In this document: piece by piece, positions 1 through 64,000 of the stretch | How positions within the stretch are numbered: the stretch's first letter is position 1 | Layout of the letters: every line of letters begins with the position of its first letter | Made by a program: the position numbers and the translations under genes | Source: Bacteroidota bacterium | Lineage (GTDB): Bacteria > Bacteroidota > Bacteroidia > AKYH767-A > OLB10 | Reading direction: 5' to 3' | Length of the DNA stretch: 64,000 nucleotides | Assembly: GCA_046303115.1 (NCBI GenBank) | Contig: JBKCGZ010000100.1 | Coordinates: 10,928-74,927, forward strand | The notes under the pieces: generated by a model | The model's database searches: none | The model's input: only the letters and a program-made list of their open reading frames with translations | What the model was told of the DNA's origin: nothing

Positions 1-954
1 ATCAACGACCATCAGAATACTTAACAATGCGACCATTGTTTTTCCACTACCAACATCACCTTGCAACAAACGATTCATTTGTTTGCCGGTGCCCATATCA
101 ATTCTTATTTCTTTCAAAACACGCTTTTGTGCATCGGTCAATTCAAAAGGAAGATAGTTTTTAAAAAACGTATTAAACACATCACCAATTACAGAAATTA
201 CTTTGCCTTTATACGTTTCATTACGTTGTGCCTTTGCGCGTAACAGTCTTAACTGAACAAAAAATAATTCGTCGAATTTTAATCGTCGTGTTGCTAAGCG
301 CAACGACATTTCATCTTTTGGAAAATGAATGTTGATATATGCATCGCGCAGTGATATCAACGAATGTTGCTGTAAAATATCCGAAGGAAAAACATCTTGT
401 ATAAATGCTGGAAGTGATGCAATTAAATTACGTTGAAGTTTTACAATTGCTTTTGTATCTAATCCAGTAGCTCTTGCTTTTTCTGTTACACTATAAACCC
501 CAGTTAAGGAAGGACCGTTAAACAACTCTGCTTTCGACGACTCTTCTATTTCTGGATGTACAATATTTATCTTACCATTGAACAAAGAAGGCTTTCCAAA
601 AACAATGTATTCAATATTAGGTTTTAGATAATTCTTCAACCATTTTATTCCTTGAAACCAAACTAATTCAATCGAGCCAGTATCATCAGAAAAAATTGCA
701 GAAATACGAGTAGTACGTTTATCACCGTGAGATTGAATTCTCGATAGTTTACCTTTAATTTGAAGATAAGGCATATCAGCATTTAATTCAACTACTTTAT
801 AAAACTTCGAACGATCAATATATCTGAATGGATAATGATGCAGTAAATCTTCGAATGTAAAAATTGAAAATTCTTTTTTCAATACATCACCTCGTTGAGG
901 ACCTACTCCTTTTAAATATTCTATTGGTGTATCAAAAAATTCGCGGCGCTGCAT
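1..954 (-). CDS. recG: ATP-dependent DNA helicase RecG, N-terminal 318 codons (gene continues beyond window start)
   Basis: Absent from the ORF track because it is open at the edge. Minus-strand translation from ATG (954-952) gives MQRREFFDTPIEYLKGVGPQRGDVLKKEF... At the window edge it reads RLLQGDVGSGKTMVALLSILMVVD (helicase motif I). Confidence 0.85.
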   Translation of the reverse strand, partial: MQRREFFDTPIEYLKGVGPQRGDVLKKEFSIFTFEDLLHHYPFRYIDRSKFYKVVELNADMPYLQIKGKLSRIQSHGDKRTTRISAIFSDDTGSIELVWFQGIKWLKNYLKPNIEYIVFGKPSLFNGKINIVHPEIEESSKAELFNGPSLTGVYSVTEKARATGLDTKAIVKLQRNLIASLPAFIQDVFPSDILQQHSLISLRDAYINIHFPKDEMSLRLATRRLKFDELFFVQLRLLRAKAQRNETYKGKVISVIGDVFNTFFKNYLPFELTDAQKRVLKEIRIDMGTGKQMNRLLQGDVGSGKTMVALLSILMVVD

Positions 955-986
955 TAAACAAAATTATAAATTTCGATGAACTACAT

Positions 987-1017
987 AAAAAAATCCCGAC
1001 TCATTGAGCCGGGATTT
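987..1017 (-). terminator. Rho-independent terminator downstream of csp
   Basis: Hairpin AAATCCCG-N11-CGGGATTT (991-1017). On the minus strand it runs into a T-tract (A-run 987-993 on plus). It lies ~27 nt after the csp stop. Confidence 0.6.
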
Positions 1018-1044
1018 GTTTCTTGAAAATACAATAGTATATAA

Positions 1045-1239
1045 TTATTGCACTTTTTTCACTGATACAGCGTTCAAACCTTTACGTCCTTCAATCACTT
1101 CGTAAGAAACAACATCGTTCTCGCGAACTTTGTCAATCAATCCACTGTGGTGAATAAAGATTTCTCTGTTTGTTTCGTCTTCGATAATAAAGCCATAGCC
1201 TTTTGCTTCATTGAAGAATTTTACTTTGCCTGTTTTCAT
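1045..1239 (-). CDS. Cold-shock protein (CspA family, single CSD)
   Basis: 64 aa. MKTGKVKFFNEAKGYGFI...IFIHHSG contains the RNP1/RNP2-like motifs (KGYGFI, FIHHS) typical of cold-shock domains. Confidence 0.93.
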   Translation of the reverse strand: MKTGKVKFFNEAKGYGFIIEDETNREIFIHHSGLIDKVRENDVVSYEVIEGRKGLNAVSVKKVQ

Positions 1240-1271
1240 TTAATAGTAATTAATAAATTGTTGAATAAACA

Positions 1272-1279
1272 CAAATGTA
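1272..1279 (-). promoter_or_regulatory. Candidate Bacteroidota -7 promoter element (TACATTTG) for csp
   Basis: The minus strand reads TACATTTG, matching the TAnnTTTG consensus, ~33 nt upstream of the csp ATG. No clean -33 TTTG was found. Confidence 0.35.
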
Positions 1280-1382
1280 ACGAAAAACAATTAAAAACCT
1301 AAAAATCAAGTCAACTTATTGTAATTTATTGGGCCTTAATTCTATCGTAATTTAGTTATCATTCCCTACATTCGCTTAAATT

Positions 1383-3017
1383 ATGAATACAACAGAAAAT
1401 TTCAGTGGCCATATTATAGACCTTTATAATCGCAGGATTTTTAAAGGGACAATTGTAGTAAGCAACGGAACCATCCAGGAAATCAGAGAAGAAGATACAG
1501 AATCAGAAAAATATTTTTTACCCGGATTTATTGATGCTCACATCCATATTGAATCATCGATGCTAGTGCCTTATGAATTTGCTCGCGTAGCATTGAAGCA
1601 TGGCACTGTGGCAACAATCAGCGATCCGCATGAAATCGCTAATGTTTTAGGAATTAGTGGTGTTCAGTACATGATAGACAATGCGAGAAATGCCAAATTG
1701 AAATTTCATTTTGGTGCTCCCTCTTGCGTACCTGCAACCAACTTTGAAACGGCAGGAGCAGTTATTGATTCACATGGTGTTGAACAATTACTTCAAATGG
1801 ATGATATTTTTTATTTATCAGAAATGATGAACTATCCAGGGGTGTTATTTGATAATGAAGAGGTGATGCAAAAAATAGCATTGGCAAAAAAATATAACAA
1901 GCCAATTGATGGTCACGCACCAGGTTTAAGAGGAGAGCAAGCACGCAAATATATTTCTGCCGGAATCACAACAGATCATGAATGTTTTACTTATGAGGAG
2001 GCCTTAGAAAAAATTGAACTCGGAATGAAAATATTAATTCGTGAAGGATCTGCTGCAAGAAACTATGATGCATTACATCGATTGATTGGAGAACATCCTG
2101 ATAAATTAATGTTTTGTTGTGACGATAAACATCCAGATGAATTATTACTTTTTCACATTGATGAGCATGTTCGTAAATCCGTAGCGTTAGGATACAATCT
2201 TTTTGATGTTCTTTCAATAGCTTGCCTGAATCCAGTGAAACATTATAATATGAATGTTGGAACATTACGCGCAGGTGATAAAGCTGATTTTATTTCTATC
2301 AATAATTTACAAGAATTTAAAGTGCTAAAAACAATTATTGATGGGGAAGAAGTATTTGATGGAAACAAGGTAAATCTTGATCAAATTAAACACACAACAC
2401 CAAATCAATTCATCAAAAACAAAATCGCGTCAGATGCTTTTAAAATCAAAGCGGAAGGAGTATTTATTAATGTCATAAATGCTTTAGACGGCCAATTAAT
2501 CACAAAAGCAACCAACGAAAAAGCAACCATTATAAATGGCTATTTAGAAAGCAATATTGAAAATGATGTTTTAAAAATAGCTGTTGTTAATCGTTATTCC
2601 AATGCGCCGGTTTCATGTGCGTTTATCAAATATTTCGGTCTAAAAGAAGGAGCAATTGCATCGAGTGTCGCACACGATTCTCACAACATTATCGTTATAG
2701 GAGTTGATGATGAATCAATTTGCAGAGCGACTAATTTGATTATTGAATGCGGTGGTGGACTAAGCTTAGTAAGTCGAGATTCAGAGATGGTAATTGGGTT
2801 ACCAGTAGCAGGATTAATGAGTGATGCTGATGCCACTACCATTGGAAAACAATATTCAGAAATTGATGCGGCTGCAAAAAAACTAGGAAGCACCTTAAAA
2901 GCTCCTTACATGCTTTTATCGTTTATGGCCTTGTTAGTAATTCCTGAATTGAAACTAAGTGATAAAGGACTTTTTGACGGCGGAAGTTTTAAATTTACTC
3001 CACTTCAAATCAATTAA
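1383..3017 (+). CDS. ade: Adenine deaminase (amidohydrolase superfamily)
   Basis: 544 aa. It has the N-terminal metal-binding motif [14 protein letters not shown], and the length and overall pattern are typical of Ade. Confidence 0.85.
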
Positions 3018-3023
3018 TGAGCA

Positions 3024-3158
3024 ATGAAAAAAAAATCGATACTCCTACTTTTTGTGGTATTCCTTCTTTCCCTCTCGAGTTGCAAATTATTTAAGAAGAA
3101 TTGTCACTGCCCGAGTTTTGGAAAAGTACCGCCTGCGGAGCAGAAAAAAACCTATTGA
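3024..3158 (+). CDS. Small putative lipoprotein (44 aa), not in ORF track
   Basis: ATG at 3024, TGA ending at 3158. Sequence MKKKSILLLFVVFLLSLSSCKLFKKNCHCPSFGKVPPAEQKKTY, a signal peptide with an LSSC lipobox. Confidence 0.45.
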   Translation: MKKKSILLLFVVFLLSLSSCKLFKKNCHCPSFGKVPPAEQKKTY

Positions 3159-3265
3159 GTAAAATCATATTGATGTAACCTGCTGAAATAAAGCTATATC
3201 AAAAAAAGTTGTTGGCTTTACTTGTTTCATTGTTATTGTAAATAGTATCTTAGCAATCTCGTAGA

Positions 3266-3523
3266 ATGATTCTAAATAAGGAAATGGCCACCACATCAAA
3301 AAAACTATCTCAGCTTAGGAAAGGAGATAAATGCATTGTAGATTCCTACAAGGATGACAGCATGCAACAAAAGATGCTGGATATGGGCTGTTTACCGGGC
3401 GAAATCATTACAATCGATCGTTTTGCACCATTAGGATGTCCGATTGCTATTAGTGTTGCAGGAACTATGTTATGCATCCGCAAAGATGAAGCTGATAATA
3501 TTTTTGTGAAACTAGTTGATTAA
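3266..3523 (+). CDS. feoA: Ferrous iron transport protein FeoA
   Basis: Small SH3-like protein (LRKGDKCIVDSY...GCLPGEIITI...) directly upstream of feoB. The true start may be the internal Met at 3284 (MATTSKKL). Confidence 0.85.
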   Translation: MILNKEMATTSKKLSQLRKGDKCIVDSYKDDSMQQKMLDMGCLPGEIITIDRFAPLGCPIAISVAGTMLCIRKDEADNIFVKLVD

Positions 3524-3542
3524 TTTTTTTGGGGATTAGGGT

Positions 3543-5666
3543 GTGCAGAAGTCAAATAAAAAAATCAAAGTTGCTTTAATCGGCAATCCGAATGTCGGAA
3601 AAAGTTCACTCTTCAATTTACTTACAGGACTTCATCAAAAGATTGCCAATTTCCCGGGAGTAACAGTAGAAAAGAAAACAGGCTCTGCTACTATTTTTAA
3701 TTCAACAACTGGAGAGGCTAATAATTTAGAAATTGTCGATTTACCAGGAACCTATAGTTTGTATCCTACTTCCCCCGATGAAAGAATTCCCTTTGAAGTT
3801 TTATGTGATCCAAATAATGAAGATCATCCTGATGCAGTTATCATTTTAGCTGATGGCACTAATTTAAAACGAAGTTTATTTCTTGCATCCCAAGTAATCG
3901 ATTTAAAGATTCCGACGGTGCTTGCTTTAAACATGATGGATTTAGTACAATCGCAAGGAATAAAAATAAAACCAGACGAGTTAGAGAGAAGATTAGGCAT
4001 TCGCGTTTGTCCGATAATAGCACGCAAAGGTGTTGGTATTGAAGAATTGAAACAAGCATTGATAAACGACATTCCTGTTCCAACGGTGGACGTTTATGAT
4101 ACCACTTTTATTAAGCCATCCATCTTAAGTGGAATACGTAAAGAACTAAACTTAAAAAGCAATTATGCTGCTTTGCAGATTGCGAACCATATTAACTCAC
4201 TTGATCACTTTAATTTAACTAAAGAGCAAATAAAAAAACTGCAAAATCATTTTGAAGGGGTAGATTATGATGCGAATAAAATTCAGTCTTTTGAATCTTT
4301 AGAACGATATAAATCTATTCAACAAATTATTGATAGCTGCTTTAGCGTTTCAGACGAAAAAAAAGTATCATTCAGCACTCGTTTAGATAGATTATTAGTA
4401 CATCGAATCTGGGGTTATGTAATATTCCTTTGCATTTTATTTATCATTTTCCAATCGATATTTTCAATTGCAGAATTCCCGATGAACTTTATTGATGAGA
4501 CATTTACAGGCTTCATTGATTTAGTAAGTAATTTACTTCCTAAAGGAGTATTAAACGATTTGATAGTAAATGGTGTACTAGCGGGTATTGGAGGTATTAT
4601 CATTTTTGTCCCTCAAATTGCGATGCTGTTTATGTTTATTGCCATTCTTGAAGACACCGGGTATATGGCACGCGTTAGTTTTTTAATGGATAAGCTGATG
4701 CGCAATTTTGGATTAAACGGAAGATCTGTTATTCCTTTAATGAGTGGTGTTGCGTGTGCAGTTCCTGCGATTATGTCGACACGAACAATTAGTTCATGGA
4801 AGGAACGAATGGTGACTATATTGGTTACTCCGTTGATGAGTTGCTCAGCTCGATTACCTGTTTATACATTACTTATTTCTTTAATTATTCCATCGACATA
4901 CGTTGGTGTATTTAACATGCAGGGATTAGTATTAATGTCGCTATACCTAATCGGCTTCATTGCTGCTTTAGTAGCATCAGTTGTAATTAGCGGTTTAATA
5001 AAATCAAAACAAAAAAGCTATTTCATTATGGAAATACCTGTTTATCGTATGCCTCGATGGACAAACATTGGTTATTCTATTCTTGAAAAAGTAAAAATAT
5101 TTTTAATTGATGCTGGAAAAATCATCATTGCAATTAGTATAGTCTTATGGTTTTTATCATCACGCGGACCTGGCGATAAGTTTGAAAAAGTAAATCAGGA
5201 AATCGAACAGATGACTGATAATACAGAGAATTCTGAGAAGAAGCTTGCGTTAGAATCACAGCGATTAGAATATTCGTACGCAGGACAATTAGGTCATTTA
5301 CTCGAGCCTGTAATTAAGCCTTTAGGTTTCGATTGGAAGATCGGAATTGCACTCGTAACATCGTTTGCAGCAAGAGAAGTTTTTGTTGGGACTATGACAA
5401 CAATTTATAGTGTTGGCAACGACGAAAACTTAACGGTGAAAGAAAAGATGCGAATGGAAAAAGATGTAGTAACAGGACAACCTCGTTACTCCGTAGCCGT
5501 TGGATGGTCGTTGATGTTGTTTTATGCATTTGCTATGCAATGTATGAGTACACTTGCGGTTGTTAAACGTGAGACAGGAAGTTGGAAATGGCCGGTTATT
5601 CAGTTTGTGTATTTATCTGCTTTAGCTTATTTTACCTCATTAATTGTCTATCAAATTTTAAAATAA
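3543..5666 (+). CDS. feoB: Ferrous iron transporter FeoB (GTPase + permease)
   Basis: 707 aa with a GTG start. It has an N-terminal G-domain (GNPNVGKSSLFN, DLPGTYSL, NMMD) followed by a polytopic membrane domain. Confidence 0.95.
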   Translation: MQKSNKKIKVALIGNPNVGKSSLFNLLTGLHQKIANFPGVTVEKKTGSATIFNSTTGEANNLEIVDLPGTYSLYPTSPDERIPFEVLCDPNNEDHPDAVIILADGTNLKRSLFLASQVIDLKIPTVLALNMMDLVQSQGIKIKPDELERRLGIRVCPIIARKGVGIEELKQALINDIPVPTVDVYDTTFIKPSILSGIRKELNLKSNYAALQIANHINSLDHFNLTKEQIKKLQNHFEGVDYDANKIQSFESLERYKSIQQIIDSCFSVSDEKKVSFSTRLDRLLVHRIWGYVIFLCILFIIFQSIFSIAEFPMNFIDETFTGFIDLVSNLLPKGVLNDLIVNGVLAGIGGIIIFVPQIAMLFMFIAILEDTGYMARVSFLMDKLMRNFGLNGRSVIPLMSGVACAVPAIMSTRTISSWKERMVTILVTPLMSCSARLPVYTLLISLIIPSTYVGVFNMQGLVLMSLYLIGFIAALVASVVISGLIKSKQKSYFIMEIPVYRMPRWTNIGYSILEKVKIFLIDAGKIIIAISIVLWFLSSRGPGDKFEKVNQEIEQMTDNTENSEKKLALESQRLEYSYAGQLGHLLEPVIKPLGFDWKIGIALVTSFAAREVFVGTMTTIYSVGNDENLTVKEKMRMEKDVVTGQPRYSVAVGWSLMLFYAFAMQCMSTLAVVKRETGSWKWPVIQFVYLSALAYFTSLIVYQILK

Positions 5667-6286
5667 TGGTTACCGAAGATCAACTTCGAATAGCTTTATT
5701 AAAATATGTTCCTGAAAATGCAGTTGCCACTTGCGTTGAATGGATAAGGAGATACCGAATCAGTGTTCGCATTAAGCATACGCGAGCGACAAAAAATGGT
5801 GATTATCGTCCGCCTTACAATGGAGCAAATCATACCATCACCATCAATCACGATTTAAACCCTTATGCTTTCTTAATCACTTTTACACACGAAGTAGCGC
5901 ACCTCATTTGCTTTCTTAAACATAGTAATCGTGTAATGCCACATGGACAGGAATGGAAAGAAGAATTCAGGCAATTGCTCATTCCTTTTTTACGAGATGA
6001 AATTTTTCCGCACACAGTAAGAGAAGCGTTAATTGGATACATTAAAAATCCTGCGGCATCGAGTTGTAGTGATGTTACCTTAATGAAATCGTTAAAAGCA
6101 TTTGATAATAGAAGTGATGGATGGATTCATGTTGAAGACATACCACTAAATTCAAAGTTTGAAATTAAAAACGGACAGCAATTTATTAGAGGAGAATTAC
6201 GAAGAAAAAATTATAACTGCACTGACGCTAAAACGGGATTGTTATATTTTGTCCCGCCTCATATGGATGCTAAAATTATTGACTAG
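5666..6286 (+). CDS. SprT-like zinc metalloprotease domain protein
   Basis: Contains an HEVAHL (HExxH) motif. I place the start at ATG 5666, overlapping the feoB TAA as TAATG, rather than at the track's 5582, which lies inside feoB. Confidence 0.6.
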   Translation: MVTEDQLRIALLKYVPENAVATCVEWIRRYRISVRIKHTRATKNGDYRPPYNGANHTITINHDLNPYAFLITFTHEVAHLICFLKHSNRVMPHGQEWKEEFRQLLIPFLRDEIFPHTVREALIGYIKNPAASSCSDVTLMKSLKAFDNRSDGWIHVEDIPLNSKFEIKNGQQFIRGELRRKNYNCTDAKTGLLYFVPPHMDAKIID

Positions 6287-7185
6287 CTAAATGGCAACTC
6301 CGGCATTCCTTTATACTTATCATAAAGTAAATGCACGATACCATCCGACAAACCTACTTGCGGAACAAACACCTGATCAATTTCTGCAGTTTTAAGAGCA
6401 GTAAGTAAAACTTTGGTTGCAGGGATAATTACATCGGCTCTATCTGGATTTAATCCAAGCTTAAGTATTCTTTCTTCGAGCGAATATTCTTTTAAAAAAT
6501 CATAAATCTCTTTAATTCGCTCTGTTGCTAATGGCTTATGCTCTTTGCGATCAGCCATTTTAAAAAGCTTATTGATATTACCACCAGAACCAATGGCTGT
6601 TAATGGATGATAGGCAGAAGTATTGTTACGAATCCAATCTTTAAAAATACTCCAGGTCTCCTTTTTAACCTGATCATGTAATAATCGAATAGTACCAATA
6701 TTAAATGACTGTGCAGCAATAATTTTATTTTTTGAAAAAAGGGTTAACTCCGTACTACCCCCTCCAACATCAATGTATAAATACGACTGATCATATTCAA
6801 GATGTTCAGCAATATGATTGGAATAAATAATATGTGCTTCTGTTTTGCCGTCAATCACATCGATACTAACATCGCTGTATTTACGAACAAAATCAACTAT
6901 GTCCTGACTATTACTGGCATCACGCATAGCAGATGTAGCACAGGCACGATAATCAATAGCTCCAAAAACATCAATAAGAATTTTGAATGCTCTCATCGAT
7001 TTAGCTAAAAGCATTTTCTTTTCTTCTGATATTCTACCATAACGAAAAACATCTTCGCCTAAGCGAATAGGCATACGCACTAACTCTGCTTTTTTAAAAA
7101 CAGGTTCATCACCTTCTTCAAACACATTACACAACAATAATCGAACGGCATTCGAACCAATATCGATAGCAGCAAATTTTAACAT
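6283..7185 (-). CDS. ppx: Exopolyphosphatase (Ppx/GppA family)
   Basis: 300 aa with an ASKHA-fold N-terminus (AAIDIGSNAVRLL, DVGGGSTEL). It lies immediately downstream of ppk1. Confidence 0.88.
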   Translation of the reverse strand: MLKFAAIDIGSNAVRLLLCNVFEEGDEPVFKKAELVRMPIRLGEDVFRYGRISEEKKMLLAKSMRAFKILIDVFGAIDYRACATSAMRDASNSQDIVDFVRKYSDVSIDVIDGKTEAHIIYSNHIAEHLEYDQSYLYIDVGGGSTELTLFSKNKIIAAQSFNIGTIRLLHDQVKKETWSIFKDWIRNNTSAYHPLTAIGSGGNINKLFKMADRKEHKPLATERIKEIYDFLKEYSLEERILKLGLNPDRADVIIPATKVLLTALKTAEIDQVFVPQVGLSDGIVHLLYDKYKGMPELPFS

Positions 7186-7221
7186 TGTACCAAGGTAAAT
7201 AAAAGCTTTTAAAAATTAAAT

Positions 7222-9270
7222 CTAAGCGTTATTTTTTTCGATGTATTTGTAAATTTCATCCTGTGATTTAAATTTACTTTTAACTTTTGAAAAATGATAC
7301 GGGTTGTTTTGAAAGACATTGATACTTCTTGCTTTCGTATTATCATTCCACTGGATTTCGAGCATATCAATCAATTGTTTTTTTAGCGACTCATCGTACA
7401 CAGGCACTCCTACTTCGCTACGATGATCTAGATTACGAGTCATCCAATCGGCTGAAGACAAATAAACCTTAGGAGCACCATTATTTGAGAATACAAAAAC
7501 CCTTGCATGCTCAAGGTATTTATCTACGATGCTGATGGCTTCAATATTTTCACTTAACGAGTTGATACCAGGAACAAGAGAACAAATACTTCTTATAATC
7601 AATCTTATTTTAACGCCAGCCGCAGAAGCCTCGTAAAGCTTCTTTATCATTTCCGGATCTGTTAAGCTATTCATCTTTAAAAACAACCAAGCATCATGTC
7701 CTTGTCTTGCATTTTCAATTTCCGCATTGATTAATTGTAAGTATTTTTTTCGAGTAGAAAATGGAGAAACAACTAAGTGTTTATAAGTTCCTATTTTTAA
7801 GTTGTCATTATAAAAATTAAATACCTTTTGAACCTCTTCTGTGATTCTTTTATCAGCAGTTAACAAGCTATAATCAGCGTATAGCTTAGCTGTATCTTCA
7901 TTAAAATTACCAGTTCCGATATGAGCGTAATTTAAAAGTTTGTTTTGTTCTTGTCGGGAAATTAAAAACAACTTACTGTGTAACTTTATTCCAGGTACTC
8001 CATAAATCACTTTAACCCCTTCATCATTTAATTTATTTGCCCATCGAATATTAGCTTCCTCATCAAAGCGCGCTTGTAATTCAACAATAGCCGTTACTTT
8101 TTTTCCGTTTTTGATAGCATTAATCAGTGAATTAATTATTCGTGAATTATTAGCCAATCTGTATAGCGTAATACTTATCGAAACTACTTTAGGATCGATA
8201 GATGCTTCGCGAAGCAAATTAATTACATGCGTATACGATTGATAAGGAAATGAAAGTAAAACATCCTGCTTTGCAATTATTTTAAACATACTTGTTCTTG
8301 CAGGAATTTCTTTATGAGGAAGCACTGGCAAGTTTTTTTGTTTAAGCTCTAATCTGTTTAGAGAAGGAAAGCGAATAAAATCAACGAAATTGTGATAACG
8401 CCCACCAGCAATTGGCTGGTCTTCTTTATTTAATTGAATCTTTTTTAGCAAAAACTTCAAAGCCTCTGCAGGCATTGCTTCATCGTATACTAAGCGTGTT
8501 GGTTGTCCTTTACGACGGTTCTTAATACTCTCTGAAACTTTTTTTACGATACTCTTTGTAACATCTTGTTCTAAGTCGAGTTCAGCATCACGCGTTATCT
8601 TAATTGTGAATGCTCGTATCGCATCATAATCAAAATTAAAAAACAAATCATCTAAGCAATATCTGATTACATCATCGAGCAAAATAATGTATTTACTTTC
8701 CTTCGGGATAACTACAAATCGTGAAATAACATCAGAAGGAATTTCTAATAATGCAAACTTTGTTTTTGATCCTGCTTTCTGCATCATAATTAAAAAATAG
8801 ATGCTCCTGTCTTTCATTGCAGGAAACTCATTTAAATTATCGAGTAAGATTGGAACGAGCGCAGGTTGCACATGCTCATAAAAATAATCACGCACAAAAG
8901 CGCCTTGATCTTTGGTTAGCTGATTTTCGTTTAATAAAAAGATTCCTTTTCTTTCCAGCTCACTTAGGATTCTTTGAAAGCTATCGTCGAATTCTTCTTG
9001 TTGCCTTACAATAATATTTTGAATACTATCCAGCAACTGAATCGGATTTTCTCCCAACAACTCTTCGCCTTTTTTTCCGAGGCGAACCATGCGTTTAATA
9101 GAAGCAACACGTACACGAAAAAACTCATCGCGATTACTCGAAACAATACCCAAAAACTTGAGTCGCTCCATTAATGGAACACTCGGGTCATTTGCTTCTT
9201 GTAAAACTCTATCGTTAAAAGAAAGCCAACTTATATCGCGGTTAACGATAAGCAATTCATCTTGCTTCAT
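7222..9270 (-). CDS. ppk1: Polyphosphate kinase 1
   Basis: 682 aa. N-terminal NRDISWLSFNDRVLQEA, PLD-like HSKxxL motif (KLHSKLFLI). Length is typical of PPK1. Confidence 0.95.
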   Translation of the reverse strand: MKQDELLIVNRDISWLSFNDRVLQEANDPSVPLMERLKFLGIVSSNRDEFFRVRVASIKRMVRLGKKGEELLGENPIQLLDSIQNIIVRQQEEFDDSFQRILSELERKGIFLLNENQLTKDQGAFVRDYFYEHVQPALVPILLDNLNEFPAMKDRSIYFLIMMQKAGSKTKFALLEIPSDVISRFVVIPKESKYIILLDDVIRYCLDDLFFNFDYDAIRAFTIKITRDAELDLEQDVTKSIVKKVSESIKNRRKGQPTRLVYDEAMPAEALKFLLKKIQLNKEDQPIAGGRYHNFVDFIRFPSLNRLELKQKNLPVLPHKEIPARTSMFKIIAKQDVLLSFPYQSYTHVINLLREASIDPKVVSISITLYRLANNSRIINSLINAIKNGKKVTAIVELQARFDEEANIRWANKLNDEGVKVIYGVPGIKLHSKLFLISRQEQNKLLNYAHIGTGNFNEDTAKLYADYSLLTADKRITEEVQKVFNFYNDNLKIGTYKHLVVSPFSTRKKYLQLINAEIENARQGHDAWLFLKMNSLTDPEMIKKLYEASAAGVKIRLIIRSICSLVPGINSLSENIEAISIVDKYLEHARVFVFSNNGAPKVYLSSADWMTRNLDHRSEVGVPVYDESLKKQLIDMLEIQWNDNTKARSINVFQNNPYHFSKVKSKFKSQDEIYKYIEKNNA

Positions 9271-9276
9271 AAAAAA

Positions 9277-9561
9277 TTATTTGGCTGATTTACGAACCGA
9301 CTTTTTTCGTTTGATTGTTTTAGCGATTGTTTTCTTTTTTGCAGCAGGTGTTTTCACTTCCGATTTTTTCTCTTTTTTAACCGGAGCTTTTGTTTTTTCC
9401 GCCTTGCTTATCTCTTTGACAAACTTTTTAGAAATTTCTTTGGCAGTTGACTTAATGACCTTAGCCATTCCCTGTGCCGCAACGGGATGTTGTTTCTTTA
9501 AAAAATAAGCAATTGTAATAGATAGTTGTTGCTCAATTTCTTTTCGTTGTTTCTTTTGCAT
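9277..9561 (-). CDS. Lysine-rich basic protein with histone H1-like tail
   Basis: Start placed at the internal Met (MQKKQRKEIEQQL...). The C-terminal half is KAEKTKAPVKKEKKSEVKTPAAKKKTIAKTIKRKKSVRKSAK. No family assignment is possible by eye. Confidence 0.45.
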   Translation of the reverse strand: MQKKQRKEIEQQLSITIAYFLKKQHPVAAQGMAKVIKSTAKEISKKFVKEISKAEKTKAPVKKEKKSEVKTPAAKKKTIAKTIKRKKSVRKSAK

Positions 9562-9689
9562 TTGCGTTAGAATATGATTCAATGCAAATATTTTAAAAGA
9601 AAACTTGATTTCTTCAACGATTATCAAATCATAACGTTAACATAAATTTCTCTTACAGATTTTATAACGTTAATTTAATATCATAAAGA

Positions 9690-10190
9690 TTAATCAATGG
9701 CTTTATGACAACAAAAAGTATTTGTTAACTTTCCTGAATGTAAATTAATCTGATTCCAATTCAAATTTTCAAATTCGATAACTGCTACTGCTGAAGTTGG
9801 CAGATGACGAAATTCCTGGTTGGTGAGTTTACTAATGATAGAAGTAAAAGCAGGATTATGTCCGAATAAAAAAACAGTGTTGGCGTTATCAGGCAACTCA
9901 TTGATCACATACATTAAAACATTATCGGATGCCTCATAGATAGCGTCTTTTATTTGAACTTTTTCCAGATCAAAAGCAAAATGATGAGCAACAATTACAC
10001 AAGTTGAAAATGCTCTGATAGCAGGACTAGTTACAAAAGCATCTGGAAAAATATTATTTTGTTTTAGCCACAATGCTGTTTGAGCTACATTATGATATCC
10101 GCGAGCTGCGAGATGACGTTCGATATCATTCGCAACATAATCATCATACAATGATTTACCATGACGAATTAAAACCAAACGCTTGCGCAT
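9690..10190 (-). CDS. Histidine phosphatase family protein (SixA-like)
   Basis: 166 aa with an N-terminal LIRHGKS (RHG catalytic motif) and a later GHNP motif. Size fits the SixA branch. Confidence 0.75.
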   Translation of the reverse strand: MRKRLVLIRHGKSLYDDYVANDIERHLAARGYHNVAQTALWLKQNNIFPDAFVTSPAIRAFSTCVIVAHHFAFDLEKVQIKDAIYEASDNVLMYVINELPDNANTVFLFGHNPAFTSIISKLTNQEFRHLPTSAVAVIEFENLNWNQINLHSGKLTNTFCCHKAID

Positions 10191-11237
10191 TTATTTTTCT
10201 TTTAAGAGCAAAAGATACGTTGGCAAGTGGTCAGAATAACCACCTTGATAGATATTAAAATCAAAGGTGCGTAATGGATAACCTTTATATCTTCCTGTTT
10301 TTTGAATCATAAATTCCTTGCTAAAGATATTCGCCTTCTGAAAGAAAAATCCTTTCTGGTCTTTAAGCATAAATGCATTGGAAATAATAATTTGATCAAA
10401 AAGATTCCAAGCATCGCCATATGCTAAAGTTCCAATTCCTTCTTTGTAGTAAGATACCCAAGGATTATACAAGCCGTTCTCTTTTATTTTATCAACGTTA
10501 CCCGTTGCACCTAATGTTTTTGTTACACTCGGACTAACAGGATCATCGTTTAGGTCTCCCATTAAAACGATTTTCGCATTGGGGTCAACGGCATTGATTG
10601 AATCTATTTTATGTTTTGCAACTGATGCTGCTAAAACACGGTTTGGTGCCGAAGCTTCTTCTCCTCCACGGCGGGATGGCCAGTGATTAATAAAAAAATG
10701 CATTGGTTCTCCATCATACATTCCGTACACATACAAAACATCGCGAGTGTAATAAGGATTGCCATCATCGCCTTTCATTGGAACAAAGAGCGGTTCAGAA
10801 GATATTACCTTAAAATACTTAGGATTATAAATCATTCCTACATCAATACCTCTTTTATCAGGAGAATCAAAGTGAACAATTTTATATCCTCGAGGTTTTA
10901 ATTTAGGTTGGTTAATTAGATCTTGTAAAACGGTGATATTTTCAATTTCAGCTACGCCAAGCACAGAAAATCCATCAGGCGTAACTTCGGTTCCTATCTG
11001 CGACAAAACCGACTCTAATTTTGTTAGTTTATCTAAATATACTGTAGCCGTATAAAGATTTGCCCCTGTAGGAGTAAAATCTTCATCATTAACTTCGGGC
11101 TGATTGATGGTATCAAATAAATTTTCCAGGTTATAAAATGCAACTATTCCTGCTTTATACTGTTTTTCCTGTGCATTTGCTGATTGCAATCCAAGGGCAA
11201 GGATTGTAATAATCAGACACTTAACTATTTTTTGCAT
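10191..11237 (-). CDS. Secreted endonuclease/exonuclease/phosphatase (EEP) family protein
   Basis: 348 aa with a signal peptide ending ANAQ. Shows an EEP-like pattern (FYNLENLFD..., GDLNDDP, SDHLP at the C-terminus). Confidence 0.75.
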   Translation of the reverse strand: MQKIVKCLIITILALGLQSANAQEKQYKAGIVAFYNLENLFDTINQPEVNDEDFTPTGANLYTATVYLDKLTKLESVLSQIGTEVTPDGFSVLGVAEIENITVLQDLINQPKLKPRGYKIVHFDSPDKRGIDVGMIYNPKYFKVISSEPLFVPMKGDDGNPYYTRDVLYVYGMYDGEPMHFFINHWPSRRGGEEASAPNRVLAASVAKHKIDSINAVDPNAKIVLMGDLNDDPVSPSVTKTLGATGNVDKIKENGLYNPWVSYYKEGIGTLAYGDAWNLFDQIIISNAFMLKDQKGFFFQKANIFSKEFMIQKTGRYKGYPLRTFDFNIYQGGYSDHLPTYLLLLKEK

Positions 11238-11336
11238 TTTATTTTATGATTTTCGGATACAAACCTATAAAAAGCATAGGATTTATCTGCGATAATCCTT
11301 CACAATTTGACATTATACCTATTCATGTCAATTTTC

Positions 11337-11366
11337 TTTGTAGCTACAGATTATATTTTACCTTTG
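11337..11366 (+). promoter_or_regulatory. Candidate Bacteroidota promoter (TTTG-N18-TACCTTTG) for the TonB-dependent receptor operon
   Basis: -33 TTTG at 11337-11340 and -7 TACCTTTG at 11359-11366, 20 nt upstream of the ATG at 11386. Confidence 0.5.
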
Positions 11367-11385
11367 TCATCCCTTAAAACTAATC

Positions 11386-14160
11386 ATGAAAATAAAGTAT
11401 TTAATTCGATTCGCATTGATCTGCTTCATGCTGACGCCTATGATGTTGATGGCACAAAACGCCACACTCAAAGGAAGTGTGAAAGATGCAGAAACACAGG
11501 ATGCTTCTGCTAGTGCAGCTATCAATCTGAACAATCCAGGCTTCAGAGCTAATGTTTTGTCAAACCCTGATGGGACATTTGAATTTAAAGATGTTCCGTA
11601 TGGAAAATACACGCTAACAATTGACCTGGATGGATTCAATCAGACAATTTTAAGTGTAGAGGTTAATCAACCAGTAGTTGAAGTATCTGTTGTAAACATG
11701 GTGCACATTGATTTAGGTGACGATAATATCCCAACTGTTTCACTAGGCGACGATCAGGTTAAAGAAACTACTAATGCCAATGTTAGTGGAGTTTTAACTT
11801 CTACAAGAGATCCATTTGAGTCTGCGAGTATGTTTACTTTCAGCGCAGCACGCTTTCGTCCGCGTGGTTATAACTATGAAGACCAAACTTTCATGAACGG
11901 ATTATTAATGGAAGATCTTGTGAATAGTCGGGGTTTATATAGCGCATGGAGCGGGTTAAACGATGTGGTTAGAAGTCGTGAGAGCACTTACGGACTTAAC
12001 CCATCTACCTATGGATATGGTGGATTAAATGGATCAAATAATATTGATGCTAAAGCGAGCAGACAGCGTAAACAATTACAAGTTTCCTATGCTCTATCAA
12101 ACAGAACATATGATAACCGTTTAATGGCAACTTATGGAACCGGACTAATGAAAGGAGGTTGGTCATTTGCAGCATCTATCAGTAGAAGATGGGCTGATGA
12201 AGGTTATGTTCAAGGAACATTCTACAATGGGATTTCTTGGTTCGCCAGTATCGAGAAAAGATTTGGAACGAACCATAGCATCAGTTTAACCCAATTTGGT
12301 GCAAATACTGTCAATGCAAGAGCTACTGCTGCTATCCAAGAAGTTTATGATTTAGCGGGTAGTAATTATTACAATCCTAGTTGGGGATTCCAAAACGGAG
12401 AAAAAAGAAGTGCAAATATTGGACGTCAGGCAAGTCCTTTAACAATTTTGGCTCACGAATGGAAAATTGACAGTAAATCAGATTTAAAAACATCAGTAGG
12501 CTATCAATTTGGTTCTTACAGTGTAACTGGACTTGATTGGTTCAATGCTCCTGACCCTCGTCCGGATTTTTATCGTCGTCTACCAAGCTACATCGACGAT
12601 CCTACCATGGCTGCACAAGCCGCTTATTTATGGCAGACAGATGAATCATATCGCCAAATTGACTGGGAGAATTTATATGCTGTAAATATGAATAACTACG
12701 AAACGATTGATAGTGCCAATGGAATTGCAGGCAATTCAGTTTATGGTAAGAGAAGCCGCTATATTGTCAGTGAAAGAGTTCAAGATACAAAGCGCTACTC
12801 CCTATCATCCACTTACAATAGTACTATCAACGACAATTTAATTGTTACTGCAGGATTAAACATTCAGCATCAAGAAACAGAATATTACCGTCGTGTAAAT
12901 GATTTATTAGGAGGTGACTTTTATGTTGACTTAAACCAATTTGCTGAATTAGCTTATCCTGACAGTTTCCAGGTATTACAAAACAATCTTGATGTACCTA
13001 ACAGAATTCTTCAGGTGGGTGACAAATACGGATACAATTACAAAGCAACTGTTAATAGAAAAGGATTCTGGATTCAGCCACAATTTAAGTTTAACCGTGT
13101 AGATGGATTTGTTGGAATTCAGGTGATGAATACATCTTATTTCCGTACAGGATATTATCGTAGTGGTGTTTTTCAGGATAATTCATTGGGAGAGTCTACT
13201 CAAGAAACATTTAACAACTACGGAATCAAGGCTGGAGCAACTTACAAAATCAACGGTAGAAATTATATTTTCTTAAATGCTTCTAATGAAACAAGAGCAC
13301 CATTATTTGAAGATGTATTTATTTCTCCACGTACTCGCGACTTAACTAATCCGAATGCTACAAATGAGAAAATTATGTCTATTGAAGCAGGTTATTTGTT
13401 GAGAGCTCCAAAAACAAAAATAAGAGCTACTGCCTATTACACACAGATGAATGATGGAATTAACAACCTTACATTCTTCCATGAAGATTACAGAACATTG
13501 GTGAACTACTCATTGAGTAATATGGATAGAAGACATGTTGGAGTTGAGATTGGCGCAGATCATAATTTAGGACAAGGTTTTTCGGCTTCAACGGCAATAG
13601 CAATTGGGCAGTATTTTTATACTGACCGAATGAATGCCATTATTACTGCCGATAACACTTCACAACTATTAGCAGAGAATGAGACTATTTATTCGAAAAA
13701 CTTTTATGTAGCTGGTGGGCCGCAATCGGCTTATACATTAGGTTTAAGATACCGTGCAAAGAAATTCTGGAATGCTTATTTGAACTTGAATTATTTCGAC
13801 AAAATCTGGTACGACTTCAATCCTGCTCGTCGTACTGTGACTGGTGTAGCGCCTTACAGTGAAGGAGCTATTCGTGAAGCAATTATTGATCAGTTGCAGG
13901 CGAGTGGACAGTTTACAATGGATATTTCTTTTGGTAAGTCATGGAAGTTAAACAACTACTTTCCATCAATGAAAAAGCAAACTTTCTTCTTGATAAATAT
14001 TGGCGTTAATAACGTATTAAACAATACTAACATTATTACTAACGGTTACGAACAGCTGCGATTTGACTTTGCTGAAAAAGATATTAACAAATTCGCACCT
14101 AAGGCTTACTATGGCTTCGGAACTAACTATTTTGTAAACTTCACCCTTAGATTCAATTAA
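11386..14160 (+). CDS. TonB-dependent receptor-like outer membrane protein with N-terminal carboxypeptidase-regulatory-like domain
   Basis: 924 aa. Signal peptide, then GSVKDAETQD...GKYTLTIDLDGF (CarboxypepD_reg-like), a plug-like segment and a long beta-rich region ending FTLRFN. No SusD partner is present. Confidence 0.75.
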   Translation: MKIKYLIRFALICFMLTPMMLMAQNATLKGSVKDAETQDASASAAINLNNPGFRANVLSNPDGTFEFKDVPYGKYTLTIDLDGFNQTILSVEVNQPVVEVSVVNMVHIDLGDDNIPTVSLGDDQVKETTNANVSGVLTSTRDPFESASMFTFSAARFRPRGYNYEDQTFMNGLLMEDLVNSRGLYSAWSGLNDVVRSRESTYGLNPSTYGYGGLNGSNNIDAKASRQRKQLQVSYALSNRTYDNRLMATYGTGLMKGGWSFAASISRRWADEGYVQGTFYNGISWFASIEKRFGTNHSISLTQFGANTVNARATAAIQEVYDLAGSNYYNPSWGFQNGEKRSANIGRQASPLTILAHEWKIDSKSDLKTSVGYQFGSYSVTGLDWFNAPDPRPDFYRRLPSYIDDPTMAAQAAYLWQTDESYRQIDWENLYAVNMNNYETIDSANGIAGNSVYGKRSRYIVSERVQDTKRYSLSSTYNSTINDNLIVTAGLNIQHQETEYYRRVNDLLGGDFYVDLNQFAELAYPDSFQVLQNNLDVPNRILQVGDKYGYNYKATVNRKGFWIQPQFKFNRVDGFVGIQVMNTSYFRTGYYRSGVFQDNSLGESTQETFNNYGIKAGATYKINGRNYIFLNASNETRAPLFEDVFISPRTRDLTNPNATNEKIMSIEAGYLLRAPKTKIRATAYYTQMNDGINNLTFFHEDYRTLVNYSLSNMDRRHVGVEIGADHNLGQGFSASTAIAIGQYFYTDRMNAIITADNTSQLLAENETIYSKNFYVAGGPQSAYTLGLRYRAKKFWNAYLNLNYFDKIWYDFNPARRTVTGVAPYSEGAIREAIIDQLQASGQFTMDISFGKSWKLNNYFPSMKKQTFFLINIGVNNVLNNTNIITNGYEQLRFDFAEKDINKFAPKAYYGFGTNYFVNFTLRFN

Positions 14161-14191
14161 CCAAAATAATAAACCGATAAACATCAACCAC

Positions 14192-15730
14192 ATGATACTT
14201 CGTAAAAAAATCCAATTTAACGCATGGCTGATTATCTCAGCATTAGCCCTTGTGTTTACCTTTAACTCTTGTCGCGATGACCAATTCGATGAGCCACCTA
14301 TTACAGGTGAAGACCCAGGCTTAAGCGTAAATATGACTTTAGATTCACTAAAGACTATTTACAAATCTCAATTGACAAATTACTCGTCGATTCCGTACAT
14401 TAAAATTGATAATGATTGGACTATTAAAGCAACCGTTATTGGTGATGACAAAAGTGGTAACCTATACAAAACAATGGTTGTTGATGATGGTACTGCGGGG
14501 ATTGCCATCAAATTAGACCTTTCAAACTTCTATACGGATTACCCTGTAGGTCGTGAAGTTTATGTAAAGCTTAAAGGATTAACATTAAGTTATTATGGTG
14601 GCTTAGTACAAATCGGAGGATTTAAGGACACTGTTAATGCGACGCCAAGTTTAGCTTCAATTCCTGCTTCCTTAGTACGTAACTACATCATTGGTGGTAA
14701 ATGGGGAAATACAGTCACACCATTCACAGTTAACTTTGCAGACTTAGGCGCTGATGGAAAGAGTGCAGCTTCATACAAATGGCAAAGCCGTTTAATTAAA
14801 ATCGAAAAAGTACAATTTCAGTCGGGAGATGCTGGTCAGGTTTGGGCTAACCAACCTGCTTTGGGATCTGTGAATCGCTATTTAGAGTGTTGTTATTCGT
14901 TTCCTTCATCAATCGGAGGAATCATTGTTAGAACAAGTGGATACTCCGATTTTGCAAATGATTTAACTCCTACAAATTCCGGATCTATCATCGGTATTTA
15001 TAGTGTTTACAGCACAGACAAACAATTAACATTAAGAGACCCGTCTGATTGTTTAATGGATACAGCTCGATTTACTTCTGGAGCATGTGGATCAGCGCCA
15101 GTACCTCCTCCTCCGGCTGCAACATTAACGACAATTGCAAATATTCGTTCACAATATACGGGATCATCAACCACAGTTAATGGTAGTTATAAGATTACTG
15201 GTGTAGTTATTTCTGATGCTACATTCCAAAATTTAAATAGTCAAAATGTAGTAATTCAAGATGCTACAGGTGGTATTGTTGTTCGTTTTGATGCTACACA
15301 TTCATTCGCTATAGGTGATTCAATAGTTGTTAATGTAACAGGCCAATCATTATCAGAATACAACGGTTTATTACAAGTTGGTGGAACATCACCATCTGTT
15401 CCAATCGCGTATGGAACTAAAGTAGGTACTGGTACAATTACCCCTAGAGTTGTTACTGCAGCGGACTTAATTGCCAATATGATCGGAACGCAGAGTTGGG
15501 AATCAACATTAATTAAAATCAACAATGTTACATTTTCTACTGCAACTTTTACCACTTCTACTAATGTTGTAGATGCAACAGGTACAGTATTGTTATATAC
15601 TGATTGTACAGGTACATTCCAAGCAACATTTGCGAATGCTGCAATTCCTGCGGGTACTTCAGTAACTGCAATTGTATCGGAATTTAATGGGTTACAATTA
15701 AATGTTCGATCACCATCAGACGTAAACTAA
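14192..15730 (+). CDS. Surface lipoprotein with two OB-fold-like repeats (DUF5689-like)
   Basis: 512 aa with a lipobox FNSC. It has an internal duplication (aa 76-143 and 333-398) separated by a PPPP linker. The DUF5689 label is from memory of this gene neighbourhood and was not searched. Confidence 0.55.
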   Translation: MILRKKIQFNAWLIISALALVFTFNSCRDDQFDEPPITGEDPGLSVNMTLDSLKTIYKSQLTNYSSIPYIKIDNDWTIKATVIGDDKSGNLYKTMVVDDGTAGIAIKLDLSNFYTDYPVGREVYVKLKGLTLSYYGGLVQIGGFKDTVNATPSLASIPASLVRNYIIGGKWGNTVTPFTVNFADLGADGKSAASYKWQSRLIKIEKVQFQSGDAGQVWANQPALGSVNRYLECCYSFPSSIGGIIVRTSGYSDFANDLTPTNSGSIIGIYSVYSTDKQLTLRDPSDCLMDTARFTSGACGSAPVPPPPAATLTTIANIRSQYTGSSTTVNGSYKITGVVISDATFQNLNSQNVVIQDATGGIVVRFDATHSFAIGDSIVVNVTGQSLSEYNGLLQVGGTSPSVPIAYGTKVGTGTITPRVVTAADLIANMIGTQSWESTLIKINNVTFSTATFTTSTNVVDATGTVLLYTDCTGTFQATFANAAIPAGTSVTAIVSEFNGLQLNVRSPSDVN

Positions 15731-15752
15731 ATTTATAAATCAAGAATTTTTC

Positions 15753-15788
15753 AAAAGAGCCGCTAAAATGAGCGGCTCTTTTTTTTTG
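15753..15788 (+). terminator. Rho-independent terminator
   Basis: AAAAGAGCCGCT-AAAAT-GAGCGGCTCTTTT followed by a T-run, directly after the 15730 stop. Confidence 0.85.
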
Positions 15789-15831
15789 AAATTAATTTTT
15801 AGAATTTGAATGATACCATTTAATGGAATAT

Positions 15832-15839
15832 TACCTTTG
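15832..15839 (+). promoter_or_regulatory. Candidate -7 promoter element TACCTTTG upstream of purH
   Basis: Matches TAnnTTTG, 32 nt upstream of ATG 15871. The nearest TTTG (15805-15808) is 23 nt away, slightly longer than the usual spacing. Confidence 0.4.
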
Positions 15840-15870
15840 CGTGCTTTAATTCCCAATTAATTAAAGCAAT

Positions 15871-17358
15871 ATGACTAAGACGATAAAATCGGCGCTACTC
15901 TCTGTTTTTCATAAAGACGGTCTTGACCAACTAGTAACTTCCTTACACAAAAACAACGTGCATCTATACGCTACAGGTGGCACATTCGACTTTATAAAGG
16001 CGATGAATATACCTGTAACACCAGTTGAAAACATCACTGGATATCCTTCTATTTTAGATGGCCGTGTGAAGACCTTACACCCTGCTGTTTTCGGAGGAAT
16101 TTTAGCAATTCGTGACAATGAGGAACATAGGGTTCAAATGGAAAAATATGAGCTTCCATTTATCGATTTAGTCGTTGTTGATCTTTACCCTTTTGAAAAA
16201 ACAGTTTCATCAGGAGCGAGCGAAGAAGACATCATAGAAAAGATTGATATCGGTGGAATTTCATTAATCAGAGGAGCCGCAAAGAACTTTAATGATGTAG
16301 TGATTATTCCTTCAGTAAATGATTACGCAACCTTACAGAGTATCTTAGACAATCAAGCAGCCACAACATCCTTAGAAGAAAGAAAGAAACTAGCGATGCG
16401 TGCATTTGCAGTTAGTAGTCAGTATGACGGAGCTATTCATTCATGGTTTAATAAGTCAGAAAATACAGTATTGCGATATGGTGAAAATCCACATCAGCAG
16501 GCTTCATTTTCTGGCGATTTGAGTGCTATGTTTGACCAGTTAAATGGCAAAGAATTATCGTATAATAATCTACTCGATGTAGATGCAGCAATGGGATTAA
16601 TTCAAGAGTTTAACGATCCTACAGTTGCTATTATCAAGCATAACAATGCTTGCGGAATTGCCTCAGGAAAAGATGTTAAAGATGCTTGGGATAGAGCATT
16701 GGCAGGAGACCCTGTTTCAGCATTTGGAGGAGTGATTGCGACGAATCAATCTATTGATAAAGACACAGCAGAAGAAATCAATAAATTATTCTTCGAAATC
16801 CTTATTGCGCCAGGATTTTCTTCGGAAGCTTTAGAAATATTAAAATCGAAAAAGAACAGAATCATCCTAGTTTCAAAACCATTTGAATTCCCCCAAACAA
16901 ACAGAAGAAGTATTTTAAATGGAGAATTAATTCAAGAAAGAGATCATCATACAGAAACAGCAGCTGATTTTAAATTCGTGACTGATAGTAAGCCAACCGA
17001 ACAGGAAATTGCTGATTTAATTTTTGCTGCTAAGGTGGTAAAACACACAAAAAGCAACGCTATCGTATTGGTTAAAAATGGACAGCTTTGTGCGAGCGGA
17101 ACAGGACAAACCTCTCGTATTGATGCCTTACAGCAAGCCATTGCAAAGGCAAACCATTTTGGCTTCGAGTTAAAAGGGGCTGTAATGGCTTCAGATGCCT
17201 TCTTCCCATTCCCTGATTGTGTTGAAATTGCAGCCAGTGCTGGCATCACTGCAGTAGTACAACCGGGCGGGTCTGTTAAGGACCAAGATTCTGTCGATAA
17301 ATGCAACGAATTAAAAATTTCGATGGTCATGACAGGATTTCGTCATTTTAAACATTAA
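15871..17358 (+). CDS. purH: Bifunctional AICAR formyltransferase / IMP cyclohydrolase
   Basis: 495 aa. N-terminal MGS-like domain (ALLSVFHKDGL, GGILA) and C-terminal AICARFT (GENPHQ, SDAFFPF). Confidence 0.95.
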   Translation: MTKTIKSALLSVFHKDGLDQLVTSLHKNNVHLYATGGTFDFIKAMNIPVTPVENITGYPSILDGRVKTLHPAVFGGILAIRDNEEHRVQMEKYELPFIDLVVVDLYPFEKTVSSGASEEDIIEKIDIGGISLIRGAAKNFNDVVIIPSVNDYATLQSILDNQAATTSLEERKKLAMRAFAVSSQYDGAIHSWFNKSENTVLRYGENPHQQASFSGDLSAMFDQLNGKELSYNNLLDVDAAMGLIQEFNDPTVAIIKHNNACGIASGKDVKDAWDRALAGDPVSAFGGVIATNQSIDKDTAEEINKLFFEILIAPGFSSEALEILKSKKNRIILVSKPFEFPQTNRRSILNGELIQERDHHTETAADFKFVTDSKPTEQEIADLIFAAKVVKHTKSNAIVLVKNGQLCASGTGQTSRIDALQQAIAKANHFGFELKGAVMASDAFFPFPDCVEIAASAGITAVVQPGGSVKDQDSVDKCNELKISMVMTGFRHFKH

Positions 17359-17489
17359 GATTAAAAAAAATTCAATAATTTCAACCACTTTTGCGTTATT
17401 AAAAATTGTTTGAATAATTGCTTCAATAAAACATCAATCAAACTAGTAAATCTGACAAGTGAAATTGTCGTAAAAAAAGAATAGCAGGC

Positions 17490-18512
17490 ATGGGAATTTT
17501 TGACTTACTCACACAGGAGATAGCAATCGATTTAGGGACCGCCAACACACTGATCATTCACAATGACAAAGTAGTTGTTGATGAGCCTTCGATTGTAGCA
17601 ATAGACAGAACAACGGGAAAGGTAATTGCCGTTGGTAAAGCAGCGATGTTAATGCACGGTAAGACCCACGAGAATATTAAAACTGTTCGTCCTTTGAAGG
17701 ATGGTGTAATTGCCGATTTCGAAGCTGCGGAGCAGATGATAAAGGGAATGATTCGCATGATAAATACAGGCAGCAAATTATTTTCTCCATCCTTAAGAAT
17801 GGTAATTTGTATTCCTTCTGGCATTACTGAGGTGGAAAAGCGTGCGGTTCGTGACTCTGCTGAGCATGCGGGAGCAAAAGAAGTTTATTTAATTCATGAG
17901 CCTATGGCTGCTGCAATCGGTATCGGTATCGATGTAGAGGAGCCTATGGGAAATATGATTATAGATATTGGTGGTGGTACATCTGAGATTGCAGTTATTG
18001 CGCTTGGAGGAATTGTGTGCGATGAGAGTATTCGTATGGCGGGTGACGGTTTCACAACAGACATTTGGGATTATATGCGTCGCCAGCATAACATTTTGAT
18101 TGGTGAAAGAACTGCTGAAAGAATTAAAATTGAAGTTGGTTCGGCATTACCTGAATTAGAAAACCCTCCAGCAGATTTTGCTGTACATGGTCGCGATCTA
18201 ATGACAGGTATTCCGAAAGAAATTGTAGTAAGCTATCCTGAAATTGCACATGCATTAGATAAATCGATTAGCAGCATTGAAGAATCTATTTTGAAAGCAT
18301 TAGAAGATACTCCTCCAGAATTAGCTGCAGATATTTTCCGTACTGGAATCTATTTAACGGGTGGTGGTGCTTTACTTCGCGGATTGGATAAGCGTATTTC
18401 GATGAAGACTAAATTACCTGTTCACGTAGCTGAAGACCCACTTCGTGCGGTAGTACGAGGTACTGGTATCGCATTAAAGAACATTCATCGTTTCAAGTTC
18501 TTACAACACTAA
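17490..18512 (+). CDS. mreB: Rod shape-determining protein MreB
   Basis: 340 aa with actin-like motifs (IDLGTANT, IDIGGGTSE, LTGGGALL). Confidence 0.97.
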   Translation: MGIFDLLTQEIAIDLGTANTLIIHNDKVVVDEPSIVAIDRTTGKVIAVGKAAMLMHGKTHENIKTVRPLKDGVIADFEAAEQMIKGMIRMINTGSKLFSPSLRMVICIPSGITEVEKRAVRDSAEHAGAKEVYLIHEPMAAAIGIGIDVEEPMGNMIIDIGGGTSEIAVIALGGIVCDESIRMAGDGFTTDIWDYMRRQHNILIGERTAERIKIEVGSALPELENPPADFAVHGRDLMTGIPKEIVVSYPEIAHALDKSISSIEESILKALEDTPPELAADIFRTGIYLTGGGALLRGLDKRISMKTKLPVHVAEDPLRAVVRGTGIALKNIHRFKFLQH

Positions 18513-18544
18513 TTTCCATTTAAAAATACAAGAAGCAAGAAAGC

Positions 18545-19387
18545 ATGAGGACGCTTTTTGAATTGATATGGCGCAACCACTTTGTTGTACTGTTCGTTGC
18601 CATACAATCATTTTGCGTCTATCTGATAGTGCAGAATAATCGTTATCAGCATGCCTCGTTTTTTAATTCTTCCAATGCAGCGGTTGCAAAAATCAACGAA
18701 GGAGTTACATACTTTAAAGAGTATATTAGTTTAAGAGAAAACAATCAGTTGCTGGCATCTGAAAATGCACAATTGAGAAATATGCTAAGTAAAATATCAC
18801 AGGTACGAGATACAACCAAGCCATCTGTGGTTGATACATTGCAGAAACAGCAATACACTTACATTACTGCCAAGGTAGTAAACAGCTCTACAACATTACC
18901 GAATAACTTTCTTACAATCGATAAAGGAACAGCCGATGGCATCAAGCCTGAAATGGGAGTTATTTGTGGAAGTGGCGTTGTTGGAATTGTTCAGCAGGTA
19001 AGTACACATTATAGCACTGTAATGACGCTATTACATACTAAATCGAAAGTGAGTGCTAAAATCAATGCCAATGGATTTTATGGTTCACTGGTTTGGGGCG
19101 ATGACTTAAATGCACATGAATCAATTTTAAAAGATATTGACAAAACGGTTCCGGTAAAAAAGGGTGACACCATTTCAACAACAGAATTCTCTGCATTATT
19201 CCCTGCTGGAATCATGATTGGAAAAGTGATAGAAAGCAAGTTGAACCCAGGATCTAATTTCAACGCAATTAAAGTTGGCTTGAGCACGAACTTCAATAAC
19301 TTAAGTTATGTATATGTAGTCGACAATTTGAAAAAAGACGAGCAGAGAAAACTGGAAGAAGCAACTCAAAAGTCTAACGAGCAATGA
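18545..19387 (+). CDS. mreC: Rod shape-determining protein MreC
   Basis: 280 aa with an N-terminal TM, a coiled-coil (LRENNQLLASENAQLRN) and beta-rich domains. Sits in the mreBCD position. Confidence 0.85.
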   Translation: MRTLFELIWRNHFVVLFVAIQSFCVYLIVQNNRYQHASFFNSSNAAVAKINEGVTYFKEYISLRENNQLLASENAQLRNMLSKISQVRDTTKPSVVDTLQKQQYTYITAKVVNSSTTLPNNFLTIDKGTADGIKPEMGVICGSGVVGIVQQVSTHYSTVMTLLHTKSKVSAKINANGFYGSLVWGDDLNAHESILKDIDKTVPVKKGDTISTTEFSALFPAGIMIGKVIESKLNPGSNFNAIKVGLSTNFNNLSYVYVVDNLKKDEQRKLEEATQKSNEQ

Positions 19388-19896
19388 TATTAAACATCCT
19401 ACAAATATTATTAAGATTTTTTATGCTTGTTGCATTGCAGGTGCTTATTCTTAATAATATTCAGCTTGGAGGTATAGTTAATCCTTACTTGTATGTTTTA
19501 TTCTTACTTACACTTCCTGTTCAAACCCCAAGAGTGTTATTACTTTTTATAGGATTTATTCTTGGAATCAGCATTGACCTATTTCAAAATTCGACGGGTA
19601 TTCATGCATTTGCTTGTGTCTTGATAGCCTTTATTCGGCCCAATTGGCTAAAGCTAGTAGCGCCTCGCGACGGCTTCGAGCCAGATGAGTCTCCAGAAAT
19701 TAGAAAATTTGGATTCCGTTGGTTCTTGGTATATGCTTCGGTGTTAGTGATTATTCACCATTTAGTTATATTTAATATCGAAATTTTTCGATTCAGCGAC
19801 TTTTGGTCGACGCAGTTGAGAGTATTATACAGCAGTGTTTTTACAATTGTATTGATTATCCTTTCGCAGTATCTTTTATACAAACCTGAAAAATAA
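19384..19896 (+). CDS. mreD: Rod shape-determining protein MreD
   Basis: 170-aa polytopic membrane protein. It overlaps the mreC stop by 4 nt, in the conserved operon position. Confidence 0.75.
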   Translation: MILNILQILLRFFMLVALQVLILNNIQLGGIVNPYLYVLFLLTLPVQTPRVLLLFIGFILGISIDLFQNSTGIHAFACVLIAFIRPNWLKLVAPRDGFEPDESPEIRKFGFRWFLVYASVLVIIHHLVIFNIEIFRFSDFWSTQLRVLYSSVFTIVLIILSQYLLYKPEK

Positions 19897-19998
19897 ATCA
19901 GGTTATTAATAATGGATAATTTTGTTGGATTATCTATCAAAACTTTTTTTCTTAAATCCATCGCTAATAATTAAAATCTGAATTAGATTTGTAAAGAG

Positions 19999-22053
19999 AT
20001 GAGTAACACTTCGGGAAGAAACCAACAAGTAGTGGTAGCAGGTATTTTTACCTCCTTGATTGTTATTTTTATTATTCGGCTTTTTTATGTTCAGATTATA
20101 GAAGAATCATATACCGTATCAGCCAATAATAATGTATTGCGTTATATGACTGATTATCCTGCACGTGGAATGGTTTATGATCGCAATGGAAAAATACTCG
20201 CATTTAATCAAGCGGTTTATGATTTGATGGTTATCCCTCGTCAGGTGAAAGAACTCGACACTTTAGACTTTTGTAAATTACTGGATATATCCAAAGAGGA
20301 CTTTTTAGAAAAATTTAAGAAAGCAAAAAACTATTCACGTATCCGTCCATCGATATTTGAAAAGCAAATATCGGCTGAGACTTATGCCACCTTGCAGGAG
20401 AAGCTTTTTAAGTTCAAAGGGTTCTATGTTCAACCAAGAACAATTCGTAAATATCCTAATAATACTGCATCGCATGTATTAGGATATATTGGTGAGGTAA
20501 CAGATAAAGTTATTGAGAAGAATCCGTATTACCGCCAAGGTGATTACATTGGCACAAGCGGAATAGAACAAAGCTACGAAGAAGAATTACGTGGAGTGCG
20601 AGGGGTTCGCATTGTAATGGTGGACGTTTTTAATCGTGAAAAAGGAAGTTACAAAAATGGATCATACGACACTGTTGCAGTAGCAGGTTCCAATCTCGTT
20701 GCAACTTTGGATGCCGATTTACAAGCTTATGGTGAAAAATTAATGGCTAATAAAATTGGAGCGTTAGTAGCCATTGAACCGAAGACAGGGGAGATACTTT
20801 CGATGATATCTAGTCCTTCTTATGACCCTAATTTATTAGTTGGTCGTGCGCGTTCTAAGAATTATGGATACCTCCTAAAAGAATCTTCAAAACCTTTATT
20901 TAATCGTGCAATGCAGGCTTATTATCCCCCTGGCTCAACATTCAAATTGACAAATGCATTAGCTGCATTGCAAGAAGGGATTATTAATCCGATGACCACA
21001 TTCCCTCATAGTTTTGTTGTTGGTTCAAAGAGTGTACACTGCCACCCTCACCCACCTATTGCCCTAGAAGGTGCTATACAATATTCATGTAATCCTTATT
21101 TCTGTAATACTTTCAGAGCATTTGTTGACAATAACAAATTTGCTGATAGTGAAACAGGCTATAATGCCTGGAGAACCTATCAGGAGAGCTTTGGTATCGG
21201 GAAAAAAATTGGCGTTGATTTACCACATGAGTTAAAAGGGTTGCTTCCAACAACTACTTTTTACGATAAGTACTATGGTCGTCATCATTGGAAGGCTTCG
21301 ACTATTTATTCATTAGGAATTGGGCAAGGAGAACTAGGAATTACACCTCTTCAAATGGCCAATGTTATGTGCATCATAGCAAACAAGGGTTATTATTATA
21401 CTCCGCATATCATTAAAAAAATTGCAGGAAAAGTTAATACTACAAGAGGTTTATCAGAAAAGCATTTTACTAAGATTTCAGAGACGAATTTTACTGTGGT
21501 GCAAGATGGAATGCAACGAGTTGTTGAGGCAGGAACAGCGAGAGTTGCTCAGTTCAGAGAAGTAGTTATTTGCGGAAAAACCGGAACAGCACAAAATCCT
21601 CATGGAAAAGACCATTCATTATTTGTAGGCTTTGCACCAAGAGAAAATCCACGTATAGCCATTGCTGTTATGGTAGAAAATGCGGGATATGGCGCTTCAT
21701 GGGCAGCTCCAATCGCCAGCTTAATGATGGAGAAATTTATGTATGATTCCATATCACGTCCTGACTTAGAAGAAAAAATGATGAAAGGTGATTTGATTAA
21801 CATCATTAATAACACTTTAGAAAAGAAACCAGAAAATATCGATGCACAAATAATTGGTCCTTCATTAAAAGATTTACTACCCGAATTAGAACTAAATGAC
21901 TGGGCAGTTGTCGACAATGAACTTATTGAAAAGTCAATTGACGATAAAAAAAATAGCAATGATAATAGCTCTAAAAATGAAAAGCCATTATGGTTGGATA
22001 TTTTTAATTTCAATATCATTATCAGAATCGAAAAAAACGAATACTTCTGTTAA
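19999..22053 (+). CDS. mrdA: Penicillin-binding protein 2 (elongasome transpeptidase)
   Basis: 684 aa with SxxK (PGSTFK), SxN and KTG (GKTGTA) motifs. It carries a ~70-aa low-complexity acidic/Lys-rich C-terminal tail. Confidence 0.92.
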   Translation: MSNTSGRNQQVVVAGIFTSLIVIFIIRLFYVQIIEESYTVSANNNVLRYMTDYPARGMVYDRNGKILAFNQAVYDLMVIPRQVKELDTLDFCKLLDISKEDFLEKFKKAKNYSRIRPSIFEKQISAETYATLQEKLFKFKGFYVQPRTIRKYPNNTASHVLGYIGEVTDKVIEKNPYYRQGDYIGTSGIEQSYEEELRGVRGVRIVMVDVFNREKGSYKNGSYDTVAVAGSNLVATLDADLQAYGEKLMANKIGALVAIEPKTGEILSMISSPSYDPNLLVGRARSKNYGYLLKESSKPLFNRAMQAYYPPGSTFKLTNALAALQEGIINPMTTFPHSFVVGSKSVHCHPHPPIALEGAIQYSCNPYFCNTFRAFVDNNKFADSETGYNAWRTYQESFGIGKKIGVDLPHELKGLLPTTTFYDKYYGRHHWKASTIYSLGIGQGELGITPLQMANVMCIIANKGYYYTPHIIKKIAGKVNTTRGLSEKHFTKISETNFTVVQDGMQRVVEAGTARVAQFREVVICGKTGTAQNPHGKDHSLFVGFAPRENPRIAIAVMVENAGYGASWAAPIASLMMEKFMYDSISRPDLEEKMMKGDLINIINNTLEKKPENIDAQIIGPSLKDLLPELELNDWAVVDNELIEKSIDDKKNSNDNSSKNEKPLWLDIFNFNIIIRIEKNEYFC

Positions 22054-22056
22054 TCC

Positions 22057-23319
22057 GTGAGGCAGCAAAAAAACATATTTGAAAATATTGATTGGGTATT
22101 AGTGCTACTATTCCTAGCATTTGTGCTAATGGGATGGATGAATATTTATGCAGCGGTATATAATGAGGAGCACAGTAATATTTTCGATATGAGTCAGAAT
22201 TATGGGAAGCAGCTGATGTGGATTGGAACATCCTTATTAATAGGCATGGCTATATTAGTAATTGATGGGAAATTTTTCGCATCTTTCTCCTACCCTACGT
22301 ACGTTTCCGTTTTACTTTTATTACTAGTTGTTTTAGCAGTTGCAAAAAATGTACAAGGTGCGAGATCATGGATTGAAATAGGTTCTTTCAAGTTACAGCC
22401 TTCTGAATTTGCAAAGTTTGCAACCAGTATGGCATTAGCCAAATACTTGAGCACATTGAATATTCGGATGCAGGATACAAAAACTAAGTTAACCGCAGGA
22501 GCTATCATTTTAATTCCGATGGCCTTTGTCTTATTACAAAATGATACGGGATCGGCTTTAGTATTTTGTGCTTTTATATTCGTTTTATTCCGTGAAGGAT
22601 TATCACAAAACTTTTTAATCTTCGGATTTTTAGGAGCCGTATTATTTGTTTTGGCTTTAATGGTACCAGCAAAGATTTTAATTGGTGTCATAGGCGGAAT
22701 TGGCTTGTTGGCGTATCTCTTAATGCGCAAATCGAAGCAAAACTTAATTACGGTTGCTGTCATTACTTCTATGTGCTGCGGCGCCGTTTTTTCTGTAGAC
22801 TATGCATACAACAAAGTTTTACAAGCACATCAAAGAGAAAGAATAGAAGTATTGCTAGGTAAAAAGTCGGACCCTAAAGGTGCTGGCTATAATGTAAACC
22901 AATCGTTAATTGCAATTGGTTCAGGTGGATTTTTGGGAAAAGGTTATTTGCAGGGTACACAGACAAAATATGACTTTGTACCAGAGCAAAGTACAGATTT
23001 TATCTTTTGCACAGTAGGAGAAGAATGGGGGTTTGTTGGAACTACTGTTGTATTGTTAATGTTCCTTGCACTCTTGTATCGCATCTTATTTATTGCTGAA
23101 CGTCAACGGTCATCCTACACACGTATTTATGCATATGGTGTAGCATCGATTATCTTTTTTCATGTGATGGTAAATGTTGGAATGGCCATCGGGCTTGCGC
23201 CTGTTATTGGAATCCCACTGCCATTTTTTAGTTACGGAGGATCGTCGTTGTGGAGCTTTACAATACTTCTTTTTGTATTGATTAAACTAGATAGTTATCG
23301 GATGTACGTACTTCGATAA
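22057..23319 (+). CDS. rodA: Peptidoglycan glycosyltransferase RodA (SEDS family)
   Basis: 420 aa with a GTG start 3 nt after mrdA. SEDS pattern (QPSEFAK, TDFIF, PLPFFSYGGSS). Confidence 0.93.
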   Translation: MRQQKNIFENIDWVLVLLFLAFVLMGWMNIYAAVYNEEHSNIFDMSQNYGKQLMWIGTSLLIGMAILVIDGKFFASFSYPTYVSVLLLLLVVLAVAKNVQGARSWIEIGSFKLQPSEFAKFATSMALAKYLSTLNIRMQDTKTKLTAGAIILIPMAFVLLQNDTGSALVFCAFIFVLFREGLSQNFLIFGFLGAVLFVLALMVPAKILIGVIGGIGLLAYLLMRKSKQNLITVAVITSMCCGAVFSVDYAYNKVLQAHQRERIEVLLGKKSDPKGAGYNVNQSLIAIGSGGFLGKGYLQGTQTKYDFVPEQSTDFIFCTVGEEWGFVGTTVVLLMFLALLYRILFIAERQRSSYTRIYAYGVASIIFFHVMVNVGMAIGLAPVIGIPLPFFSYGGSSLWSFTILLFVLIKLDSYRMYVLR

Positions 23320-23321
23320 GC

Positions 23322-24572
23322 TTACGAAATACCGTTAATTTTTAAATAATCAACGATGATTTTTGTTGCTCCTTTGCGAGTCTCAACAAACTTCTTGTTC
23401 GATTCACATACCTGATTATACTTTATTGGATCAGATTTCAATTCATTAAAAACAAGAAGTAAATTTTTTGAACCTTGCACAGAGAAAGCACTTTTTAATT
23501 TAACGAGTTCAACCGCTTCGTTGAACTTTTTATAGTTCGGTCCGAAAAAAATGGGTGCCCCATAAACAGCTGCTTCTAGGATATTATGAATACCTACACC
23601 AAAGCCACCACCTATATAAACATAGTCGGCATAGCGATAAATACGAGATAACAATCCAACATTATCGATGATTAAAATTTTAAAATCTTTCAGTGGTTTG
23701 TTGTCGATTTTCGAATAACGGATAGTCATACCGTTATAATTACTTTCTATTTCAGAGATCTCGTCCTCTTTGATTTCATGCGGTGCAATTACAAAACAAA
23801 AATCATCGGCTACTGCATCAATCCATTTTTCAACAACATGCATATCAGCCTTCCAAAAGGAACCAACTACAATTAACTTTCTATTGGCTTTAAACGATTC
23901 AATATCGTCTAAGTGCTTATACTCCGCTGCAATTTTGCTTACGGCATCAAATCGAGTATCACCTGAAACTGTAACTTTAGCAATTGAATTTTTATAAAGC
24001 AATTTCAACGATGCCTGATCTTGTACAAACAAATGATTATATCTTATCAGCATCTGCTTGAAAAAACCTCCATACCATTTAAAAAACACTTGATTCTCTC
24101 TGAAAATTGCAGAAACACAGAAAAAAGGTATTTTCTTTTTTGCCAAATATCGCCCATAAAAATACCAGAATTCATACTTGACAAAAAACACCATTTTAGG
24201 TTGAATTGCTTTTATAAATCGGCGTGATGCAGATGGCCCATCCAACGGCATATAAAAAACATAATCCGCCACAGGAGTATTCTTTCTAACATTATATCCC
24301 GAAGGAGAAAAAAAAGTAAGTACGATTTTATAATCTGGATAAGCCTCTTTTAAAGCTTCTAACAAAGGTTTGCCTTGTTCAAATTCACCCAACGAAGCAC
24401 AATGCACCCATATTCGTTGCTCTTGAACATCCTCTAATTTTTTCCAAACTGGAGCAAGTTGTCGGCGACCGTTTAACCACTGATATGCCTTACCATTAAA
24501 GCGTGCTGCAACCTTAATCGACAAACGATAAAGCTGGATACATAGGTAATAAATTGGCGAAAGAAAACTCAT
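23322..24572 (-). CDS. waaA: 3-deoxy-D-manno-octulosonic acid (Kdo) transferase
   Basis: 416 aa. WVHCASLGEFEQGKPLLEAL is the characteristic WaaA N-terminal motif, and the fold length is GT-B like. Confidence 0.88.
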   Translation of the reverse strand: MSFLSPIYYLCIQLYRLSIKVAARFNGKAYQWLNGRRQLAPVWKKLEDVQEQRIWVHCASLGEFEQGKPLLEALKEAYPDYKIVLTFFSPSGYNVRKNTPVADYVFYMPLDGPSASRRFIKAIQPKMVFFVKYEFWYFYGRYLAKKKIPFFCVSAIFRENQVFFKWYGGFFKQMLIRYNHLFVQDQASLKLLYKNSIAKVTVSGDTRFDAVSKIAAEYKHLDDIESFKANRKLIVVGSFWKADMHVVEKWIDAVADDFCFVIAPHEIKEDEISEIESNYNGMTIRYSKIDNKPLKDFKILIIDNVGLLSRIYRYADYVYIGGGFGVGIHNILEAAVYGAPIFFGPNYKKFNEAVELVKLKSAFSVQGSKNLLLVFNELKSDPIKYNQVCESNKKFVETRKGATKIIVDYLKINGIS

Positions 24573-25327
24573 TAATACGTATAAAATTTTTCAGGTGCTT
24601 GCTTGTAGAATGGCATTATCCAGCCAAGTTTAATACCCATCAATAAGTCGAAACGACTTCCTGTATCTGGTAGACCTGTACTATAATTAAAATTGCGTTT
24701 CCCTTGAGTAAATCCCTCTATGAATTCGAAACCGCCAAAAAAGTTGACCAACCTTTTATTTCCAAGGTAAGCATACCCAATAAATTGTCGTAAAGCGATT
24801 CCATTGGTTAATCGGTCGTACCCTTGAAGGTAATCACCCTGTAATGCGGGAACTGCATTTTTCTTATCCTCTATTCGTATTTTATGCTGCATGAAACCGG
24901 CACCAGCCTGAAGAAAAATTCCGCAGTTGGGGTTAGGTCCTTTGTAGGGGATGATTTTTCCAACATTAGCGAAAACGGTATAACCTCTCTCATAGGCCCT
25001 GATATCGGCAAATAAACCATCGCTTCCAATGATATAACCGCCATCAACAGTCAGGTTTGAAAAAATGGATGTCTCCTTGATTTGTGTCCCGAAAATAAAG
25101 TTCCCCTCAAGTGAAAAAGTCCAGTTTTTTTTGTTTTTTAAACCTACCGAAATACCTACTGTAGAGTTAGTTCCGAAGCGATTGGCCATATCCCCACCAG
25201 GGATTTGAATCGAAAACGAGGGCGACACTAAAACACATTTTATGACTGAATCTTTAACACTTGACTGCGCATTTACCCCGTATAATCCGAAGCAAAACAA
25301 TATCAAAGTAAGAATTGTATTTTTCAT
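24572..25327 (-). CDS. Hypothetical outer-membrane beta-barrel-like protein
   Basis: 251 aa with a signal peptide (...GVNAQ), alternating beta-strand-like composition and an aromatic C-terminus (FYTY). Its stop overlaps the waaA ATG (TAATG). Confidence 0.45.
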   Translation of the reverse strand: MKNTILTLILFCFGLYGVNAQSSVKDSVIKCVLVSPSFSIQIPGGDMANRFGTNSTVGISVGLKNKKNWTFSLEGNFIFGTQIKETSIFSNLTVDGGYIIGSDGLFADIRAYERGYTVFANVGKIIPYKGPNPNCGIFLQAGAGFMQHKIRIEDKKNAVPALQGDYLQGYDRLTNGIALRQFIGYAYLGNKRLVNFFGGFEFIEGFTQGKRNFNYSTGLPDTGSRFDLLMGIKLGWIMPFYKQAPEKFYTY

Positions 25328-25447
25328 TGCTCAAAATTACTAAAATTCAAGATATAAACTAGGCGGCTTTTAAGAGTAAAATACTATCTTCGCAGAGTTA
25401 TTTTAAGGGGTATACAGTGCCCGTCAAAAATCATTAAAAAATTGAAA

Positions 25448-26587
25448 ATGGAAGCAGTAAAAAAAATGCAGATGGTTGACTTGTTAAGTCAGTATCACAA
25501 AATCAAAAATGAAATCGACCAAGCAATATTGAACGTTGTTAACTCTTCAGCTTACATCAACGGGCCAGAAGTAAAAACATTCGCGAAAGAATTAGAAGAC
25601 TACATGGGAGTAAAGCATGTGATTCCTTGTGCTAACGGTACCGATGCATTGCAGATTGCGATGATGGCTTTGGACTTAAAACCTGGTGATGAAGTTATCA
25701 CCGCAAGTTTTACCTATGTAGCAACTGCTGAAGTTATTGCCTTGCTTCAATTGAAACCCGTTTTAGTGGATGTTTATAGCGATGATTTTACGATTGATTG
25801 TGATGCGATTGAAAAAGCAATTACTCCTAAGACAAAAGCGATTGTTCCAGTTCATCTTTTCGGACAATGCGCGGATATGCAACGCGTAATGGAAATCGCA
25901 AAGAAGCACAACTTGTTTGTGATTGAAGATACAGCTCAGGCAATTGGTGCTGATTATAAAATGGCAGACGGAAGTACTCATAAAGCAGGAACAATCGGAA
26001 CAATCGGAACTACGTCCTTCTTCCCGTCTAAAAACTTAGGTTGCATGGGAGATGGTGGAGCAATCTTCACGAACGATGATCAATTAGCAGCTCGTTTAAG
26101 AATGATTGCTAACCATGGTCAGTCGGTACAGTATGTACATGATGATATTGGAGTTAACTCACGACTTGATAGTATGCAAGCTGCCATTCTAAGAGTTAAA
26201 CTTCCTCACTTAAACGAATATTGCGTTGCTCGTCAGAAGGCTGCTGCTTTTTACGACAATGCATTTGCAAATAATCCGAAGATTAAAACGCCTGCTCGTC
26301 AGAAGGATTCAACACATGTTTTTCATCAATACACATTGATTTTAAACGGAATAGACAGGGCGGAATTACGAAGCTTCTTAGATACGAAAGGAATTCCGAG
26401 CATGATCTATTACCCTATTCCTCTTCATATGCAAAAGGCGTATACGGATCCACGTTACAAGCAAGGCGACTTCCCTGTAACTGAGCATTTATGCGCTAAC
26501 GTTATTTCATTGCCTATGCATACTGAATTAACAACAGACGACTTACAATATATTACAGATTCAGTTTTGGAATTTGTAAACAAATAG
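25448..26587 (+). CDS. DegT/DnrJ/EryC1/StrS family sugar aminotransferase (WbpE-like)
   Basis: PLP aminotransferase pattern (CANGTDAL, SFFPSKNLG with the Schiff-base Lys). The start is ambiguous (TTG 25442, ATG 25448, 25466 or 25472). Confidence 0.85.
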   Translation: MEAVKKMQMVDLLSQYHKIKNEIDQAILNVVNSSAYINGPEVKTFAKELEDYMGVKHVIPCANGTDALQIAMMALDLKPGDEVITASFTYVATAEVIALLQLKPVLVDVYSDDFTIDCDAIEKAITPKTKAIVPVHLFGQCADMQRVMEIAKKHNLFVIEDTAQAIGADYKMADGSTHKAGTIGTIGTTSFFPSKNLGCMGDGGAIFTNDDQLAARLRMIANHGQSVQYVHDDIGVNSRLDSMQAAILRVKLPHLNEYCVARQKAAAFYDNAFANNPKIKTPARQKDSTHVFHQYTLILNGIDRAELRSFLDTKGIPSMIYYPIPLHMQKAYTDPRYKQGDFPVTEHLCANVISLPMHTELTTDDLQYITDSVLEFVNK

Positions 26588-26653
26588 TTTTGAATTTAAG
26601 CGAGACAATAACTAAATAAGTTAGTAAAAAAGCGACTTTAAAAAAATACAAGA

Positions 26654-27970
26654 ATGAATATAGCAGTTGTAGGAACAGGATACGTAGGATTGGTGACGGG
26701 AACCTGTTTCGCAGAAAACGGGAATCATGTAACGTGTGTAGATATCGACGCGAATAAAGTGGAGAAAATGAAGAATGGAATCATTCCCATTTATGAGCCT
26801 CACTTAGATGTATTATTCGAGCGAAACATTAAACAAAACAGATTAATTTTTACCACGAATCTCGAAGAAGCAATTAAAGATGCAACTATTATTTTCTTAG
26901 CATTACCAACACCTCCGGGAGAAGATGGTTCAGCTGACTTATCATACGTAATAGGAGTTGCAAAGCAATTAGGAAAAATCATTAAGGAATATAAAATTAT
27001 TATTAATAAAAGTACAGTACCGGTTGGCACGGCGGAGAAAGTACGCGCTGCGGTTGCTGAAAATGCAAAATGTGAGTTCGATGTGATTTCAAATCCTGAA
27101 TTTTTAAGAGAGGGTTTTGCTGTGGATGATTTCATGAAACCAGATCGCGTTGTCATTGGAACGAATAGCGAAAAGGCTAAAAAAATCATGAGTGATTTAT
27201 ATGCCCCGTTTGTTCGTCAGGGAAACCCGATTTATTTCATGGATGAGCGCTCATCAGAGCTGACTAAGTATGCCGCAAATGCATTCCTTGCTACTAAAAT
27301 CACTTTCATGAATGAGATTGCAAATCTTTGTGAGCGAGTAGGTGCTAATGTTGATTCTGTACGAATTGGAATTGGCTCTGATGATAGAATTGGAAAAAGA
27401 TTTTTATTTGCTGGAATCGGATATGGTGGAAGCTGTTTTCCAAAAGATGTACAAGCGTTAGCAAAAACATCCAAAGAATACAACTACGATTTTCAGATTT
27501 TAAATTCAGTGATGAATGTTAACGAAAAACAGAAAACAACCATCGTAGAAAAAATCAAATCGTTTTACAATAACCAAATAGAAGGAAAGAAATTCGCATT
27601 ATGGGGATTAGCTTTCAAACCAGATACTGATGATATTCGTGAGGCACCAGCATTATATATCATTCGTGAATTATTAGCAGCAGGGGCTACAATTTCTACT
27701 TTTGATCCTGAGGCTATGTCAAACGTGAAAAAATTATTAGGTGATAAAATTGAATTCACGAATGATCAGTACAGTACTTTAAAGGGAGCGGACGCTTTAA
27801 TCATTGCAACTGAATGGTCTGTCTTCAGAACACCTGATTTTGAAAAAATGAATAGCTTGATGAAATCGAAAGTAATATTCGATGGAAGAAATTTATACGA
27901 CTTACAACGTATGAACGATTTAGGTTACTATTACAACAGCGTTGGTAGAGACGTGGTAAAATCAAACTGA
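26654..27970 (+). CDS. ugd: UDP-glucose 6-dehydrogenase
   Basis: 438 aa. [16 protein letters not shown] Rossmann motif and catalytic GGSCFPKD motif. Confidence 0.92.
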
Positions 27971-27975
27971 TTACA

Positions 27976-28950
27976 ATGGAAAAGAAAAGAGTTTTAATTA
28001 CGGGCGCTGCGGGATTTTTAGGTTCACACTTATGCGATCGTTTTATTCGTGAAGGATTTAATGTTGTTGGAATGGATAACCTCATTACTGGCGATTTAAA
28101 AAACATCGAACATCTTTTTAAACTAAAAGAATTTGAATTCTACCACCATGACGTAAGTAAGTTCGTTCATGTCCCTGGAAGAATAGATTATATTTTGCAT
28201 TTCGCTTCTCCTGCTAGTCCGATTGATTATTTAAAAATCCCTATTCAAACTTTAAAAGTTGGTTCATTGGGAACACATAATTTATTGGGATTTGCAAAGG
28301 TTAAGAAAGCAAGAATATTAGTTGCTTCTACAAGTGAAGTTTATGGTGATCCTACCGTGCACCCTCAAACGGAAGATTATTGGGGCAATGTAAATCCAAT
28401 CGGACCTCGTGGTGTTTATGACGAAGCAAAACGTTTTCAAGAGGCGATTACAATGGCTTATCATACCTACCATAATCTTGAAACAAGAATTGTGAGAATC
28501 TTTAATACTTATGGTCCGCGTATGCGTCTGAATGATGGACGTGTATTACCTGCGTTTATCGGACAAGCATTGCGTGGTGAAGACTTAACTGTATTTGGTG
28601 ATGGATCACAAACACGTTCGTTTTGTTATGTTGATGATTTGATCGAAGGAATTTATCGTTTGTTGATGAGTGATTATGTTTACCCAGTTAACATTGGTAA
28701 TCCGCAAGAAATTACCATTCGTGAATTTGGTGAAGAGATTATCAAGTTAACAGGTACGAAGCAAGAATTAATTACGAAGCCATTGCCGCAGGATGATCCG
28801 AAGCAACGCAAACCAGATATTTCAAGAGCAAGAGAAATTTTAGGTTGGGAACCGAAAGTAAGTAGAGAAGAAGGATTACGAATCACCTATGAATATTTCA
28901 AAAATCTTCCTCCTGAAGAATTAAATAAAACAGCACATCGTTTCGCATAA
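27976..28950 (+). CDS. UDP-glucuronate decarboxylase (UDP-xylose synthase)
   Basis: 324-aa SDR ([16 protein letters not shown]). It lies directly after ugd, and its overall pattern is typical of UXS. Confidence 0.8.
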
Positions 28951-28960
28951 AAATAATATC

Positions 28961-29530
28961 ATGGATTACTCTGTACACCCTTCTGCTATTGTTGATGAGG
29001 GATGCAAAATTGGAAAAGGAACTAAAATCTGGCACTTCTCGCATATCATGCCTAATTGTGAAATTGGGGAGAATTGCAATATCGGACAAAATGTAGTTGT
29101 ATCGCCGCAAGTGATATTAGGTAACAATGTAAAAGTTCAGAATAATGTTTCTATCTACACAGGAGTAATTTGTGAAGATGATGTTTTCTTAGGCCCAAGT
29201 ATGGTTTTCACAAATGTGATCAATCCACGTAGTGCAGTTAACAGAAGAGATCAGTATTTAAAGACAACAGTGAAAAGAGGTGCATCGATTGGTGCGAATG
29301 CTACAATTGTATGCGGACATGATATTGGTGCGTTTGCTTTCATTGGTGCAGGTGCGGTGGTAACGAAGAACGTTCCTGACTATGCATTAGTGATTGGCAA
29401 TCCTGCACGTCAAACAGGCTGGATGAGTGAATACGGACACAAACTAAAATTTGATTCTGACGGAATTGCTGTTTGTCCGGAGAGCAATGATAAATATCAG
29501 CTTAAAAATAATTTAGTAACCAAGTTATAA
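28961..29530 (+). CDS. Left-handed beta-helix N-acetyltransferase (WbpD-like)
   Basis: 189 aa with hexapeptide repeats ([13 protein letters not shown]...[13 protein letters not shown]). Confidence 0.8.
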
Positions 29531-29531
29531 A

Positions 29532-30593
29532 ATGAGAGATTATCAGAATAGCAAAATAAAATTTGCAGTTATAGGTTGTGGTCATATTGGCAAGAGACAT
29601 GCTGAAATGATTCGTCGTAATGAGGAAGCTGAATTAGTTGCGATGTGCGATGTACGAGCAAAAGAAGAATGTGGTTTAGAAAGTTTTGATGGCATTTCTT
29701 TTTATCAATCAGCAGATGAGATGTTAAAGAATCATCCTGATATTGATGTAGTGAATGTTTGTTCTCCTAACGGACTACATGCAGAGCATTCATTAAAGGC
29801 GCTTGAATTTCAAAAGCATGTTGTTTGTGAAAAACCAATGGCTATCAATAAAGCTGATTGCGAGAAAGTAATTTATAAAGCATTACAAGTTTCCAAAAAT
29901 GTATTTGGGGTAATGCAGAACCGTTACTCTCCTCCTTCTGCGTGGTTAAAAGATGTGATTTCAAATAATCGCTTAGGAGAAATTTATATGGTTCAATTAA
30001 ATTGCTTTTGGAATCGTGATGAGCGTTATTACACAGGAAAGAACTGGAAAGGTTCAAGTGATTTAGATGGCGGTACTTTGTTTACACAGTTTTCTCACTT
30101 CATCGATATCATGTATTGGGTATTTGGAGATATTACTGATATTAACGGTGTATTTGCGGACTTTAATCACGAGCATTCTACTTCGTTTGAAGATTCAGGA
30201 ATTGTAAATTTCAAATTTGTAAATGGAGGAATGGGTTGCATTAACTACTCTACTTCAGTTTGGGATAAAAATTTAGAAAGCAGTATCACAGTTATTGGTA
30301 GCAATGGAAGTATTAAGGTAGGTGGACAATACATGAACGAAGTGGAATATTGCCATATCAAAGATTATGTGATGCCTGAATTACCTCCTGCAAATCCAGC
30401 AAACGATTATGGTCATTATAAAGGATCTGCTGCTAACCATCATTATATCATCGAGAATGTAATCGATACGCTGAAAGAAAGAAATACAATGACAACAAAT
30501 GCTCTTGAAGGATTGAAAGTAGTTGAAATTATAGAGCGTATTTATTCATTAAGAAAAATCAATAAAAAAGAAATCCGTTTCAATCATGTATAA
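29532..30593 (+). CDS. Gfo/Idh/MocA family oxidoreductase (WbpB-like)
   Basis: 353 aa with an N-terminal Rossmann motif (FAVIGCGHIGKRH) and EKP motif (CEKPMA). Confidence 0.8.
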   Translation: MRDYQNSKIKFAVIGCGHIGKRHAEMIRRNEEAELVAMCDVRAKEECGLESFDGISFYQSADEMLKNHPDIDVVNVCSPNGLHAEHSLKALEFQKHVVCEKPMAINKADCEKVIYKALQVSKNVFGVMQNRYSPPSAWLKDVISNNRLGEIYMVQLNCFWNRDERYYTGKNWKGSSDLDGGTLFTQFSHFIDIMYWVFGDITDINGVFADFNHEHSTSFEDSGIVNFKFVNGGMGCINYSTSVWDKNLESSITVIGSNGSIKVGGQYMNEVEYCHIKDYVMPELPPANPANDYGHYKGSAANHHYIIENVIDTLKERNTMTTNALEGLKVVEIIERIYSLRKINKKEIRFNHV

Positions 30594-31875
30594 CGAGTTA
30601 ATCAAAAAAGAAAAAAAGCTTGCGGTAATCGGGTTAGGATATGTAGGATTGCCAATAGCGTTAGAATTCGCGAAGAAAATATCTGTAATCGGATTTGACA
30701 TAAACGCACAACGTGTTGAAATGATGCGTAACAAAATTGATCCATCAGGAGAATTAGAAAGCAGCGCATTTGATAATTGCGATATTCAATTTACGGATTC
30801 GTTGGATGTATTGAGAGAAGCAAACTTTTTTATTGTTGCAGTTCCTACTCCTATCGACGATCATAACTTACCTGATTTAAAACCATTATTAGGCGCTAGT
30901 AAATCAATTGCAGCTGCGCTGAAGAAAGGTGATTATGTTGTTTATGAGTCCACAGTTTACCCAGGGTGTACAGAAGACGATTGTATTCCTGTTTTAGAAG
31001 ATATTACAGGATTAAAATACATTACCGATTTCAAAGTAGGATATTCGCCTGAGCGTATTAACCCTGGTGACAAAGAACATACATTAGCTAAAATCACGAA
31101 AGTAGTTTCTGGATGCGATGCCGAATCAGCAGAAGAAATTGCAAAGGTTTATGAGATAGTTGTTGAAGCAGGAGTACATAAAGCAAGCTCAATTAAAGTG
31201 GCCGAAGCAGCAAAGATTATTGAGAACACTCAGCGTGATGTAAACATCGCATTGATGAATGAGTTGTCAATCATCTTTAACAAAATGGGCATTAATACTT
31301 ACGAAGTATTAGAAGCTGCAGGTACTAAATGGAACTTTTTAAAGTTTATGCCAGGTTTAGTTGGTGGACATTGCATTGGTGTTGATCCTTACTATTTAAC
31401 TTATAAGGCACAGGAGTTAGGATACCATGCACAAATTATCACATCGGGTAGATATGTAAATGACTCGATGGGATTTTATGTAGCGAAGCAAACAGTTAAG
31501 AAGCTTATCGCTTTAGGTATTGATATTAATAAGAGCCGTGTGTTAGTGATGGGGGCTACATTTAAAGAAGATGTAGAAGACATTCGCAATTCGAAAGTAG
31601 TTGATGTGATTAACGAATTTAAATCATATGGAGTTGCTGTTGATGTTATCGATCCACGTGCAAGCAGTGAAGAATTAAAACACGAATACGGTTTTGAATT
31701 AGTTGCAGAAGTAGGAAAAGGATACGATGCCATTGTAGTTGCTGTTAATCATAAAGAATATAAAAACTTTACAGAAGCTGATTTCAAAAAATTAGGTTCA
31801 GATAAAGCAATCATTGTTGACTTAAAAGGAATTTTAAGAGGCAAGATTAAAGAACTTAACTACTGGAGTTTATAA
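30586..31875 (+). CDS. UDP-N-acetyl-hexosamine 6-dehydrogenase (WbpA/WbpO/TviB-like nucleotide-sugar dehydrogenase)
   Basis: 429 aa. LAVIGLGYVGLPIALEF, catalytic GGHCIGVDP. It overlaps the upstream gene by 8 nt. Confidence 0.8.
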   Translation: MYNELIKKEKKLAVIGLGYVGLPIALEFAKKISVIGFDINAQRVEMMRNKIDPSGELESSAFDNCDIQFTDSLDVLREANFFIVAVPTPIDDHNLPDLKPLLGASKSIAAALKKGDYVVYESTVYPGCTEDDCIPVLEDITGLKYITDFKVGYSPERINPGDKEHTLAKITKVVSGCDAESAEEIAKVYEIVVEAGVHKASSIKVAEAAKIIENTQRDVNIALMNELSIIFNKMGINTYEVLEAAGTKWNFLKFMPGLVGGHCIGVDPYYLTYKAQELGYHAQIITSGRYVNDSMGFYVAKQTVKKLIALGIDINKSRVLVMGATFKEDVEDIRNSKVVDVINEFKSYGVAVDVIDPRASSEELKHEYGFELVAEVGKGYDAIVVAVNHKEYKNFTEADFKKLGSDKAIIVDLKGILRGKIKELNYWSL

Positions 31876-31879
31876 TTAA

Positions 31880-32932
31880 ATGCAAAATAAGCATCGCATA
31901 CTCATCACAGGAGGAACCGGTTATATTGGTTCTCATACTGCTGTGGAGTTAATCGAGAAAGATTACGAGGTGCTTATCATTGACAACCTTTCTAATTCGT
32001 ATGAAGAAGTAATTAATTCAATCGAAAAGATAACTGGAAAGAGACCTGCATTTTTCAATATTGATTTGACAGATAAGTCTGCTGTTGATTCATTCTTCAA
32101 GGAAAATACGGTTGATGCTGTTATTCATTTTGCCGCTTATAAATCAGTTGGTGAAAGTGTTTCACATCCGTCTATGTATTATCGTAACAACATTAACTCG
32201 TTGTTAAATGTAGCAGATGCCTGCAAAGAAAATGGAATAACGAAATTTGTTTATTCATCATCATGTTCTGTTTACGGTGAGCCGGATACGTTACCTATTG
32301 ATGAGAATGCCATCATCAAACCTGCTGAGAGTCCGTATGCGAATACAAAAAAAATAGGTGAAGATATCCTTCGTGATATTTCAAAGAGCACCACATTAAA
32401 TACAATTGCATTGCGTTATTTTAATCCCGTTGGAGCGCATGAAAGTGCATTGATTGGAGAATACCCAGTTGGGACGCCTTTAAATTTATTTCCAGTTATC
32501 ACACAGTCTGCTATTGGCAAACGTGGACCAATAACTGTTTTTGGAAATAATTATAATACGAATGATGGCAGTTGTGTTCGAGATTACATTCATGTAGTTG
32601 ATATTGCAAGAGCACATGTTATTGCGATTGAACGATTACTCAACAATACTACTTCTGATAATTTTGAAATCTTCAATCTTGGAACAGGAAAAGGATTGAC
32701 AGTTTTGGAAGTGATCAATGCATTTGAAAAACATAGTGGTGTTAAATTAGATTACACCATTGGAAATAGGAGAGCTGGAGATGTTGAGAAAGTTTTTGCA
32801 GATACAAAAAAAGCAAATGAAGTATTGGGATGGAAAGCAACTCATGATTTGGAATCGATGATTACATCATCATGGGAATGGGAGAAAAAATTAAAATCAA
32901 TAGGCACTAATTTTTCAAAAGTATCAGCGTAA
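31880..32932 (+). CDS. galE: UDP-glucose 4-epimerase
   Basis: 350-aa SDR (ITGGTGYIGSHT, YANTK). Length is typical of GalE. Confidence 0.85.
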   Translation: MQNKHRILITGGTGYIGSHTAVELIEKDYEVLIIDNLSNSYEEVINSIEKITGKRPAFFNIDLTDKSAVDSFFKENTVDAVIHFAAYKSVGESVSHPSMYYRNNINSLLNVADACKENGITKFVYSSSCSVYGEPDTLPIDENAIIKPAESPYANTKKIGEDILRDISKSTTLNTIALRYFNPVGAHESALIGEYPVGTPLNLFPVITQSAIGKRGPITVFGNNYNTNDGSCVRDYIHVVDIARAHVIAIERLLNNTTSDNFEIFNLGTGKGLTVLEVINAFEKHSGVKLDYTIGNRRAGDVEKVFADTKKANEVLGWKATHDLESMITSSWEWEKKLKSIGTNFSKVSA

Positions 32933-32934
32933 CA

Positions 32935-33990
32935 ATGAGTAAAAAAATATTAATCACTGGTGGTGCAGGATTTATTGGTTCACATGTAGTAAGACGATTT
33001 GTAAAAAATTATCCGCAATACCATATCTATAACCTTGATGCCTTAACGTACGCGGGTAATCTTGCAAATCTTAGAGATATCGAGAACGCAACTAACTACA
33101 CTTTTATTAAAGGAGATATTACTGATAGTAGTTTAGTTCAAGCATTATTTACAGAACACAACTTTGATGGAGTGATTCATCTTGCTGCAGAGTCGCATGT
33201 TGATAGAAGCATTGCAAATCCAATGTCGTTTGTAACTACAAACATTATTGGAACAGTTGTATTATTAAATGCAGCTAAAGCAACATGGAATGGCGACTTC
33301 GATAATAAATTGTTTTATCATATCAGTACGGATGAAGTATACGGCAGTTTAGGTGAGGAAGGATTCTTTACAGAAGAAACGAAATACGATCCGCATAGTC
33401 CGTATTCAGCATCTAAAGCAAGTTCAGATCATTTGGTAAGAGCATATCACGATACCTATCAATTACCAATTGTAATTTCTAATTGCTCTAACAATTATGG
33501 TTCGTTTCAATTTCCGGAGAAATTAATTCCGCTTGCAATTAATAATATCATCAATGATAAACCAATTCCTGTTTACGGAAAAGGTGATAACATCCGCGAT
33601 TGGTTATTTGTAGAAGATCATGCAAGTGCTATTGATGTAATTTATCACAAAGGACTTCTTGGATCTACTTATAATATCGGTGGACATAATGAATGGAAGA
33701 ATATTGATTTGATTCATTTGCTTTGTCGTATCATGGATAAGAAATTAGGTAAAGAAGCGGGAAGCACGAGTAAGCTTATCACATTTGTTAAAGATCGTGC
33801 AGGACATGATTTGCGTTATGCCATTGATGCTACTAAACTTAAAAATGAATTAGGATGGATGCCTTCATTACAGTTTGAAGAAGGTTTAGAAAAAACTGTT
33901 GATTGGTATTTATCGAATGAAGAATGGATTCAACAAGTTACGAGTGGAGAGTATCAAAACTTCTACGAAAAACAATATCATCAGCGTTAA
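32935..33990 (+). CDS. rfbB: dTDP-glucose 4,6-dehydratase
   Basis: 351 aa. TGGAGFIGSH, HISTDEVYG and YSASKASSDHL are all characteristic of RfbB. Confidence 0.9.
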   Translation: MSKKILITGGAGFIGSHVVRRFVKNYPQYHIYNLDALTYAGNLANLRDIENATNYTFIKGDITDSSLVQALFTEHNFDGVIHLAAESHVDRSIANPMSFVTTNIIGTVVLLNAAKATWNGDFDNKLFYHISTDEVYGSLGEEGFFTEETKYDPHSPYSASKASSDHLVRAYHDTYQLPIVISNCSNNYGSFQFPEKLIPLAINNIINDKPIPVYGKGDNIRDWLFVEDHASAIDVIYHKGLLGSTYNIGGHNEWKNIDLIHLLCRIMDKKLGKEAGSTSKLITFVKDRAGHDLRYAIDATKLKNELGWMPSLQFEEGLEKTVDWYLSNEEWIQQVTSGEYQNFYEKQYHQR

Positions 33991-34006
33991 GAAATAAAAA
34001 AGTATT

Positions 34007-35017
34007 ATGTCAGAAATTAAAATGTACGATACCCCTTTTCATGAATCATCATTAGCAAATACATCTGTATTGGTTACAGGTGGTGCGGGATTCATTGGAT
34101 CAAACATTGTCACCTATTTATTAGCGCATGGTGCAAAAAAAGTACGTGTATTAGATAACCTCAGCAATGGCTTTTTAAGAAATCTGGAAGCATTTAAAAA
34201 CAATCCTGCCTTCGAATTCATGGAAGGCGATATAACGGTAATGGACGACTGCAATAAAGCTTGCGAAGGAATCGATTTAGTTACACATCAGGCAGCATTA
34301 GGATCAGTGCCACGTTCAATTAAAAATCCGTTGGCTACAAGTGAAGCGAACACAACAGGATTTTTAAATATGCTGTTAGCAGCGAGAGACGCAGGTGTTA
34401 AACGATTTGTATTTGCAAGTTCAAGTTCTGTTTATGGCGATAGCACAGCGTCACCAAAGAAAGAAGAGAACTTAGGGAATCCATTATCACCCTATGCCGT
34501 TTCAAAATTGACCAATGAGTTATATGCGAGAGTTTTTTCTATGCATTATGGATTAGAAACTATTGGATTAAGATATTTCAATGTATTTGGACCTAATCAA
34601 GATCCTAACGGACCTTATGCTGCAGCCATTCCACTTTTTATGAATGCATTATTATTTGGAAAAGATGCAGTTATTTATGGCGATGGTGAACAAACAAGAG
34701 ATTTCACGTTTGTTGAGAATGCTGTACAAGCGAATATCAGAGCCTTATTTACAACTAATCAAGAAGCGCTAAATAGAGTATATAATGTTGCTGTTTCAGA
34801 GGCGGTATCTGTGAACGATTTATATCAGACGATTGCAGCCATTGCAGGCAACAACAAACAACCTGAATATGTAGCAGAGCGAAAAGGTGATATTAAAAAT
34901 TCATTAGCAGATATTTCACAAGCAGTAAAATATCTTGGCTATGCTCCGCGATATAAGTACAAAGAAGGATTATCGATTACGGTAAACTGGTTTAAAAACA
35001 CATATAACAATGCTTAA
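34007..35017 (+). CDS. NAD-dependent SDR epimerase (WbpP/TviC-like UDP-GlcNAc(A) 4-epimerase)
   Basis: 336 aa. VTGGAGFIGSN, SSSSVYGD, YAVSK. Confidence 0.7.
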   Translation: MSEIKMYDTPFHESSLANTSVLVTGGAGFIGSNIVTYLLAHGAKKVRVLDNLSNGFLRNLEAFKNNPAFEFMEGDITVMDDCNKACEGIDLVTHQAALGSVPRSIKNPLATSEANTTGFLNMLLAARDAGVKRFVFASSSSVYGDSTASPKKEENLGNPLSPYAVSKLTNELYARVFSMHYGLETIGLRYFNVFGPNQDPNGPYAAAIPLFMNALLFGKDAVIYGDGEQTRDFTFVENAVQANIRALFTTNQEALNRVYNVAVSEAVSVNDLYQTIAAIAGNNKQPEYVAERKGDIKNSLADISQAVKYLGYAPRYKYKEGLSITVNWFKNTYNNA

Positions 35018-35762
35018 ATCTTTTTTTAATTTATTTACATCAAAAAAAGAAGAAGCCTTAATTGAAACGGATTTCACTTCGATTGGAGCTGACATGCATT
35101 CGCATTTAATTCCGGGGATTGATGATGGAGCAAAAACGATTGAAGATAGTCTTGAGCTGATTAAATTTTTACATTCGAAAGGATACACAAAGCTTATCAC
35201 AACACCTCATATCATGAGTGATTATTTCAGAAATACACCTGAGATAATTCTTGGTGGATTAGAAGATGTGAGAGCTGCTGTGAAAGAAAATAATATTCCT
35301 GTTCAAATTGAAGCGGCGGCTGAATATTATGTTGATGACGGTTTTATCAGAAAATTAGAAGAAGAAAAGCTCTTAACCTTTGGCGATAATTATTTGCTGA
35401 TGGAAGTATCTTATATCAATCCGCCAGAAAATATTAAAGAAGTATTTTTCAGAGCGCAGATATTAGGCTACAAACCAATCCTTGCTCATCCGGAACGTTA
35501 TCCATTCTGGTACCGTCATGTTGAGGAATACCAGCATTTTTATGATATGGGTGTAGTATTACAGCTTAATTTAAATTCGTTGAGTGGTTACTACGGACCA
35601 GAAGCTAAAAAAATCGGCGAGAAATTAATCGACATGCAAATTATCGGAGCTCTAGGAACTGATATGCATCACGGTAAACATGCGATGGCATTGGATAAAG
35701 TTACGAGAGAAAAGTATCTGCAAAAGGCTTTTGAATTGCCTTTAATTAATCGATATCTATAG
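35010..35762 (+). CDS. PHP-family tyrosine-protein phosphatase (CpsB/CapC-like)
   Basis: 250 aa. DMHSHLIPGIDDGA and TPH/AHPERY motifs of CpsB. It overlaps the upstream gene by 8 nt. Confidence 0.82.
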   Translation: MLKSFFNLFTSKKEEALIETDFTSIGADMHSHLIPGIDDGAKTIEDSLELIKFLHSKGYTKLITTPHIMSDYFRNTPEIILGGLEDVRAAVKENNIPVQIEAAAEYYVDDGFIRKLEEEKLLTFGDNYLLMEVSYINPPENIKEVFFRAQILGYKPILAHPERYPFWYRHVEEYQHFYDMGVVLQLNLNSLSGYYGPEAKKIGEKLIDMQIIGALGTDMHHGKHAMALDKVTREKYLQKAFELPLINRYL

Positions 35763-35889
35763 ATAAACTTTCTTTTTTGTCAGTTGTTTTAATAATGTAA
35801 GATTTACTGTAAGATTTTTTAAAAAAAGTCAACTTCCGACTTTTAAATTGCTGCATCTTGCACGGAGCAAATCATTAAACACATCTATT

Positions 35890-36138
35890 ATGCAACAGTT
35901 TGAAATTGAACAGCACTTAAACATAACGGCGAAGTTTGAGCTGGTTAACGGATCTACTAAGTACGGCGTTATCAATAAACAAATTGATGGAGAAAAAATC
36001 AGAAATGATTACTATTTCATTTCTCTTCAAAACGTAAAGAATTTCCAGAAGGCGGTAAGCAATCGTAATTACGAATTCTGCAAAGCTTTAATGGAGCGAA
36101 TCAATATCAAATTTATTAAATCGATTCAGCCGATTTAA
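35890..36138 (+). CDS. Hypothetical protein (82 aa)
   Basis: ORF with no recognisable motif. The start is placed at the first ATG (MQQFEIEQ...) rather than the track's non-ATG 35848. Confidence 0.35.
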   Translation: MQQFEIEQHLNITAKFELVNGSTKYGVINKQIDGEKIRNDYYFISLQNVKNFQKAVSNRNYEFCKALMERINIKFIKSIQPI

Positions 36139-37134
36139 CTAACGGTACTGGATACCCATTATTTCACGTACTTCTTTTACAGTCTTAGAAGAAGATGCGT
36201 GAGCTTTTTCTTTACCCATTTGTAATACTTTGTTTAAAGATTGCTCATCCGCCGATATTGCTTCTATTTTTTCGCGAAGCGGAGCCACAAAAATTTCCAT
36301 GTCTTCTGCTAATTGCTTTTTCAAATCACCATAGCGAATAGAACAATTATTATACGCCTCTTCAAAAAAGTGAAGTGTTTCAGGTTTTGATACTACACTT
36401 AATAAAGTAAATAAATTCTGTATTGATTCTGGTTTTGTTGAGTTTGGTTCAGTCGGACCACTATCAGAAACAGCACGCATAATTTTCTTTTTCAATACGT
36501 CGGGCTTATCAGCAAGAAAAACAGCATTTGCCTCTCCTTCCGACTTCCCCATTTTCCCAGCACCATCAAGTCCTGGAATTTTTACTAATTGCTCTCCGAA
36601 ATTATAAGCAACGGGCTCTGGAAAATAATCGACATTATACATGCGATTAAATCGGTTTCCAAACTGACGTGTCATTTCTAAATGTTGCTCTTGATCTTTC
36701 CCCACGGGAACCTTCGCGGCTTTATGAATCAAGATATCTGCCGCCATTAAAACAGGATACGTTAAAAGTCCTGCATTGATATTATCAGGTTGCTTTCTAG
36801 CTTTTTCTTTGAATGTCGTTGCACGCTCAAGCTCTCCTAAATATGCATGCATATTCAATAGCAAGTATAACTCTGCTGTTTCAGGAATATCACTCTGCAC
36901 GTAGATCGTACTTTTCTCTGGGTCTAGTCCGCATGCTAGATACTCTGCCAACACCTGACGAACATTTTTCTTTAATAGCGATGCATCTGGATGAGTAGTT
37001 AGGGAATGATAATCGGCGATGAAGAAGAAGCAATTATTTACTTCCTGCATGCGTATAAAATTTTTAACTGCACCAAAGTAATTTCCCAAGTGTAAATTTC
37101 CTGTACTGCGAATACCGCTTACGACTGTTTCCAT
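36139..37134 (-). CDS. trpS: Tryptophan--tRNA ligase
   Basis: 331 aa with class I motifs (HLGNY as HIGH, KMGKS as KMSKS). Confidence 0.95.
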   Translation of the reverse strand: METVVSGIRSTGNLHLGNYFGAVKNFIRMQEVNNCFFFIADYHSLTTHPDASLLKKNVRQVLAEYLACGLDPEKSTIYVQSDIPETAELYLLLNMHAYLGELERATTFKEKARKQPDNINAGLLTYPVLMAADILIHKAAKVPVGKDQEQHLEMTRQFGNRFNRMYNVDYFPEPVAYNFGEQLVKIPGLDGAGKMGKSEGEANAVFLADKPDVLKKKIMRAVSDSGPTEPNSTKPESIQNLFTLLSVVSKPETLHFFEEAYNNCSIRYGDLKKQLAEDMEIFVAPLREKIEAISADEQSLNKVLQMGKEKAHASSSKTVKEVREIMGIQYR

Positions 37135-37182
37135 AAGTGCGAAGATAAGAAAGGTTTGGTCCCGATAGTTATTGGGATTGCG

Positions 37183-37226
37183 AATTTGATGATTTGATGA
37201 TTTGAAAATTTGAAGATTTGAAGATG
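37183..37226. repeat. 8-bp microsatellite, ~5.5 units (AATTTGAT GATTTGAT GATTTGAA AATTTGAA GATTTGAA GATG)
   Basis: Read directly from the sequence, ~50-90 nt upstream of the trpS start codon. Confidence 0.85.
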
Positions 37227-37245
37227 AGGCGCACCAAAAATAAAA

Positions 37246-37387
37246 CAGGGGGCCTCCGAGCCCCCGCCCGCAATAAATTTAATCGTTCTAAAAACCACTC
37301 ACAAATTTTATCCGATCTTAACTGTTTGTTGTCGGATAATTCAATTTACTAATTCATTCTTAAGAGCTTAATATTTTAACAAATCGG
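37246..37387. repeat. Intergenic element copy A (GC-rich hairpin + 50-nt conserved core)
   Basis: CAGGGGGCCTCCGAGCCCCCGCCC...ATCTTAACTGTTTGTTGTCGGATAATTCAATTTACTAATTCATTCTTAAG...TTTTAACAAATC. It repeats 208 bp downstream. Confidence 0.85.
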
Positions 37388-37453
37388 AATTATTATATTA
37401 GGATTAAATGAACCCTAATAAACTTAATAATAAAGAAACTTCCTTCTTTAAAT

Positions 37454-37594
37454 CAGGGGGCCTCCGAGCCCCCGCCCACAATAAAATTAACTGATTAAAA
37501 AATAACTGCCAAATTCAAATCAATCTTAACTGTTTGTTGTCGGATAATTCAATTTACTAATTCATTCTTAAGTAATTTGCTTTTTAACAAATCC
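37454..37594. repeat. Intergenic element copy B
   Basis: Same hairpin (one substitution in the flanking GCCC[G/A]CAATAAA), an identical 50-nt core, and a divergent ~45-nt middle segment. Confidence 0.85.
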
Positions 37595-37672
37595 ATCAAT
37601 CCCAAAAAAATCAATACCCTTTTCAAAATTTTAATCCTATTTTTCATTCTTAAAATTCCTTATATTTGAACT

Positions 37673-38440
37673 GTGGAATCAGTAAAATTTTTTGCGAAAC
37701 GAATTTGGTGCGGTTGGTTTTTTCTAACTGGATTTTTATTTTTCCTACCACTCTATCCAGTCTTCTTTATTCTATTAAGTAGAGAAAAATGGTTTCCCTA
37801 TGCTTTCCGATTAAAAAAAGTTTGGGCCCACTGGATAATCATCACCTCCGGTATTTATTACAAAATTTCTTTTGAAGAAAAGCTGGATAAAAATCAAGCG
37901 TATGTAATTACACCCAACCATTCTTCTTACCTCGATATTGTTTTAGCAAACATCGCTATCCCTAATTATTTTCATTTTATGGGTAAAGCAGAGCTTAAGA
38001 AAGTTCCGCTCTTTAGAATTTTCTTCCGACGAATGAATATCTCGGTAGATAGAAGTAGTCGCAAGGATTCACTAAAAGCATTTAAGCGTGCCAACAAAGA
38101 CATCGCAAAAAAAATAAGTATCGCCATCTTTCCTGAAGCAACAATCCCAGCTTGTAGCCCTGAACTTGGTAGATTTAAAAGTGGGGCCTTTCGACTAGCC
38201 ATCCAAAATCAAATACCAATTGTACCAGTAGTATTTTTAGATAATTGGAAATTATTTCCTGATAGCGGCGAAAACAGATTTCTTGTTCAGCCAGGACTAG
38301 CACGAATATTAGTTTTAAAGGCTATTCCAACAATTGGATTAACAGAAAACGATGTTTCTGAATTAGAGAAAAAAGTATTTCATCTGATTGAGGAAAAACT
38401 AATTACTAATAAGGTGATTCCTGAAAAAATAATTCAATAA
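37673..38440 (+). CDS. plsC: 1-acyl-sn-glycerol-3-phosphate acyltransferase
   Basis: 255 aa with a GTG start, an N-terminal TM, and the HX4D motif (NHSSYLDI) plus an FPEAT motif. Confidence 0.8.
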   Translation: MESVKFFAKRIWCGWFFLTGFLFFLPLYPVFFILLSREKWFPYAFRLKKVWAHWIIITSGIYYKISFEEKLDKNQAYVITPNHSSYLDIVLANIAIPNYFHFMGKAELKKVPLFRIFFRRMNISVDRSSRKDSLKAFKRANKDIAKKISIAIFPEATIPACSPELGRFKSGAFRLAIQNQIPIVPVVFLDNWKLFPDSGENRFLVQPGLARILVLKAIPTIGLTENDVSELEKKVFHLIEEKLITNKVIPEKIIQ

Positions 38441-38473
38441 AAAACCCTGACATTTACGCCAGGGTATTTTTTT
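38441..38473. terminator. Bidirectional rho-independent terminator between convergent genes
   Basis: AAAAACCCTG-N10-CAGGGTATTTTTTT, an A-run/hairpin/T-run arrangement. Confidence 0.7.
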
Positions 38474-38489
38474 ATAAGGTTTTCTTGAA

Positions 38490-38924
38490 TTAAGAATTAA
38501 CCGTATTGCAATGATCTTCGAATGCAGCCATTAAATTTTCTGCAATCATATCTGCTGAATGTCCTTCGATATGATGACGCTCAATAAAATGTACTAAATG
38601 ACCATCTTTAAATAATGCAATGCATGGTGAAGATGGTGGATAAGGCAATGTATATTTTCTTGCCTGCGCAACCGCATCTAAATCCTGACCCGCAAAAACT
38701 GTATACAAATGGTCTGGCTTAATCTCACTTTTTTGTAAAGCTAACTTTACTCCGGGACGTGCAGCACCTGCAGCACATCCGCAAACAGAATTCATCACTA
38801 ATAGTAAAGTTCCTTTGCTATTTGGAATAGCAGCATCAACTTGCTGAGCATCTCTTAACTCTGTAAATCCTACACCGGTAAGTTCTAAACGCATCGGCGC
38901 ACATAATTGCTCTGGATATGGCAT
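38490..38924 (-). CDS. Bacilliredoxin (BrxA/BrxB, YphP/YqiW family)
   Basis: 144 aa with the characteristic NSVCGCAAGAARP active-site motif. Confidence 0.85.
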   Translation of the reverse strand: MPYPEQLCAPMRLELTGVGFTELRDAQQVDAAIPNSKGTLLLVMNSVCGCAAGAARPGVKLALQKSEIKPDHLYTVFAGQDLDAVAQARKYTLPYPPSSPCIALFKDGHLVHFIERHHIEGHSADMIAENLMAAFEDHCNTVNS

Positions 38925-39062
38925 AATTTGATTTTTTTAAAATGTTGCACAAAGTTATGAAAGCAAATTTCATTAATGCAAGATTCCTGTAATGAATTGA
39001 TAGTTTTTTTTAAATACCCCCTTTTTGCCTGAGGTAATATTGCAATATCAAATAACTAAATT

Positions 39063-39386
39063 ATGATTACAGCATCTTCTCTTCCGATTATTAAAATCAA
39101 TTACGATCATCAAATTATTGATGCTAATTTAAACGCTTTGCCCATCCTGGCTAATTGGTGCTGCACCAAAGGATCAAATATCCCAGAAGCAGTATTCAGT
39201 AAAATCCCATCACTAGAAATTGCTATGAAAACAAACACGGACAGGGAGTGTAAGTTAAAATTTGGTGATACTATAATATCGTTTGATATCATTCCGTTTA
39301 TGGAAGGAGGTTATATTGGATTATATGGCTACAAAGCTGAACAGGTAGAAGTAGCCAGCTATAAAGGTCTTCGTGTGGCAGTTTAA
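39063..39386 (+). CDS. Hypothetical protein (107 aa)
   Basis: ORF followed by a strong terminator. No confident motif; a weak PAS-like impression only. Confidence 0.4.
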   Translation: MITASSLPIIKINYDHQIIDANLNALPILANWCCTKGSNIPEAVFSKIPSLEIAMKTNTDRECKLKFGDTIISFDIIPFMEGGYIGLYGYKAEQVEVASYKGLRVAV

Positions 39387-39413
39387 CTGTTAGACGTTAG
39401 GTTGGTTTGAAGG

Positions 39414-39448
39414 GAACAGCCGGCATTTTGCCGGTTGTTCTTGTTTTT
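39414..39448 (+). terminator. Rho-independent terminator
   Basis: GAACAGCCGGC-ATTTT-GCCGGTTGTTC followed by TTGTTTTT. Confidence 0.8.
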
Positions 39449-39595
39449 ACCCCCTTCTTACCCTTTGCTGTAAGATTCATGTAAGAAAATCACTGTTTTT
39501 CATCAAACTGTAATAGGCACATGCCGTTATACACCCTTGTTCGCCTGAAATAACCTTAACCATGAGAACTTTAAACTGTACAAAAACTGATTTTT

Positions 39596-40033
39596 ATGAA
39601 TTCGACAATTACGAAAAGCAAAGGGACGAACAAGCAAAGTGTTCAATCAGGACGATATGATAAGGTGATGTTGATTGATGATAACTCCATTGACTTATTC
39701 ATCAATAAATCGCTCTTAGAAACCAGTGGATTTTCCACTAAAATTCAAACCTATGAATCGGCACAGGAAGCTATAGTTCAGCTGAGCATTTGTCCAGTTG
39801 ACGAACTTCCAAATGTCATTTTCTTAGATATTATGATGCCTGGCATGGATGGTTTTGAATTCTTAAACGCATTCGAAAAATTGCCTCAAGAAGTAAGAAA
39901 TCATTGCAAAGTTATCATGTTATCTACTTCTGAAAGCTTTAAAGACTTGAATAAAGCCAATAGCAATCGCTTTGTAAAGAAATTCTTGAATAAGCCTTTA
40001 TCACAGGATATCATTGATGCGATCAACGTGTAG
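39596..40033 (+). CDS. Stand-alone response regulator receiver domain protein
   Basis: 145 aa. VMLIDDN...FLDIMMPGMDGFEF...MLST...K pattern of a CheY-like receiver, with no output domain. Confidence 0.85.
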   Translation: MNSTITKSKGTNKQSVQSGRYDKVMLIDDNSIDLFINKSLLETSGFSTKIQTYESAQEAIVQLSICPVDELPNVIFLDIMMPGMDGFEFLNAFEKLPQEVRNHCKVIMLSTSESFKDLNKANSNRFVKKFLNKPLSQDIIDAINV

Positions 40034-40468
40034 TTATCGCTTACTCCTAAAATAGTTTACAATTATCTCGCTGCACTCATCGGCTAATACTCCTTGGACG
40101 TATTCGGTCTGTGGGTGCAACTTTATTCCCTGACTTAAGAATCCCCTTTTCTCATCCTTGGCACCTACTACAATTCGATCGATTTGCGTCCAGTAGGAAG
40201 CCCCACTGCACATCGTGCAAGGCTCTAAGGTCACGTACAAAGTACATCCTTTAAGGTATTTCCCTCCAATCGCTTCAGCCGCCGCAGTGAAAGCCATCAT
40301 CTCCGCATGAGCGGTTACATCATTCAGCCTTTCAACCATATTGTGCGAACGCGCAACTATTCTTCCATTGGCAACAATCACAGCCCCTATCGGAACTTCA
40401 TCCGCAGCTAAGGCCTTTCCAGCTTCTGCCAATGCGTGGCGCATAAAATATTCGTCGTCTAAAATCAC
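40034..40468 (-). CDS. tadA: tRNA adenosine(34) deaminase
   Basis: 144 aa with HAEMMA and PCTMCSGA zinc-binding motifs. Confidence 0.92.
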   Translation of the reverse strand: MILDDEYFMRHALAEAGKALAADEVPIGAVIVANGRIVARSHNMVERLNDVTAHAEMMAFTAAAEAIGGKYLKGCTLYVTLEPCTMCSGASYWTQIDRIVVGAKDEKRGFLSQGIKLHPQTEYVQGVLADECSEIIVNYFRSKR

Positions 40469-40584
40469 AGGTTAAAATTATTAAATTTATTGATGGTAAG
40501 TTCTAAACAATACACCTTGAAAAACTAATTTAAATAACCTCAATTCATGTGTTTTAAAAGTTTGATTAAATTAATTTTGTAGAG

Positions 40585-41049
40585 ATGGCTAAAAAGGTAG
40601 TACAGTTTTTAGATTTTGAAACAGAATATGATTTTCTGCTTTTAGGAATTTATTGCGCCTATCGCGACTATCGACTTTGCTTTGAATTAAATCTTGCACT
40701 GGAATTATCATTTGAAAAACAAGATGATTTCGAAATTCAAGTGGAAAAGAAAGGATCTGCAGGACAGTTCCCAATCTTTTTAGCAGAAAATAATGATGGT
40801 GAACAATTTTTTGTGATTGGAAACAAAGGCAACAACGGATTTCTGATTACAGAATTGAAACAAGTGGATTATTTCCTTCTTGTTCGAAATAACACCAGAT
40901 ATACAACGAGTGAACTTTTAACAGAAAAAATAAAATTAATTAATATCGTCAGCAGCGTTCAGGAATATTTTCCGGATGAATTAAAATCAGGCGACTTATT
41001 CCTATACATCGAAAAAAAAGCAGAGAAAACTACATCTACACATGACTAA
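40585..41049 (+). CDS. Conserved hypothetical protein (IPExxxVDY-family-like)
   Basis: 154 aa. Contains ITELKQVDYFLL, resembling the IPExxxVDY signature recalled for a Bacteroidota family. It overlaps the pyk start by 8 nt. Confidence 0.45.
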   Translation: MAKKVVQFLDFETEYDFLLLGIYCAYRDYRLCFELNLALELSFEKQDDFEIQVEKKGSAGQFPIFLAENNDGEQFFVIGNKGNNGFLITELKQVDYFLLVRNNTRYTTSELLTEKIKLINIVSSVQEYFPDELKSGDLFLYIEKKAEKTTSTHD

Positions 41050-42472
41050 AGAACCAAACAAAACAAAAATTGTTGCCACCATAGGACCAGCTTGCATGGA
41101 CCTTTTCACACTTGAAAGAATGATTTTATCAGGTGTAAATATCTGTCGCTTGAATGGATCACATGGTGATCACGCAATGATGCAGAAAATAATTGACAAC
41201 GTTCGATTGCTAAATGAAAAGTTAAATACGCATATTGCTATTTTATTCGACTTGCAAGGACCAAAAATCAGAATTGGAGATATCCTCGAAGGAAGCTTCA
41301 CGCTAAGTAATGGAAGCGAACTAATGTTAACGCCTCAGCAAGTAGAAGGAAATGCTGAACAAGTATTTATTAAATATCCGCAATTTCATAAGGATGTTAA
41401 GGTTGGCGATTTTGTTTTGATTGATGACGGAAAATTAGAATTGCGCATTGAAGAAATTTTAGCTGACGAACGCGTAAGAACTAAGGTTATTCATGGAGGA
41501 GTTTTATCATCTCGTAAAGGTGTTAACTTACCCAACACCGAAATCTCTTTACCTAGTTTAACAGAAAAAGATAAAGCTGATTTATTATTTGCTTTAGAAA
41601 ATAATGTTGAATGGATCGGACTATCATTCGTGCGAAAAGCACAAGATGTAATTGAGCTGAAAGAAATAATTAAAGCCCATAAGAAACATTCGAAAGTAGT
41701 GGCGAAAATTGAAAAGCCAAGCGCGGTTAATTTTATCGATGATATTATTGATGTGTCTGATGCTATCATGGTGGCACGTGGTGATCTAGGAGTAGAAATG
41801 GCCATGGAAAAAGTACCGATGATTCAAAAGATGATTGTGCAAAAAGCAAATCAGAAAGCAAAGCCCGTTATCATCGCAACGCAAATGATGGAAAGTATGA
41901 TTTCAAATTATCGGCCTACACGTGCCGAAGCTAATGATGTTGCCAATGCTGTTTACGATGGTGCTGATGCGTTAATGCTTAGCGGAGAAACATCAGTAGG
42001 AAACTTCCCTATTGAAACAGTGCAAGCAATGCAAAAAATTATCAGCGAAGTAGAAAAAAATGATTCTATTTATTTTAAATCAGCTCCGCTAAATAAAAAG
42101 TCGTTGAACTTTATTCCTGAATCTATTTGTTTGAATGCTTGTGAGATGGCACGACATGCAGATGCAAGAGCAATCATTGCCATGACGCATAGTGGTATGA
42201 CGGCTTTTAGAATTGCAGCGCACCGACCGAAATCAAATATTTATATTTTTACAGATAATCGTTCTTTACTAAACACACTGAGTTTGTTATGGGGAGTTCG
42301 AGGATTTTATTACGATAAATATGAGAGTACCGATAATACTGTTCAGGAAATAAAAGAATACTTAAAAGATAAACAACTGATTGAAGCGGGTGATTACATT
42401 ATCAATGTAGCAAGCACACCACTTCATGCAAGAGCAACAGCCAATACAATCAAACTAACCTGTATCCAATAA
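41042..42472 (+). CDS. pyk: Pyruvate kinase
   Basis: 476 aa. KIVATIGPA, NGSHG, MVARGDLGVE and MLSGETS motifs. Confidence 0.96.
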   Translation: MTKEPNKTKIVATIGPACMDLFTLERMILSGVNICRLNGSHGDHAMMQKIIDNVRLLNEKLNTHIAILFDLQGPKIRIGDILEGSFTLSNGSELMLTPQQVEGNAEQVFIKYPQFHKDVKVGDFVLIDDGKLELRIEEILADERVRTKVIHGGVLSSRKGVNLPNTEISLPSLTEKDKADLLFALENNVEWIGLSFVRKAQDVIELKEIIKAHKKHSKVVAKIEKPSAVNFIDDIIDVSDAIMVARGDLGVEMAMEKVPMIQKMIVQKANQKAKPVIIATQMMESMISNYRPTRAEANDVANAVYDGADALMLSGETSVGNFPIETVQAMQKIISEVEKNDSIYFKSAPLNKKSLNFIPESICLNACEMARHADARAIIAMTHSGMTAFRIAAHRPKSNIYIFTDNRSLLNTLSLLWGVRGFYYDKYESTDNTVQEIKEYLKDKQLIEAGDYIINVASTPLHARATANTIKLTCIQ

Positions 42473-42474
42473 TC

Positions 42475-43530
42475 ATGAATATTGAATCACTAAAAAAGAT
42501 TTGTGAAATCCCTGGCGCACCAGGACATGAACACAGAATTCGCGAACACGTAATTGAAGAATTAAAAAAAATAAACGTTGAAATTTCCATTGATAAAATG
42601 GGCAATGTAACAGCACTCGTAAAAGGGAAAGAACCTAAGCGTGCAATGGCCGCTGCTCATATGGATGAAATTGGTTTCATCGTAACACATATTGATGATA
42701 AAGGATTCGTTCGCTTCAATACGTTGGGCGGATTTGACCCAAAGACATTAACAGCTCAACGCGTAATTGTACACGGTAAAAAAGATATCATTGGTGTGAT
42801 GGGATCAAAGCCTATTCATATCATGACGCCTGAAGAAAGAACAAAAACGGCTCAGTTGACAGATTACTTTATCGACTTAGGACTACCAAAAGAAGAAGTT
42901 GAAAAGCATATTAGTATAGGTGATGCCGTTACACGCGAGCGAGAATTGATTGAAATGGGCAATTGCGTGAATTGCAAATCGATTGATAATAGAATTTCTG
43001 TTTTCATTCTATTGGAAACGTTAAAGAAACTTGACAACACTATTCCTTACGACTTCTACGCAGCATTTACAGTGCAGGAAGAAGTTGGTATTCGTGGAGC
43101 ATCTGTTGCAGCACATCATATCGAACCTGACTTTGCATTTGGATTAGATACTACGATTGCATTTGACACTCCTGGTGCTCGTCCACATGAAATGGTAACT
43201 GAGTTAGGAAAAGGCGCAGCGATTAAAATCATGGATTCAAGTACCATTTGCGACACACGCATGATTGCATTTTTGAAGAATACTGCCGATAAGCATTCGA
43301 TTAAATGGCAACCAGAAATTCTTCCTGCAGGAGGAACGGATACTGCTGCACTACAACGCAATGGTAAAACAGGTGCAATCGCTGGAGCTATTTCTATTCC
43401 TACCAGACATATTCATCAGGTAATTGAGATGGCAGATAAAACAGATATTCAAAACTGTATTGATCTTTTAACAAAAGCAATTCAGGAACTCGATCAACAT
43501 GATTGGGGAATGATGGGCAAAATTAATTAG
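42475..43530 (+). CDS. M42 family metallopeptidase (FrvX/glutamyl aminopeptidase-like)
   Basis: 351 aa. GAPGHEHRIREH, HMDEIGF and QEEVGIRGA motifs. Confidence 0.85.
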   Translation: MNIESLKKICEIPGAPGHEHRIREHVIEELKKINVEISIDKMGNVTALVKGKEPKRAMAAAHMDEIGFIVTHIDDKGFVRFNTLGGFDPKTLTAQRVIVHGKKDIIGVMGSKPIHIMTPEERTKTAQLTDYFIDLGLPKEEVEKHISIGDAVTRERELIEMGNCVNCKSIDNRISVFILLETLKKLDNTIPYDFYAAFTVQEEVGIRGASVAAHHIEPDFAFGLDTTIAFDTPGARPHEMVTELGKGAAIKIMDSSTICDTRMIAFLKNTADKHSIKWQPEILPAGGTDTAALQRNGKTGAIAGAISIPTRHIHQVIEMADKTDIQNCIDLLTKAIQELDQHDWGMMGKIN

Positions 43531-43550
43531 AGTCCTAATTATATAATCTG

Positions 43551-43584
43551 AAGGGATGAAGTATACCACTTCATCCCTTTTTTA
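43551..43584. terminator. Bidirectional terminator between convergent genes
   Basis: AAGGGATGAAGT-ATACC-ACTTCATCCCTT followed by TTTTTAT. Confidence 0.8.
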
Positions 43585-44835
43585 TTAACTATTAGATCGT
43601 ATCGCCTCCACTGGATCTAACCTCGAAGCCTGATAAGCGGGAACTAATCCTGAAATAACACCGACTATAACGGATACGGATAGCCCCAAAACAATATTAC
43701 CAGCACTTAATGGTAAATTGAGTCCTGCATATTTACCCGCAATGGTTCCGAGGTAAACGAGGAATAAACCAATGAGTCCGCCTAAAACACAAAGGAATAC
43801 CGACTCTGATAAAAACTGAAACAGAATAAAAAAGTTCTTTGCGCCTAATGATTTTTGAATTCCGATAATGGTAGTTCTTTCTTTCACTGATACGAACATA
43901 ATATTAGCAATACCAAAACCCCCAACAAGAATACTAAAACTTCCGATAATCCATCCTGCTTTAGTAAGCATTGCAAATAAACTATTCAGCTGATTAGAAA
44001 TTAATTTTGTCTCGTTCAAAGCAAAGTTATCTTCTTCTGCGGGACGCAAACGACGAATAGAACGCAAGTTTCCTTTTAACTCATCCATTAACTGTCCGTT
44101 GGAAATACCTGGCTTGCCTTTCACCATAATGCGTGGCTCTAACTGATCGCTTCTGATATCTAAAAAGCGACGTGCGAAATTTACAGGCACCATCACCGAT
44201 TTATCTTTTGAGTTCCCCAACATACTTTCCCCCTCTTTAACAAAAACACCAATCACAATAAACTTTCTTCCTTTCACAGTGATACTTTTTCCGACAGGAT
44301 CCACATTAGGAATTAATGTAGAAGCTACATCGGCACCAATGATGGCTACAGGCGAACCAGCAGAAGATTCATTCTCGGTAAAATAACGACCGTTAGATAA
44401 ATTGATCGTATATAGCTTTTCATAATCGTGAGAAACCATATCGACCGTTGCACTTTCAACTGCATTTTTTCCTGATTTCACTGTTACATCGTTCGCCGTT
44501 GCGCTGAAGGCAAAACTTTCTCCTAAGGCGCTACGTTGCTTCAGCAATTCCATTTCTTTGTAGTTGGCTGTTGGACGCACCCAATATTTCCACCACGGAA
44601 AATCCTTCCCAAACTCCCACGGCCATTTCTCAACGAATACCACATTACTCCCCATCTCATTTACGCTGCTACGAATTTTATTTTCTAATCCATCTACCGC
44701 AGTAAAAACAGCAATGATGGCAAAAATTCCGATGGTAACTCCTAATAGCGAAAGAATAGTACGCAGCTTATTCACCACCAATGCATGAATGGCCATCAGC
44801 ACGCTCTCGCGTAAAAGTCGTAGGTAAATTTTCAT
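43585..44835 (-). CDS. ABC transporter permease, MacB/FtsX family
   Basis: 416 aa. N-terminal TM, large periplasmic MacB-PCD-like region, and a C-terminal FtsX 3-TM bundle. No adjacent ATPase. Confidence 0.8.
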   Translation of the reverse strand: MKIYLRLLRESVLMAIHALVVNKLRTILSLLGVTIGIFAIIAVFTAVDGLENKIRSSVNEMGSNVVFVEKWPWEFGKDFPWWKYWVRPTANYKEMELLKQRSALGESFAFSATANDVTVKSGKNAVESATVDMVSHDYEKLYTINLSNGRYFTENESSAGSPVAIIGADVASTLIPNVDPVGKSITVKGRKFIVIGVFVKEGESMLGNSKDKSVMVPVNFARRFLDIRSDQLEPRIMVKGKPGISNGQLMDELKGNLRSIRRLRPAEEDNFALNETKLISNQLNSLFAMLTKAGWIIGSFSILVGGFGIANIMFVSVKERTTIIGIQKSLGAKNFFILFQFLSESVFLCVLGGLIGLFLVYLGTIAGKYAGLNLPLSAGNIVLGLSVSVIVGVISGLVPAYQASRLDPVEAIRSNS

Positions 44836-44974
44836 TGGGGTAAAGGTACGATAGTTTGATTAGGTAAGGGGCATAGAGTTCAATAAAAACAATATCTATG
44901 GTTTGTTCTACAGGTTGTTAATAACCATCATTACATCGGCTATCACAATTCCCCATTTTTATTATTTTTAAAAT

Positions 44975-46141
44975 ATGAAAACAAAACTCCAATTTTTAAC
45001 TACACTATTTTTCATTGTTTTTTGCAATGGAAATTTGTTTGCGCAGCAAATAGGTCATACTACATTTACCTATACAGATGCATCGCGAAATAACAGACAA
45101 ATACAAACGGAAATTTATTATCCTGCAACAGCAGCAGGAAATAATACAGCGATTGCTCCGGGAACTTTTCCTGTGGTAGTTTGCGGACATGGATTTGTAA
45201 TGACAACGAGTGCTTATCAAAATATATGGACAGCACTTGTGCCCGAAGGTTATATCGTTGCGCTCCCAACAACAGAAGGTGGATTCGCCCCCAATCATGC
45301 TAATTTCGGGCTCGACTTAAAGTTTTTGGTTAATGAAATTAAAAGCGCTGGGGCAGGAACATCAGTTCCTCCATCCTCTGTAGGAAACACCTCTGCTATT
45401 ATGGGACATTCGATGGGTGGTGGATCTTCTTTTCTGGCAGCGGCTAATGATACTACTATTTCTACCATGATATCTTTTGCGGCCGCAAATACAAATCCCT
45501 CATCAATAAGCGCTGCACAGAATATTATTGTTCCTACATTAATATTTAGTGGCACCAACGATTGTGTAGCTCCTCCAGCGCCGCAACAAGATATTATGTA
45601 TGATTCAACAAGTGCTGCTTATAAAACTCAGATTTATATTTCAGGTGGTGGACATTGTTATTTTGCTGATAATAATTTTAATTGCTCATTTGGTGAAGCG
45701 ACCTGCTCCCCTTCTCCAACAATTACTCGCACCCAACAACAATCTGCAACAGCTGATTTTTTAAAATCGTGGTTAGCCTACTATCTGAAAGGTGATTGTA
45801 ATAAAGCACAGGAATTTCAAGACTCACTCGCTTTAAGTGCAAGAATTACTTATCGCCAAAGCCAATCGATTGCATGTACATCATCAAGCATAGAAAATAT
45901 TTCTTCGGATAATATTTTTTCTGTTTATCCCAATCCTGCGAAAAGCATCATTAACGTAAAAGTAAATTCAAAAGCAGTAGATACATTTTATACAATCAAT
46001 GATATTGCTGGTAGAATTGTTTTACGTGGAAAAGTGGATGCAGAAAATATAACGATTGCAGTTGATCAGTTATCTGCAGGATTATACATTTTAAACCTGA
46101 AAAATAAATCACAACAGCAATTCAAAATAATTAAAGATTAA
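44975..46141 (+). CDS. Secreted PETase/cutinase-like serine esterase (dienelactone-hydrolase-type alpha/beta fold) with T9SS C-terminal sorting domain
   Basis: 388 aa with a signal peptide (...LFAQ), a GHSMGG nucleophile elbow (Ser codon 45410-45412), NDCVAP (Asp) and GGGHCYF (His). The last ~80 aa (FSVYPNPAKSIINVKV...GLYILNLKN...FKIIKD) match the Por_Secre_tail pattern. Confidence 0.75.
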   Translation: MKTKLQFLTTLFFIVFCNGNLFAQQIGHTTFTYTDASRNNRQIQTEIYYPATAAGNNTAIAPGTFPVVVCGHGFVMTTSAYQNIWTALVPEGYIVALPTTEGGFAPNHANFGLDLKFLVNEIKSAGAGTSVPPSSVGNTSAIMGHSMGGGSSFLAAANDTTISTMISFAAANTNPSSISAAQNIIVPTLIFSGTNDCVAPPAPQQDIMYDSTSAAYKTQIYISGGGHCYFADNNFNCSFGEATCSPSPTITRTQQQSATADFLKSWLAYYLKGDCNKAQEFQDSLALSARITYRQSQSIACTSSSIENISSDNIFSVYPNPAKSIINVKVNSKAVDTFYTINDIAGRIVLRGKVDAENITIAVDQLSAGLYILNLKNKSQQQFKIIKD

Positions 46142-46169
46142 ATGCTGAACTAATTTCTTAATAATACCT

Positions 46170-46248
46170 AATAAAAAAATCCCCGCTAACGCAGGGATTT
46201 TTTATTTACTCAGAAATTATTTTCTTATTTCTTATCTTGCGACATTAA
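46170..46248. repeat. Direct repeat, left copy (terminator hairpin + orphan SPFH 3'-end stub)
   Basis: ~95% identical to 54418-54495 in the same orientation. It includes hairpin ATCCCCGCTAACGCAGGGAT flanked by A- and T-runs, and it doubles as the terminator of the esterase gene. Confidence 0.9.
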
Positions 46249-46429
46249 TTTGCCTAAATATTTAGCGTTTACCCTTCAATAAAAGTAAAAAAGGTTTTAC
46301 AACTTTTTGGTAACAATACTTTAAAGTAATAGCTTTGTTTGACGCGTAAATAATCATCTACTACTAGCCATTAGTGGCAGTATAGTAAGTAAGCAAGTAA
46401 GAAATAATCAAGCAGTTAGGCGAACATAA

Positions 46430-47287
46430 ATGAACGAAACCATATACAATGACAAAGAAAAAAACGCCATTCGATTTTCTGACTTTAAAAAGTTAGAAAC
46501 AGATTGTCCGTTCGCTGGCTTGGGAGTAAAATATGTGGCTTCCGGTGAAGAAATTTATTATGCCAACAACAAAAAATACAATGTCAAAGTTGGAGAATAC
46601 ATTATTGGAAATGAGTTTACCAAATCACTGGTTAAAATTAACAGCGAAGAATCGGTTCAAGGACTTTGTATCGATATTTCATCTGAAATAATTTCAGAAG
46701 TAGCAGAATTTCACGATCTCAATGGTTCGGAGTTGAAAGAGTTCTTACTCTCCGATCAGTTTTTCGTCAACAGATACAATGTTAAAAATACCAGCTTGGG
46801 TTATACACTATACGATATTAACCAAAAGATTAAATCAGGAACATTTACTAATGATTTGCAACAAAACGAGTTGTTTTATAGTCTTGCAGAATCCATTATT
46901 ACCGACCAACGTTTTGTGTTTGATCATTTGACAAAACTGGATTTTAAAAAGAACTTAACTAATGAAGAAGTTTTTAGAACAGTACTCAATGCCAAATCAT
47001 ACATTGATGAAAATTTAACCGCGAATCTTTCGTTGGAAAACATTGCAATCCAAACAGGAATTTCAAAATATCACTTTATTCGTGTTTTTAAATCAGCTTT
47101 CGGTATTTCGCCCTATCAATATCAAAACCGAAAACGACTTGAACTAGCTAAATCAGACTTAGCACAAGGAAATGATATCTTTTTTACCGCAATTCTTTAT
47201 GGATTTGCTGATGTCCCAGCTTTCTCAAAAGCATTTAAACAGCAATTTGGACAAACTCCAGGATCGATAAGAAAAAGCAATTTTTGA
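46430..47287 (+). CDS. AraC family transcriptional regulator
   Basis: 285 aa with a C-terminal double HTH (LSLENIAIQTGISKYHFIRVFKSAFGISPYQY...FADVPAFSKAFKQQFGQTP). Confidence 0.88.
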   Translation: MNETIYNDKEKNAIRFSDFKKLETDCPFAGLGVKYVASGEEIYYANNKKYNVKVGEYIIGNEFTKSLVKINSEESVQGLCIDISSEIISEVAEFHDLNGSELKEFLLSDQFFVNRYNVKNTSLGYTLYDINQKIKSGTFTNDLQQNELFYSLAESIITDQRFVFDHLTKLDFKKNLTNEEVFRTVLNAKSYIDENLTANLSLENIAIQTGISKYHFIRVFKSAFGISPYQYQNRKRLELAKSDLAQGNDIFFTAILYGFADVPAFSKAFKQQFGQTPGSIRKSNF

Positions 47288-47334
47288 CAAATGAAACTAC
47301 GAATGATGTTTTTTCTTTGAAACAAAAATTTTTA

Positions 47335-49695
47335 ATGTTTCGAAAACTATCCTTACTCGTCCTATTCATTATTTCTCTTGATGTTAATGCTCAGCTACAG
47401 CGTAAGCCTATTTGGGGCGCACGAATGGAATACGTTTCGGAAAATGGTAGTGCTGGATGTAAAGTGCAAAAAGTGTCGAGAGGGACAAGTGTTGCGTTAA
47501 AATTACAAGAAAAAGATCTTGTTTTAAAAATAGGAGATTCCAACTTTACATCTACAAACGATTTCATTAATTTATTTTTAAACTACTTGCCTAATCAAGA
47601 AGTTAAACTAACAGTACTGCGCGACAAAAAGAAAATAACTTTAAAAGCAAAAGCTGTTGCTCGTCCTTTTGAAACAGATGATAATGCAACCGTAATTTAT
47701 GATGAGGCCTCCTATAAAAATGGACAATTGCGTGTTATTATCAATAAACCGTTTAAAGAAAATAAAATGCCTGCTATGTTATTCATTCCAGGATATACAT
47801 GCAGCAGTATCGATGATTTGCCAAATAACCATCCTTACAAACGTATTGTGGATGCTTACGTAGATGCAGGTTATGTAACATTACGTATTGAAAAAAGCGG
47901 ATTAGGCGATAGCAAAAACACACCACCCTGCGAGTCGTGTGATTTACTGGATGAAATTGAAAATTTTGAGTCCGGGTTAAAAAAATTAAAGTCACTACCA
48001 TATGTCGATACCAATCAAATTATCGTTGTTGGACATTCGATGGGTGGAATTATAGCACCAGCAATTAGTGCTAAACATCAAGTTGCAGGTGTTGTTGTTT
48101 ATGGTACAACTGCTAAATCGTGGTTTGAATATCAAATCGAAATGTACCGCGTACAAAATGCATTAGCAGGAATGAATCCGATTGAAGTAGAGCAATCCGT
48201 AATAGAACAATACGATTTGAATTATCGCTACTTCGTAAAGAAAGAGAAACTCGAAGATCTTGCCAAGGATCCAAATATTGATAGTGTTTTACGCGCTACT
48301 TGGGAATACGATGGTAAAGGGAAAATTTACTCTCGAAACGCAGAGTATTGGAGACAGATACAAGATTATCCGCATTTAGAAAATTGGAAAAATACGACTG
48401 CAAAAGTTTTAGTTCAATTTGGCGAATCCGATTTTCAAGCATTTTCAAAAAGCGATCATCAGCAGATTGTAAATACGGTGAATCATTTTCATCCTGGTAA
48501 TGCTACATTAATGACATATCCATCGACTGATCATTATTTTGCTAAATCAGGATCTATGCAAGAGGCATATGACAAGTTTACGAATGGCAAAATTCAACAG
48601 TTATTCGATGAGTATAACAATGAAGTTGGATTATCTGCTGTAAGATGGAGCAATGAAATTTTATCAAAAAAGAATACCGTTAAACATTCAGAAAATGGTT
48701 GGAAAAAATTAAGTACTGATAGCTATCCAGGAAAGCAAGATGATATTACGTTCATCAATGAAATGGAAGGTTGGTATGTAAACGGCTATGGTAGTATTTA
48801 TCATACGCAAAATGGCGGAACAACTTGGGAAAAACAATTGGAATTAAAAGGAACATTTTTTCGCTGCATTGCTTTTGTTGATAGTTTACGAGGATTTGCA
48901 GGAACGGTTGGCACTGACTACTTTCCAAATGTTACGGATACCATTCCGTTATATGGGACTAACGATGGTGGTAAAACATGGAGTCCTGTAAATTACAAAG
49001 GGCCCTATGTAAAAGGACTTTGTGCTATTGAAGTTGTTAAAGAGCAATTCATCAATCATGGAAAAACTGATTACAAAATTCATATTTATGCAGTTGGTCG
49101 CGTTGGAAGTCCTGCAAATAGAATGGTGTCGCACGATGGTGGTTTAAGCTGGACATCATATAGTATGAACAACGATTGTAAAATGCTTTTTGATATAAAA
49201 ATGTTAGATAAGAATACTGGTTATGTTTGTGCAGCAACTGATGAAGATATTGAGAAATCAAATGCACTTATTTTAAAAACCATCGATGGAGGAATAACCT
49301 GGAAAAAAGTGTATCAATCCAATAGACCATATGAAACAACATGGAAGATTTCGTTTCCATCTGATAAGGTTGGTTATGTAACAATTCAATCATACAATCC
49401 TGATTCGTTAGCAAAACAACAACGCATTGCTAAAACAATTGATGGAGGTGAAACCTGGAAAGAAATCAATCTAGTTGAAGATGCGAATGCAAGGGAATTT
49501 GGTATTGGGTTTATCGATGAAAACCACGGCTTTGTTGGCACCATGAATAGTGGTTACGAAACTAAAGATGGCGGCTTAACATGGACGCCAATTAATCTAG
49601 GAAAGGCCTGCAATAAAATCAGGATTTATAAAAATGCAAATGGGAAAATTTATTGTTATTCAATTGGTGTAGATGTGATGAAGGGAGAGTTTTAA
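47335..49695 (+). CDS. Secreted PDZ-like / alpha-beta hydrolase / BNR (Asp-box) beta-propeller fusion protein
   Basis: Start moved to the ATG giving signal peptide MFRKLSLLVLFIISLDVNAQ. It has a PDZ-like segment, a GHSMGG hydrolase core, and six SxDxGxTW-type Asp-boxes in the C-terminal ~330 aa. Confidence 0.7.
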   Translation: MFRKLSLLVLFIISLDVNAQLQRKPIWGARMEYVSENGSAGCKVQKVSRGTSVALKLQEKDLVLKIGDSNFTSTNDFINLFLNYLPNQEVKLTVLRDKKKITLKAKAVARPFETDDNATVIYDEASYKNGQLRVIINKPFKENKMPAMLFIPGYTCSSIDDLPNNHPYKRIVDAYVDAGYVTLRIEKSGLGDSKNTPPCESCDLLDEIENFESGLKKLKSLPYVDTNQIIVVGHSMGGIIAPAISAKHQVAGVVVYGTTAKSWFEYQIEMYRVQNALAGMNPIEVEQSVIEQYDLNYRYFVKKEKLEDLAKDPNIDSVLRATWEYDGKGKIYSRNAEYWRQIQDYPHLENWKNTTAKVLVQFGESDFQAFSKSDHQQIVNTVNHFHPGNATLMTYPSTDHYFAKSGSMQEAYDKFTNGKIQQLFDEYNNEVGLSAVRWSNEILSKKNTVKHSENGWKKLSTDSYPGKQDDITFINEMEGWYVNGYGSIYHTQNGGTTWEKQLELKGTFFRCIAFVDSLRGFAGTVGTDYFPNVTDTIPLYGTNDGGKTWSPVNYKGPYVKGLCAIEVVKEQFINHGKTDYKIHIYAVGRVGSPANRMVSHDGGLSWTSYSMNNDCKMLFDIKMLDKNTGYVCAATDEDIEKSNALILKTIDGGITWKKVYQSNRPYETTWKISFPSDKVGYVTIQSYNPDSLAKQQRIAKTIDGGETWKEINLVEDANAREFGIGFIDENHGFVGTMNSGYETKDGGLTWTPINLGKACNKIRIYKNANGKIYCYSIGVDVMKGEF

Positions 49696-49835
49696 ATTAT
49701 GACTACTCTAAAAATTATTAAATTAAAATCAATTTTAATTTTTACACTACTTTTGAATTGACAAAATATGATTAACAAAGACATTGAAACAATAATCTAC
49801 AACTAAAAAATATCATCAATACAACTACTCAAAAT

Positions 49836-50708
49836 ATGGATTTAGTAATAAAAAATCTCAACAAGCAATATAGCAATGGTGTACATGCCATGAACGATGT
49901 AACTCTTACCATCAACAAAGGTATGTTTGGTTTGCTTGGGCCCAATGGCGCTGGTAAATCTTCTTTGATGCGCACCCTGGCAACACTTCAAAATGCTGAT
50001 AGTGGCTCTGTAATGCTTGGTGATATAGATGTTTTAAACGACCAAGAATCAGTAAGGAAAATCTTGGGCTATTTGCCACAAGAGTTTGGTGTATATCCGA
50101 GAACATCGGCTGTTGACTTACTTGAACATTTAGCTATACTAAAAGGTTTTAGCAACGGCAGTGAGCGAAAGGAAATGGTCGATCAATTGCTCAACAAAGT
50201 AAATCTATATGAACATCGTAAAAAAGCGGTGAGTAGTTATAGCGGTGGAATGCGCCAACGATTTGGTATTGCACAGTGTTTAATTGGCAATCCGAAATTG
50301 GTAATTGTAGATGAACCTACAGCAGGATTAGATCCAGGTGAGCGTAATCGCTTCTATAATATCTTAAGTGAAATTGGAGAGAATATCATTGTGATTTTAT
50401 CTACGCATATTGTACAAGATGTAAGAGAACTTTGCACACAAATGGCAATCATGAACAAGGGAAAAGTCTTGTTTTGTGGCAATACTGATGACGCCATACT
50501 TCAAATAAAAGGAAAAGTTTGGGAACGAAAAGTGGATAAAGATCAATTACAAGATTTTCAAACTAATTATAAAATTATTTCCAGCAAATTGGTTGGAGGA
50601 AAACCTTTAATTCATGCATTTTCTGAAAATGAATTAGGCAACGGATTTATCAAAGCGGAAGAAAATTTAGAAGATGTATTTTTCGCAAAACTGAATGAAT
50701 TAGTTTAA
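49836..50708 (+). CDS. ABC transporter ATP-binding protein
   Basis: 290 aa. Walker A GPNGAGKSS, signature YSGGMRQR, Walker B LVIVDEP. Confidence 0.93.
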   Translation: MDLVIKNLNKQYSNGVHAMNDVTLTINKGMFGLLGPNGAGKSSLMRTLATLQNADSGSVMLGDIDVLNDQESVRKILGYLPQEFGVYPRTSAVDLLEHLAILKGFSNGSERKEMVDQLLNKVNLYEHRKKAVSSYSGGMRQRFGIAQCLIGNPKLVIVDEPTAGLDPGERNRFYNILSEIGENIIVILSTHIVQDVRELCTQMAIMNKGKVLFCGNTDDAILQIKGKVWERKVDKDQLQDFQTNYKIISSKLVGGKPLIHAFSENELGNGFIKAEENLEDVFFAKLNELV

Positions 50709-50726
50709 TCACCAACCAAAAAAATT

Positions 50727-53700
50727 ATGTGGAATTTTATAAAACACGAATGGAAATATTGGCTCAGTTCGCCAATGACATGGATCTTTTTATTAATCAT
50801 CACTATTTTGGTGATGGGTGCTGTATCATCTGACAGCGTCACTATTGGTGGTGGTGTAGGTAGCGTTCATAAAAATGCGCCATTTGTAATTCAAACTTAT
50901 TACGGAGTTATGTCGCTCATTTGTTTGTTAATGACAACTGCATTTATGAATGCTTCAGCCAACAGAGACTTTTCAAGTGGTATGTATCAATTTGTTTTTT
51001 CATCGCCTATCAAAAAACGAGATTATTATTTCGGAAAATTTATTGGAGCTGCAAGCATAGCAGTATTGCCACTTTTAGGTGTTTCTATTGGTGCATTGAT
51101 TGGACCGTTGATGCCATGGGCAGAACCAAACCGCTATGGCGACGTTGTTTGGAGCGGGCATTTGCAAGGCCTAATCACATTTGGAATTCCAAATACAATT
51201 ATTGCTGCTGTACTTTTGTATTCGTTAGCCATTATTTTTCGAAGCAATATTGTTTCATTTGTTGGAGCAATGCTGATATTAGTATTGTATGCTGTATCTG
51301 CAGGATTTACTAGAGATATTGAAAAAGAATGGTTGGCAAATATTTTAGATCCATTTGGCTTTCGTCCTGAAACAATCATTTCAAAATACATGACGGTGGA
51401 TGAAAAAAATGCTCATGGCGTTCCGCTAGTTGGTGCTTTATTGATTAATCGATTGGTATGGCTATCAATAAGCTTTTTGATTTTAATTGGGGCTTACTTC
51501 AAATTTTCATTCAGCGTAAAAAATGAATCAGCTAAAAAAGCAAAAACGAAGGATACAAAAATTGAATCGTTAAATAGTACTAATCGTATTTATACAGCAA
51601 ACACTGCTAGTCAATTCTCGCTTTCTGCTTTGTGGTTTTTAATAAAGTTTGAAACTAAAGCAATCATTAATAACTCTACGTTCATCATCATCGTTGTTAT
51701 TGGCTTAATGAATTTAGTCGCATCGTTAACAACATTTTCAGGTGGCTATGGAATAGAGCAATATCCTGTTACCTATAATGTAATTGATATCATTAGCGGT
51801 TCATTTTATTTATTCCTTATTGCCATTATTACTTTTTATACTGGTGTGTTAGTATGGAAGGAACGCGATGCGAAAATAAATGAAATACAAGACGCTACTC
51901 CTATTCAAACTTCACTGCTGTTCGTTTCGAAATTAGCAGCTATCATTTTTTCGATTGCCTTGATTTTGTCTTGCACAATATTAATTGGCATAATCGCACA
52001 AGCATGTATGGGATATCATCGTTATGAAATTGATGTATATGTTAAATCCTTGCTAGTAAAAGATTTACTTTCTTTCTCTTTCCTTGTAATCATTTCTTTG
52101 TTTTTCCATTACCTAATCAACAATCGCTATATCGCTTACTTCGCATTTGTAGCCTTTGTTATTTTGAATTCATTTATTTGGGGTGTTTTAAAAATCAATT
52201 CTAATCTTGTAAAATTTGGAGGAACTCCCACTGTTACCTATTCCGACATGAATGGATTTGGTCCGTTTGTACCTTCAAGTATATGGTTCAATATTTATTG
52301 GACAATTGCTTCTGTGTTGATTGGCTTTGTAATTTTTTCATTCTATATACGAGGTAAAGAAACTGGCTTTAGACATCGACTTGTAAACTCAAAATATTTG
52401 TTGACCAAAAATAAAATCGCCATTGGCTTATGTGCAATTGTGTTCGTGCTGTGTTGCAGTTTCATGTATTACAATACTAAAGTGGTAAACGAATATACTT
52501 CTGGTCAAGAGCAAGAAAACGATCAAGTTGATTATGAAAAAAAGTATAAAAAATATGAGACCTTGGTTCAGCCACGTTTCTATAAATACAATTACAATAT
52601 CGATTTGATGCCATACGAGCGCAGCATGAGTGCCAATGTAGAAGCTTGGGCAAGAAATATTTCTAATCAACCGATAACTGAATTACATTTTACAATGCCT
52701 CAGGTACCTGATTCAGTAAAAATATTAATCGAAGGCAGCAAATTAAAATTGAATGATAGTCGATTAGGATATCGCATATATACGTTAGTAAAACCTTTGC
52801 AACCCAACGATTCAATCATGATTAAATTTGATGTGAGTCGTATCACCAAAGGATTTGAGAACGAAGTAACATTTACGCAACTTACGCAAAATGGAACATT
52901 CTTTAACAACAGAGATATATTACCCACTTTTGGCTATGAAAACGCATATGAAATAAGCGATAAAAATAAGCGTATAAAATTAAAGTTGCCTCCTCGATTA
53001 CGCATGCCTAAATTGAATGAACAAGATTTAAAAGCAAGAGCAAATACATATATCAGCAACTGTTCTGACTGGGTGGAATTAAACACAACTATCAGTACCA
53101 CTAAAGACCAAATAGCAATTGCTCCTGGCAGTTTAATTAAGTCTTGGGAGGCTAATGGCAAAAAATATTTCAATTATCAGCTCGAACAAAAATCATTGGA
53201 TTTCTATTCGTTCATTTCGGCGAAATATGAAGTAAAAAGAAAACGTTGGAATGGAATTGATTTGGAAGTTTATTATATCAAAGAGCATGAATACAATGTA
53301 TCCAACATGCTCAATAGTTTACAAAAATCAATTGACTACTACACGAGCAATTTTGGGAAGTATTACCACAAGCAATGTAGAATTATTGAGTTCCCACGTT
53401 ATGGAAGTTTTGCGCAAGCATTCCCAGGTACTATGCCTTATAGCGAAGGAATTGGTTTTATCATTGATGAAAGAAACGTTACTAAAGATGATATTGACCA
53501 AGTGTTCTATGTGGTAGCGCATGAAATGGCACATCAATATTGGGCGCATCAACTATGTGGCGCTAATATGCAAGGTAGTGAAATGATGAGTGAAGGATTT
53601 GCACAATATTCTGCTTTGATGGTTATGGAAAAAGAATACGGCAAGGATAAAATGAAGAAGTTTTTGAAGTACGAAATGGATGGTTATTTAAGAGGAAGAA

Positions 53701-54302
53701 GCAGTGAGTTTGAAGCAGAAAGACCTTTAATTAAAACAGAATCGCAACAGTATATTCATTATCAAAAAGCGAGTGTAGTTATGTACTATTTAAAGGAAAT
53801 GATTGGCGATAAGAAAGTGAATGAAGCCTTAAAATCCCTGATAGATTCTTTTGCATACAAGCAACCACCCTATCCAACATCAATTTCAGCTGTGAATGCT
53901 TTTAGAAAAGTAACACCTGATAGCCTACAATATCTAATTGATGATATGTTTGAAAACATCACTATTTTCTCCAACAGAACAATAGACACAAAGTATAAAA
54001 AGGTAGGTCAAGAATATGAAGTTACAATAACAACTACATCTGAAAAGTTCAGAGCTGATTCTTTAGGAAATGAAAAAAATAGAATTTTGAATGATTATAT
54101 TGATGTGGGCATCTTCGCAGAGCCAAGTAATAAAAATAACTTGGGTAAAGTTCTAGTTTATCAACGCATGAGAATAAATAAAAAAGATAACACTTTTGTA
54201 TTTAGAACGAAAGAAAAACCATATCAAGCAGGTATTGATCCATACAACTATTTAATTGATCGAATTCCAGATGATAATATTAAGAAGCTGGAGGAATTGT
54301 AG
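50727..54302 (+). CDS. Fusion protein: tandem ABC-2-type permease (~13 TM) + C-terminal M1-family gluzincin peptidase domain
   Basis: 1191 aa with about 13 hydrophobic segments in aa 1-580. The C-terminal part holds HEMAH (53520-53534) followed by SEGFA, the M1 signature. Confidence 0.8.
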   Translation: MWNFIKHEWKYWLSSPMTWIFLLIITILVMGAVSSDSVTIGGGVGSVHKNAPFVIQTYYGVMSLICLLMTTAFMNASANRDFSSGMYQFVFSSPIKKRDYYFGKFIGAASIAVLPLLGVSIGALIGPLMPWAEPNRYGDVVWSGHLQGLITFGIPNTIIAAVLLYSLAIIFRSNIVSFVGAMLILVLYAVSAGFTRDIEKEWLANILDPFGFRPETIISKYMTVDEKNAHGVPLVGALLINRLVWLSISFLILIGAYFKFSFSVKNESAKKAKTKDTKIESLNSTNRIYTANTASQFSLSALWFLIKFETKAIINNSTFIIIVVIGLMNLVASLTTFSGGYGIEQYPVTYNVIDIISGSFYLFLIAIITFYTGVLVWKERDAKINEIQDATPIQTSLLFVSKLAAIIFSIALILSCTILIGIIAQACMGYHRYEIDVYVKSLLVKDLLSFSFLVIISLFFHYLINNRYIAYFAFVAFVILNSFIWGVLKINSNLVKFGGTPTVTYSDMNGFGPFVPSSIWFNIYWTIASVLIGFVIFSFYIRGKETGFRHRLVNSKYLLTKNKIAIGLCAIVFVLCCSFMYYNTKVVNEYTSGQEQENDQVDYEKKYKKYETLVQPRFYKYNYNIDLMPYERSMSANVEAWARNISNQPITELHFTMPQVPDSVKILIEGSKLKLNDSRLGYRIYTLVKPLQPNDSIMIKFDVSRITKGFENEVTFTQLTQNGTFFNNRDILPTFGYENAYEISDKNKRIKLKLPPRLRMPKLNEQDLKARANTYISNCSDWVELNTTISTTKDQIAIAPGSLIKSWEANGKKYFNYQLEQKSLDFYSFISAKYEVKRKRWNGIDLEVYYIKEHEYNVSNMLNSLQKSIDYYTSNFGKYYHKQCRIIEFPRYGSFAQAFPGTMPYSEGIGFIIDERNVTKDDIDQVFYVVAHEMAHQYWAHQLCGANMQGSEMMSEGFAQYSALMVMEKEYGKDKMKKFLKYEMDGYLRGRSSEFEAERPLIKTESQQYIHYQKASVVMYYLKEMIGDKKVNEALKSLIDSFAYKQPPYPTSISAVNAFRKVTPDSLQYLIDDMFENITIFSNRTIDTKYKKVGQEYEVTITTTSEKFRADSLGNEKNRILNDYIDVGIFAEPSNKNNLGKVLVYQRMRINKKDNTFVFRTKEKPYQAGIDPYNYLIDRIPDDNIKKLEEL

Positions 54303-54417
54303 GTTATTTTTAAAGCGACATTTAAAAAAGTAATTAGAAAATAAATAAAAAATAATTTCCACTTTTAAATACAGTAATTCACAAATAGAAATAGTGTAAA
54401 CTTAGTTATTAAAGCTC

Positions 54418-54495
54418 AATAAAAAATCCCCGCTAACGCAGGGATTTTTTATTTACTCAGAAATTATTTTCTTATTTCTTGTCTTCCGACATCAA
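54418..54495. repeat. Direct repeat, right copy (terminator + genuine 3' end of SPFH gene)
   Basis: Matches 46170-46248. The minus strand encodes ...LMSEDKK* as the real C-terminus of the 54472..55392 gene. Confidence 0.9.
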
Positions 54496-55392
54496 CGTAT
54501 CCATGCCCATCATCTGACGCATTGTTTTTTGCATTCCTTCAGGAGAGCCATCTAAGAATAAAACATTTCCTTTTCCGTACTCTGCAAAATTCTTAATTGC
54601 TTCTGTCCACATCGAAAACATAATCATCGATGTATCAAGATTTGCCTGTTGCATTTCACGCGCTGCATTCTGCATACCCTTAGCCACCTCTTCTCTAAAC
54701 AACGCAACTCCTTGTCCGCGTAACTGCGCAGCCTCACGCTCTGCTTGCGCTGCAATTTTAATTGCGTTACCTTCTGCTTCTGCCGATTTTGTTTTAGTAA
54801 TTAATAAAGCTTGTCCTTCGTTTTCAGCTGCTGCCTTTAAATTGTTAGAAGCAACCACTTTACTCATCGATACCATTACTGCTTCATCAAATGTAATATC
54901 GTTGATTTGTAAATCTTGTAAGTGATATCCCCACTCTTCAATCACATTATCAATTTGCTCTTTTACGTGATCTACGATTTCACGACGAAGTCCTAATACT
55001 TCCGATTGCTTTTTAGTAGCAACGAAAGCACGAATGTTTCCTTCGATAGTTCTGATTAATGCTTGCATTAAATTCTTTTCATCGATGAACTTAAATGCTA
55101 CTTTCTTGATTGTCTCTTCATCGCTATCGATAACCGAAAATAAAATCATCGATTTAAAATACACATTCGCTTGATCGACAGTTACCGCCTGAAACTCTAA
55201 CTCGACTGAACGATTCTGAGTAGAAATTCTTTTGAATACTGTTTCGATGAAAGGAATGATAAAATTTAAACCCGGACGAATAATTCGCTGATATTTCCCG
55301 AAGATGGTGATTACGGAAACATTTCCTTGCTGGACTGTTCTCAAGCCCATGAATAGAATCACTACGATTCCAATAATAATTGCAGTTGACAT
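54472..55392 (-). CDS. SPFH domain / band 7 family protein
   Basis: 306 aa with an N-terminal TM, an SPFH core (GNVSVITIFGKYQRIIRPGLNFIIPF) and an Ala/Glu-rich coiled-coil. Confidence 0.88.
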   Translation of the reverse strand: MSTAIIIGIVVILFMGLRTVQQGNVSVITIFGKYQRIIRPGLNFIIPFIETVFKRISTQNRSVELEFQAVTVDQANVYFKSMILFSVIDSDEETIKKVAFKFIDEKNLMQALIRTIEGNIRAFVATKKQSEVLGLRREIVDHVKEQIDNVIEEWGYHLQDLQINDITFDEAVMVSMSKVVASNNLKAAAENEGQALLITKTKSAEAEGNAIKIAAQAEREAAQLRGQGVALFREEVAKGMQNAAREMQQANLDTSMIMFSMWTEAIKNFAEYGKGNVLFLDGSPEGMQKTMRQMMGMDTLMSEDKK

Positions 55393-55407
55393 ATGATAAA
55401 TATTAAA

Positions 55408-55989
55408 TTAATTCCATTTTAGTGTTCCAATCATTTTCATGATATCTTCCCTTGCATATTTAATGGCAGGAGCTAAACTATCGGCATTAGGAGCTGCATT
55501 AAAATAAAGTGCACCTCTTAAAAAATGATTAGTACTATCCGTTACAAAAAACTGAATTGGGGATGCTGCATCTCCTCCTATTTCATAAAGTATCCCTCCT
55601 ACATTGTCATTTACTTTCAATACGCTTTCATTGATTGAACTTGCCCGAGAAGTATGCTTGTATACTAATGTGCGTGTATCCTCTGCGTATTTATTAAAAT
55701 CACCATTCAATTTTTTATACGTCAAATAAATCTGTCCGTTTAACTTAGGCATTACGATATAATACCAAAAAGGCTCTGATAAACTATTGGTATCAGGAAT
55801 AGCTACTGCTGTTGTTGAAATATCGAATGAATAAGGACAATTGGCAGGTTTAAATTCCTTGTAAGCATGTGCAGGCAATGTAATTCGATAATATCCTTTT
55901 GGCTTCGGAACTCCATTGTCTTCATTATCGCCACAAGAAATAATTACCAATGCTAAAAAAACAAGTACAACAAGCTTCTTAAAATTCAT
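55408..55989 (-). CDS. gldD: Gliding motility lipoprotein GldD
   Basis: Start at MNFKKL... with lipobox IISC, followed by PKPKGYYRITLP, as recalled for GldD. Position near ssb/mutY is typical for Bacteroidota. Confidence 0.65.
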   Translation of the reverse strand: MNFKKLVVLVFLALVIISCGDNEDNGVPKPKGYYRITLPAHAYKEFKPANCPYSFDISTTAVAIPDTNSLSEPFWYYIVMPKLNGQIYLTYKKLNGDFNKYAEDTRTLVYKHTSRASSINESVLKVNDNVGGILYEIGGDAASPIQFFVTDSTNHFLRGALYFNAAPNADSLAPAIKYAREDIMKMIGTLKWN

Positions 55990-56040
55990 TGCACAAAGAT
56001 GCAAAAAGAAAGGCATCCGAAGATGCCTTGAAATAAAATC

Positions 56041-56454
56041 TTAAAAAGGTTCAATCGAGCCTTGATCAGTTATAGGTGGCTCTTCTAGTCCGTGATTAGC
56101 GTCATGATTATTGTTTTCGTTTTCACGCTTGCTCAACATTGTCATATTTTCGGCAATAATTTCAGTAGCATATTTTTTTACCCCATCTTTTTCCCAACTG
56201 CGTGTACGCAATTTGCCTTCAATAAAAATCATATGTCCTTTCCGTAATTTTAGCTTTTCGGCTGCTTCTGCCAAACCACGCCACAGAACAATATTATGCC
56301 ATTCGGTTTGATCCTGGCGCTGTCCATCCTTGTTCTTAAAATACTCAGTGGTTGCCAATGGAAACTTCGCTACCATTATACCACCTTCCATGTGTCTGAA
56401 CTCAGGGTCTTTTCCTAAGTTACCGATTAAAAATACTTTGTTTACTCCCGACAT
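56041..56454 (-). CDS. ssb: Single-stranded DNA-binding protein
   Basis: 137 aa. OB-fold (NKVFLIGNLGKDPE...TEWHNIVLWRGLAE) and an acidic C-terminal tip ending IEPF. Confidence 0.93.
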   Translation of the reverse strand: MSGVNKVFLIGNLGKDPEFRHMEGGIMVAKFPLATTEYFKNKDGQRQDQTEWHNIVLWRGLAEAAEKLKLRKGHMIFIEGKLRTRSWEKDGVKKYATEIIAENMTMLSKRENENNNHDANHGLEEPPITDQGSIEPF

Positions 56455-56590
56455 AATATATAGTTTGATAGTTTTCTAAATTACTATGTTCGGCTTGGCT
56501 GTGTATAGCAAATATATGCTAATTAGTTAAATGAAAAAACAAATTTCAACTCGATTTGAAAATATGACAATTAAGTGTATACACTCATTA

Positions 56591-57640
56591 CTAGTCCTCG
56601 CTCTCGAGGTATTTAACAATTAACTGAGGCATTCCATAATCACCTAGTTGGCTCCATGGAACCTTTATCATGTTAGCGTCTTTAGCGGTTGAAACACTTT
56701 CCATATTTATCCACCAAAACTTAGCAAAAATTACTTGATGTGATAAAACGTGTTTTACAATAGCGCTTGACTTGACCATTTTATGCGAATTGGTATTTAA
56801 GTAATTGGCAACTTCTGATTTAGAAAGATCCAGCTTGTTTTTATTCTTTGTCGCTGACTCTATCAACGGAAATTGATACAACCCTTGCCAGATATCCTTT
56901 CCCTCTCTTTTCTGAAGGATGGTATTTTTTTCGTCTGACAGGATAATAAAATCAAAATAACGGTTTCGTGTTTTTGTCTTTTTTGACTTAACAGGATATT
57001 CACTTACGGTATTGGTCGCAAAGCTCTGACAATATTGATTAAAAGGACAAACGGAACAATCGGGGTTGGAAGGTTTGCACTGCATAGCGCCGAACTCCAT
57101 CATTGCCTGATTAAACATTCCGGGATTGGATTTATCAATTAACTCATTAGCAAGCACAAAAAACTCTTTCTTCCCATTGGTAGAATCGATGGGGGTATTA
57201 ATTGCAAATATTCTGGAAAGGAAACGGTAAACATTTCCATCGACAACGGCATGAGGTAAATTAAAAGCGATGGAACCAATGGCGGCTGCAGTATAATCTC
57301 CTATTCCCTTTAGAGCACGTATTTGCTCATATTGATCAGGGAAAATTCCATTGTATTCATCTCTCACCACTTTGGCAGCGTCGTGTAAATTCCTTGCACG
57401 GGAATAATATCCGAGCCCTTGCCATAGACGCAAAACCTCTCGTTCATCTGCATTGGCAAGGTCGGTTACCTTTGGGAAGTTTTCCATAAACCGGAGCCAG
57501 TAAGGCATTCCCTGCTCGACCCTTGTTTGTTGTAAAATCACTTCCGAAAGCCAGATCGCATAAGGGTCATTTGTCCTTCTCCAGGGCAAATCACGCTGGT
57601 TAATGCGGTACCAATCCATTAAAATTTGGCTTAAATCCAT
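56591..57640 (-). CDS. mutY: A/G-specific adenine DNA glycosylase
   Basis: 349 aa. HhH-GPD (LKGIGDYTAAAI), 4Fe-4S Cys cluster (CKPSNPDCSVCPFNQYC) and a C-terminal NUDIX-like domain. Confidence 0.93.
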   Translation of the reverse strand: MDLSQILMDWYRINQRDLPWRRTNDPYAIWLSEVILQQTRVEQGMPYWLRFMENFPKVTDLANADEREVLRLWQGLGYYSRARNLHDAAKVVRDEYNGIFPDQYEQIRALKGIGDYTAAAIGSIAFNLPHAVVDGNVYRFLSRIFAINTPIDSTNGKKEFFVLANELIDKSNPGMFNQAMMEFGAMQCKPSNPDCSVCPFNQYCQSFATNTVSEYPVKSKKTKTRNRYFDFIILSDEKNTILQKREGKDIWQGLYQFPLIESATKNKNKLDLSKSEVANYLNTNSHKMVKSSAIVKHVLSHQVIFAKFWWINMESVSTAKDANMIKVPWSQLGDYGMPQLIVKYLESED

Positions 57641-57680
57641 GATTTATATTGTAAGGGGCTCAAAAATAAAGAATTAATAT

Positions 57681-57710
57681 TTTGTATTTCAATCATAAAG
57701 CCTATCTTTG
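57681..57710 (+). promoter_or_regulatory. Candidate Bacteroidota promoter TTTG-N18-TATCTTTG for the HU gene
   Basis: -33 TTTG at 57681-57684 and -7 TATCTTTG at 57703-57710, 43 nt upstream of the ATG. Confidence 0.55.
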
Positions 57711-57752
57711 CAGCCCCTAAACGAGAATTAACAATTTAAACATATTGTCATT

Positions 57753-58052
57753 ATGACTAAAGCAGAATTAGTAAACGAAATTTCAACTAAAACAGGTATT
57801 GAGAAAGTTGCGGTTCAACAAACTATTGAATCGATGATGAAAGTGGTACGTAACTCATTAATCAACGATGAAAACGTATACTTAAGAGGATTTGGAAGTT
57901 TTATCGTTAAAAAACGTGCAAAGAAAACTGGTCGTATTATTACAAAAAATGCAACTATTATCATCCCTGAGCATTATATCCCGGCTTTCAAGCCTGCTAA
58001 AACATTCACTGAGCGCGTTAAAACAGCACACGTGAAGAAATCAGAAGGATAA
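57753..58052 (+). CDS. HU/IHF family DNA-binding protein
   Basis: 99 aa. MTKAELVNEIS...LRGFGSF...R.GRN-like arm...P.FKP pattern. Confidence 0.9.
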   Translation: MTKAELVNEISTKTGIEKVAVQQTIESMMKVVRNSLINDENVYLRGFGSFIVKKRAKKTGRIITKNATIIIPEHYIPAFKPAKTFTERVKTAHVKKSEG

Positions 58053-58055
58053 TAA

Positions 58056-58898
58056 ATGAAAGGAAATCATTTGCATTTAATAATTATTGGAGCTGCTTTA
58101 GTACTTACCGGAGTTATTTACACTATGCCTTCTCAGGTTAATGTAAAGGGAGAAAGCAAAGAGGGTCCTGCAAAAACAGATGCAAATGGTTTTAGTGAGG
58201 GTGAAATATTAAATCAAGCGAAAGCTTTACTGGACAGCAACCAGTCGAAAAAACTAGCGTTCTTTGAGACAGCAGTAAAAAATAATGGAGAGCGAGACAC
58301 AGCAGTGCTCGATCAAATGGGAAGATTTTGGGACCAGGCTGGATTACCTGCAGCAGCAGCCATCTGGTTTGAAAAGAAATCAGCTCTTTTGAAGTCAGAA
58401 CAAGGTTATCTTGACGCTGCCTACCGTTATTTTGATGCATTTAAAATGACAGAGGATTCATTATTTAGAACCTTGATGGTAAAGAAAGCAATGGAAAACT
58501 ATCAACTTGTTTTAGATAAAAACCCTTCGAACTTAAATGCTAAAACAGATTTAGGAGTTTGTTATGCCGAAGGATCTGCGGAGCCGATGAAAGGAATTAT
58601 GCTTCTTCGTGAAGTAGTTTCAGCGGACCCAAATCATGAAATGGCCCAGTTCAATTTAGCTATGTTATCGATTAAATCAGGTCAGTTAGATAAAGCAATC
58701 GACAGGTTAAATACAGTATTAAAGATTAACCCTAAAAGAATCGACATTTATTTCTACCTTGGACAAGTATATGCTTCGAGTGGAGATAATTCAAAGGCGA
58801 TTGAAAGCTACAACAACTTCGTCACTAAAACAGACGATCCTAATGCAGCTGCTGAAGTAAAAAAAATGATGACAGCACTTGAAAAAAGCCCTGCTTAA
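58056..58898 (+). CDS. Tetratricopeptide repeat protein
   Basis: 280 aa with an N-terminal TM and several TPR-like helices (e.g. AQFNLAMLSIKSGQLDKAIDRLNTVLKINP). Confidence 0.7.
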   Translation: MKGNHLHLIIIGAALVLTGVIYTMPSQVNVKGESKEGPAKTDANGFSEGEILNQAKALLDSNQSKKLAFFETAVKNNGERDTAVLDQMGRFWDQAGLPAAAAIWFEKKSALLKSEQGYLDAAYRYFDAFKMTEDSLFRTLMVKKAMENYQLVLDKNPSNLNAKTDLGVCYAEGSAEPMKGIMLLREVVSADPNHEMAQFNLAMLSIKSGQLDKAIDRLNTVLKINPKRIDIYFYLGQVYASSGDNSKAIESYNNFVTKTDDPNAAAEVKKMMTALEKSPA

Positions 58899-58942
58899 AA
58901 ACTGAATAAATTATAATTCTAACAGAATAAAAAAATATTATT

Positions 58943-59035
58943 ATGCCTTCAGGTAAAAAACGTAAGCGCCATAAAATGGCAACCCACAAACGTAAAAAGC
59001 GTCTTAGAAAAAACCGTCATAAGAAGAAGAAATAA
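58943..59035 (+). CDS. 30-aa highly basic protein, likely small-subunit ribosomal protein bS22
   Basis: Not in the track. MPSGKKRKRHKMATHKRKKRLRKNRHKKKK*. It resembles the [20 protein letters not shown] pattern recalled for actinobacterial/Bacteroidota bS22. Confidence 0.6.
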   Translation: MPSGKKRKRHKMATHKRKKRLRKNRHKKKK

Positions 59036-59172
59036 TCTGTAATAACAGGTTATTTCAAACAACAGATTCTGCTCTAATTTTTTTAGGGCTTTTCTGCTTT
59101 GTATGACTATGGACATTCAATTTATCTGTCCGTATTGTTTGTATATTCTAAATTTTAACCAGCTTTTTCTGA

Positions 59173-60735
59173 TTGAACAGTGAATTAATTATTGATTCTT
59201 CTTCAACCGAAGTGACTATTGCTTTGGTGGAAGAGAAGCGTCTCGTAGAGCTCAACAAAGAGAAAAAAGAAAATAATTTCTCGGTTGCGGATATCTATTT
59301 GGGACGTGTTAAGAAACTCATGCCTTCATTGAACGCAGCTTTTGTTGACATTGGCTATGAGAAGGATGCTTTCTTACACTACCTTGATCTTGGTCCACAG
59401 GTGCAGTCGCTACTAAAGTTTATGCGTAGCACAGTTAATGGTAGCCAGCCGCAATCATTATTGAATAACTTCGAGCTAGAAGCCGACATTAACAAGGCAG
59501 GTAAAATAGGTCAGATTCTTTCTCCAAACATGAATCTGATCGTTCAAATTGCGAAAGAGCCAATCTCGACAAAAGGTCCTCGTATCACTTCCGAAATTTC
59601 TCTTGCAGGAAGATACGTTGTATTAGTTCCTTTTTCGGATGTCGTTTCGATTTCTCAAAAGATTAAAAGCAGTACCGAACGCCAACGCTTAAAGCGATTG
59701 GCCATGTCGATCAAGCCTCGCAACTTTGGAATTATTGTAAGAACTGTCGCTGAAGGTAAAAAAGTAGCGGATCTTGATGCTGATATCCAAGATCTATGTT
59801 CGCGCTGGCAAGCAATGCACGAACAGCTAAAAACTGTTCAGGCTCCTGTTAAAATTTTAGGAGAGATGAATAGAACTTCTACTATTCTTCGTGATTTATT
59901 AAATCCAAACTTTAATAGTATTCAAGTGAATGATGTTTCATTAGCTGAAGAAATTAAAAGTTATATCCGCAGTATTGCTCCTGATCAGGTAGATATTGTA
60001 AAGCTTTATAAAGGCAAACTACCAATTTTTGAAAACTTTGGAGTAGACAAACAAATAAAAGGCTTGTTCGGTAAGACGGTAACGTTAAGTGGTGGTGCCT
60101 ATTTAATTATTGAGCACACCGAAGCGCTACATGTGATTGATGTCAATTCAGGAGGCAGAAATAAAGGTGCTCAGGACAATCAAGAGTCGAGTGCTTTAGC
60201 CGTAAACATTGCTGCCGCAAAAGAAATTGCTCGTCAGTTGCGCTTGCGCGATATGGGTGGAATCGTGGTAATCGATTTTATCGATATGAAGAATACACTT
60301 CATCGTAAAGAGTTATTCGACACTTTACGCGATGAGATGAAATTAGATCGTGCGCGTCATACTATTTTACCAGCAAGTAAATTTGGATTGATTCAATTAA
60401 CTCGTGAACGTGTACGTCCTGTTACCAATATTATCACCGTTGAGAAATGTCCTACATGCGATGGTAGTGGTGAAATAAAAGCTTCTATCCTTTTAATTGA
60501 CGATATCGAAAACAACATTCGTTATTTATGTCAGGAGCAGAACGAGAAATCACTTACGTTACATGTTCATCCTTACCTGGCAGCTTACTTAAAGCAAGGG
60601 AAGTATACGTTTAACTCATATCAATGGAAGTGGTTTAAGAAATATAAAAAGTGGATTGCTATCGATCCTATTTCAGCACTTCATTTTATGGAGTATCATT
60701 TTTTCAATAATCAAGGAGAAGAAATTAAACTTTAA
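59173..60735 (+). CDS. rng: Ribonuclease E/G family (RNase G-like)
   Basis: 520 aa with a TTG start. S1 domain (DIYLGRVKKLMPSLNAAFVDIG), DNase-I-like catalytic region (HVIDVNSG) and a CPTCDGSG zinc-link. Confidence 0.9.
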   Translation: MNSELIIDSSSTEVTIALVEEKRLVELNKEKKENNFSVADIYLGRVKKLMPSLNAAFVDIGYEKDAFLHYLDLGPQVQSLLKFMRSTVNGSQPQSLLNNFELEADINKAGKIGQILSPNMNLIVQIAKEPISTKGPRITSEISLAGRYVVLVPFSDVVSISQKIKSSTERQRLKRLAMSIKPRNFGIIVRTVAEGKKVADLDADIQDLCSRWQAMHEQLKTVQAPVKILGEMNRTSTILRDLLNPNFNSIQVNDVSLAEEIKSYIRSIAPDQVDIVKLYKGKLPIFENFGVDKQIKGLFGKTVTLSGGAYLIIEHTEALHVIDVNSGGRNKGAQDNQESSALAVNIAAAKEIARQLRLRDMGGIVVIDFIDMKNTLHRKELFDTLRDEMKLDRARHTILPASKFGLIQLTRERVRPVTNIITVEKCPTCDGSGEIKASILLIDDIENNIRYLCQEQNEKSLTLHVHPYLAAYLKQGKYTFNSYQWKWFKKYKKWIAIDPISALHFMEYHFFNNQGEEIKL

Positions 60736-63326
60736 TTTCTTTGTTCCGCAATTATAATTGGCTTACGGATTTTTTGTAGTTGTCCTTGATCAGAAATTAT
60801 TTCCGCATACAAAATATAAATTCCTGAAGGCAAAACACGATTGCGTTCGTCCGTTCCATCCCAGATTAGTTTATCATTACTGCCAATTAAATCTGCATTT
60901 AATAATTGCTTGATTTTATTTCCGTTTAAATCAATAATTAGAATAGATGACCATCCTCCACCGATATTCGAATTAATTTCAATCAGTGTATGATCATCAA
61001 AGCCATCGTTATCAGGAGAGAAAACGGTTGGAGTTATGCTAATAATTGTTTCTTCTTTTGAACCATCAATGGCCTGCGAATTTTTTAATGTTGGCGTTGC
61101 ATAACCTGATGCATAAGAGGCGCTACTCCAGTTTTCATCATTAGAAGTTGAAACATCAGCGCTTATTCGTTCGAGAGAAACTCCTTCGTTAATAGTTAGT
61201 AATTGTGAATGTTGTTTTTCAAAATATTTGAGTTCATCAATAACAACTGCAGCGGCATCCAAAAACAAAATACTTCCTTCATCATCATTCATTACTGGCA
61301 ATTCATAAAACATCGATTTACTAATTTGTGCTGATGGATAACAATTAAAATAGTTGTCGTTGGTATTACTTAAAACCAAATAATCCTTTGGCATGATCAC
61401 CAAATTATCAATGGTAACTTTTGAATTATATTCTATCTGATTAGTGGTACTATTCCTACGCGAACAACTACAATTTTTGATCGAAATTATTTTATCAGAC
61501 TTATTATACACCTCAACAAAGTCGACACAGTTATCATAAGGATTAAACATAATTTCATTGATGATTAAATCGCCTTTAACAGGAGAAACGCCAATACCAA
61601 ATTGGTATTTATTATCAGGAAGTATCTTATTTCCATTACAGTCAATAATATCATTCAATTGTAACCAATGCACTTCATTTGGCAACAATGTAAGGTTAAC
61701 TTGCAGCGTAATTTTGCTAGAGTATATTTTGCCTGCAGTAATTGATAGAGGATTTATTTGCTCATCAATAATAAAATCGTTTACCGATAAACTATCTACA
61801 TTTACCTCTTCATTGAATAGAACTGATACATGATTACTATCCATAACAAAAACAGATTGCACCATCGGATGATCCGCATCAATAAAAATATGATTACTGC
61901 AATTGGCTAATCCAGGACTGCCTCCACTTGCATCACAGGATGCGCTCCAGTTATTTGAATTGGCGCACATATAATCGAGTTGAATTTTCTCTAACGACCA
62001 TCCTCCCTGGCTTTTAAATTCATCGTGATAAAAAGAAGAATTATAAATTAATACATCTAAAACGTTTGAAGCGTCTTTTAATACCAACTCATCTCCATCA
62101 TTATTTAATGTTGGAAATCCTGAAATCACCTTTGCATCAATACCAAATGCTTCGAGTTGCAATTTTCCAGTAATACTTGTGAAAACAACATGACATTTTG
62201 GACAAATAGTATCATTCGAAAACATCCCTGTCGAAGAAGGATCACTTAATGTAAGTGATTTTGTTGCGAGATATTTATTGGAACTATTATACAGCTCTAA
62301 ATATTCTACATTAGGTAAATTATTTGCACCTGAAGGATGACACATGACCTCGCTAATCACCAAATCACCAACAGCAATCGTATCGCAACGAATAAAAACA
62401 AGATTACTTAAAATGGTATCGGCAATATTTGAACTCCTATCTTGAATATCCTTCAATAAAATTTTTAACGTATCTCCGCTGTTAATTTGATTTGCTAATT
62501 CAATCTGAAAAATACTTGAATCGTTATTAGCGAAAATATTTACAGGATAATTACTTGATTGCAACAATTGAAAATTTGAATTCAGATTAAATCCTTTAAG
62601 AGACTCGTTAAAATCAATTTCGATAATTGTATCATTTATAAATTTCGATTCAATTAAAAAAGGACAAACCGTATCGCGAATAAAGCTTCCAGCATACACA
62701 TTATCTAAATAAAATCCAGAAGCGTTACTTACCGTATAAGTGCATTGCCAACCTAAATAGCCATTGCTAAAATTAATAGTATCATTTACAGAAAATTCCA
62801 ATTGATAATTATTACCACCCGTATAATCGGTATAGATTTCAATCAATCCGTTAGGATATTTTATCACCTTAATACTTACACCAAACGCTGAAGCAACTCT
62901 TGCATCTACACCCCTACCAAGCAACGAATTTACATTGCCACTTTGCTTATAAAATTGAATTGCATCATTTGATCCTGTTTCACCAAACTGAAGATAATAC
63001 CCATCTGCATTAGCAAAATTGTTTTGCGCTGAGTACAGATAATACTTTGTATAATTTTGAGAAGAAGGAGAGAAAGCAAGCTCGATATAAAAATCCCATT
63101 CGATTGTATCCATTCCTGATAAATCAACAGCAGTAGTTAAAGTCGAAGTGCCAGCTGCTGCAGCATGTAATTGTAGTTGCTTAACTGAGTTCACCATAAA
63201 ATCAACGGTATCCCCTGACCAACATGGGTTATTATTAAAATTTCCATCGGCAAAATCATCGGAAACCTGCGAATAAGAAAATTGAAAGCAATGAACTAAA
63301 ATCAAAAGAGTAATGAGGTGCTTCAT
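60732..63326 (-). CDS. Large secreted protein with two lamin-tail domains and a T9SS type-B-like / FlgD-Ig-like C-terminal domain
   Basis: 864 aa with a signal peptide (...SYSQ). LTD signatures LVISEVM...VEYLELYNSS and LIINEIMFNP...DFVEVYNKS. The C-terminus reads FSPDNDGFDD...WDGTDE...PSGIYILYAEI. Confidence 0.65.
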   Translation of the reverse strand: MKHLITLLILVHCFQFSYSQVSDDFADGNFNNNPCWSGDTVDFMVNSVKQLQLHAAAAGTSTLTTAVDLSGMDTIEWDFYIELAFSPSSQNYTKYYLYSAQNNFANADGYYLQFGETGSNDAIQFYKQSGNVNSLLGRGVDARVASAFGVSIKVIKYPNGLIEIYTDYTGGNNYQLEFSVNDTINFSNGYLGWQCTYTVSNASGFYLDNVYAGSFIRDTVCPFLIESKFINDTIIEIDFNESLKGFNLNSNFQLLQSSNYPVNIFANNDSSIFQIELANQINSGDTLKILLKDIQDRSSNIADTILSNLVFIRCDTIAVGDLVISEVMCHPSGANNLPNVEYLELYNSSNKYLATKSLTLSDPSSTGMFSNDTICPKCHVVFTSITGKLQLEAFGIDAKVISGFPTLNNDGDELVLKDASNVLDVLIYNSSFYHDEFKSQGGWSLEKIQLDYMCANSNNWSASCDASGGSPGLANCSNHIFIDADHPMVQSVFVMDSNHVSVLFNEEVNVDSLSVNDFIIDEQINPLSITAGKIYSSKITLQVNLTLLPNEVHWLQLNDIIDCNGNKILPDNKYQFGIGVSPVKGDLIINEIMFNPYDNCVDFVEVYNKSDKIISIKNCSCSRRNSTTNQIEYNSKVTIDNLVIMPKDYLVLSNTNDNYFNCYPSAQISKSMFYELPVMNDDEGSILFLDAAAVVIDELKYFEKQHSQLLTINEGVSLERISADVSTSNDENWSSASYASGYATPTLKNSQAIDGSKEETIISITPTVFSPDNDGFDDHTLIEINSNIGGGWSSILIIDLNGNKIKQLLNADLIGSNDKLIWDGTDERNRVLPSGIYILYAEIISDQGQLQKIRKPIIIAEQRN

Positions 63327-63470
63327 AAATTATTTTTTGGCAAAACTATAATGAGGTCGTACCTTTTACCCCATAACAAACATTTACAAACGTTTAACTT
63401 CAAGATTTGTGACAATAGTCACCAACTCATTTTTATAAATACCTATCTTCGTTCCGCCTTACCGAAAAAA

Positions 63471-64000
63471 ATGATTCGCAAGTCACTATTTATCCTTGCC
63501 CTAGTTGTATGCACGATGCCATTTATGCATCCACCATTAGCGTTGCTATTGGGATTTATTATTGCGCAGACAATTGAGAATCCATTTGAAAAATACAGTC
63601 ATAAAGCTACCAACTGGCTTTTAAAATCATCCATCGTTTTACTTGGTTTCGGAATGAACTTGCACAAAGCATTTGATGCCGGTAAAACAGGATTCATATT
63701 CACCATTTTTTCTATTGGCATCACCTTACTTGCTGGATGGTTACTCGGAAGAAAATTAGGAGTAGATAATAAAACATCATTTTTAATATCGAGCGGAACC
63801 GCTATTTGTGGTGGAAGTGCCATTGCAGCGGTTTCACCAATTGTTCAAGCTAACGAAAAGGAAATGAGTGTGTCGTTAGGAACAGTATTTATTTTAAATT
63901 CTATTGCTTTATTGATTTTTCCAATTATTGGTCATTTATTGCACATGAGTGAGCATCAATTCGGACTATGGGCGGCAGTTGCTATTCATGATACAAGTTC
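63471..64000 (+). CDS. YeiH/UPF0324 family putative sulfate exporter-type membrane protein, N-terminal part (runs off window end)
   Basis: Open at the window end, so not in the track. MIRKSLFILALVVC...SSGTAICGGSAIAAVSP... (the TAICGGSAIAA motif is characteristic of YeiH). Confidence 0.7.
   Translation, partial: MIRKSLFILALVVCTMPFMHPPLALLLGFIIAQTIENPFEKYSHKATNWLLKSSIVLLGFGMNLHKAFDAGKTGFIFTIFSIGITLLAGWLLGRKLGVDNKTSFLISSGTAICGGSAIAAVSPIVQANEKEMSVSLGTVFILNSIALLIFPIIGHLLHMSEHQFGLWAAVAIHDTS

Follow-up and report, generated by a model that had tools for sequence, protein, structure and literature searches.

A direct repeat over the 3' end of an SPFH gene in a freshwater Bacteroidota lineage, read as a probable scar of general recombination

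The window analysed here is a 64-kb stretch of Bacteroidota DNA, and the lineage that it represents is referred to as W. Within it, a MacB-type ABC permease gene on the left and an SPFH/Band_7 gene on the right form the conserved borders of a variable locus; beyond the SPFH gene lie gldD, ssb and mutY. The variable part holds an esterase gene and then a block of four genes, whose initial annotation as an AraC regulator, a PDZ-hydrolase-BNR protein, an ABC ATPase and a permease-M1 fusion is upheld by Pfam (Table 1). The Pfam assignments cover the ORFs of 1.4–29.5 kb and ten genes at 43.6–57.6 kb, together with the precomputed Pfam annotation of identical contigs for about 36–64 kb. The esterase ORF (44975–46141) encodes a PETase-like/dienelactone hydrolase of 388 aa with a T9SS C-terminal sorting domain; its cassette is 95% identical in nucleotides to that of a related lineage, C, up to 46145, and the next-closest homologue in the protein database shares only 66% identity. 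The PDZ-hydrolase-BNR protein is 803 aa long from a TTG start, or 786 aa from the ATG at 47335 used in the NCBI annotation. The AraC and hydrolase genes form one conserved pair, and the ABC and permease/M1 genes another that is conserved in Bacteroidota, where full-length permease/M1 homologues at 68–86% identity are widespread. A metagenome scan with the hydrolase returned relatives at 59–87% identity and is informative on the conserved pairs, not on the junctions.

Table 1. Features of the variable locus and its borders (window coordinates)
Feature	Position	Strand	Basis and remarks
MacB-type ABC permease gene, conserved left border	43585–44835	-	Pfam MacB_PCD + FtsX; homology with C, D and F up to 44860
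Esterase cassette: promoter region and esterase ORF	44861–46145	+	Pfam; among the lineages compared, only in W and C
Segment c, 24 nt between esterase cassette and R_left	46146–46169		No significant likeness upstream of the terminator in any lineage
R_left, orphan copy of the SPFH terminator module	46170–46248	+	Hairpin 46174–46203; only in the window's own lineage
Orphan stub, last 7 SPFH codons and stop (LMSQDKK-stop), no gene attached	46225–46248	-	Direct reading of the sequence
Segment e, 180 nt upstream of AraC, window-lineage-specific	46249–46428	+	Starts at the joint 46248/46249
AraC-family regulator	46430–47287	+	Pfam HTH_18/HTH_AraC; beside the hydrolase gene in dozens of relatives
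PDZ / alpha-beta hydrolase / BNR-repeat protein	47284–49695	+	Pfam; cluster members
ABC transporter ATPase	49836–50708	+	Pfam ABC_tran; in relatives always with the permease/M1 gene
ABC-2 permease fused to M1 aminopeptidase domain, 1191 aa	50727–54302	+	Pfam
Segment g, spacer from permease/M1 to terminator	54303–54417		99% identical in B, 87% in E; first 44 nt common to D
R_right, putative native bidirectional terminator with last 7 SPFH codons and stop	54418–54495	+	Hairpin 54418–54453; codons and stop 54472–54495, minus strand
SPFH/Band_7 gene, 306 aa, conserved right border	54472–55392	-	Pfam; collinear in B, C, D and E

The block is bracketed by two copies of a 79-bp sequence, R_left and R_right, which lie in the same orientation at a spacing of 8.2 kb. 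Their core (46180–46233 and 54427–54480) is identical at 54 of 54 nt; the copies differ by one indel, an extra A in the left A-run, and by three substitutions, all within the final 24 nt (46225–46248 against 54472–54495). These positions and counts are those already reported in the initial annotation. That similarity ends abruptly on both sides had also been stated; this is true of the right limit, at 46248/46249, and not of the left, where the likeness fades at the A-run. A further 18 bases proposed by a repeat finder on the left show no significant likeness (p=0.09). By our own arithmetic, the chance that three substitutions all fall in the 24-nt stub is about 0.03 if they are spread evenly over the 78 aligned positions, (24/78)^3. 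Because the substitutions are confined to the stub and the 54-nt core has none, an extra assumption is needed, either that gene conversion acted or that the SPFH end of the donor was different.

Both junctions recur base for base in independent assemblies from several samples (L081/L091, L092, L084, L093 and others), drawn from JGI, ENA, NCBI and Logan, which rules out an assembly artefact. Short contigs simply break within the repeat. A search of the 64-kb window for the core with up to three mismatches found exactly two sites, where none is expected (100 shuffles). Among 197 loci the hairpin module occurs at the SPFH 3' end only, plus the esterase-side copy in the lineage of the window. A generic repeat of the REP or MITE type, dispersed with terminators over many loci, is thereby ruled out in the data searched.

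Each copy folds on both strands into a hairpin of A-run, stem and T-run (-14 to -25 kcal/mol, z -4.8 to -6.5), which a simple terminator scan missed owing to a single internal mismatch in the stem. The module has the features of an intrinsic (Rho-independent) bidirectional terminator, and would be expected to act as one. R_right stands between the permease/M1 and SPFH genes, and R_left 33 nt past the esterase stop. As the initial annotation had it, the right copy holds the functional SPFH 3' end with its putative terminator: the 306-aa ORF ends there, in LMSEDKK-stop, and a single orthologous copy lies at the SPFH 3' end in lineages B (L107), C (L109–111), D (L193) and E (L194–196). Its reading of the left copy, an orphan stub with a hairpin placed to terminate the esterase gene, also agrees with ours. 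Two of the three stub differences (TTA, CAA) occur in none of the functional copies (W, B, C, D, E). On its left the repeat ends where the variable content of all lineages gives way to the conserved terminator; on its right it ends at an arbitrary coding position, 24 nt inside the SPFH ORF.

The arrangement of the locus differs between related lineages. Lineage C (L109/L110/L111), about 94% identical to W, reads MacB, esterase, ParE toxin–antitoxin, terminator and SPFH, with the four-gene block absent; relative to C, the window has an extra 46146–54414, that is, one repeat copy and the block. The toxin–antitoxin module occupies 727 bp between esterase and terminator in C, where a search for remnants of the block found none; the terminator there is another variant in sequence, with a TCGC loop and a different spacer, and only a weak AT-rich hairpin follows the esterase. 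In lineages D and F (L197), MacB is followed by 182 nt and then by AraC-hydrolase, the esterase being absent. Lineages B and E have ABC-permease/M1, segment g, a single terminator and SPFH, and E keeps a 128-nt remnant of the hydrolase 3' end. A second repeat is not seen in B, D, E or F on the sequence available, the contigs of B and E stopping short of the left edge. At about 94% identity to W, both types of arrangement are found: the esterase without the block in C, and the block without the esterase in F.

The comparisons show the four block genes as residents of the MacB-SPFH locus in relatives, and the junction of segment g, from permease/M1 to terminator, is old. Among the loci compared, which do not include the esterase-bearing contigs P0305 and P0295, the patchily distributed gene is the esterase and not the block: W and C carry it, D and F lack it. 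The limits of homology with W vary by lineage (46429, 49567, 54346), the first being where homology with D and F begins. Segment e matched none of the other loci by BLAST; within it lie a Bacteroidetes-type -7-like motif (TAGCTTTG, about 46330) and, at 46254–46265, a 12-nt palindrome. Compared with the 182-nt MacB-AraC spacer of D and F, of which it might be a diverged allele, it yields a 19-nt promoter-like match that is not significant (z about 1.2), and segment c shares ATACCT with the terminator flank of C, again not significantly. Segments e and c match nothing, so that upstream of AraC the block-type parent of W must have differed from D and F; a parent with an e-type region was not found among the lineages compared.

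The degree of identity along the locus is equally uneven. The block is 93–98% identical between lineages whose flanks are 71–91% identical. Third-codon identity between W and E reaches 93% in permease/M1 and 88% in ABC, against 53–79% in SPFH, GldD, SSB, MutY and RNase G; between W and D it is 94% in AraC, 93% in permease/M1 and 85% in MacB, against 66–74% in PK, M42 and SPFH. One high-identity tract ends within SPFH at about 54967; exchange thus involves fragments that terminate inside this gene. Based on the contrast between block and flanks, both in the identity profiles and at third codon positions, the MacB-SPFH locus is a recombination mosaic that is often reshuffled in related freshwater Bacteroidota. 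Across lineages 88–95% identical, its variable content includes the esterase, the ParE toxin–antitoxin module, a sigma/DUF4097 cluster, a type I restriction-modification system with fic, and a PQQ/T9SS gene. An analogous footprint is seen in lineage E, where an inserted fic/rhuM gene is flanked by 116 nt duplicated from the 5' end of hsdR.

We consider that the 79-bp repeat is probably the scar of a general recombination event that joined two alternative arrangements of the locus, and not an att pair. The older arrangement was likely MacB, AraC-hydrolase-ABC-permease/M1 and terminator-SPFH; in the second, a T9SS-secreted esterase adjoins MacB. W would then carry both arrangements end to end, MacB-esterase-terminator-7 SPFH codons followed by AraC...permease/M1-terminator-SPFH, the terminator being duplicated because both parental arrangements ended with it. 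A single new non-homologous joint would be required, at 46248/46249, the remainder being continuous with the sequence of relatives, and the stub would be the chance end of one DNA fragment, 24 nt inside SPFH. The simplest route would be homology-facilitated illegitimate recombination: a donor fragment from an esterase-type relative, carrying MacB, esterase, terminator and stub, would be anchored by its MacB-side homology, while an illegitimate joint would link its other end to the region upstream of AraC in a block-type recipient. A mirror route would give the same product, with a circularised e-block-g-terminator-stub that recombines, through one RecA crossover in the 79 bp, into a chromosome of the order esterase-terminator-SPFH. 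The final structure is compatible with either direction, be it the arrival of the block at an esterase-type locus or that of the esterase and a repeat copy at a block-type locus. After the event the left hairpin would terminate the esterase gene and the stub would decay; the continued identity of the core to R_right would reflect a recent event or gene conversion.

Both an anchored end with an illegitimate one, and circularisation followed by a single crossover, are documented modes of integration in bacteria (PMC3240628), and the orphaned gene ends left by such displacement have been discussed (PMC5361080). Homology-facilitated illegitimate recombination itself has been described in Acinetobacter, Streptococcus pneumoniae, Pseudomonas stutzeri and E. 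coli (PMC3240628), and has been proposed to explain the orphaned gene ends of T6SS and Rhs arrays (PMC5361080). The window resembles these cases in that one end is continuous with a conserved flank, on the MacB or the SPFH side, and the other is abrupt and non-homologous; a gene end is orphaned, no mobility genes appear to be involved, and the locus is one of frequent homologous exchange. It differs from the published cases in that the event is deduced here from sequence alone and that the scar includes a duplicated terminator which is probably used by another gene. Against a scar stand the lack of matches to segments e and c, the extra assumption that the clustering of the substitutions in the stub demands, and the fact that an esterase directly before the terminator was not observed. 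An ancestral esterase-terminator-SPFH order, as proposed in the initial annotation, is approached by the block-less C, but there the toxin–antitoxin module intervenes and the terminator is of the other variant; a block-less state therefore exists, but a clean empty site, with one repeat copy and esterase-terminator-SPFH flanks adjacent, was not found among the lineages compared.

The mirror route may be taken as an explanation in its own right, as a sub-variant of the recombination scar that acts in the opposite direction and needs no site-specific enzyme. A circularised block-type fragment of 8.25 kb (e-AraC...permease/M1-g-terminator-24 nt of SPFH) would enter, by a single homologous (Campbell-type) crossover in the 79-bp terminator, an esterase-terminator-SPFH recipient from which the block had been lost. 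This would reproduce the observed structure exactly, the joint of the circle falling at 46248/46249 and the duplicated segment being the shared homology, just as in Campbell-type integration the direct repeats are the shared homologous segment, with one copy on the intact gene and the other at the end of the fragment. Block-less chromosomes of the esterase type exist in lineage C, there has been recent flow of the block between lineages, circularisation and RecA-dependent single crossover are documented for incoming linear DNA (PMC3240628), and the gene-end duplication around fic in lineage E is comparable. Nevertheless, we judge this direction unlikely: double-stranded DNA entry, end-joining and a crossover in only 79 bp would all be required, the clean recipient that it demands was not observed among the lineages compared, and the ancestor of W must lose and then regain genes that are resident in B, D, E and F. 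Unlike the Campbell model, moreover, no plasmid or replicon is involved; the circle would be a self-ligated chromosomal fragment with a homology of 79 bp only.

It is also conceivable, if rather improbable, that the esterase already stood beside AraC and that the 79-bp SPFH terminator patch was copied in from 8.2 kb away, either through a template switch at the hairpin or through ectopic gene conversion that started from a similar terminator already present. The core of R_left is that of the window's own R_right and not that of the terminators in B, C, D or E, as would be expected from an intragenomic source or a recent conversion, and such a copy would give the esterase a proper terminator, where C has just the weak hairpin. 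However, there is no homology at the stub end that could resolve a conversion tract, the left limit falls exactly at the natural edge of the conserved terminator module rather than at an arbitrary point, and a very recent copy would not be expected to show as many as three substitutions in the stub.

The initial annotation had explained the repeats differently, as attL and attR of an incoming cassette integrated site-specifically. Insertion at the 3' end of a tRNA or protein gene is a known geometry of integrative elements, e14 and phage 21 in icd being examples. For the window, this would mean an integrase-less, cis-mobilisable (CIME-like) cassette that carries a replacement gene end and targets the SPFH 3' end, acted on by a tyrosine or serine recombinase encoded elsewhere. 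As with prophages, ICEs, IMEs and CIMEs, the direct repeats overlie a gene 3' end, the gene is restored intact and an orphan stub is left at the far end; furthermore, a relative without the block at the site is known in lineage C, and the block is unusually similar between lineages. We nonetheless regard this explanation as very improbable. In agreement with the initial annotation, no integrase, transposase, tRNA or inverted repeat was found inside the block (Pfam, ARAGORN), and the wider searches were equally negative: no recombinase (integrase or transposase) domains among the ORFs of 1.4–29.5 kb and 36–64 kb (Pfam), no tRNA in the whole 64 kb (ARAGORN) nor any known RNA target, and no inverted repeat in the window.

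The cargo itself argues against it. The block genes have a GC content of 0.33–0.36, GC3 z-scores of -0.6 to +0.1 relative to the genes of the window and a low codon-usage distance, so that the compositional contrast with the flanks, proposed as a check, is lacking and a foreign origin by composition is ruled out. The repeat has no match in viral contigs; a phage or plasmid origin of the block was also rejected, with no phage match and only distant plasmid homologues (<40% identity). The idea that the four genes arrived as one cassette is not supported by relatives, in which the same conserved chromosomal genes are found at the same locus (D and F, B and E). Nor was the same block found elsewhere between the same repeats: B, D, E and F show one terminator copy at this locus on the sequence available. 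The varying limits of homology with W fit tracts of homologous recombination and not a fixed att site, and a clean empty site was not found among the lineages compared, C having one terminator copy with the toxin–antitoxin module before it. Finally, in about 20 contigs of the same species, all are occupied and no hybrid, empty or circular junction was seen; the excised circle that had been proposed as a test was thus not found in them. It is similarly very unlikely that the 79-bp repeats and the hsdR-end duplication of lineage E are both products of an unrecognised trans-acting recombination system of freshwater Bacteroidota, although, if true, such a system would move integrase-less cassettes into gene ends while restoring the gene, and would also explain the near-identical four-gene block in lineages otherwise 85–88% identical.

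The probable recombination scar carries a lesson for annotation: direct repeats of a gene 3' end around a block can mimic an integration footprint, while relatives show the enclosed genes to be long-term residents, and an 'island' label given from the repeat alone would call native genes mobile. The locus does resemble genomic-island or 'flexible' hotspots in having conserved borders, MacB and SPFH, around lineage-variable content; it is unlike them in that part of this content (AraC-hydrolase, ABC-permease/M1) consists of conserved genes with recent exchange between lineages. On its own the locus opens no new question. It offers a compact natural example of how uncultured freshwater Bacteroidota reshuffle secreted-hydrolase, transporter, defence and toxin–antitoxin genes between two conserved genes, and of recent exchange of the conserved ABC-permease/M1 pair across species-level lineages. 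In a scan of a genome collection with SPFH, none of the matches listed exceeded 90% protein identity. In L001/L002, SPFH is again linked to MacB, with a DUF2330 gene and an RnfD-like gene in between.

Sequence comparison bore out the two direct repeats of the initial annotation, one behind the esterase gene (left) and one at the 3' end of the SPFH gene (right), together with the count of differences between them: three substitutions, and a single additional A in the A-run of the left copy. When the 54-nt core, identical in both copies, was matched across the 64 kb with ≤3 mismatches allowed, only these two sites were recovered, against 0 in 100 shuffles. Both copies carry an A-run/stem-loop/T-run hairpin with strong folding on either strand (z about -5 to -6.5). 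On the minus strand the right copy encodes LMSEDKK*, the true C-terminus of SPFH, and the left copy encodes LMSQDKK*, joined to no gene; the right copy had been correctly assigned as functional and the left as an orphan, and it is plausible from the sequence that the left hairpin terminates the esterase gene. Gene content was also as described: the esterase carries a T9SS sorting domain; the block between the repeats comprises, in order, an AraC regulator, a PDZ-hydrolase-BNR protein, an ABC ATPase and an ABC-2 permease fused to peptidase M1; SPFH, gldD, ssb and mutY lie to its right.

Every contig whose SPFH or esterase protein is identical shows the window's arrangement, and no empty site, hybrid or circular junction was found in them. 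More distant contigs define five related lineages, B-F, at the same locus (nucleotide identities are to the window's lineage, W). B (L107; about 94%) has hydrolase-ABC-permease/M1-g-terminator-SPFH-gldD, g being the permease/M1-terminator spacer, on a contig without the left side. C (L109-L111; 93-95.5%) is without the block and has MacB-esterase-(76-aa antitoxin and ParE, 727 bp)-terminator-SPFH-gldD; its homology to the window ends at 46145 and restarts at 54415. D (L193; flanks 85-89%) has MacB-182 nt-AraC-hydrolase-ABC-permease/M1-(sigma70, DUF4097, 414-aa gene, antitoxin homologue)-terminator-SPFH. E (L194-L196; 87.7% overall, flank windows 71-91%) has (KilA-N, hsdS, fic/rhuM, hsdR)-128-nt hydrolase remnant-ABC-permease/M1-g-terminator-SPFH. 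F (L197; 94-96%) has PK-M42-MacB-AraC-hydrolase-(PQQ/T9SS gene)-ABC upstream region. In the more distant L001 and L002 the SPFH-MacB linkage is kept, the two genes being separated by DUF2330 and an RnfD-like gene. The hairpin module is a single copy in each relative's locus, at the SPFH 3' end every time; only W has a second. The antitoxin-terminator junction is itself old, since it is common to C and D, and from the hydrolase remnant in E it follows that AraC-hydrolase gave way there to the cluster of type I restriction-modification, fic and KilA-N genes.

Coordinates of features in the window and, where a locus (L) is named, in relatives
Feature	Position	Remarks
Local direct repeat	37241-37385 / 37449-37593	145 nt, 83% identical, 208 nt apart; long spacer after tRNA-synthetase gene; G+C-rich hairpin CAGGGGGCCTCCGAGCCCCCG in each copy; no Rfam match
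dCMP/cytidine deaminase gene	40034-40444	compositional outlier in window (GC 0.48, GC3 z = +3.4)
MacB	43585-44835	two allele types against L197, L193, L109
Segment special to W	44861-46428	esterase cassette, c, left repeat, e
Left repeat	46170-46248	core 46180-46233
Palindrome	46254-46265	perfect, 12 nt, CTAAATATTTAG; directly after illegitimate joint
Bacteroidetes -7-like motif	about 46330-46337	TAGCTTTG, ~90 nt ahead of AraC; followed close by by three repeats of GTAAG
Hydrolase start	47284 or 47335	TTG overlapping AraC stop (803 aa), or ATG 51 nt downstream (786 aa; NCBI annotation and most relatives)
Right repeat	54418-54495	core 54427-54480
SPFH/Band_7 gene	54472-55392	306 aa, minus strand
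IS200/IS605-type Y1 transposase gene	L103 9374-9856	distant relative; between ABC ATPase and permease/M1 genes
Antitoxin and ParE toxin	L109 7832-8557	also L110, L111; precisely at position of window's left repeat and block
AraC-hydrolase-esterase-HNH	L112 376-5586	more distant relative
sigma70_r4, DUF4097, 414-aa transglutaminase-like gene	L193 17016-20670	between permease/M1 and terminator of D
Antitoxin homologue	L193 20341-20616	77% identical; adjoins same terminator; no ParE gene called
hsdR 5'-end repeat	L194 2163-2278 / 3273-3388	116 nt, direct, 94%
Hydrolase 3' remnant	L194 6140-6268	128 nt, = window 49567-49695; right after hsdR
PQQ-like beta-propeller gene, T9SS-secreted	L197 8650-10489	clean 1.8-kb insertion at window 49715/49725, between hydrolase and ABC genes

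The initial annotation regarded the block as an incoming cassette. Judged by gene conservation, the block is no foreign cassette of four genes, because their pairings are conserved in relatives and their junctions at this locus are common to other lineages. ABC-permease/M1 homologues occur throughout Bacteroidota at 68-86% identity, with the ATPase gene directly upstream of permease/M1 in all contexts checked; dozens of relatives have AraC and hydrolase as a conserved pair, and the hydrolase also lies next to ABC-permease/M1 in the more distant L150 and L159. Composition sets apart neither the block nor the esterase gene. The MacB/AraC junction is common to D and F, and the permease/M1-g-terminator-SPFH junction to W, B and E (g 99% identical in B, 87% in E); the most economical older arrangement would therefore be MacB/AraC-hydrolase-ABC-permease/M1/terminator-SPFH. 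Against this, what is special to W includes c (24 nt, between esterase and left repeat) and e (180 nt, upstream of AraC), neither of which has a match in any other lineage's locus. The patchy gene is the esterase, present in W and C only; its next database homologue is 66% identical and located after AraC-hydrolase. In L112 esterase and AraC-hydrolase are neighbours too, in the order opposite to the window's. The 414-aa gene of D adjoins AraC-hydrolase in many other relatives (e.g. L116, L127, L140), a hint that the functionally linked set of genes may be wider.

The locus is a recombination mosaic. In the W-D comparison, identity is 84-89% in the flanks but 93-98% in MacB and most of the block; third-codon identity is 94% for AraC, 93% for permease/M1 and 85% for MacB, against 66-74% for PK, M42 and SPFH. 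In the W-E comparison, identity is 93-99% over ABC-permease/M1 and drops to 71-91% in the genes on its right, and the tract of high identity stops within SPFH at about 54967; third-codon identity is 93% for permease/M1 and 88% for ABC, against 53-79% for flanking genes. Taken over 46429-54346, the block is 93-98% identical to L193, L194 and L107, above all in ABC-permease/M1, against 71-91% for flanking genes. These contrasts indicate recent exchange between lineages, by homologous recombination, of fragments spanning the region, some ending inside SPFH, and with them of the conserved block genes across species-level lineages. Of the two MacB alleles, W, C and D have one (about 95% nucleotide identity) and F the other (87%, 67% at third positions), although the adjoining PK and M42 of F are 96-97% identical to the window. 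Clean cassette insertions also occupy the intergenic spacers: toxin-antitoxin in C, a sigma cluster in D, restriction-modification and fic in E, and the PQQ/T9SS gene in F.

The repeat pair behaves like, and is best classed as, a scar left by homologous plus illegitimate recombination at a flexible locus that has conserved genes on either side; this is a known kind of event, of which the window is a new instance. An esterase-type MacB-esterase-terminator-SPFH chromosome, cut 24 nt into SPFH, would have been joined to a block-type AraC...permease/M1-terminator-SPFH, and a single non-homologous joint at 46248/46249 would be enough for the window's arrangement; the terminator would be present twice because it stands at the end of each parent. 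The repeat's left limit is where variable content meets the conserved terminator in all lineages, whereas on the right it stops at an arbitrary position in coding sequence. The joint could have arisen by homology-facilitated illegitimate recombination of a MacB-esterase-terminator-stub fragment (the stub being the orphan last 7 SPFH codons) into a block-type chromosome. Alternatively, an e-block-g-terminator-stub fragment could have circularised and then been taken into an esterase-type chromosome through one RecA crossover at the latter's terminator. Neither route requires a dedicated enzyme; both fates of incoming linear DNA are documented (PMC3240628), and displacement of this sort leaving orphaned gene ends is discussed in PMC5361080. 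The final structure fits either route and does not reveal the direction of the event; we slightly prefer the former, because four other lineages carry the block as resident genes and a MacB-side anchor with an illegitimate far end is ordinary topology. In E, the first ~113 nt of hsdR are copied beyond the inserted fic/rhuM gene within the type I restriction-modification operon, and the copy survives as an orphan 41-aa ORF; this parallel footprint suggests that events of this sort are no rarity in these genomes.

All three substitutions between the repeats fall in the last 24 nt, for which the chance, if evenly spread, is about 0.03 by our own arithmetic. The left-copy core equals the window's right copy but does not match the terminator of B (2 positions apart) or those of C, D and E; of the three stub differences, two are unique. 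The identical centre and diverged edges suggest either an older duplication with gene conversion keeping the core uniform, or a recent event with fast decay of the unconstrained stub.

The initial annotation had read the repeats as attL/attR of a site-specific integration, and their geometry is indeed like that of elements entering gene 3' ends. However, the protein-domain scan, which covered the ORFs of 1.4-29.5 kb and about 36-64 kb, gave no recombinase or transposase; there was no tRNA (ARAGORN) or known RNA (Rfam) in the whole window, and no close counterpart of the repeat or of the block among viral contigs, phage genomes and plasmids. Neither recurrence with the same ends in the relatives' loci nor atypical cargo was seen. 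A block-less relative does exist, C, with one terminator copy; yet its toxin-antitoxin pair lies between esterase and terminator, its terminator variant differs from W's, and no clean esterase-terminator-SPFH parent was found among the lineages compared. Site-specific integration is thus not upheld, nor is the view of the block as an incoming cassette; the initial interpretation holds in part. An assembly artefact is rejected, because independent assemblies from several samples share both junctions base for base. Elsewhere in same-species contigs, permease/M1 (L083 4382-7946) and the M42 peptidase gene (L092 1427-2482) are each in two ORFs, which reflect either frameshifts or assembly errors.

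Follow-up and report, generated by a model that had tools for sequence, protein, structure and literature searches.

Closest described systems

The closest described relatives of the locus analyzed here are the proteins of TCDB family 3.A.1.145 (founder Myxococcus xanthus Q1D520), which were described in 2013 as fusions of about 1200 aa that combine 13 TMS of the ABC-2 type with a C-terminal M1 zinc peptidase and were proposed to export an amino acid, a derivative or a metabolic product (PMC3924187). By this published description, the same architecture is found in a 1191-aa protein encoded in a 64,000-nucleotide stretch of DNA from a Bacteroidota bacterium (hereinafter, the window). The fusion architecture is real, very widespread and not new, having been catalogued in 2013, and the window protein is a new member of a 3.A.1.145-type family. 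NCBI names homologs of this protein 'ABC transporter permease/M1 family aminopeptidase', and full-text literature searching retrieved no functional study of such permease/M1 fusions, in line with the initial annotation of the locus.

The Rv1217c-Rv1218c system (PDB 8k1m-8k1p), described as a mycobacterial multidrug efflux pump, resembles the fusion in that it employs a single-chain permease of two ABC-2 modules and one kind of ATPase, and both modules align with the fusion in Foldseek over approximately 600 columns (target-normalised TM-score 0.50-0.55), but it lacks the 13th helix and any extracytoplasmic enzyme. PmtCD (PDB 6xjh, 9q1y, 9q2n), an exporter of phenol-soluble modulins that handles amphipathic peptides, also contains an ABC-2 permease (PmtD, TM-score ~0.65); however, this is a homodimeric 6-TM permease from a Gram-positive bacterium, without a peptidase, and the peptides leave intact. 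NosDFY (PDB 7o0y, 7qba), likewise of type V, is an ABC complex working with a periplasmic protein, and NosY is the top match to one membrane module (target-normalised TM-score 0.59-0.67). In contrast to the fusion, NosD is a separate beta-helix protein and no peptidase, and the system belongs to nos clusters and functions in copper-enzyme maturation; no nos genes were found around the pair of genes analyzed here.

A peptidase and an ABC exporter share one polypeptide, with proteolysis tied to transport, also in PCAT1 and ComA. In these systems, an N-terminal, cytoplasmic C39 cysteine peptidase attached to a type IV fold cuts the double-glycine leader before export, whereas the fusion has a type V fold and carries its peptidase, a metallopeptidase, at the C-terminus and on the periplasmic side. 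Control of an extracytoplasmic hydrolase by cytoplasmic ATP hydrolysis is known from type VII systems, MacB and FtsEX with the cell-wall hydrolases under its control. These systems have four TM helices, with TM1 and TM2 flanking a periplasmic domain, as well as FtsX/MacB_PCD signatures that are missing from the fusion, and their peptidoglycan-acting hydrolase is not part of the same polypeptide.

The two-gene locus and its conservation

In agreement with the initial annotation, the ORFs include an ABC ATPase of 290 aa (49836..50708) followed after 18 nt by the fusion gene (50727..54302); these and all other features given below, apart from one hairpin with no assigned strand, are on the plus strand of the window. 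The ATPase matches ABC_tran (PF00005, 1.3e-29) and contains the full set of canonical motifs within 49836..50708, namely Walker A GPNGAGKS, Q-loop LPQE, signature SGGMRQR, Walker B with the catalytic Glu VIVDEPT, and H-loop STH. Its C-terminal extension of ~70 aa has no Pfam match. The top NCBIfam models are of the GldA and DrrA types, each under its cut-off; the top PDB matches are the NBDs of ABCA1/3/4/7 (E 1e-55 to 1e-48), followed by OpuCA (6e-37), NosF (1.7e-31), LptB (~1e-31) and Rv1218c (6e-29). In sequence comparisons, the partner NBD of the fusion is most similar to those of the ABCA lipid exporters.

The octamer TACTTTTG (49748..49755), located 81 nt 5' of the ATPase start codon, matches TAnnTTTG, which we take to be the -7 promoter consensus of Bacteroidota; by this consensus match, it is a candidate promoter-like site belonging to the ATPase-fusion pair itself. 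Across the whole window, TAnnTTTG occurs below chance (54 observed vs 91 expected), and many of the copies lie directly 5' of ORF starts. Between the fusion gene and a convergent SPFH gene, strand folding and sequence reading identify a hairpin with an A-run and a T-run at its flanks (54418..54453; -16.7 kcal/mol, z = -7.25, with none of 200 shuffles equally stable). This hairpin probably acts as an intrinsic terminator in both directions and ends the two-gene unit.

When grouped at 50% identity, the family amounts to ~1,900 clusters, and its named members come from Bacteroidota, Acidobacteriota and Gemmatimonadota. Because the ATPase (72-99% identity among homologs) adjoins the fusion in 72 of 80 related loci, directly 5' and mostly 7-25 nt upstream, whereas the next commonest neighbor is present in 14, the pair is an obligate, self-contained two-gene module without a third partner. 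Hymenobacter and a Thermoanaerobaculia bacterium (Acidobacteriota) also encode the pair, with unrelated neighbors, and distant members are located among housekeeping genes. A tandem duplication occurs in one Flavobacterium. Placement of the pair in an AraC-controlled islet, as originally suggested, is not supported: an AraC gene adjoins the pair in only 2 of the 80 loci and an 803-aa hydrolase gene in 4, and the promoter-like site and terminator of the pair as well as the housekeeping neighbors of distant members also argue against such an islet.

This context bears on the possibility, already put forward in the 2013 TCDB description (PMC3924187), that a dedicated precursor from the cytoplasm, for instance, a peptide, a peptidyl-conjugate or an amino-acid derivative, is exported and then trimmed by the peptidase to an active or harmless form, so that the system would be an outside-acting analog of the peptidase-containing ABC transporters. 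The exporter-type fold and ATPase and the tethered, predicted active peptidase speak for this scheme, but no precursor, biosynthetic or immunity-type genes are conserved beside the pair in the 80 loci or in distant members, and the identity of 60-77% among homologs across Bacteroidota orders is unusual for systems dedicated to a specialized secreted product. Such export-coupled maturation appears improbable.

Membrane part of the fusion

Hydropathy analysis reveals 13 TM segments (6+6+1), and the AlphaFold2 model of the fusion contains the identical 13 helices (pLDDT 86 and pTM 0.80 for the whole chain), in accord with the initial reading of two 6-TM ABC-2 modules and an extra helix. The Pfam regions ABC2_membrane_2/_3/_4 are located at aa 2-187, 55-195 and 318-473. 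Module 1 (aa 1-265; 50727..51521), of the ABC-2 (type V) class, matches PF12679 (27.9 bits, cut-off 27.2) and, in the model, consists of an amphipathic elbow helix (aa 2-14) followed by TM1-TM6, with short periplasmic helices bearing conserved DPFG and Y..T....N motifs between TM5 and TM6; N50, R80, D208, Y221 and R242 are invariant. The cytoplasmic linker between the modules (aa 266-298; 51522..51620) is poorly conserved, disordered (pLDDT <50 at aa 265-293) and K/R-rich, with a mean column identity of 0.28 and 10.1 K+R per sequence at aa 260-316. Module 2 (aa 299-545; 51621..52361) is modelled as a second elbow helix (aa 299-314) followed by TM7-TM12, and its match to PF12730 (aa 318-473) is under the cut-off. 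In hhalign comparison, the two modules align over 242 columns with a probability of 96% (E 4.4e-9), which identifies them, at the level of sequence profiles, as homologous 6-TM modules, with both membrane halves contained in a single 1191-aa chain.

TM13 (aa 563-587; 52413..52487), delineated by hydropathy, the model and loop charges, is directly preceded by a K/R-rich amphipathic helix (aa 548-561). In 50 diverse homologs, the cytoplasmic loops contain 27.9 K+R compared to 6.8 in the periplasmic loops, and the loop at aa 539-562 contains a mean of 5.9 K+R per sequence (50 homologs); in the window protein, 7 K/R are present in the loop before TM13. By the positive-inside rule and the AlphaFold model, TM13 leads out of the cytoplasm into the periplasm, which places the peptidase on the periplasmic side, as the initial annotation deduced from the odd number of TM segments.

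Foldseek searches with the membrane part retrieve NosY, Rv1217c (a 12-TM single chain, aligned across both modules) and PmtD, with target-normalised TM-scores of 0.55-0.67, and the modelled membrane part has a type V exporter fold; the profile match of the fusion to PmtD is weak (E 0.009). In type V transporters, coupling helices follow the equivalents of TM2 and TM8, and the conserved R80-D81 and E379-R380 occupy equivalent positions after these two helices; hence two copies of the ATPase would dock on modules 1 and 2. The mean column identity of the periplasmic TMD loops is 0.41-0.57 compared to 0.32-0.48 for the TM helices, with D208 and Y221 invariant and P209, F210, G211, Y505, S506 and D507 near-invariant. 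Together with the short, confidently modelled stalk and the pTM value, the conservation of these loops suggests that the peptidase packs against the outer face of the transporter.

The conserved loops and the short stalk would also fit mechanotransmission, an alternative that we consider possible but doubtful, whereby nothing crosses the membrane and the ATPase cycle shifts helices and periplasmic loops, thus opening, closing or repositioning the peptidase. The outcome would be ATP-gated cleavage of periplasmic or outer-membrane proteins, similarly to the FtsEX-controlled hydrolases and NosDFY. The nearest solved membrane domain is indeed that of NosY, which drives a periplasmic partner, and the NosDFY machine is thought to act by mechanotransmission rather than transport. 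However, the fold is type V, not type VII as in FtsX and MacB, the classical mechanotransmitters, and a Pfam scan of the pair yields no MacB_PCD or FtsX match; furthermore, Rv1217c, PmtD and the ABCA relatives of the ATPase are true exporters, and no conserved gene for a partner or substrate is present near the pair. A complex operating in this manner would be the periplasmic equivalent of FtsH, a zinc protease of the HExxH type that is anchored in the membrane, powered by ATP and involved in membrane-protein quality control. The analogy to the role proposed for the fusion is functional: FtsH uses an AAA+ ATPase, both its ATPase and its protease are cytoplasmic, and its M41 fold and family are unrelated.

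The M1-type peptidase domain

The extracytoplasmic part of the fusion matches Peptidase_M1 (PF01433) at aa 862-1046 (4.2e-15; 56.4 bits, cut-off 27.7). Foldseek aligns ~600 columns to IRAP, ERAP1, ERAP2 and APN (E ~1e-19), and ERAP2 is matched at 3e-9 by single sequence and at 7e-14 by profile. In the model and the Foldseek alignments, a periplasmic stalk helix (aa 593-610) leads to a beta-sandwich (aa 617-850; together 52488..53276) that is equivalent to M1 domain I and matches no Pfam family by sequence. The thermolysin-like catalytic domain (aa 851-1076; 53277..53954), delineated by PF01433 and the ERAP2 alignment, is followed by a C-terminal beta-sandwich (aa 1078-1187 in the model, resembling M1 domain III, with no Pfam match) in which P1165, G1169, D1171, D1178, R1179 and N1184 are invariant; this region, including the stop codon, spans 53955..54302, and the near-invariant tail AGIDPYNYLIDRIPDDN ends the protein. 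The fusion thus shares domains I-III, HExxH, the distal Glu and the catalytic Tyr with ERAP1, ERAP2, IRAP, APN and PepN but differs from classical M1 aminopeptidases in carrying FAQ[S/A]F for GxMEN, in the His-Glu spacing and in being anchored to a transporter; in addition, the helical lid (domain IV) of M1 enzymes is absent from the model and the Foldseek alignments.

The zinc-binding and catalytic motif HEMAH (aa 932-936; 53520..53534) and the downstream SEGFA (from aa 955) are located as first annotated. H932, E933 and H936 are invariant in all representatives that cover HEMAH, and the third zinc ligand, E956 (53592..53594), assigned by alignment with ERAP2, is invariant as well. The spacing of 19 residues between H936 and E956, against the canonical 18, was also counted correctly: it requires a one-residue gap in the ERAP2 alignment and is the same in 147 of the 148 family representatives. 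Y1012 in HYQK (53760..53762) aligns to the transition-state-stabilising Tyr of M1 enzymes and, like K1014, is invariant in the family. Because H932, E933, H936, E956 and Y1012 are all retained in every homolog examined (147/147 representatives, down to 31% identity), the peptidase is catalytically intact and predicted to be active.

The initial annotation further claimed substitution of the GxMEN motif, and the loss of the Glu stands, whereas the proposed site does not. In the ERAP2 alignments, GAMEN corresponds to FAQAF (aa 895-899; 53409..53423), with Ala in place of the motif Glu in the window protein; family-wide, this position reads [F/Y]-A-Q-[S/A]-F, and the Glu site is occupied by Ser in 99 representatives, Ala in 46, Gly in 2, Tyr in 1 and Glu in none. 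The originally considered PGTMPYSE lies five residues too far downstream and aligns to WGLITYRE, which follows GAMEN in ERAP2. Given the family-wide replacement of GxMEN and the lack of domain IV, the peptidase does not appear to be a classical aminopeptidase. The loss of the GxMEN Glu is no proof of endopeptidase activity; the invariant E888 or E907 might anchor the N-terminus.

The missing substrate-anchoring motif and lid domain would also be compatible with a mainly binding or scaffolding role of the M1 domain, for example, as a receptor that recognizes a ligand or partner in the periplasm, such that proteolysis is not the point; non-catalytic M1 homologs, such as TAF2, do exist. Retention of the five catalytic and zinc-binding residues in all 147 representatives is, however, unexpected for a pseudo-enzyme, which makes this explanation highly improbable. 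Under mechanotransmission, the outer face of the transporter could stand in for the missing lid, and the invariant C-terminal tail could serve as a docking element.

Proposed function

The explanation that we tentatively prefer, while rating it somewhat below an even chance, is that ATP-driven extrusion of hydrophobic or amphipathic peptides feeds the tethered peptidase. ATP binding and hydrolysis would be coupled to proteolysis outside the cytoplasm: the transporter would pull such peptides, possibly leftover signal or membrane peptides or membrane-active antimicrobial peptides, out of either the inner membrane or the cytoplasm and pass them to the open-cleft peptidase, which would cleave them by endo- or oligopeptidase rather than aminopeptidase activity. 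NosY as the top structural neighbor counts against extrusion and favors mechanotransmission, and neither a precursor-peptide gene nor an immunity-type gene accompanies the pair, so that a direct pointer to a peptide cargo is missing. The tandem duplication in Flavobacterium is more in keeping with substrates that diversify than with one housekeeping substrate. For the proposed peptide extrusion, the strong conservation of the family and the housekeeping neighbors lead us to favor a substrate of general envelope maintenance rather than a strain-specific substrate.

Architecture of the ATPase and of the fused permease

The gene for a 290-aa ABC ATPase (49836..50708, + strand) is followed, in the same direction and after 18 nt, by the gene for a 1191-aa fusion protein (50727..54302, + strand) which, as indicated by Pfam matches, hydropathy and an AlphaFold2 model, combines a large membrane part with a C-terminal M1-type zinc peptidase (residue numbers refer to this protein). 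The initial annotation described the pair as a possible ATP-driven, membrane-tethered peptidase; this description holds and the feature exists as described, from the two ORFs and the gap between them to the count of 13 hydrophobic segments, the HEMAH and SEGFA motifs and their spacing of 19 residues, and the interpretation is supported in part. The ATPase is a clear member of PF00005 (E = 1.3e-29, 104 bits against a cut-off of 25) and, when read in translation, contains the complete set of motifs, namely Walker A (GPNGAGKS), Q-loop (LPQE), signature (SGGMRQR), Walker B with the catalytic Glu (VIVDEPT) and H-loop (STH). Its best PDB matches are the NBDs of eukaryotic ABCA1/3/4/7 (E 1e-55 to 1e-48), followed by OpuCA (6e-37), the best bacterial match, and by NosF and LptB (~1e-31). 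The C-terminal extension of ~70 aa shows no match in a Pfam search.

The hydrophobic segments of the fusion are arranged in a 6+6+1 layout by hydropathy. The Pfam matches to ABC-2 families, at aa 2-187, 55-195 and 318-473, are marginal (PF12679, 27.9 bits against a cut-off of 27.2) or below the cut-offs (PF12698 and PF12730). Profile-profile comparison of aa 1-270 with aa 296-550 (hhalign probability 96%, E 4e-9, 242 aligned columns) indicates that the permease is an internally duplicated, single-chain pseudo-dimer. Type V exporters have two membrane modules per transporter, each bound by one ATPase, and two copies of the ATPase may serve one fusion chain. The full-length AlphaFold2 model, for which the input was 67 homologues with 35-85% identity, has a pLDDT of 86.3 and a pTM of 0.80. 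It begins with an amphipathic elbow helix (aa 2-14) and TM1-6, whose periplasmic loop between TM5 and TM6 bears short helices (model helices including aa 198-229). A linker that is disordered and rich in K/R (aa 265-293) leads to a second elbow helix (aa 299-314) and TM7-12, after which come a short amphipathic K/R-rich helix (aa 548-561), TM13 (aa 563-587) and a stalk helix (aa 593-610) that precedes the peptidase. The 6-TM module, the N-terminal elbow helix, the short helices that follow TM5 on the outer side of the membrane and the ABC-2 Pfam match are the features of a type V (ABC-2) permease. A model of the membrane part alone (pLDDT 83) retrieves, in a Foldseek search, NosY, PmtD and Rv1217c, all type V ABC permeases (probability 1.00 and target-normalised TM-scores of 0.55-0.67, with E values of only ~0.01); Rv1217c, a single chain with 12 TM segments, is aligned over both modules. 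The residues R80-D81 and E379-R380 are conserved in equivalent cytoplasmic positions of modules 1 and 2. In the periplasmic loops of the TMD, N50, D208 and Y221 are invariant, and P52, P209-G211, P347, Y505, S506 and D507 are conserved in at least 90% of the sequences.

The odd number of TM segments and the periplasmic location of the peptidase, both anticipated by the initial annotation, agree with the distribution of charges. Among 50 homologues with 30-58% identity, the loops assigned to the cytoplasm contain 27.9 K+R in 161 residues vs 6.8 in 116 for the periplasmic loops, which establishes an N-in, C-out topology and places the peptidase in the periplasm. A peptidase on the cytoplasmic side, after an even number of TM segments, is ruled out by the same bias and by the short, amphipathic and K/R-rich character of the helix at aa 548-561.

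In PCAT, an N-terminal, cytoplasmic C39 cysteine peptidase is joined to a type IV exporter, whereas the fusion carries a C-terminal, periplasmic metallo-type enzyme and shows no C39 or ABC_membrane match in Pfam. The type VII systems FtsEX and MacB have the 4-TM FtsX fold with the periplasmic domain between TM1 and TM2, whereas the structural neighbors of the fusion are of type V, and neither PF02687 nor PF12704 matches it in Pfam. Pfam and fold together thus rule out a type VII (FtsX/MacB) or PCAT relationship. A true MacB_PCD/FtsX protein, a LolC/E-like permease, is encoded elsewhere in the window, in the upstream flank of the pair (43585-44835, - strand). With NosDFY, the likeness is limited to the membrane fold (NosY) and the ATPase (NosF): NosY works with a separate periplasmic protein, NosD, within the nos cluster, unlike the fusion, and no nos genes are present near the pair in the window or in the 80 related loci.

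The peptidase domain

The fusion matches Peptidase_M1 (PF01433) at aa 862-1046, with 56.4 bits against a cut-off of 27.7. In the model, a beta-sandwich in the position of M1 domain I (aa 617-850) is followed by a thermolysin-like catalytic domain (aa 852-1076) and by a final beta-sandwich (aa 1078-1187), after which the chain ends. The same M1 layout, an N-terminal beta-sandwich and then the thermolysin-like domain, is recovered by Foldseek, where the whole model aligns with IRAP, ERAP1, ERAP2 and APN over ~600 columns (E ~1e-19). No helical domain IV (ERAP1_C-like) is found in the model after the final beta-sandwich, and the target-normalised TM-scores are only ~0.44 because domain IV of these targets remains unmatched. 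Domain IV closes the substrate cavity and is present in most, not all, long M1 enzymes. Domains I and III and the C-terminal tail of the fusion produce no match in a Pfam search. The tail (AGIDPYNYLIDRIPDDN, with the consensus AGIDPxNxLIDRxPxDN) is invariant or nearly so down to 30% identity; the respective residues (aa 1165-1184; window 53955-54299) are P1165, G1169, D1171, D1178, R1179 and N1184.

The zinc ligands take the form of HExxH and a distal Glu, with H932, E933 and H936 in the HEMAH motif (53520-53534) and E956 in SEGFA, which starts at aa 955. The canonical M1 motif is HExxH-X18-E; here, 19 residues separate H936 from E956, one more than in the canonical form, so that a one-residue gap is needed in the alignment with ERAP2, and this spacing is retained in 147 of 148 representatives. 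The catalytic Tyr of M1 enzymes stabilises the transition state, and its counterpart in ERAP2 (VSYNKG) aligns with Y1012. The zinc motif residues, E956 and Y1012 are all kept in the 147 representatives (147/147) that cover the catalytic region, and E888, E907 and K1014 are invariant as well. The retention of the five residues in 147/147 rules out a pseudo-peptidase, and a role of the M1 domain that does not involve catalysis, which clashes with such an invariant active site, is highly improbable.

The motif GxMEN is characteristic of exopeptidases, and its Glu binds the free amino group of the substrate. The loss of this Glu was noticed from the sequence alone and holds, but the site was misplaced: the segment PGTMPYSE, taken originally for the GxMEN position, corresponds to WGLITYRE of ERAP2, which lies after GAMEN, and GAMEN itself aligns with FAQAF (aa 895-899). 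Across the family, the equivalent segment is [F/Y]-A-Q-[S/A]-F, and the position of the Glu is occupied by S, A, G or Y, never by Glu (148/148). By its active-site residues, the fusion peptidase is a catalytically intact gluzincin without the aminopeptidase anchor motif and without the lid. Homologs are named 'ABC transporter permease/M1 family aminopeptidase' by NCBI; with the aminopeptidase motif absent family-wide, this annotation probably misleads.

Distribution and status of the family

A protein search identifies 957 relatives, the best 120 of which are all ~1191 aa long and 68-98% identical, and an exhaustive search against 50%-identity representatives shows the family to be very large, with 1,898 clusters found at E <= 1e-30. 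Of these, the best 150 are mostly colinear over the full length (median 1199 aa) down to 31% identity, with a few shorter, apparently partial proteins among them. The length is near-constant across the family (~1200 aa), and its named members are spread over many Bacteroidota orders and also include Acidobacteriota (Thermoanaerobaculia, Acidiferrales) and Gemmatimonadaceae.

The same architecture was reported in 2013 for Q1D520 of Myxococcus (1200 aa, 13 TMS, M1 peptidase), the founder of TCDB 3.A.1.145, to which no function was assigned (PMC3924187). The fusion corresponds to the description of Q1D520 in that source in having 1191 aa, 13 TM segments and a C-terminal M1 domain, and its membership in TCDB 3.A.1.145 is very likely given that the best 150 of the 1,898 clusters reach down to 31% identity. 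Full-text literature searches detected only the 2013 TCDB note and no functional or structural study of the family, and no solved structure spanning the whole architecture was found. Considering the 2013 description and the outcome of these searches, the locus in the window is a new member of a catalogued, uncharacterised family. To the earlier description, the present analysis adds a signature that applies family-wide, the topology, the strict pairing of the two genes and the rejection of the AraC link. The signature, comprising HExxH-X19-E, FAQ[S/A]F where GxMEN would stand, the absence of a lid, 6+6+1 TM segments and the strict pairing with the ATPase, offers a well-defined entry point for genetics, biochemistry and cryo-EM.

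Gene neighborhoods

The ATPase gene is located immediately 5' of the fusion gene in 72 of the 80 related loci, typically with a gap of 7-25 nt, and most of the remaining 8 loci have no upstream sequence. De novo clustering of the 887 neighboring ORFs in the 80 loci reveals no third conserved partner, be it an adaptor, a precursor or an immunity gene; the next most common cluster, found in 14 of the 80 loci, reflects Flavobacterium-specific synteny (e.g., a thioredoxin-reductase-like gene). Maturation of a specific product coupled to its export by the pair is improbable considering that no precursor gene is linked to the pair. The same pair is present in a member of Thermoanaerobaculia and in a Hymenobacter member with unrelated neighbors, which in Hymenobacter include the housekeeping genes aspS, sodA and ndk. 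In Flavobacterium laiguense (L023), two complete paralogous pairs are arranged head to tail (1602-6078 and 7013-11585), the first with HEMGHQYWGEQ around the zinc motif; this tandem duplication is a hint that substrates have diversified in some lineages.

The proposed placement of the pair in an AraC-controlled islet is not supported. The pair has its own match to TAnnTTTG within its 127-nt upstream spacer, its own strong hairpin, flanked by runs of A and T, immediately 3' (-16.7 kcal/mol, z = -7.25) and core genes downstream (SPFH, gldD, ssb, mutY, HU and RNase G), and an AraC gene adjoins it in only 2 of the 80 loci. As a property of the system, the islet is rejected also because the 803-aa PDZ/hydrolase/BNR protein encoded next to the pair recurs in only 4 of the 80 loci and because the spacing differs on both flanks in L001, a related locus with a 99% identical fusion. 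In L001, the 803-aa hydrolase is encoded ~2 kb from the ATPase vs ~140 nt in the window (49695-49836), and the SPFH/gldD/ssb/mutY block lies ~3.7 kb further downstream than in the window (54302-54472); both flanks of the pair are thus variable even between close relatives.

The genes flanking the pair region are core envelope and housekeeping genes, with the SPFH/Band 7 protein, GldD, SSB and MutY encoded on the downstream side (54472-57640, - strand). The 803-aa protein (47284-49695, + strand) has a probable signal peptide and, in an unusual combination, a PDZ domain together with an alpha/beta-hydrolase domain (S9/S33-like) and, at the C-terminus, a beta-propeller resembling BNR/Ycf48; its true start is likely the Met at ~47335. 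Just 5' of the AraC gene, there is a PETase/dienelactone-hydrolase-like esterase (44975-46141, + strand) that ends in a C-terminal sorting domain for type IX secretion (Por_Secre_tail). The G+C content is 0.31-0.36 over 46000-56000, slightly under the 0.36-0.40 of the flanks. In the whole window, TAnnTTTG is rarer than expected by chance (54 found vs 91 expected from shuffles), and many copies are located just 5' of ORF starts (e.g., 3499, 11359, 15832, 19984, 37661, 40572, 46330, 49748 and 57703), a placement that, as a sequence pattern, fits the use of the Bacteroidota -7 promoter element.

Possible mechanism and biological implications

We infer that the ATP cycle of the pair is coupled to periplasmic proteolysis. 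The favored, if tentative, scenario is that the transporter would take hydrophobic or amphipathic peptides out of the membrane and would pass them to the open cleft of the tethered periplasmic peptidase. In favor of this scenario, the structural relatives other than NosY (Rv1217c, PmtD and the ABCA-like NBD) export hydrophobic or amphipathic cargo. The main rival, pure mechanotransmission as in NosDFY or FtsEX, which has its counterpart in the NosY-like fold, appears somewhat less likely. For the hand-over of peptides, the covalent tether and the conserved periplasmic loops suggest that the peptidase is seated on the exit of the transporter, and the high conservation together with the housekeeping neighbors suggests a general substrate.

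Altogether, the near-constant length, the invariant catalytic residues and the obligate ATPase partner point to a conserved, unstudied envelope function. The periplasm contains no ATP and, to our knowledge, no ATP-dependent periplasmic protease has been described. It is possible, albeit doubtful, that the family represents a mechanistically new class of envelope machine in which an ABC transporter, at the expense of cytoplasmic ATP, would supply or gate a zinc protease that is covalently tethered to it in the periplasm. If so, diderm bacteria would possess, beyond the inner membrane and away from any ATP, a protease that depends on energy, and the fusion would be a periplasmic functional counterpart of FtsH that might serve to clear membrane-embedded peptides such as signal-peptide remnants or membrane-active antimicrobial peptides. 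Coupling of ATP hydrolysis to proteolysis in this family would amount to a new way of using ABC transporters.
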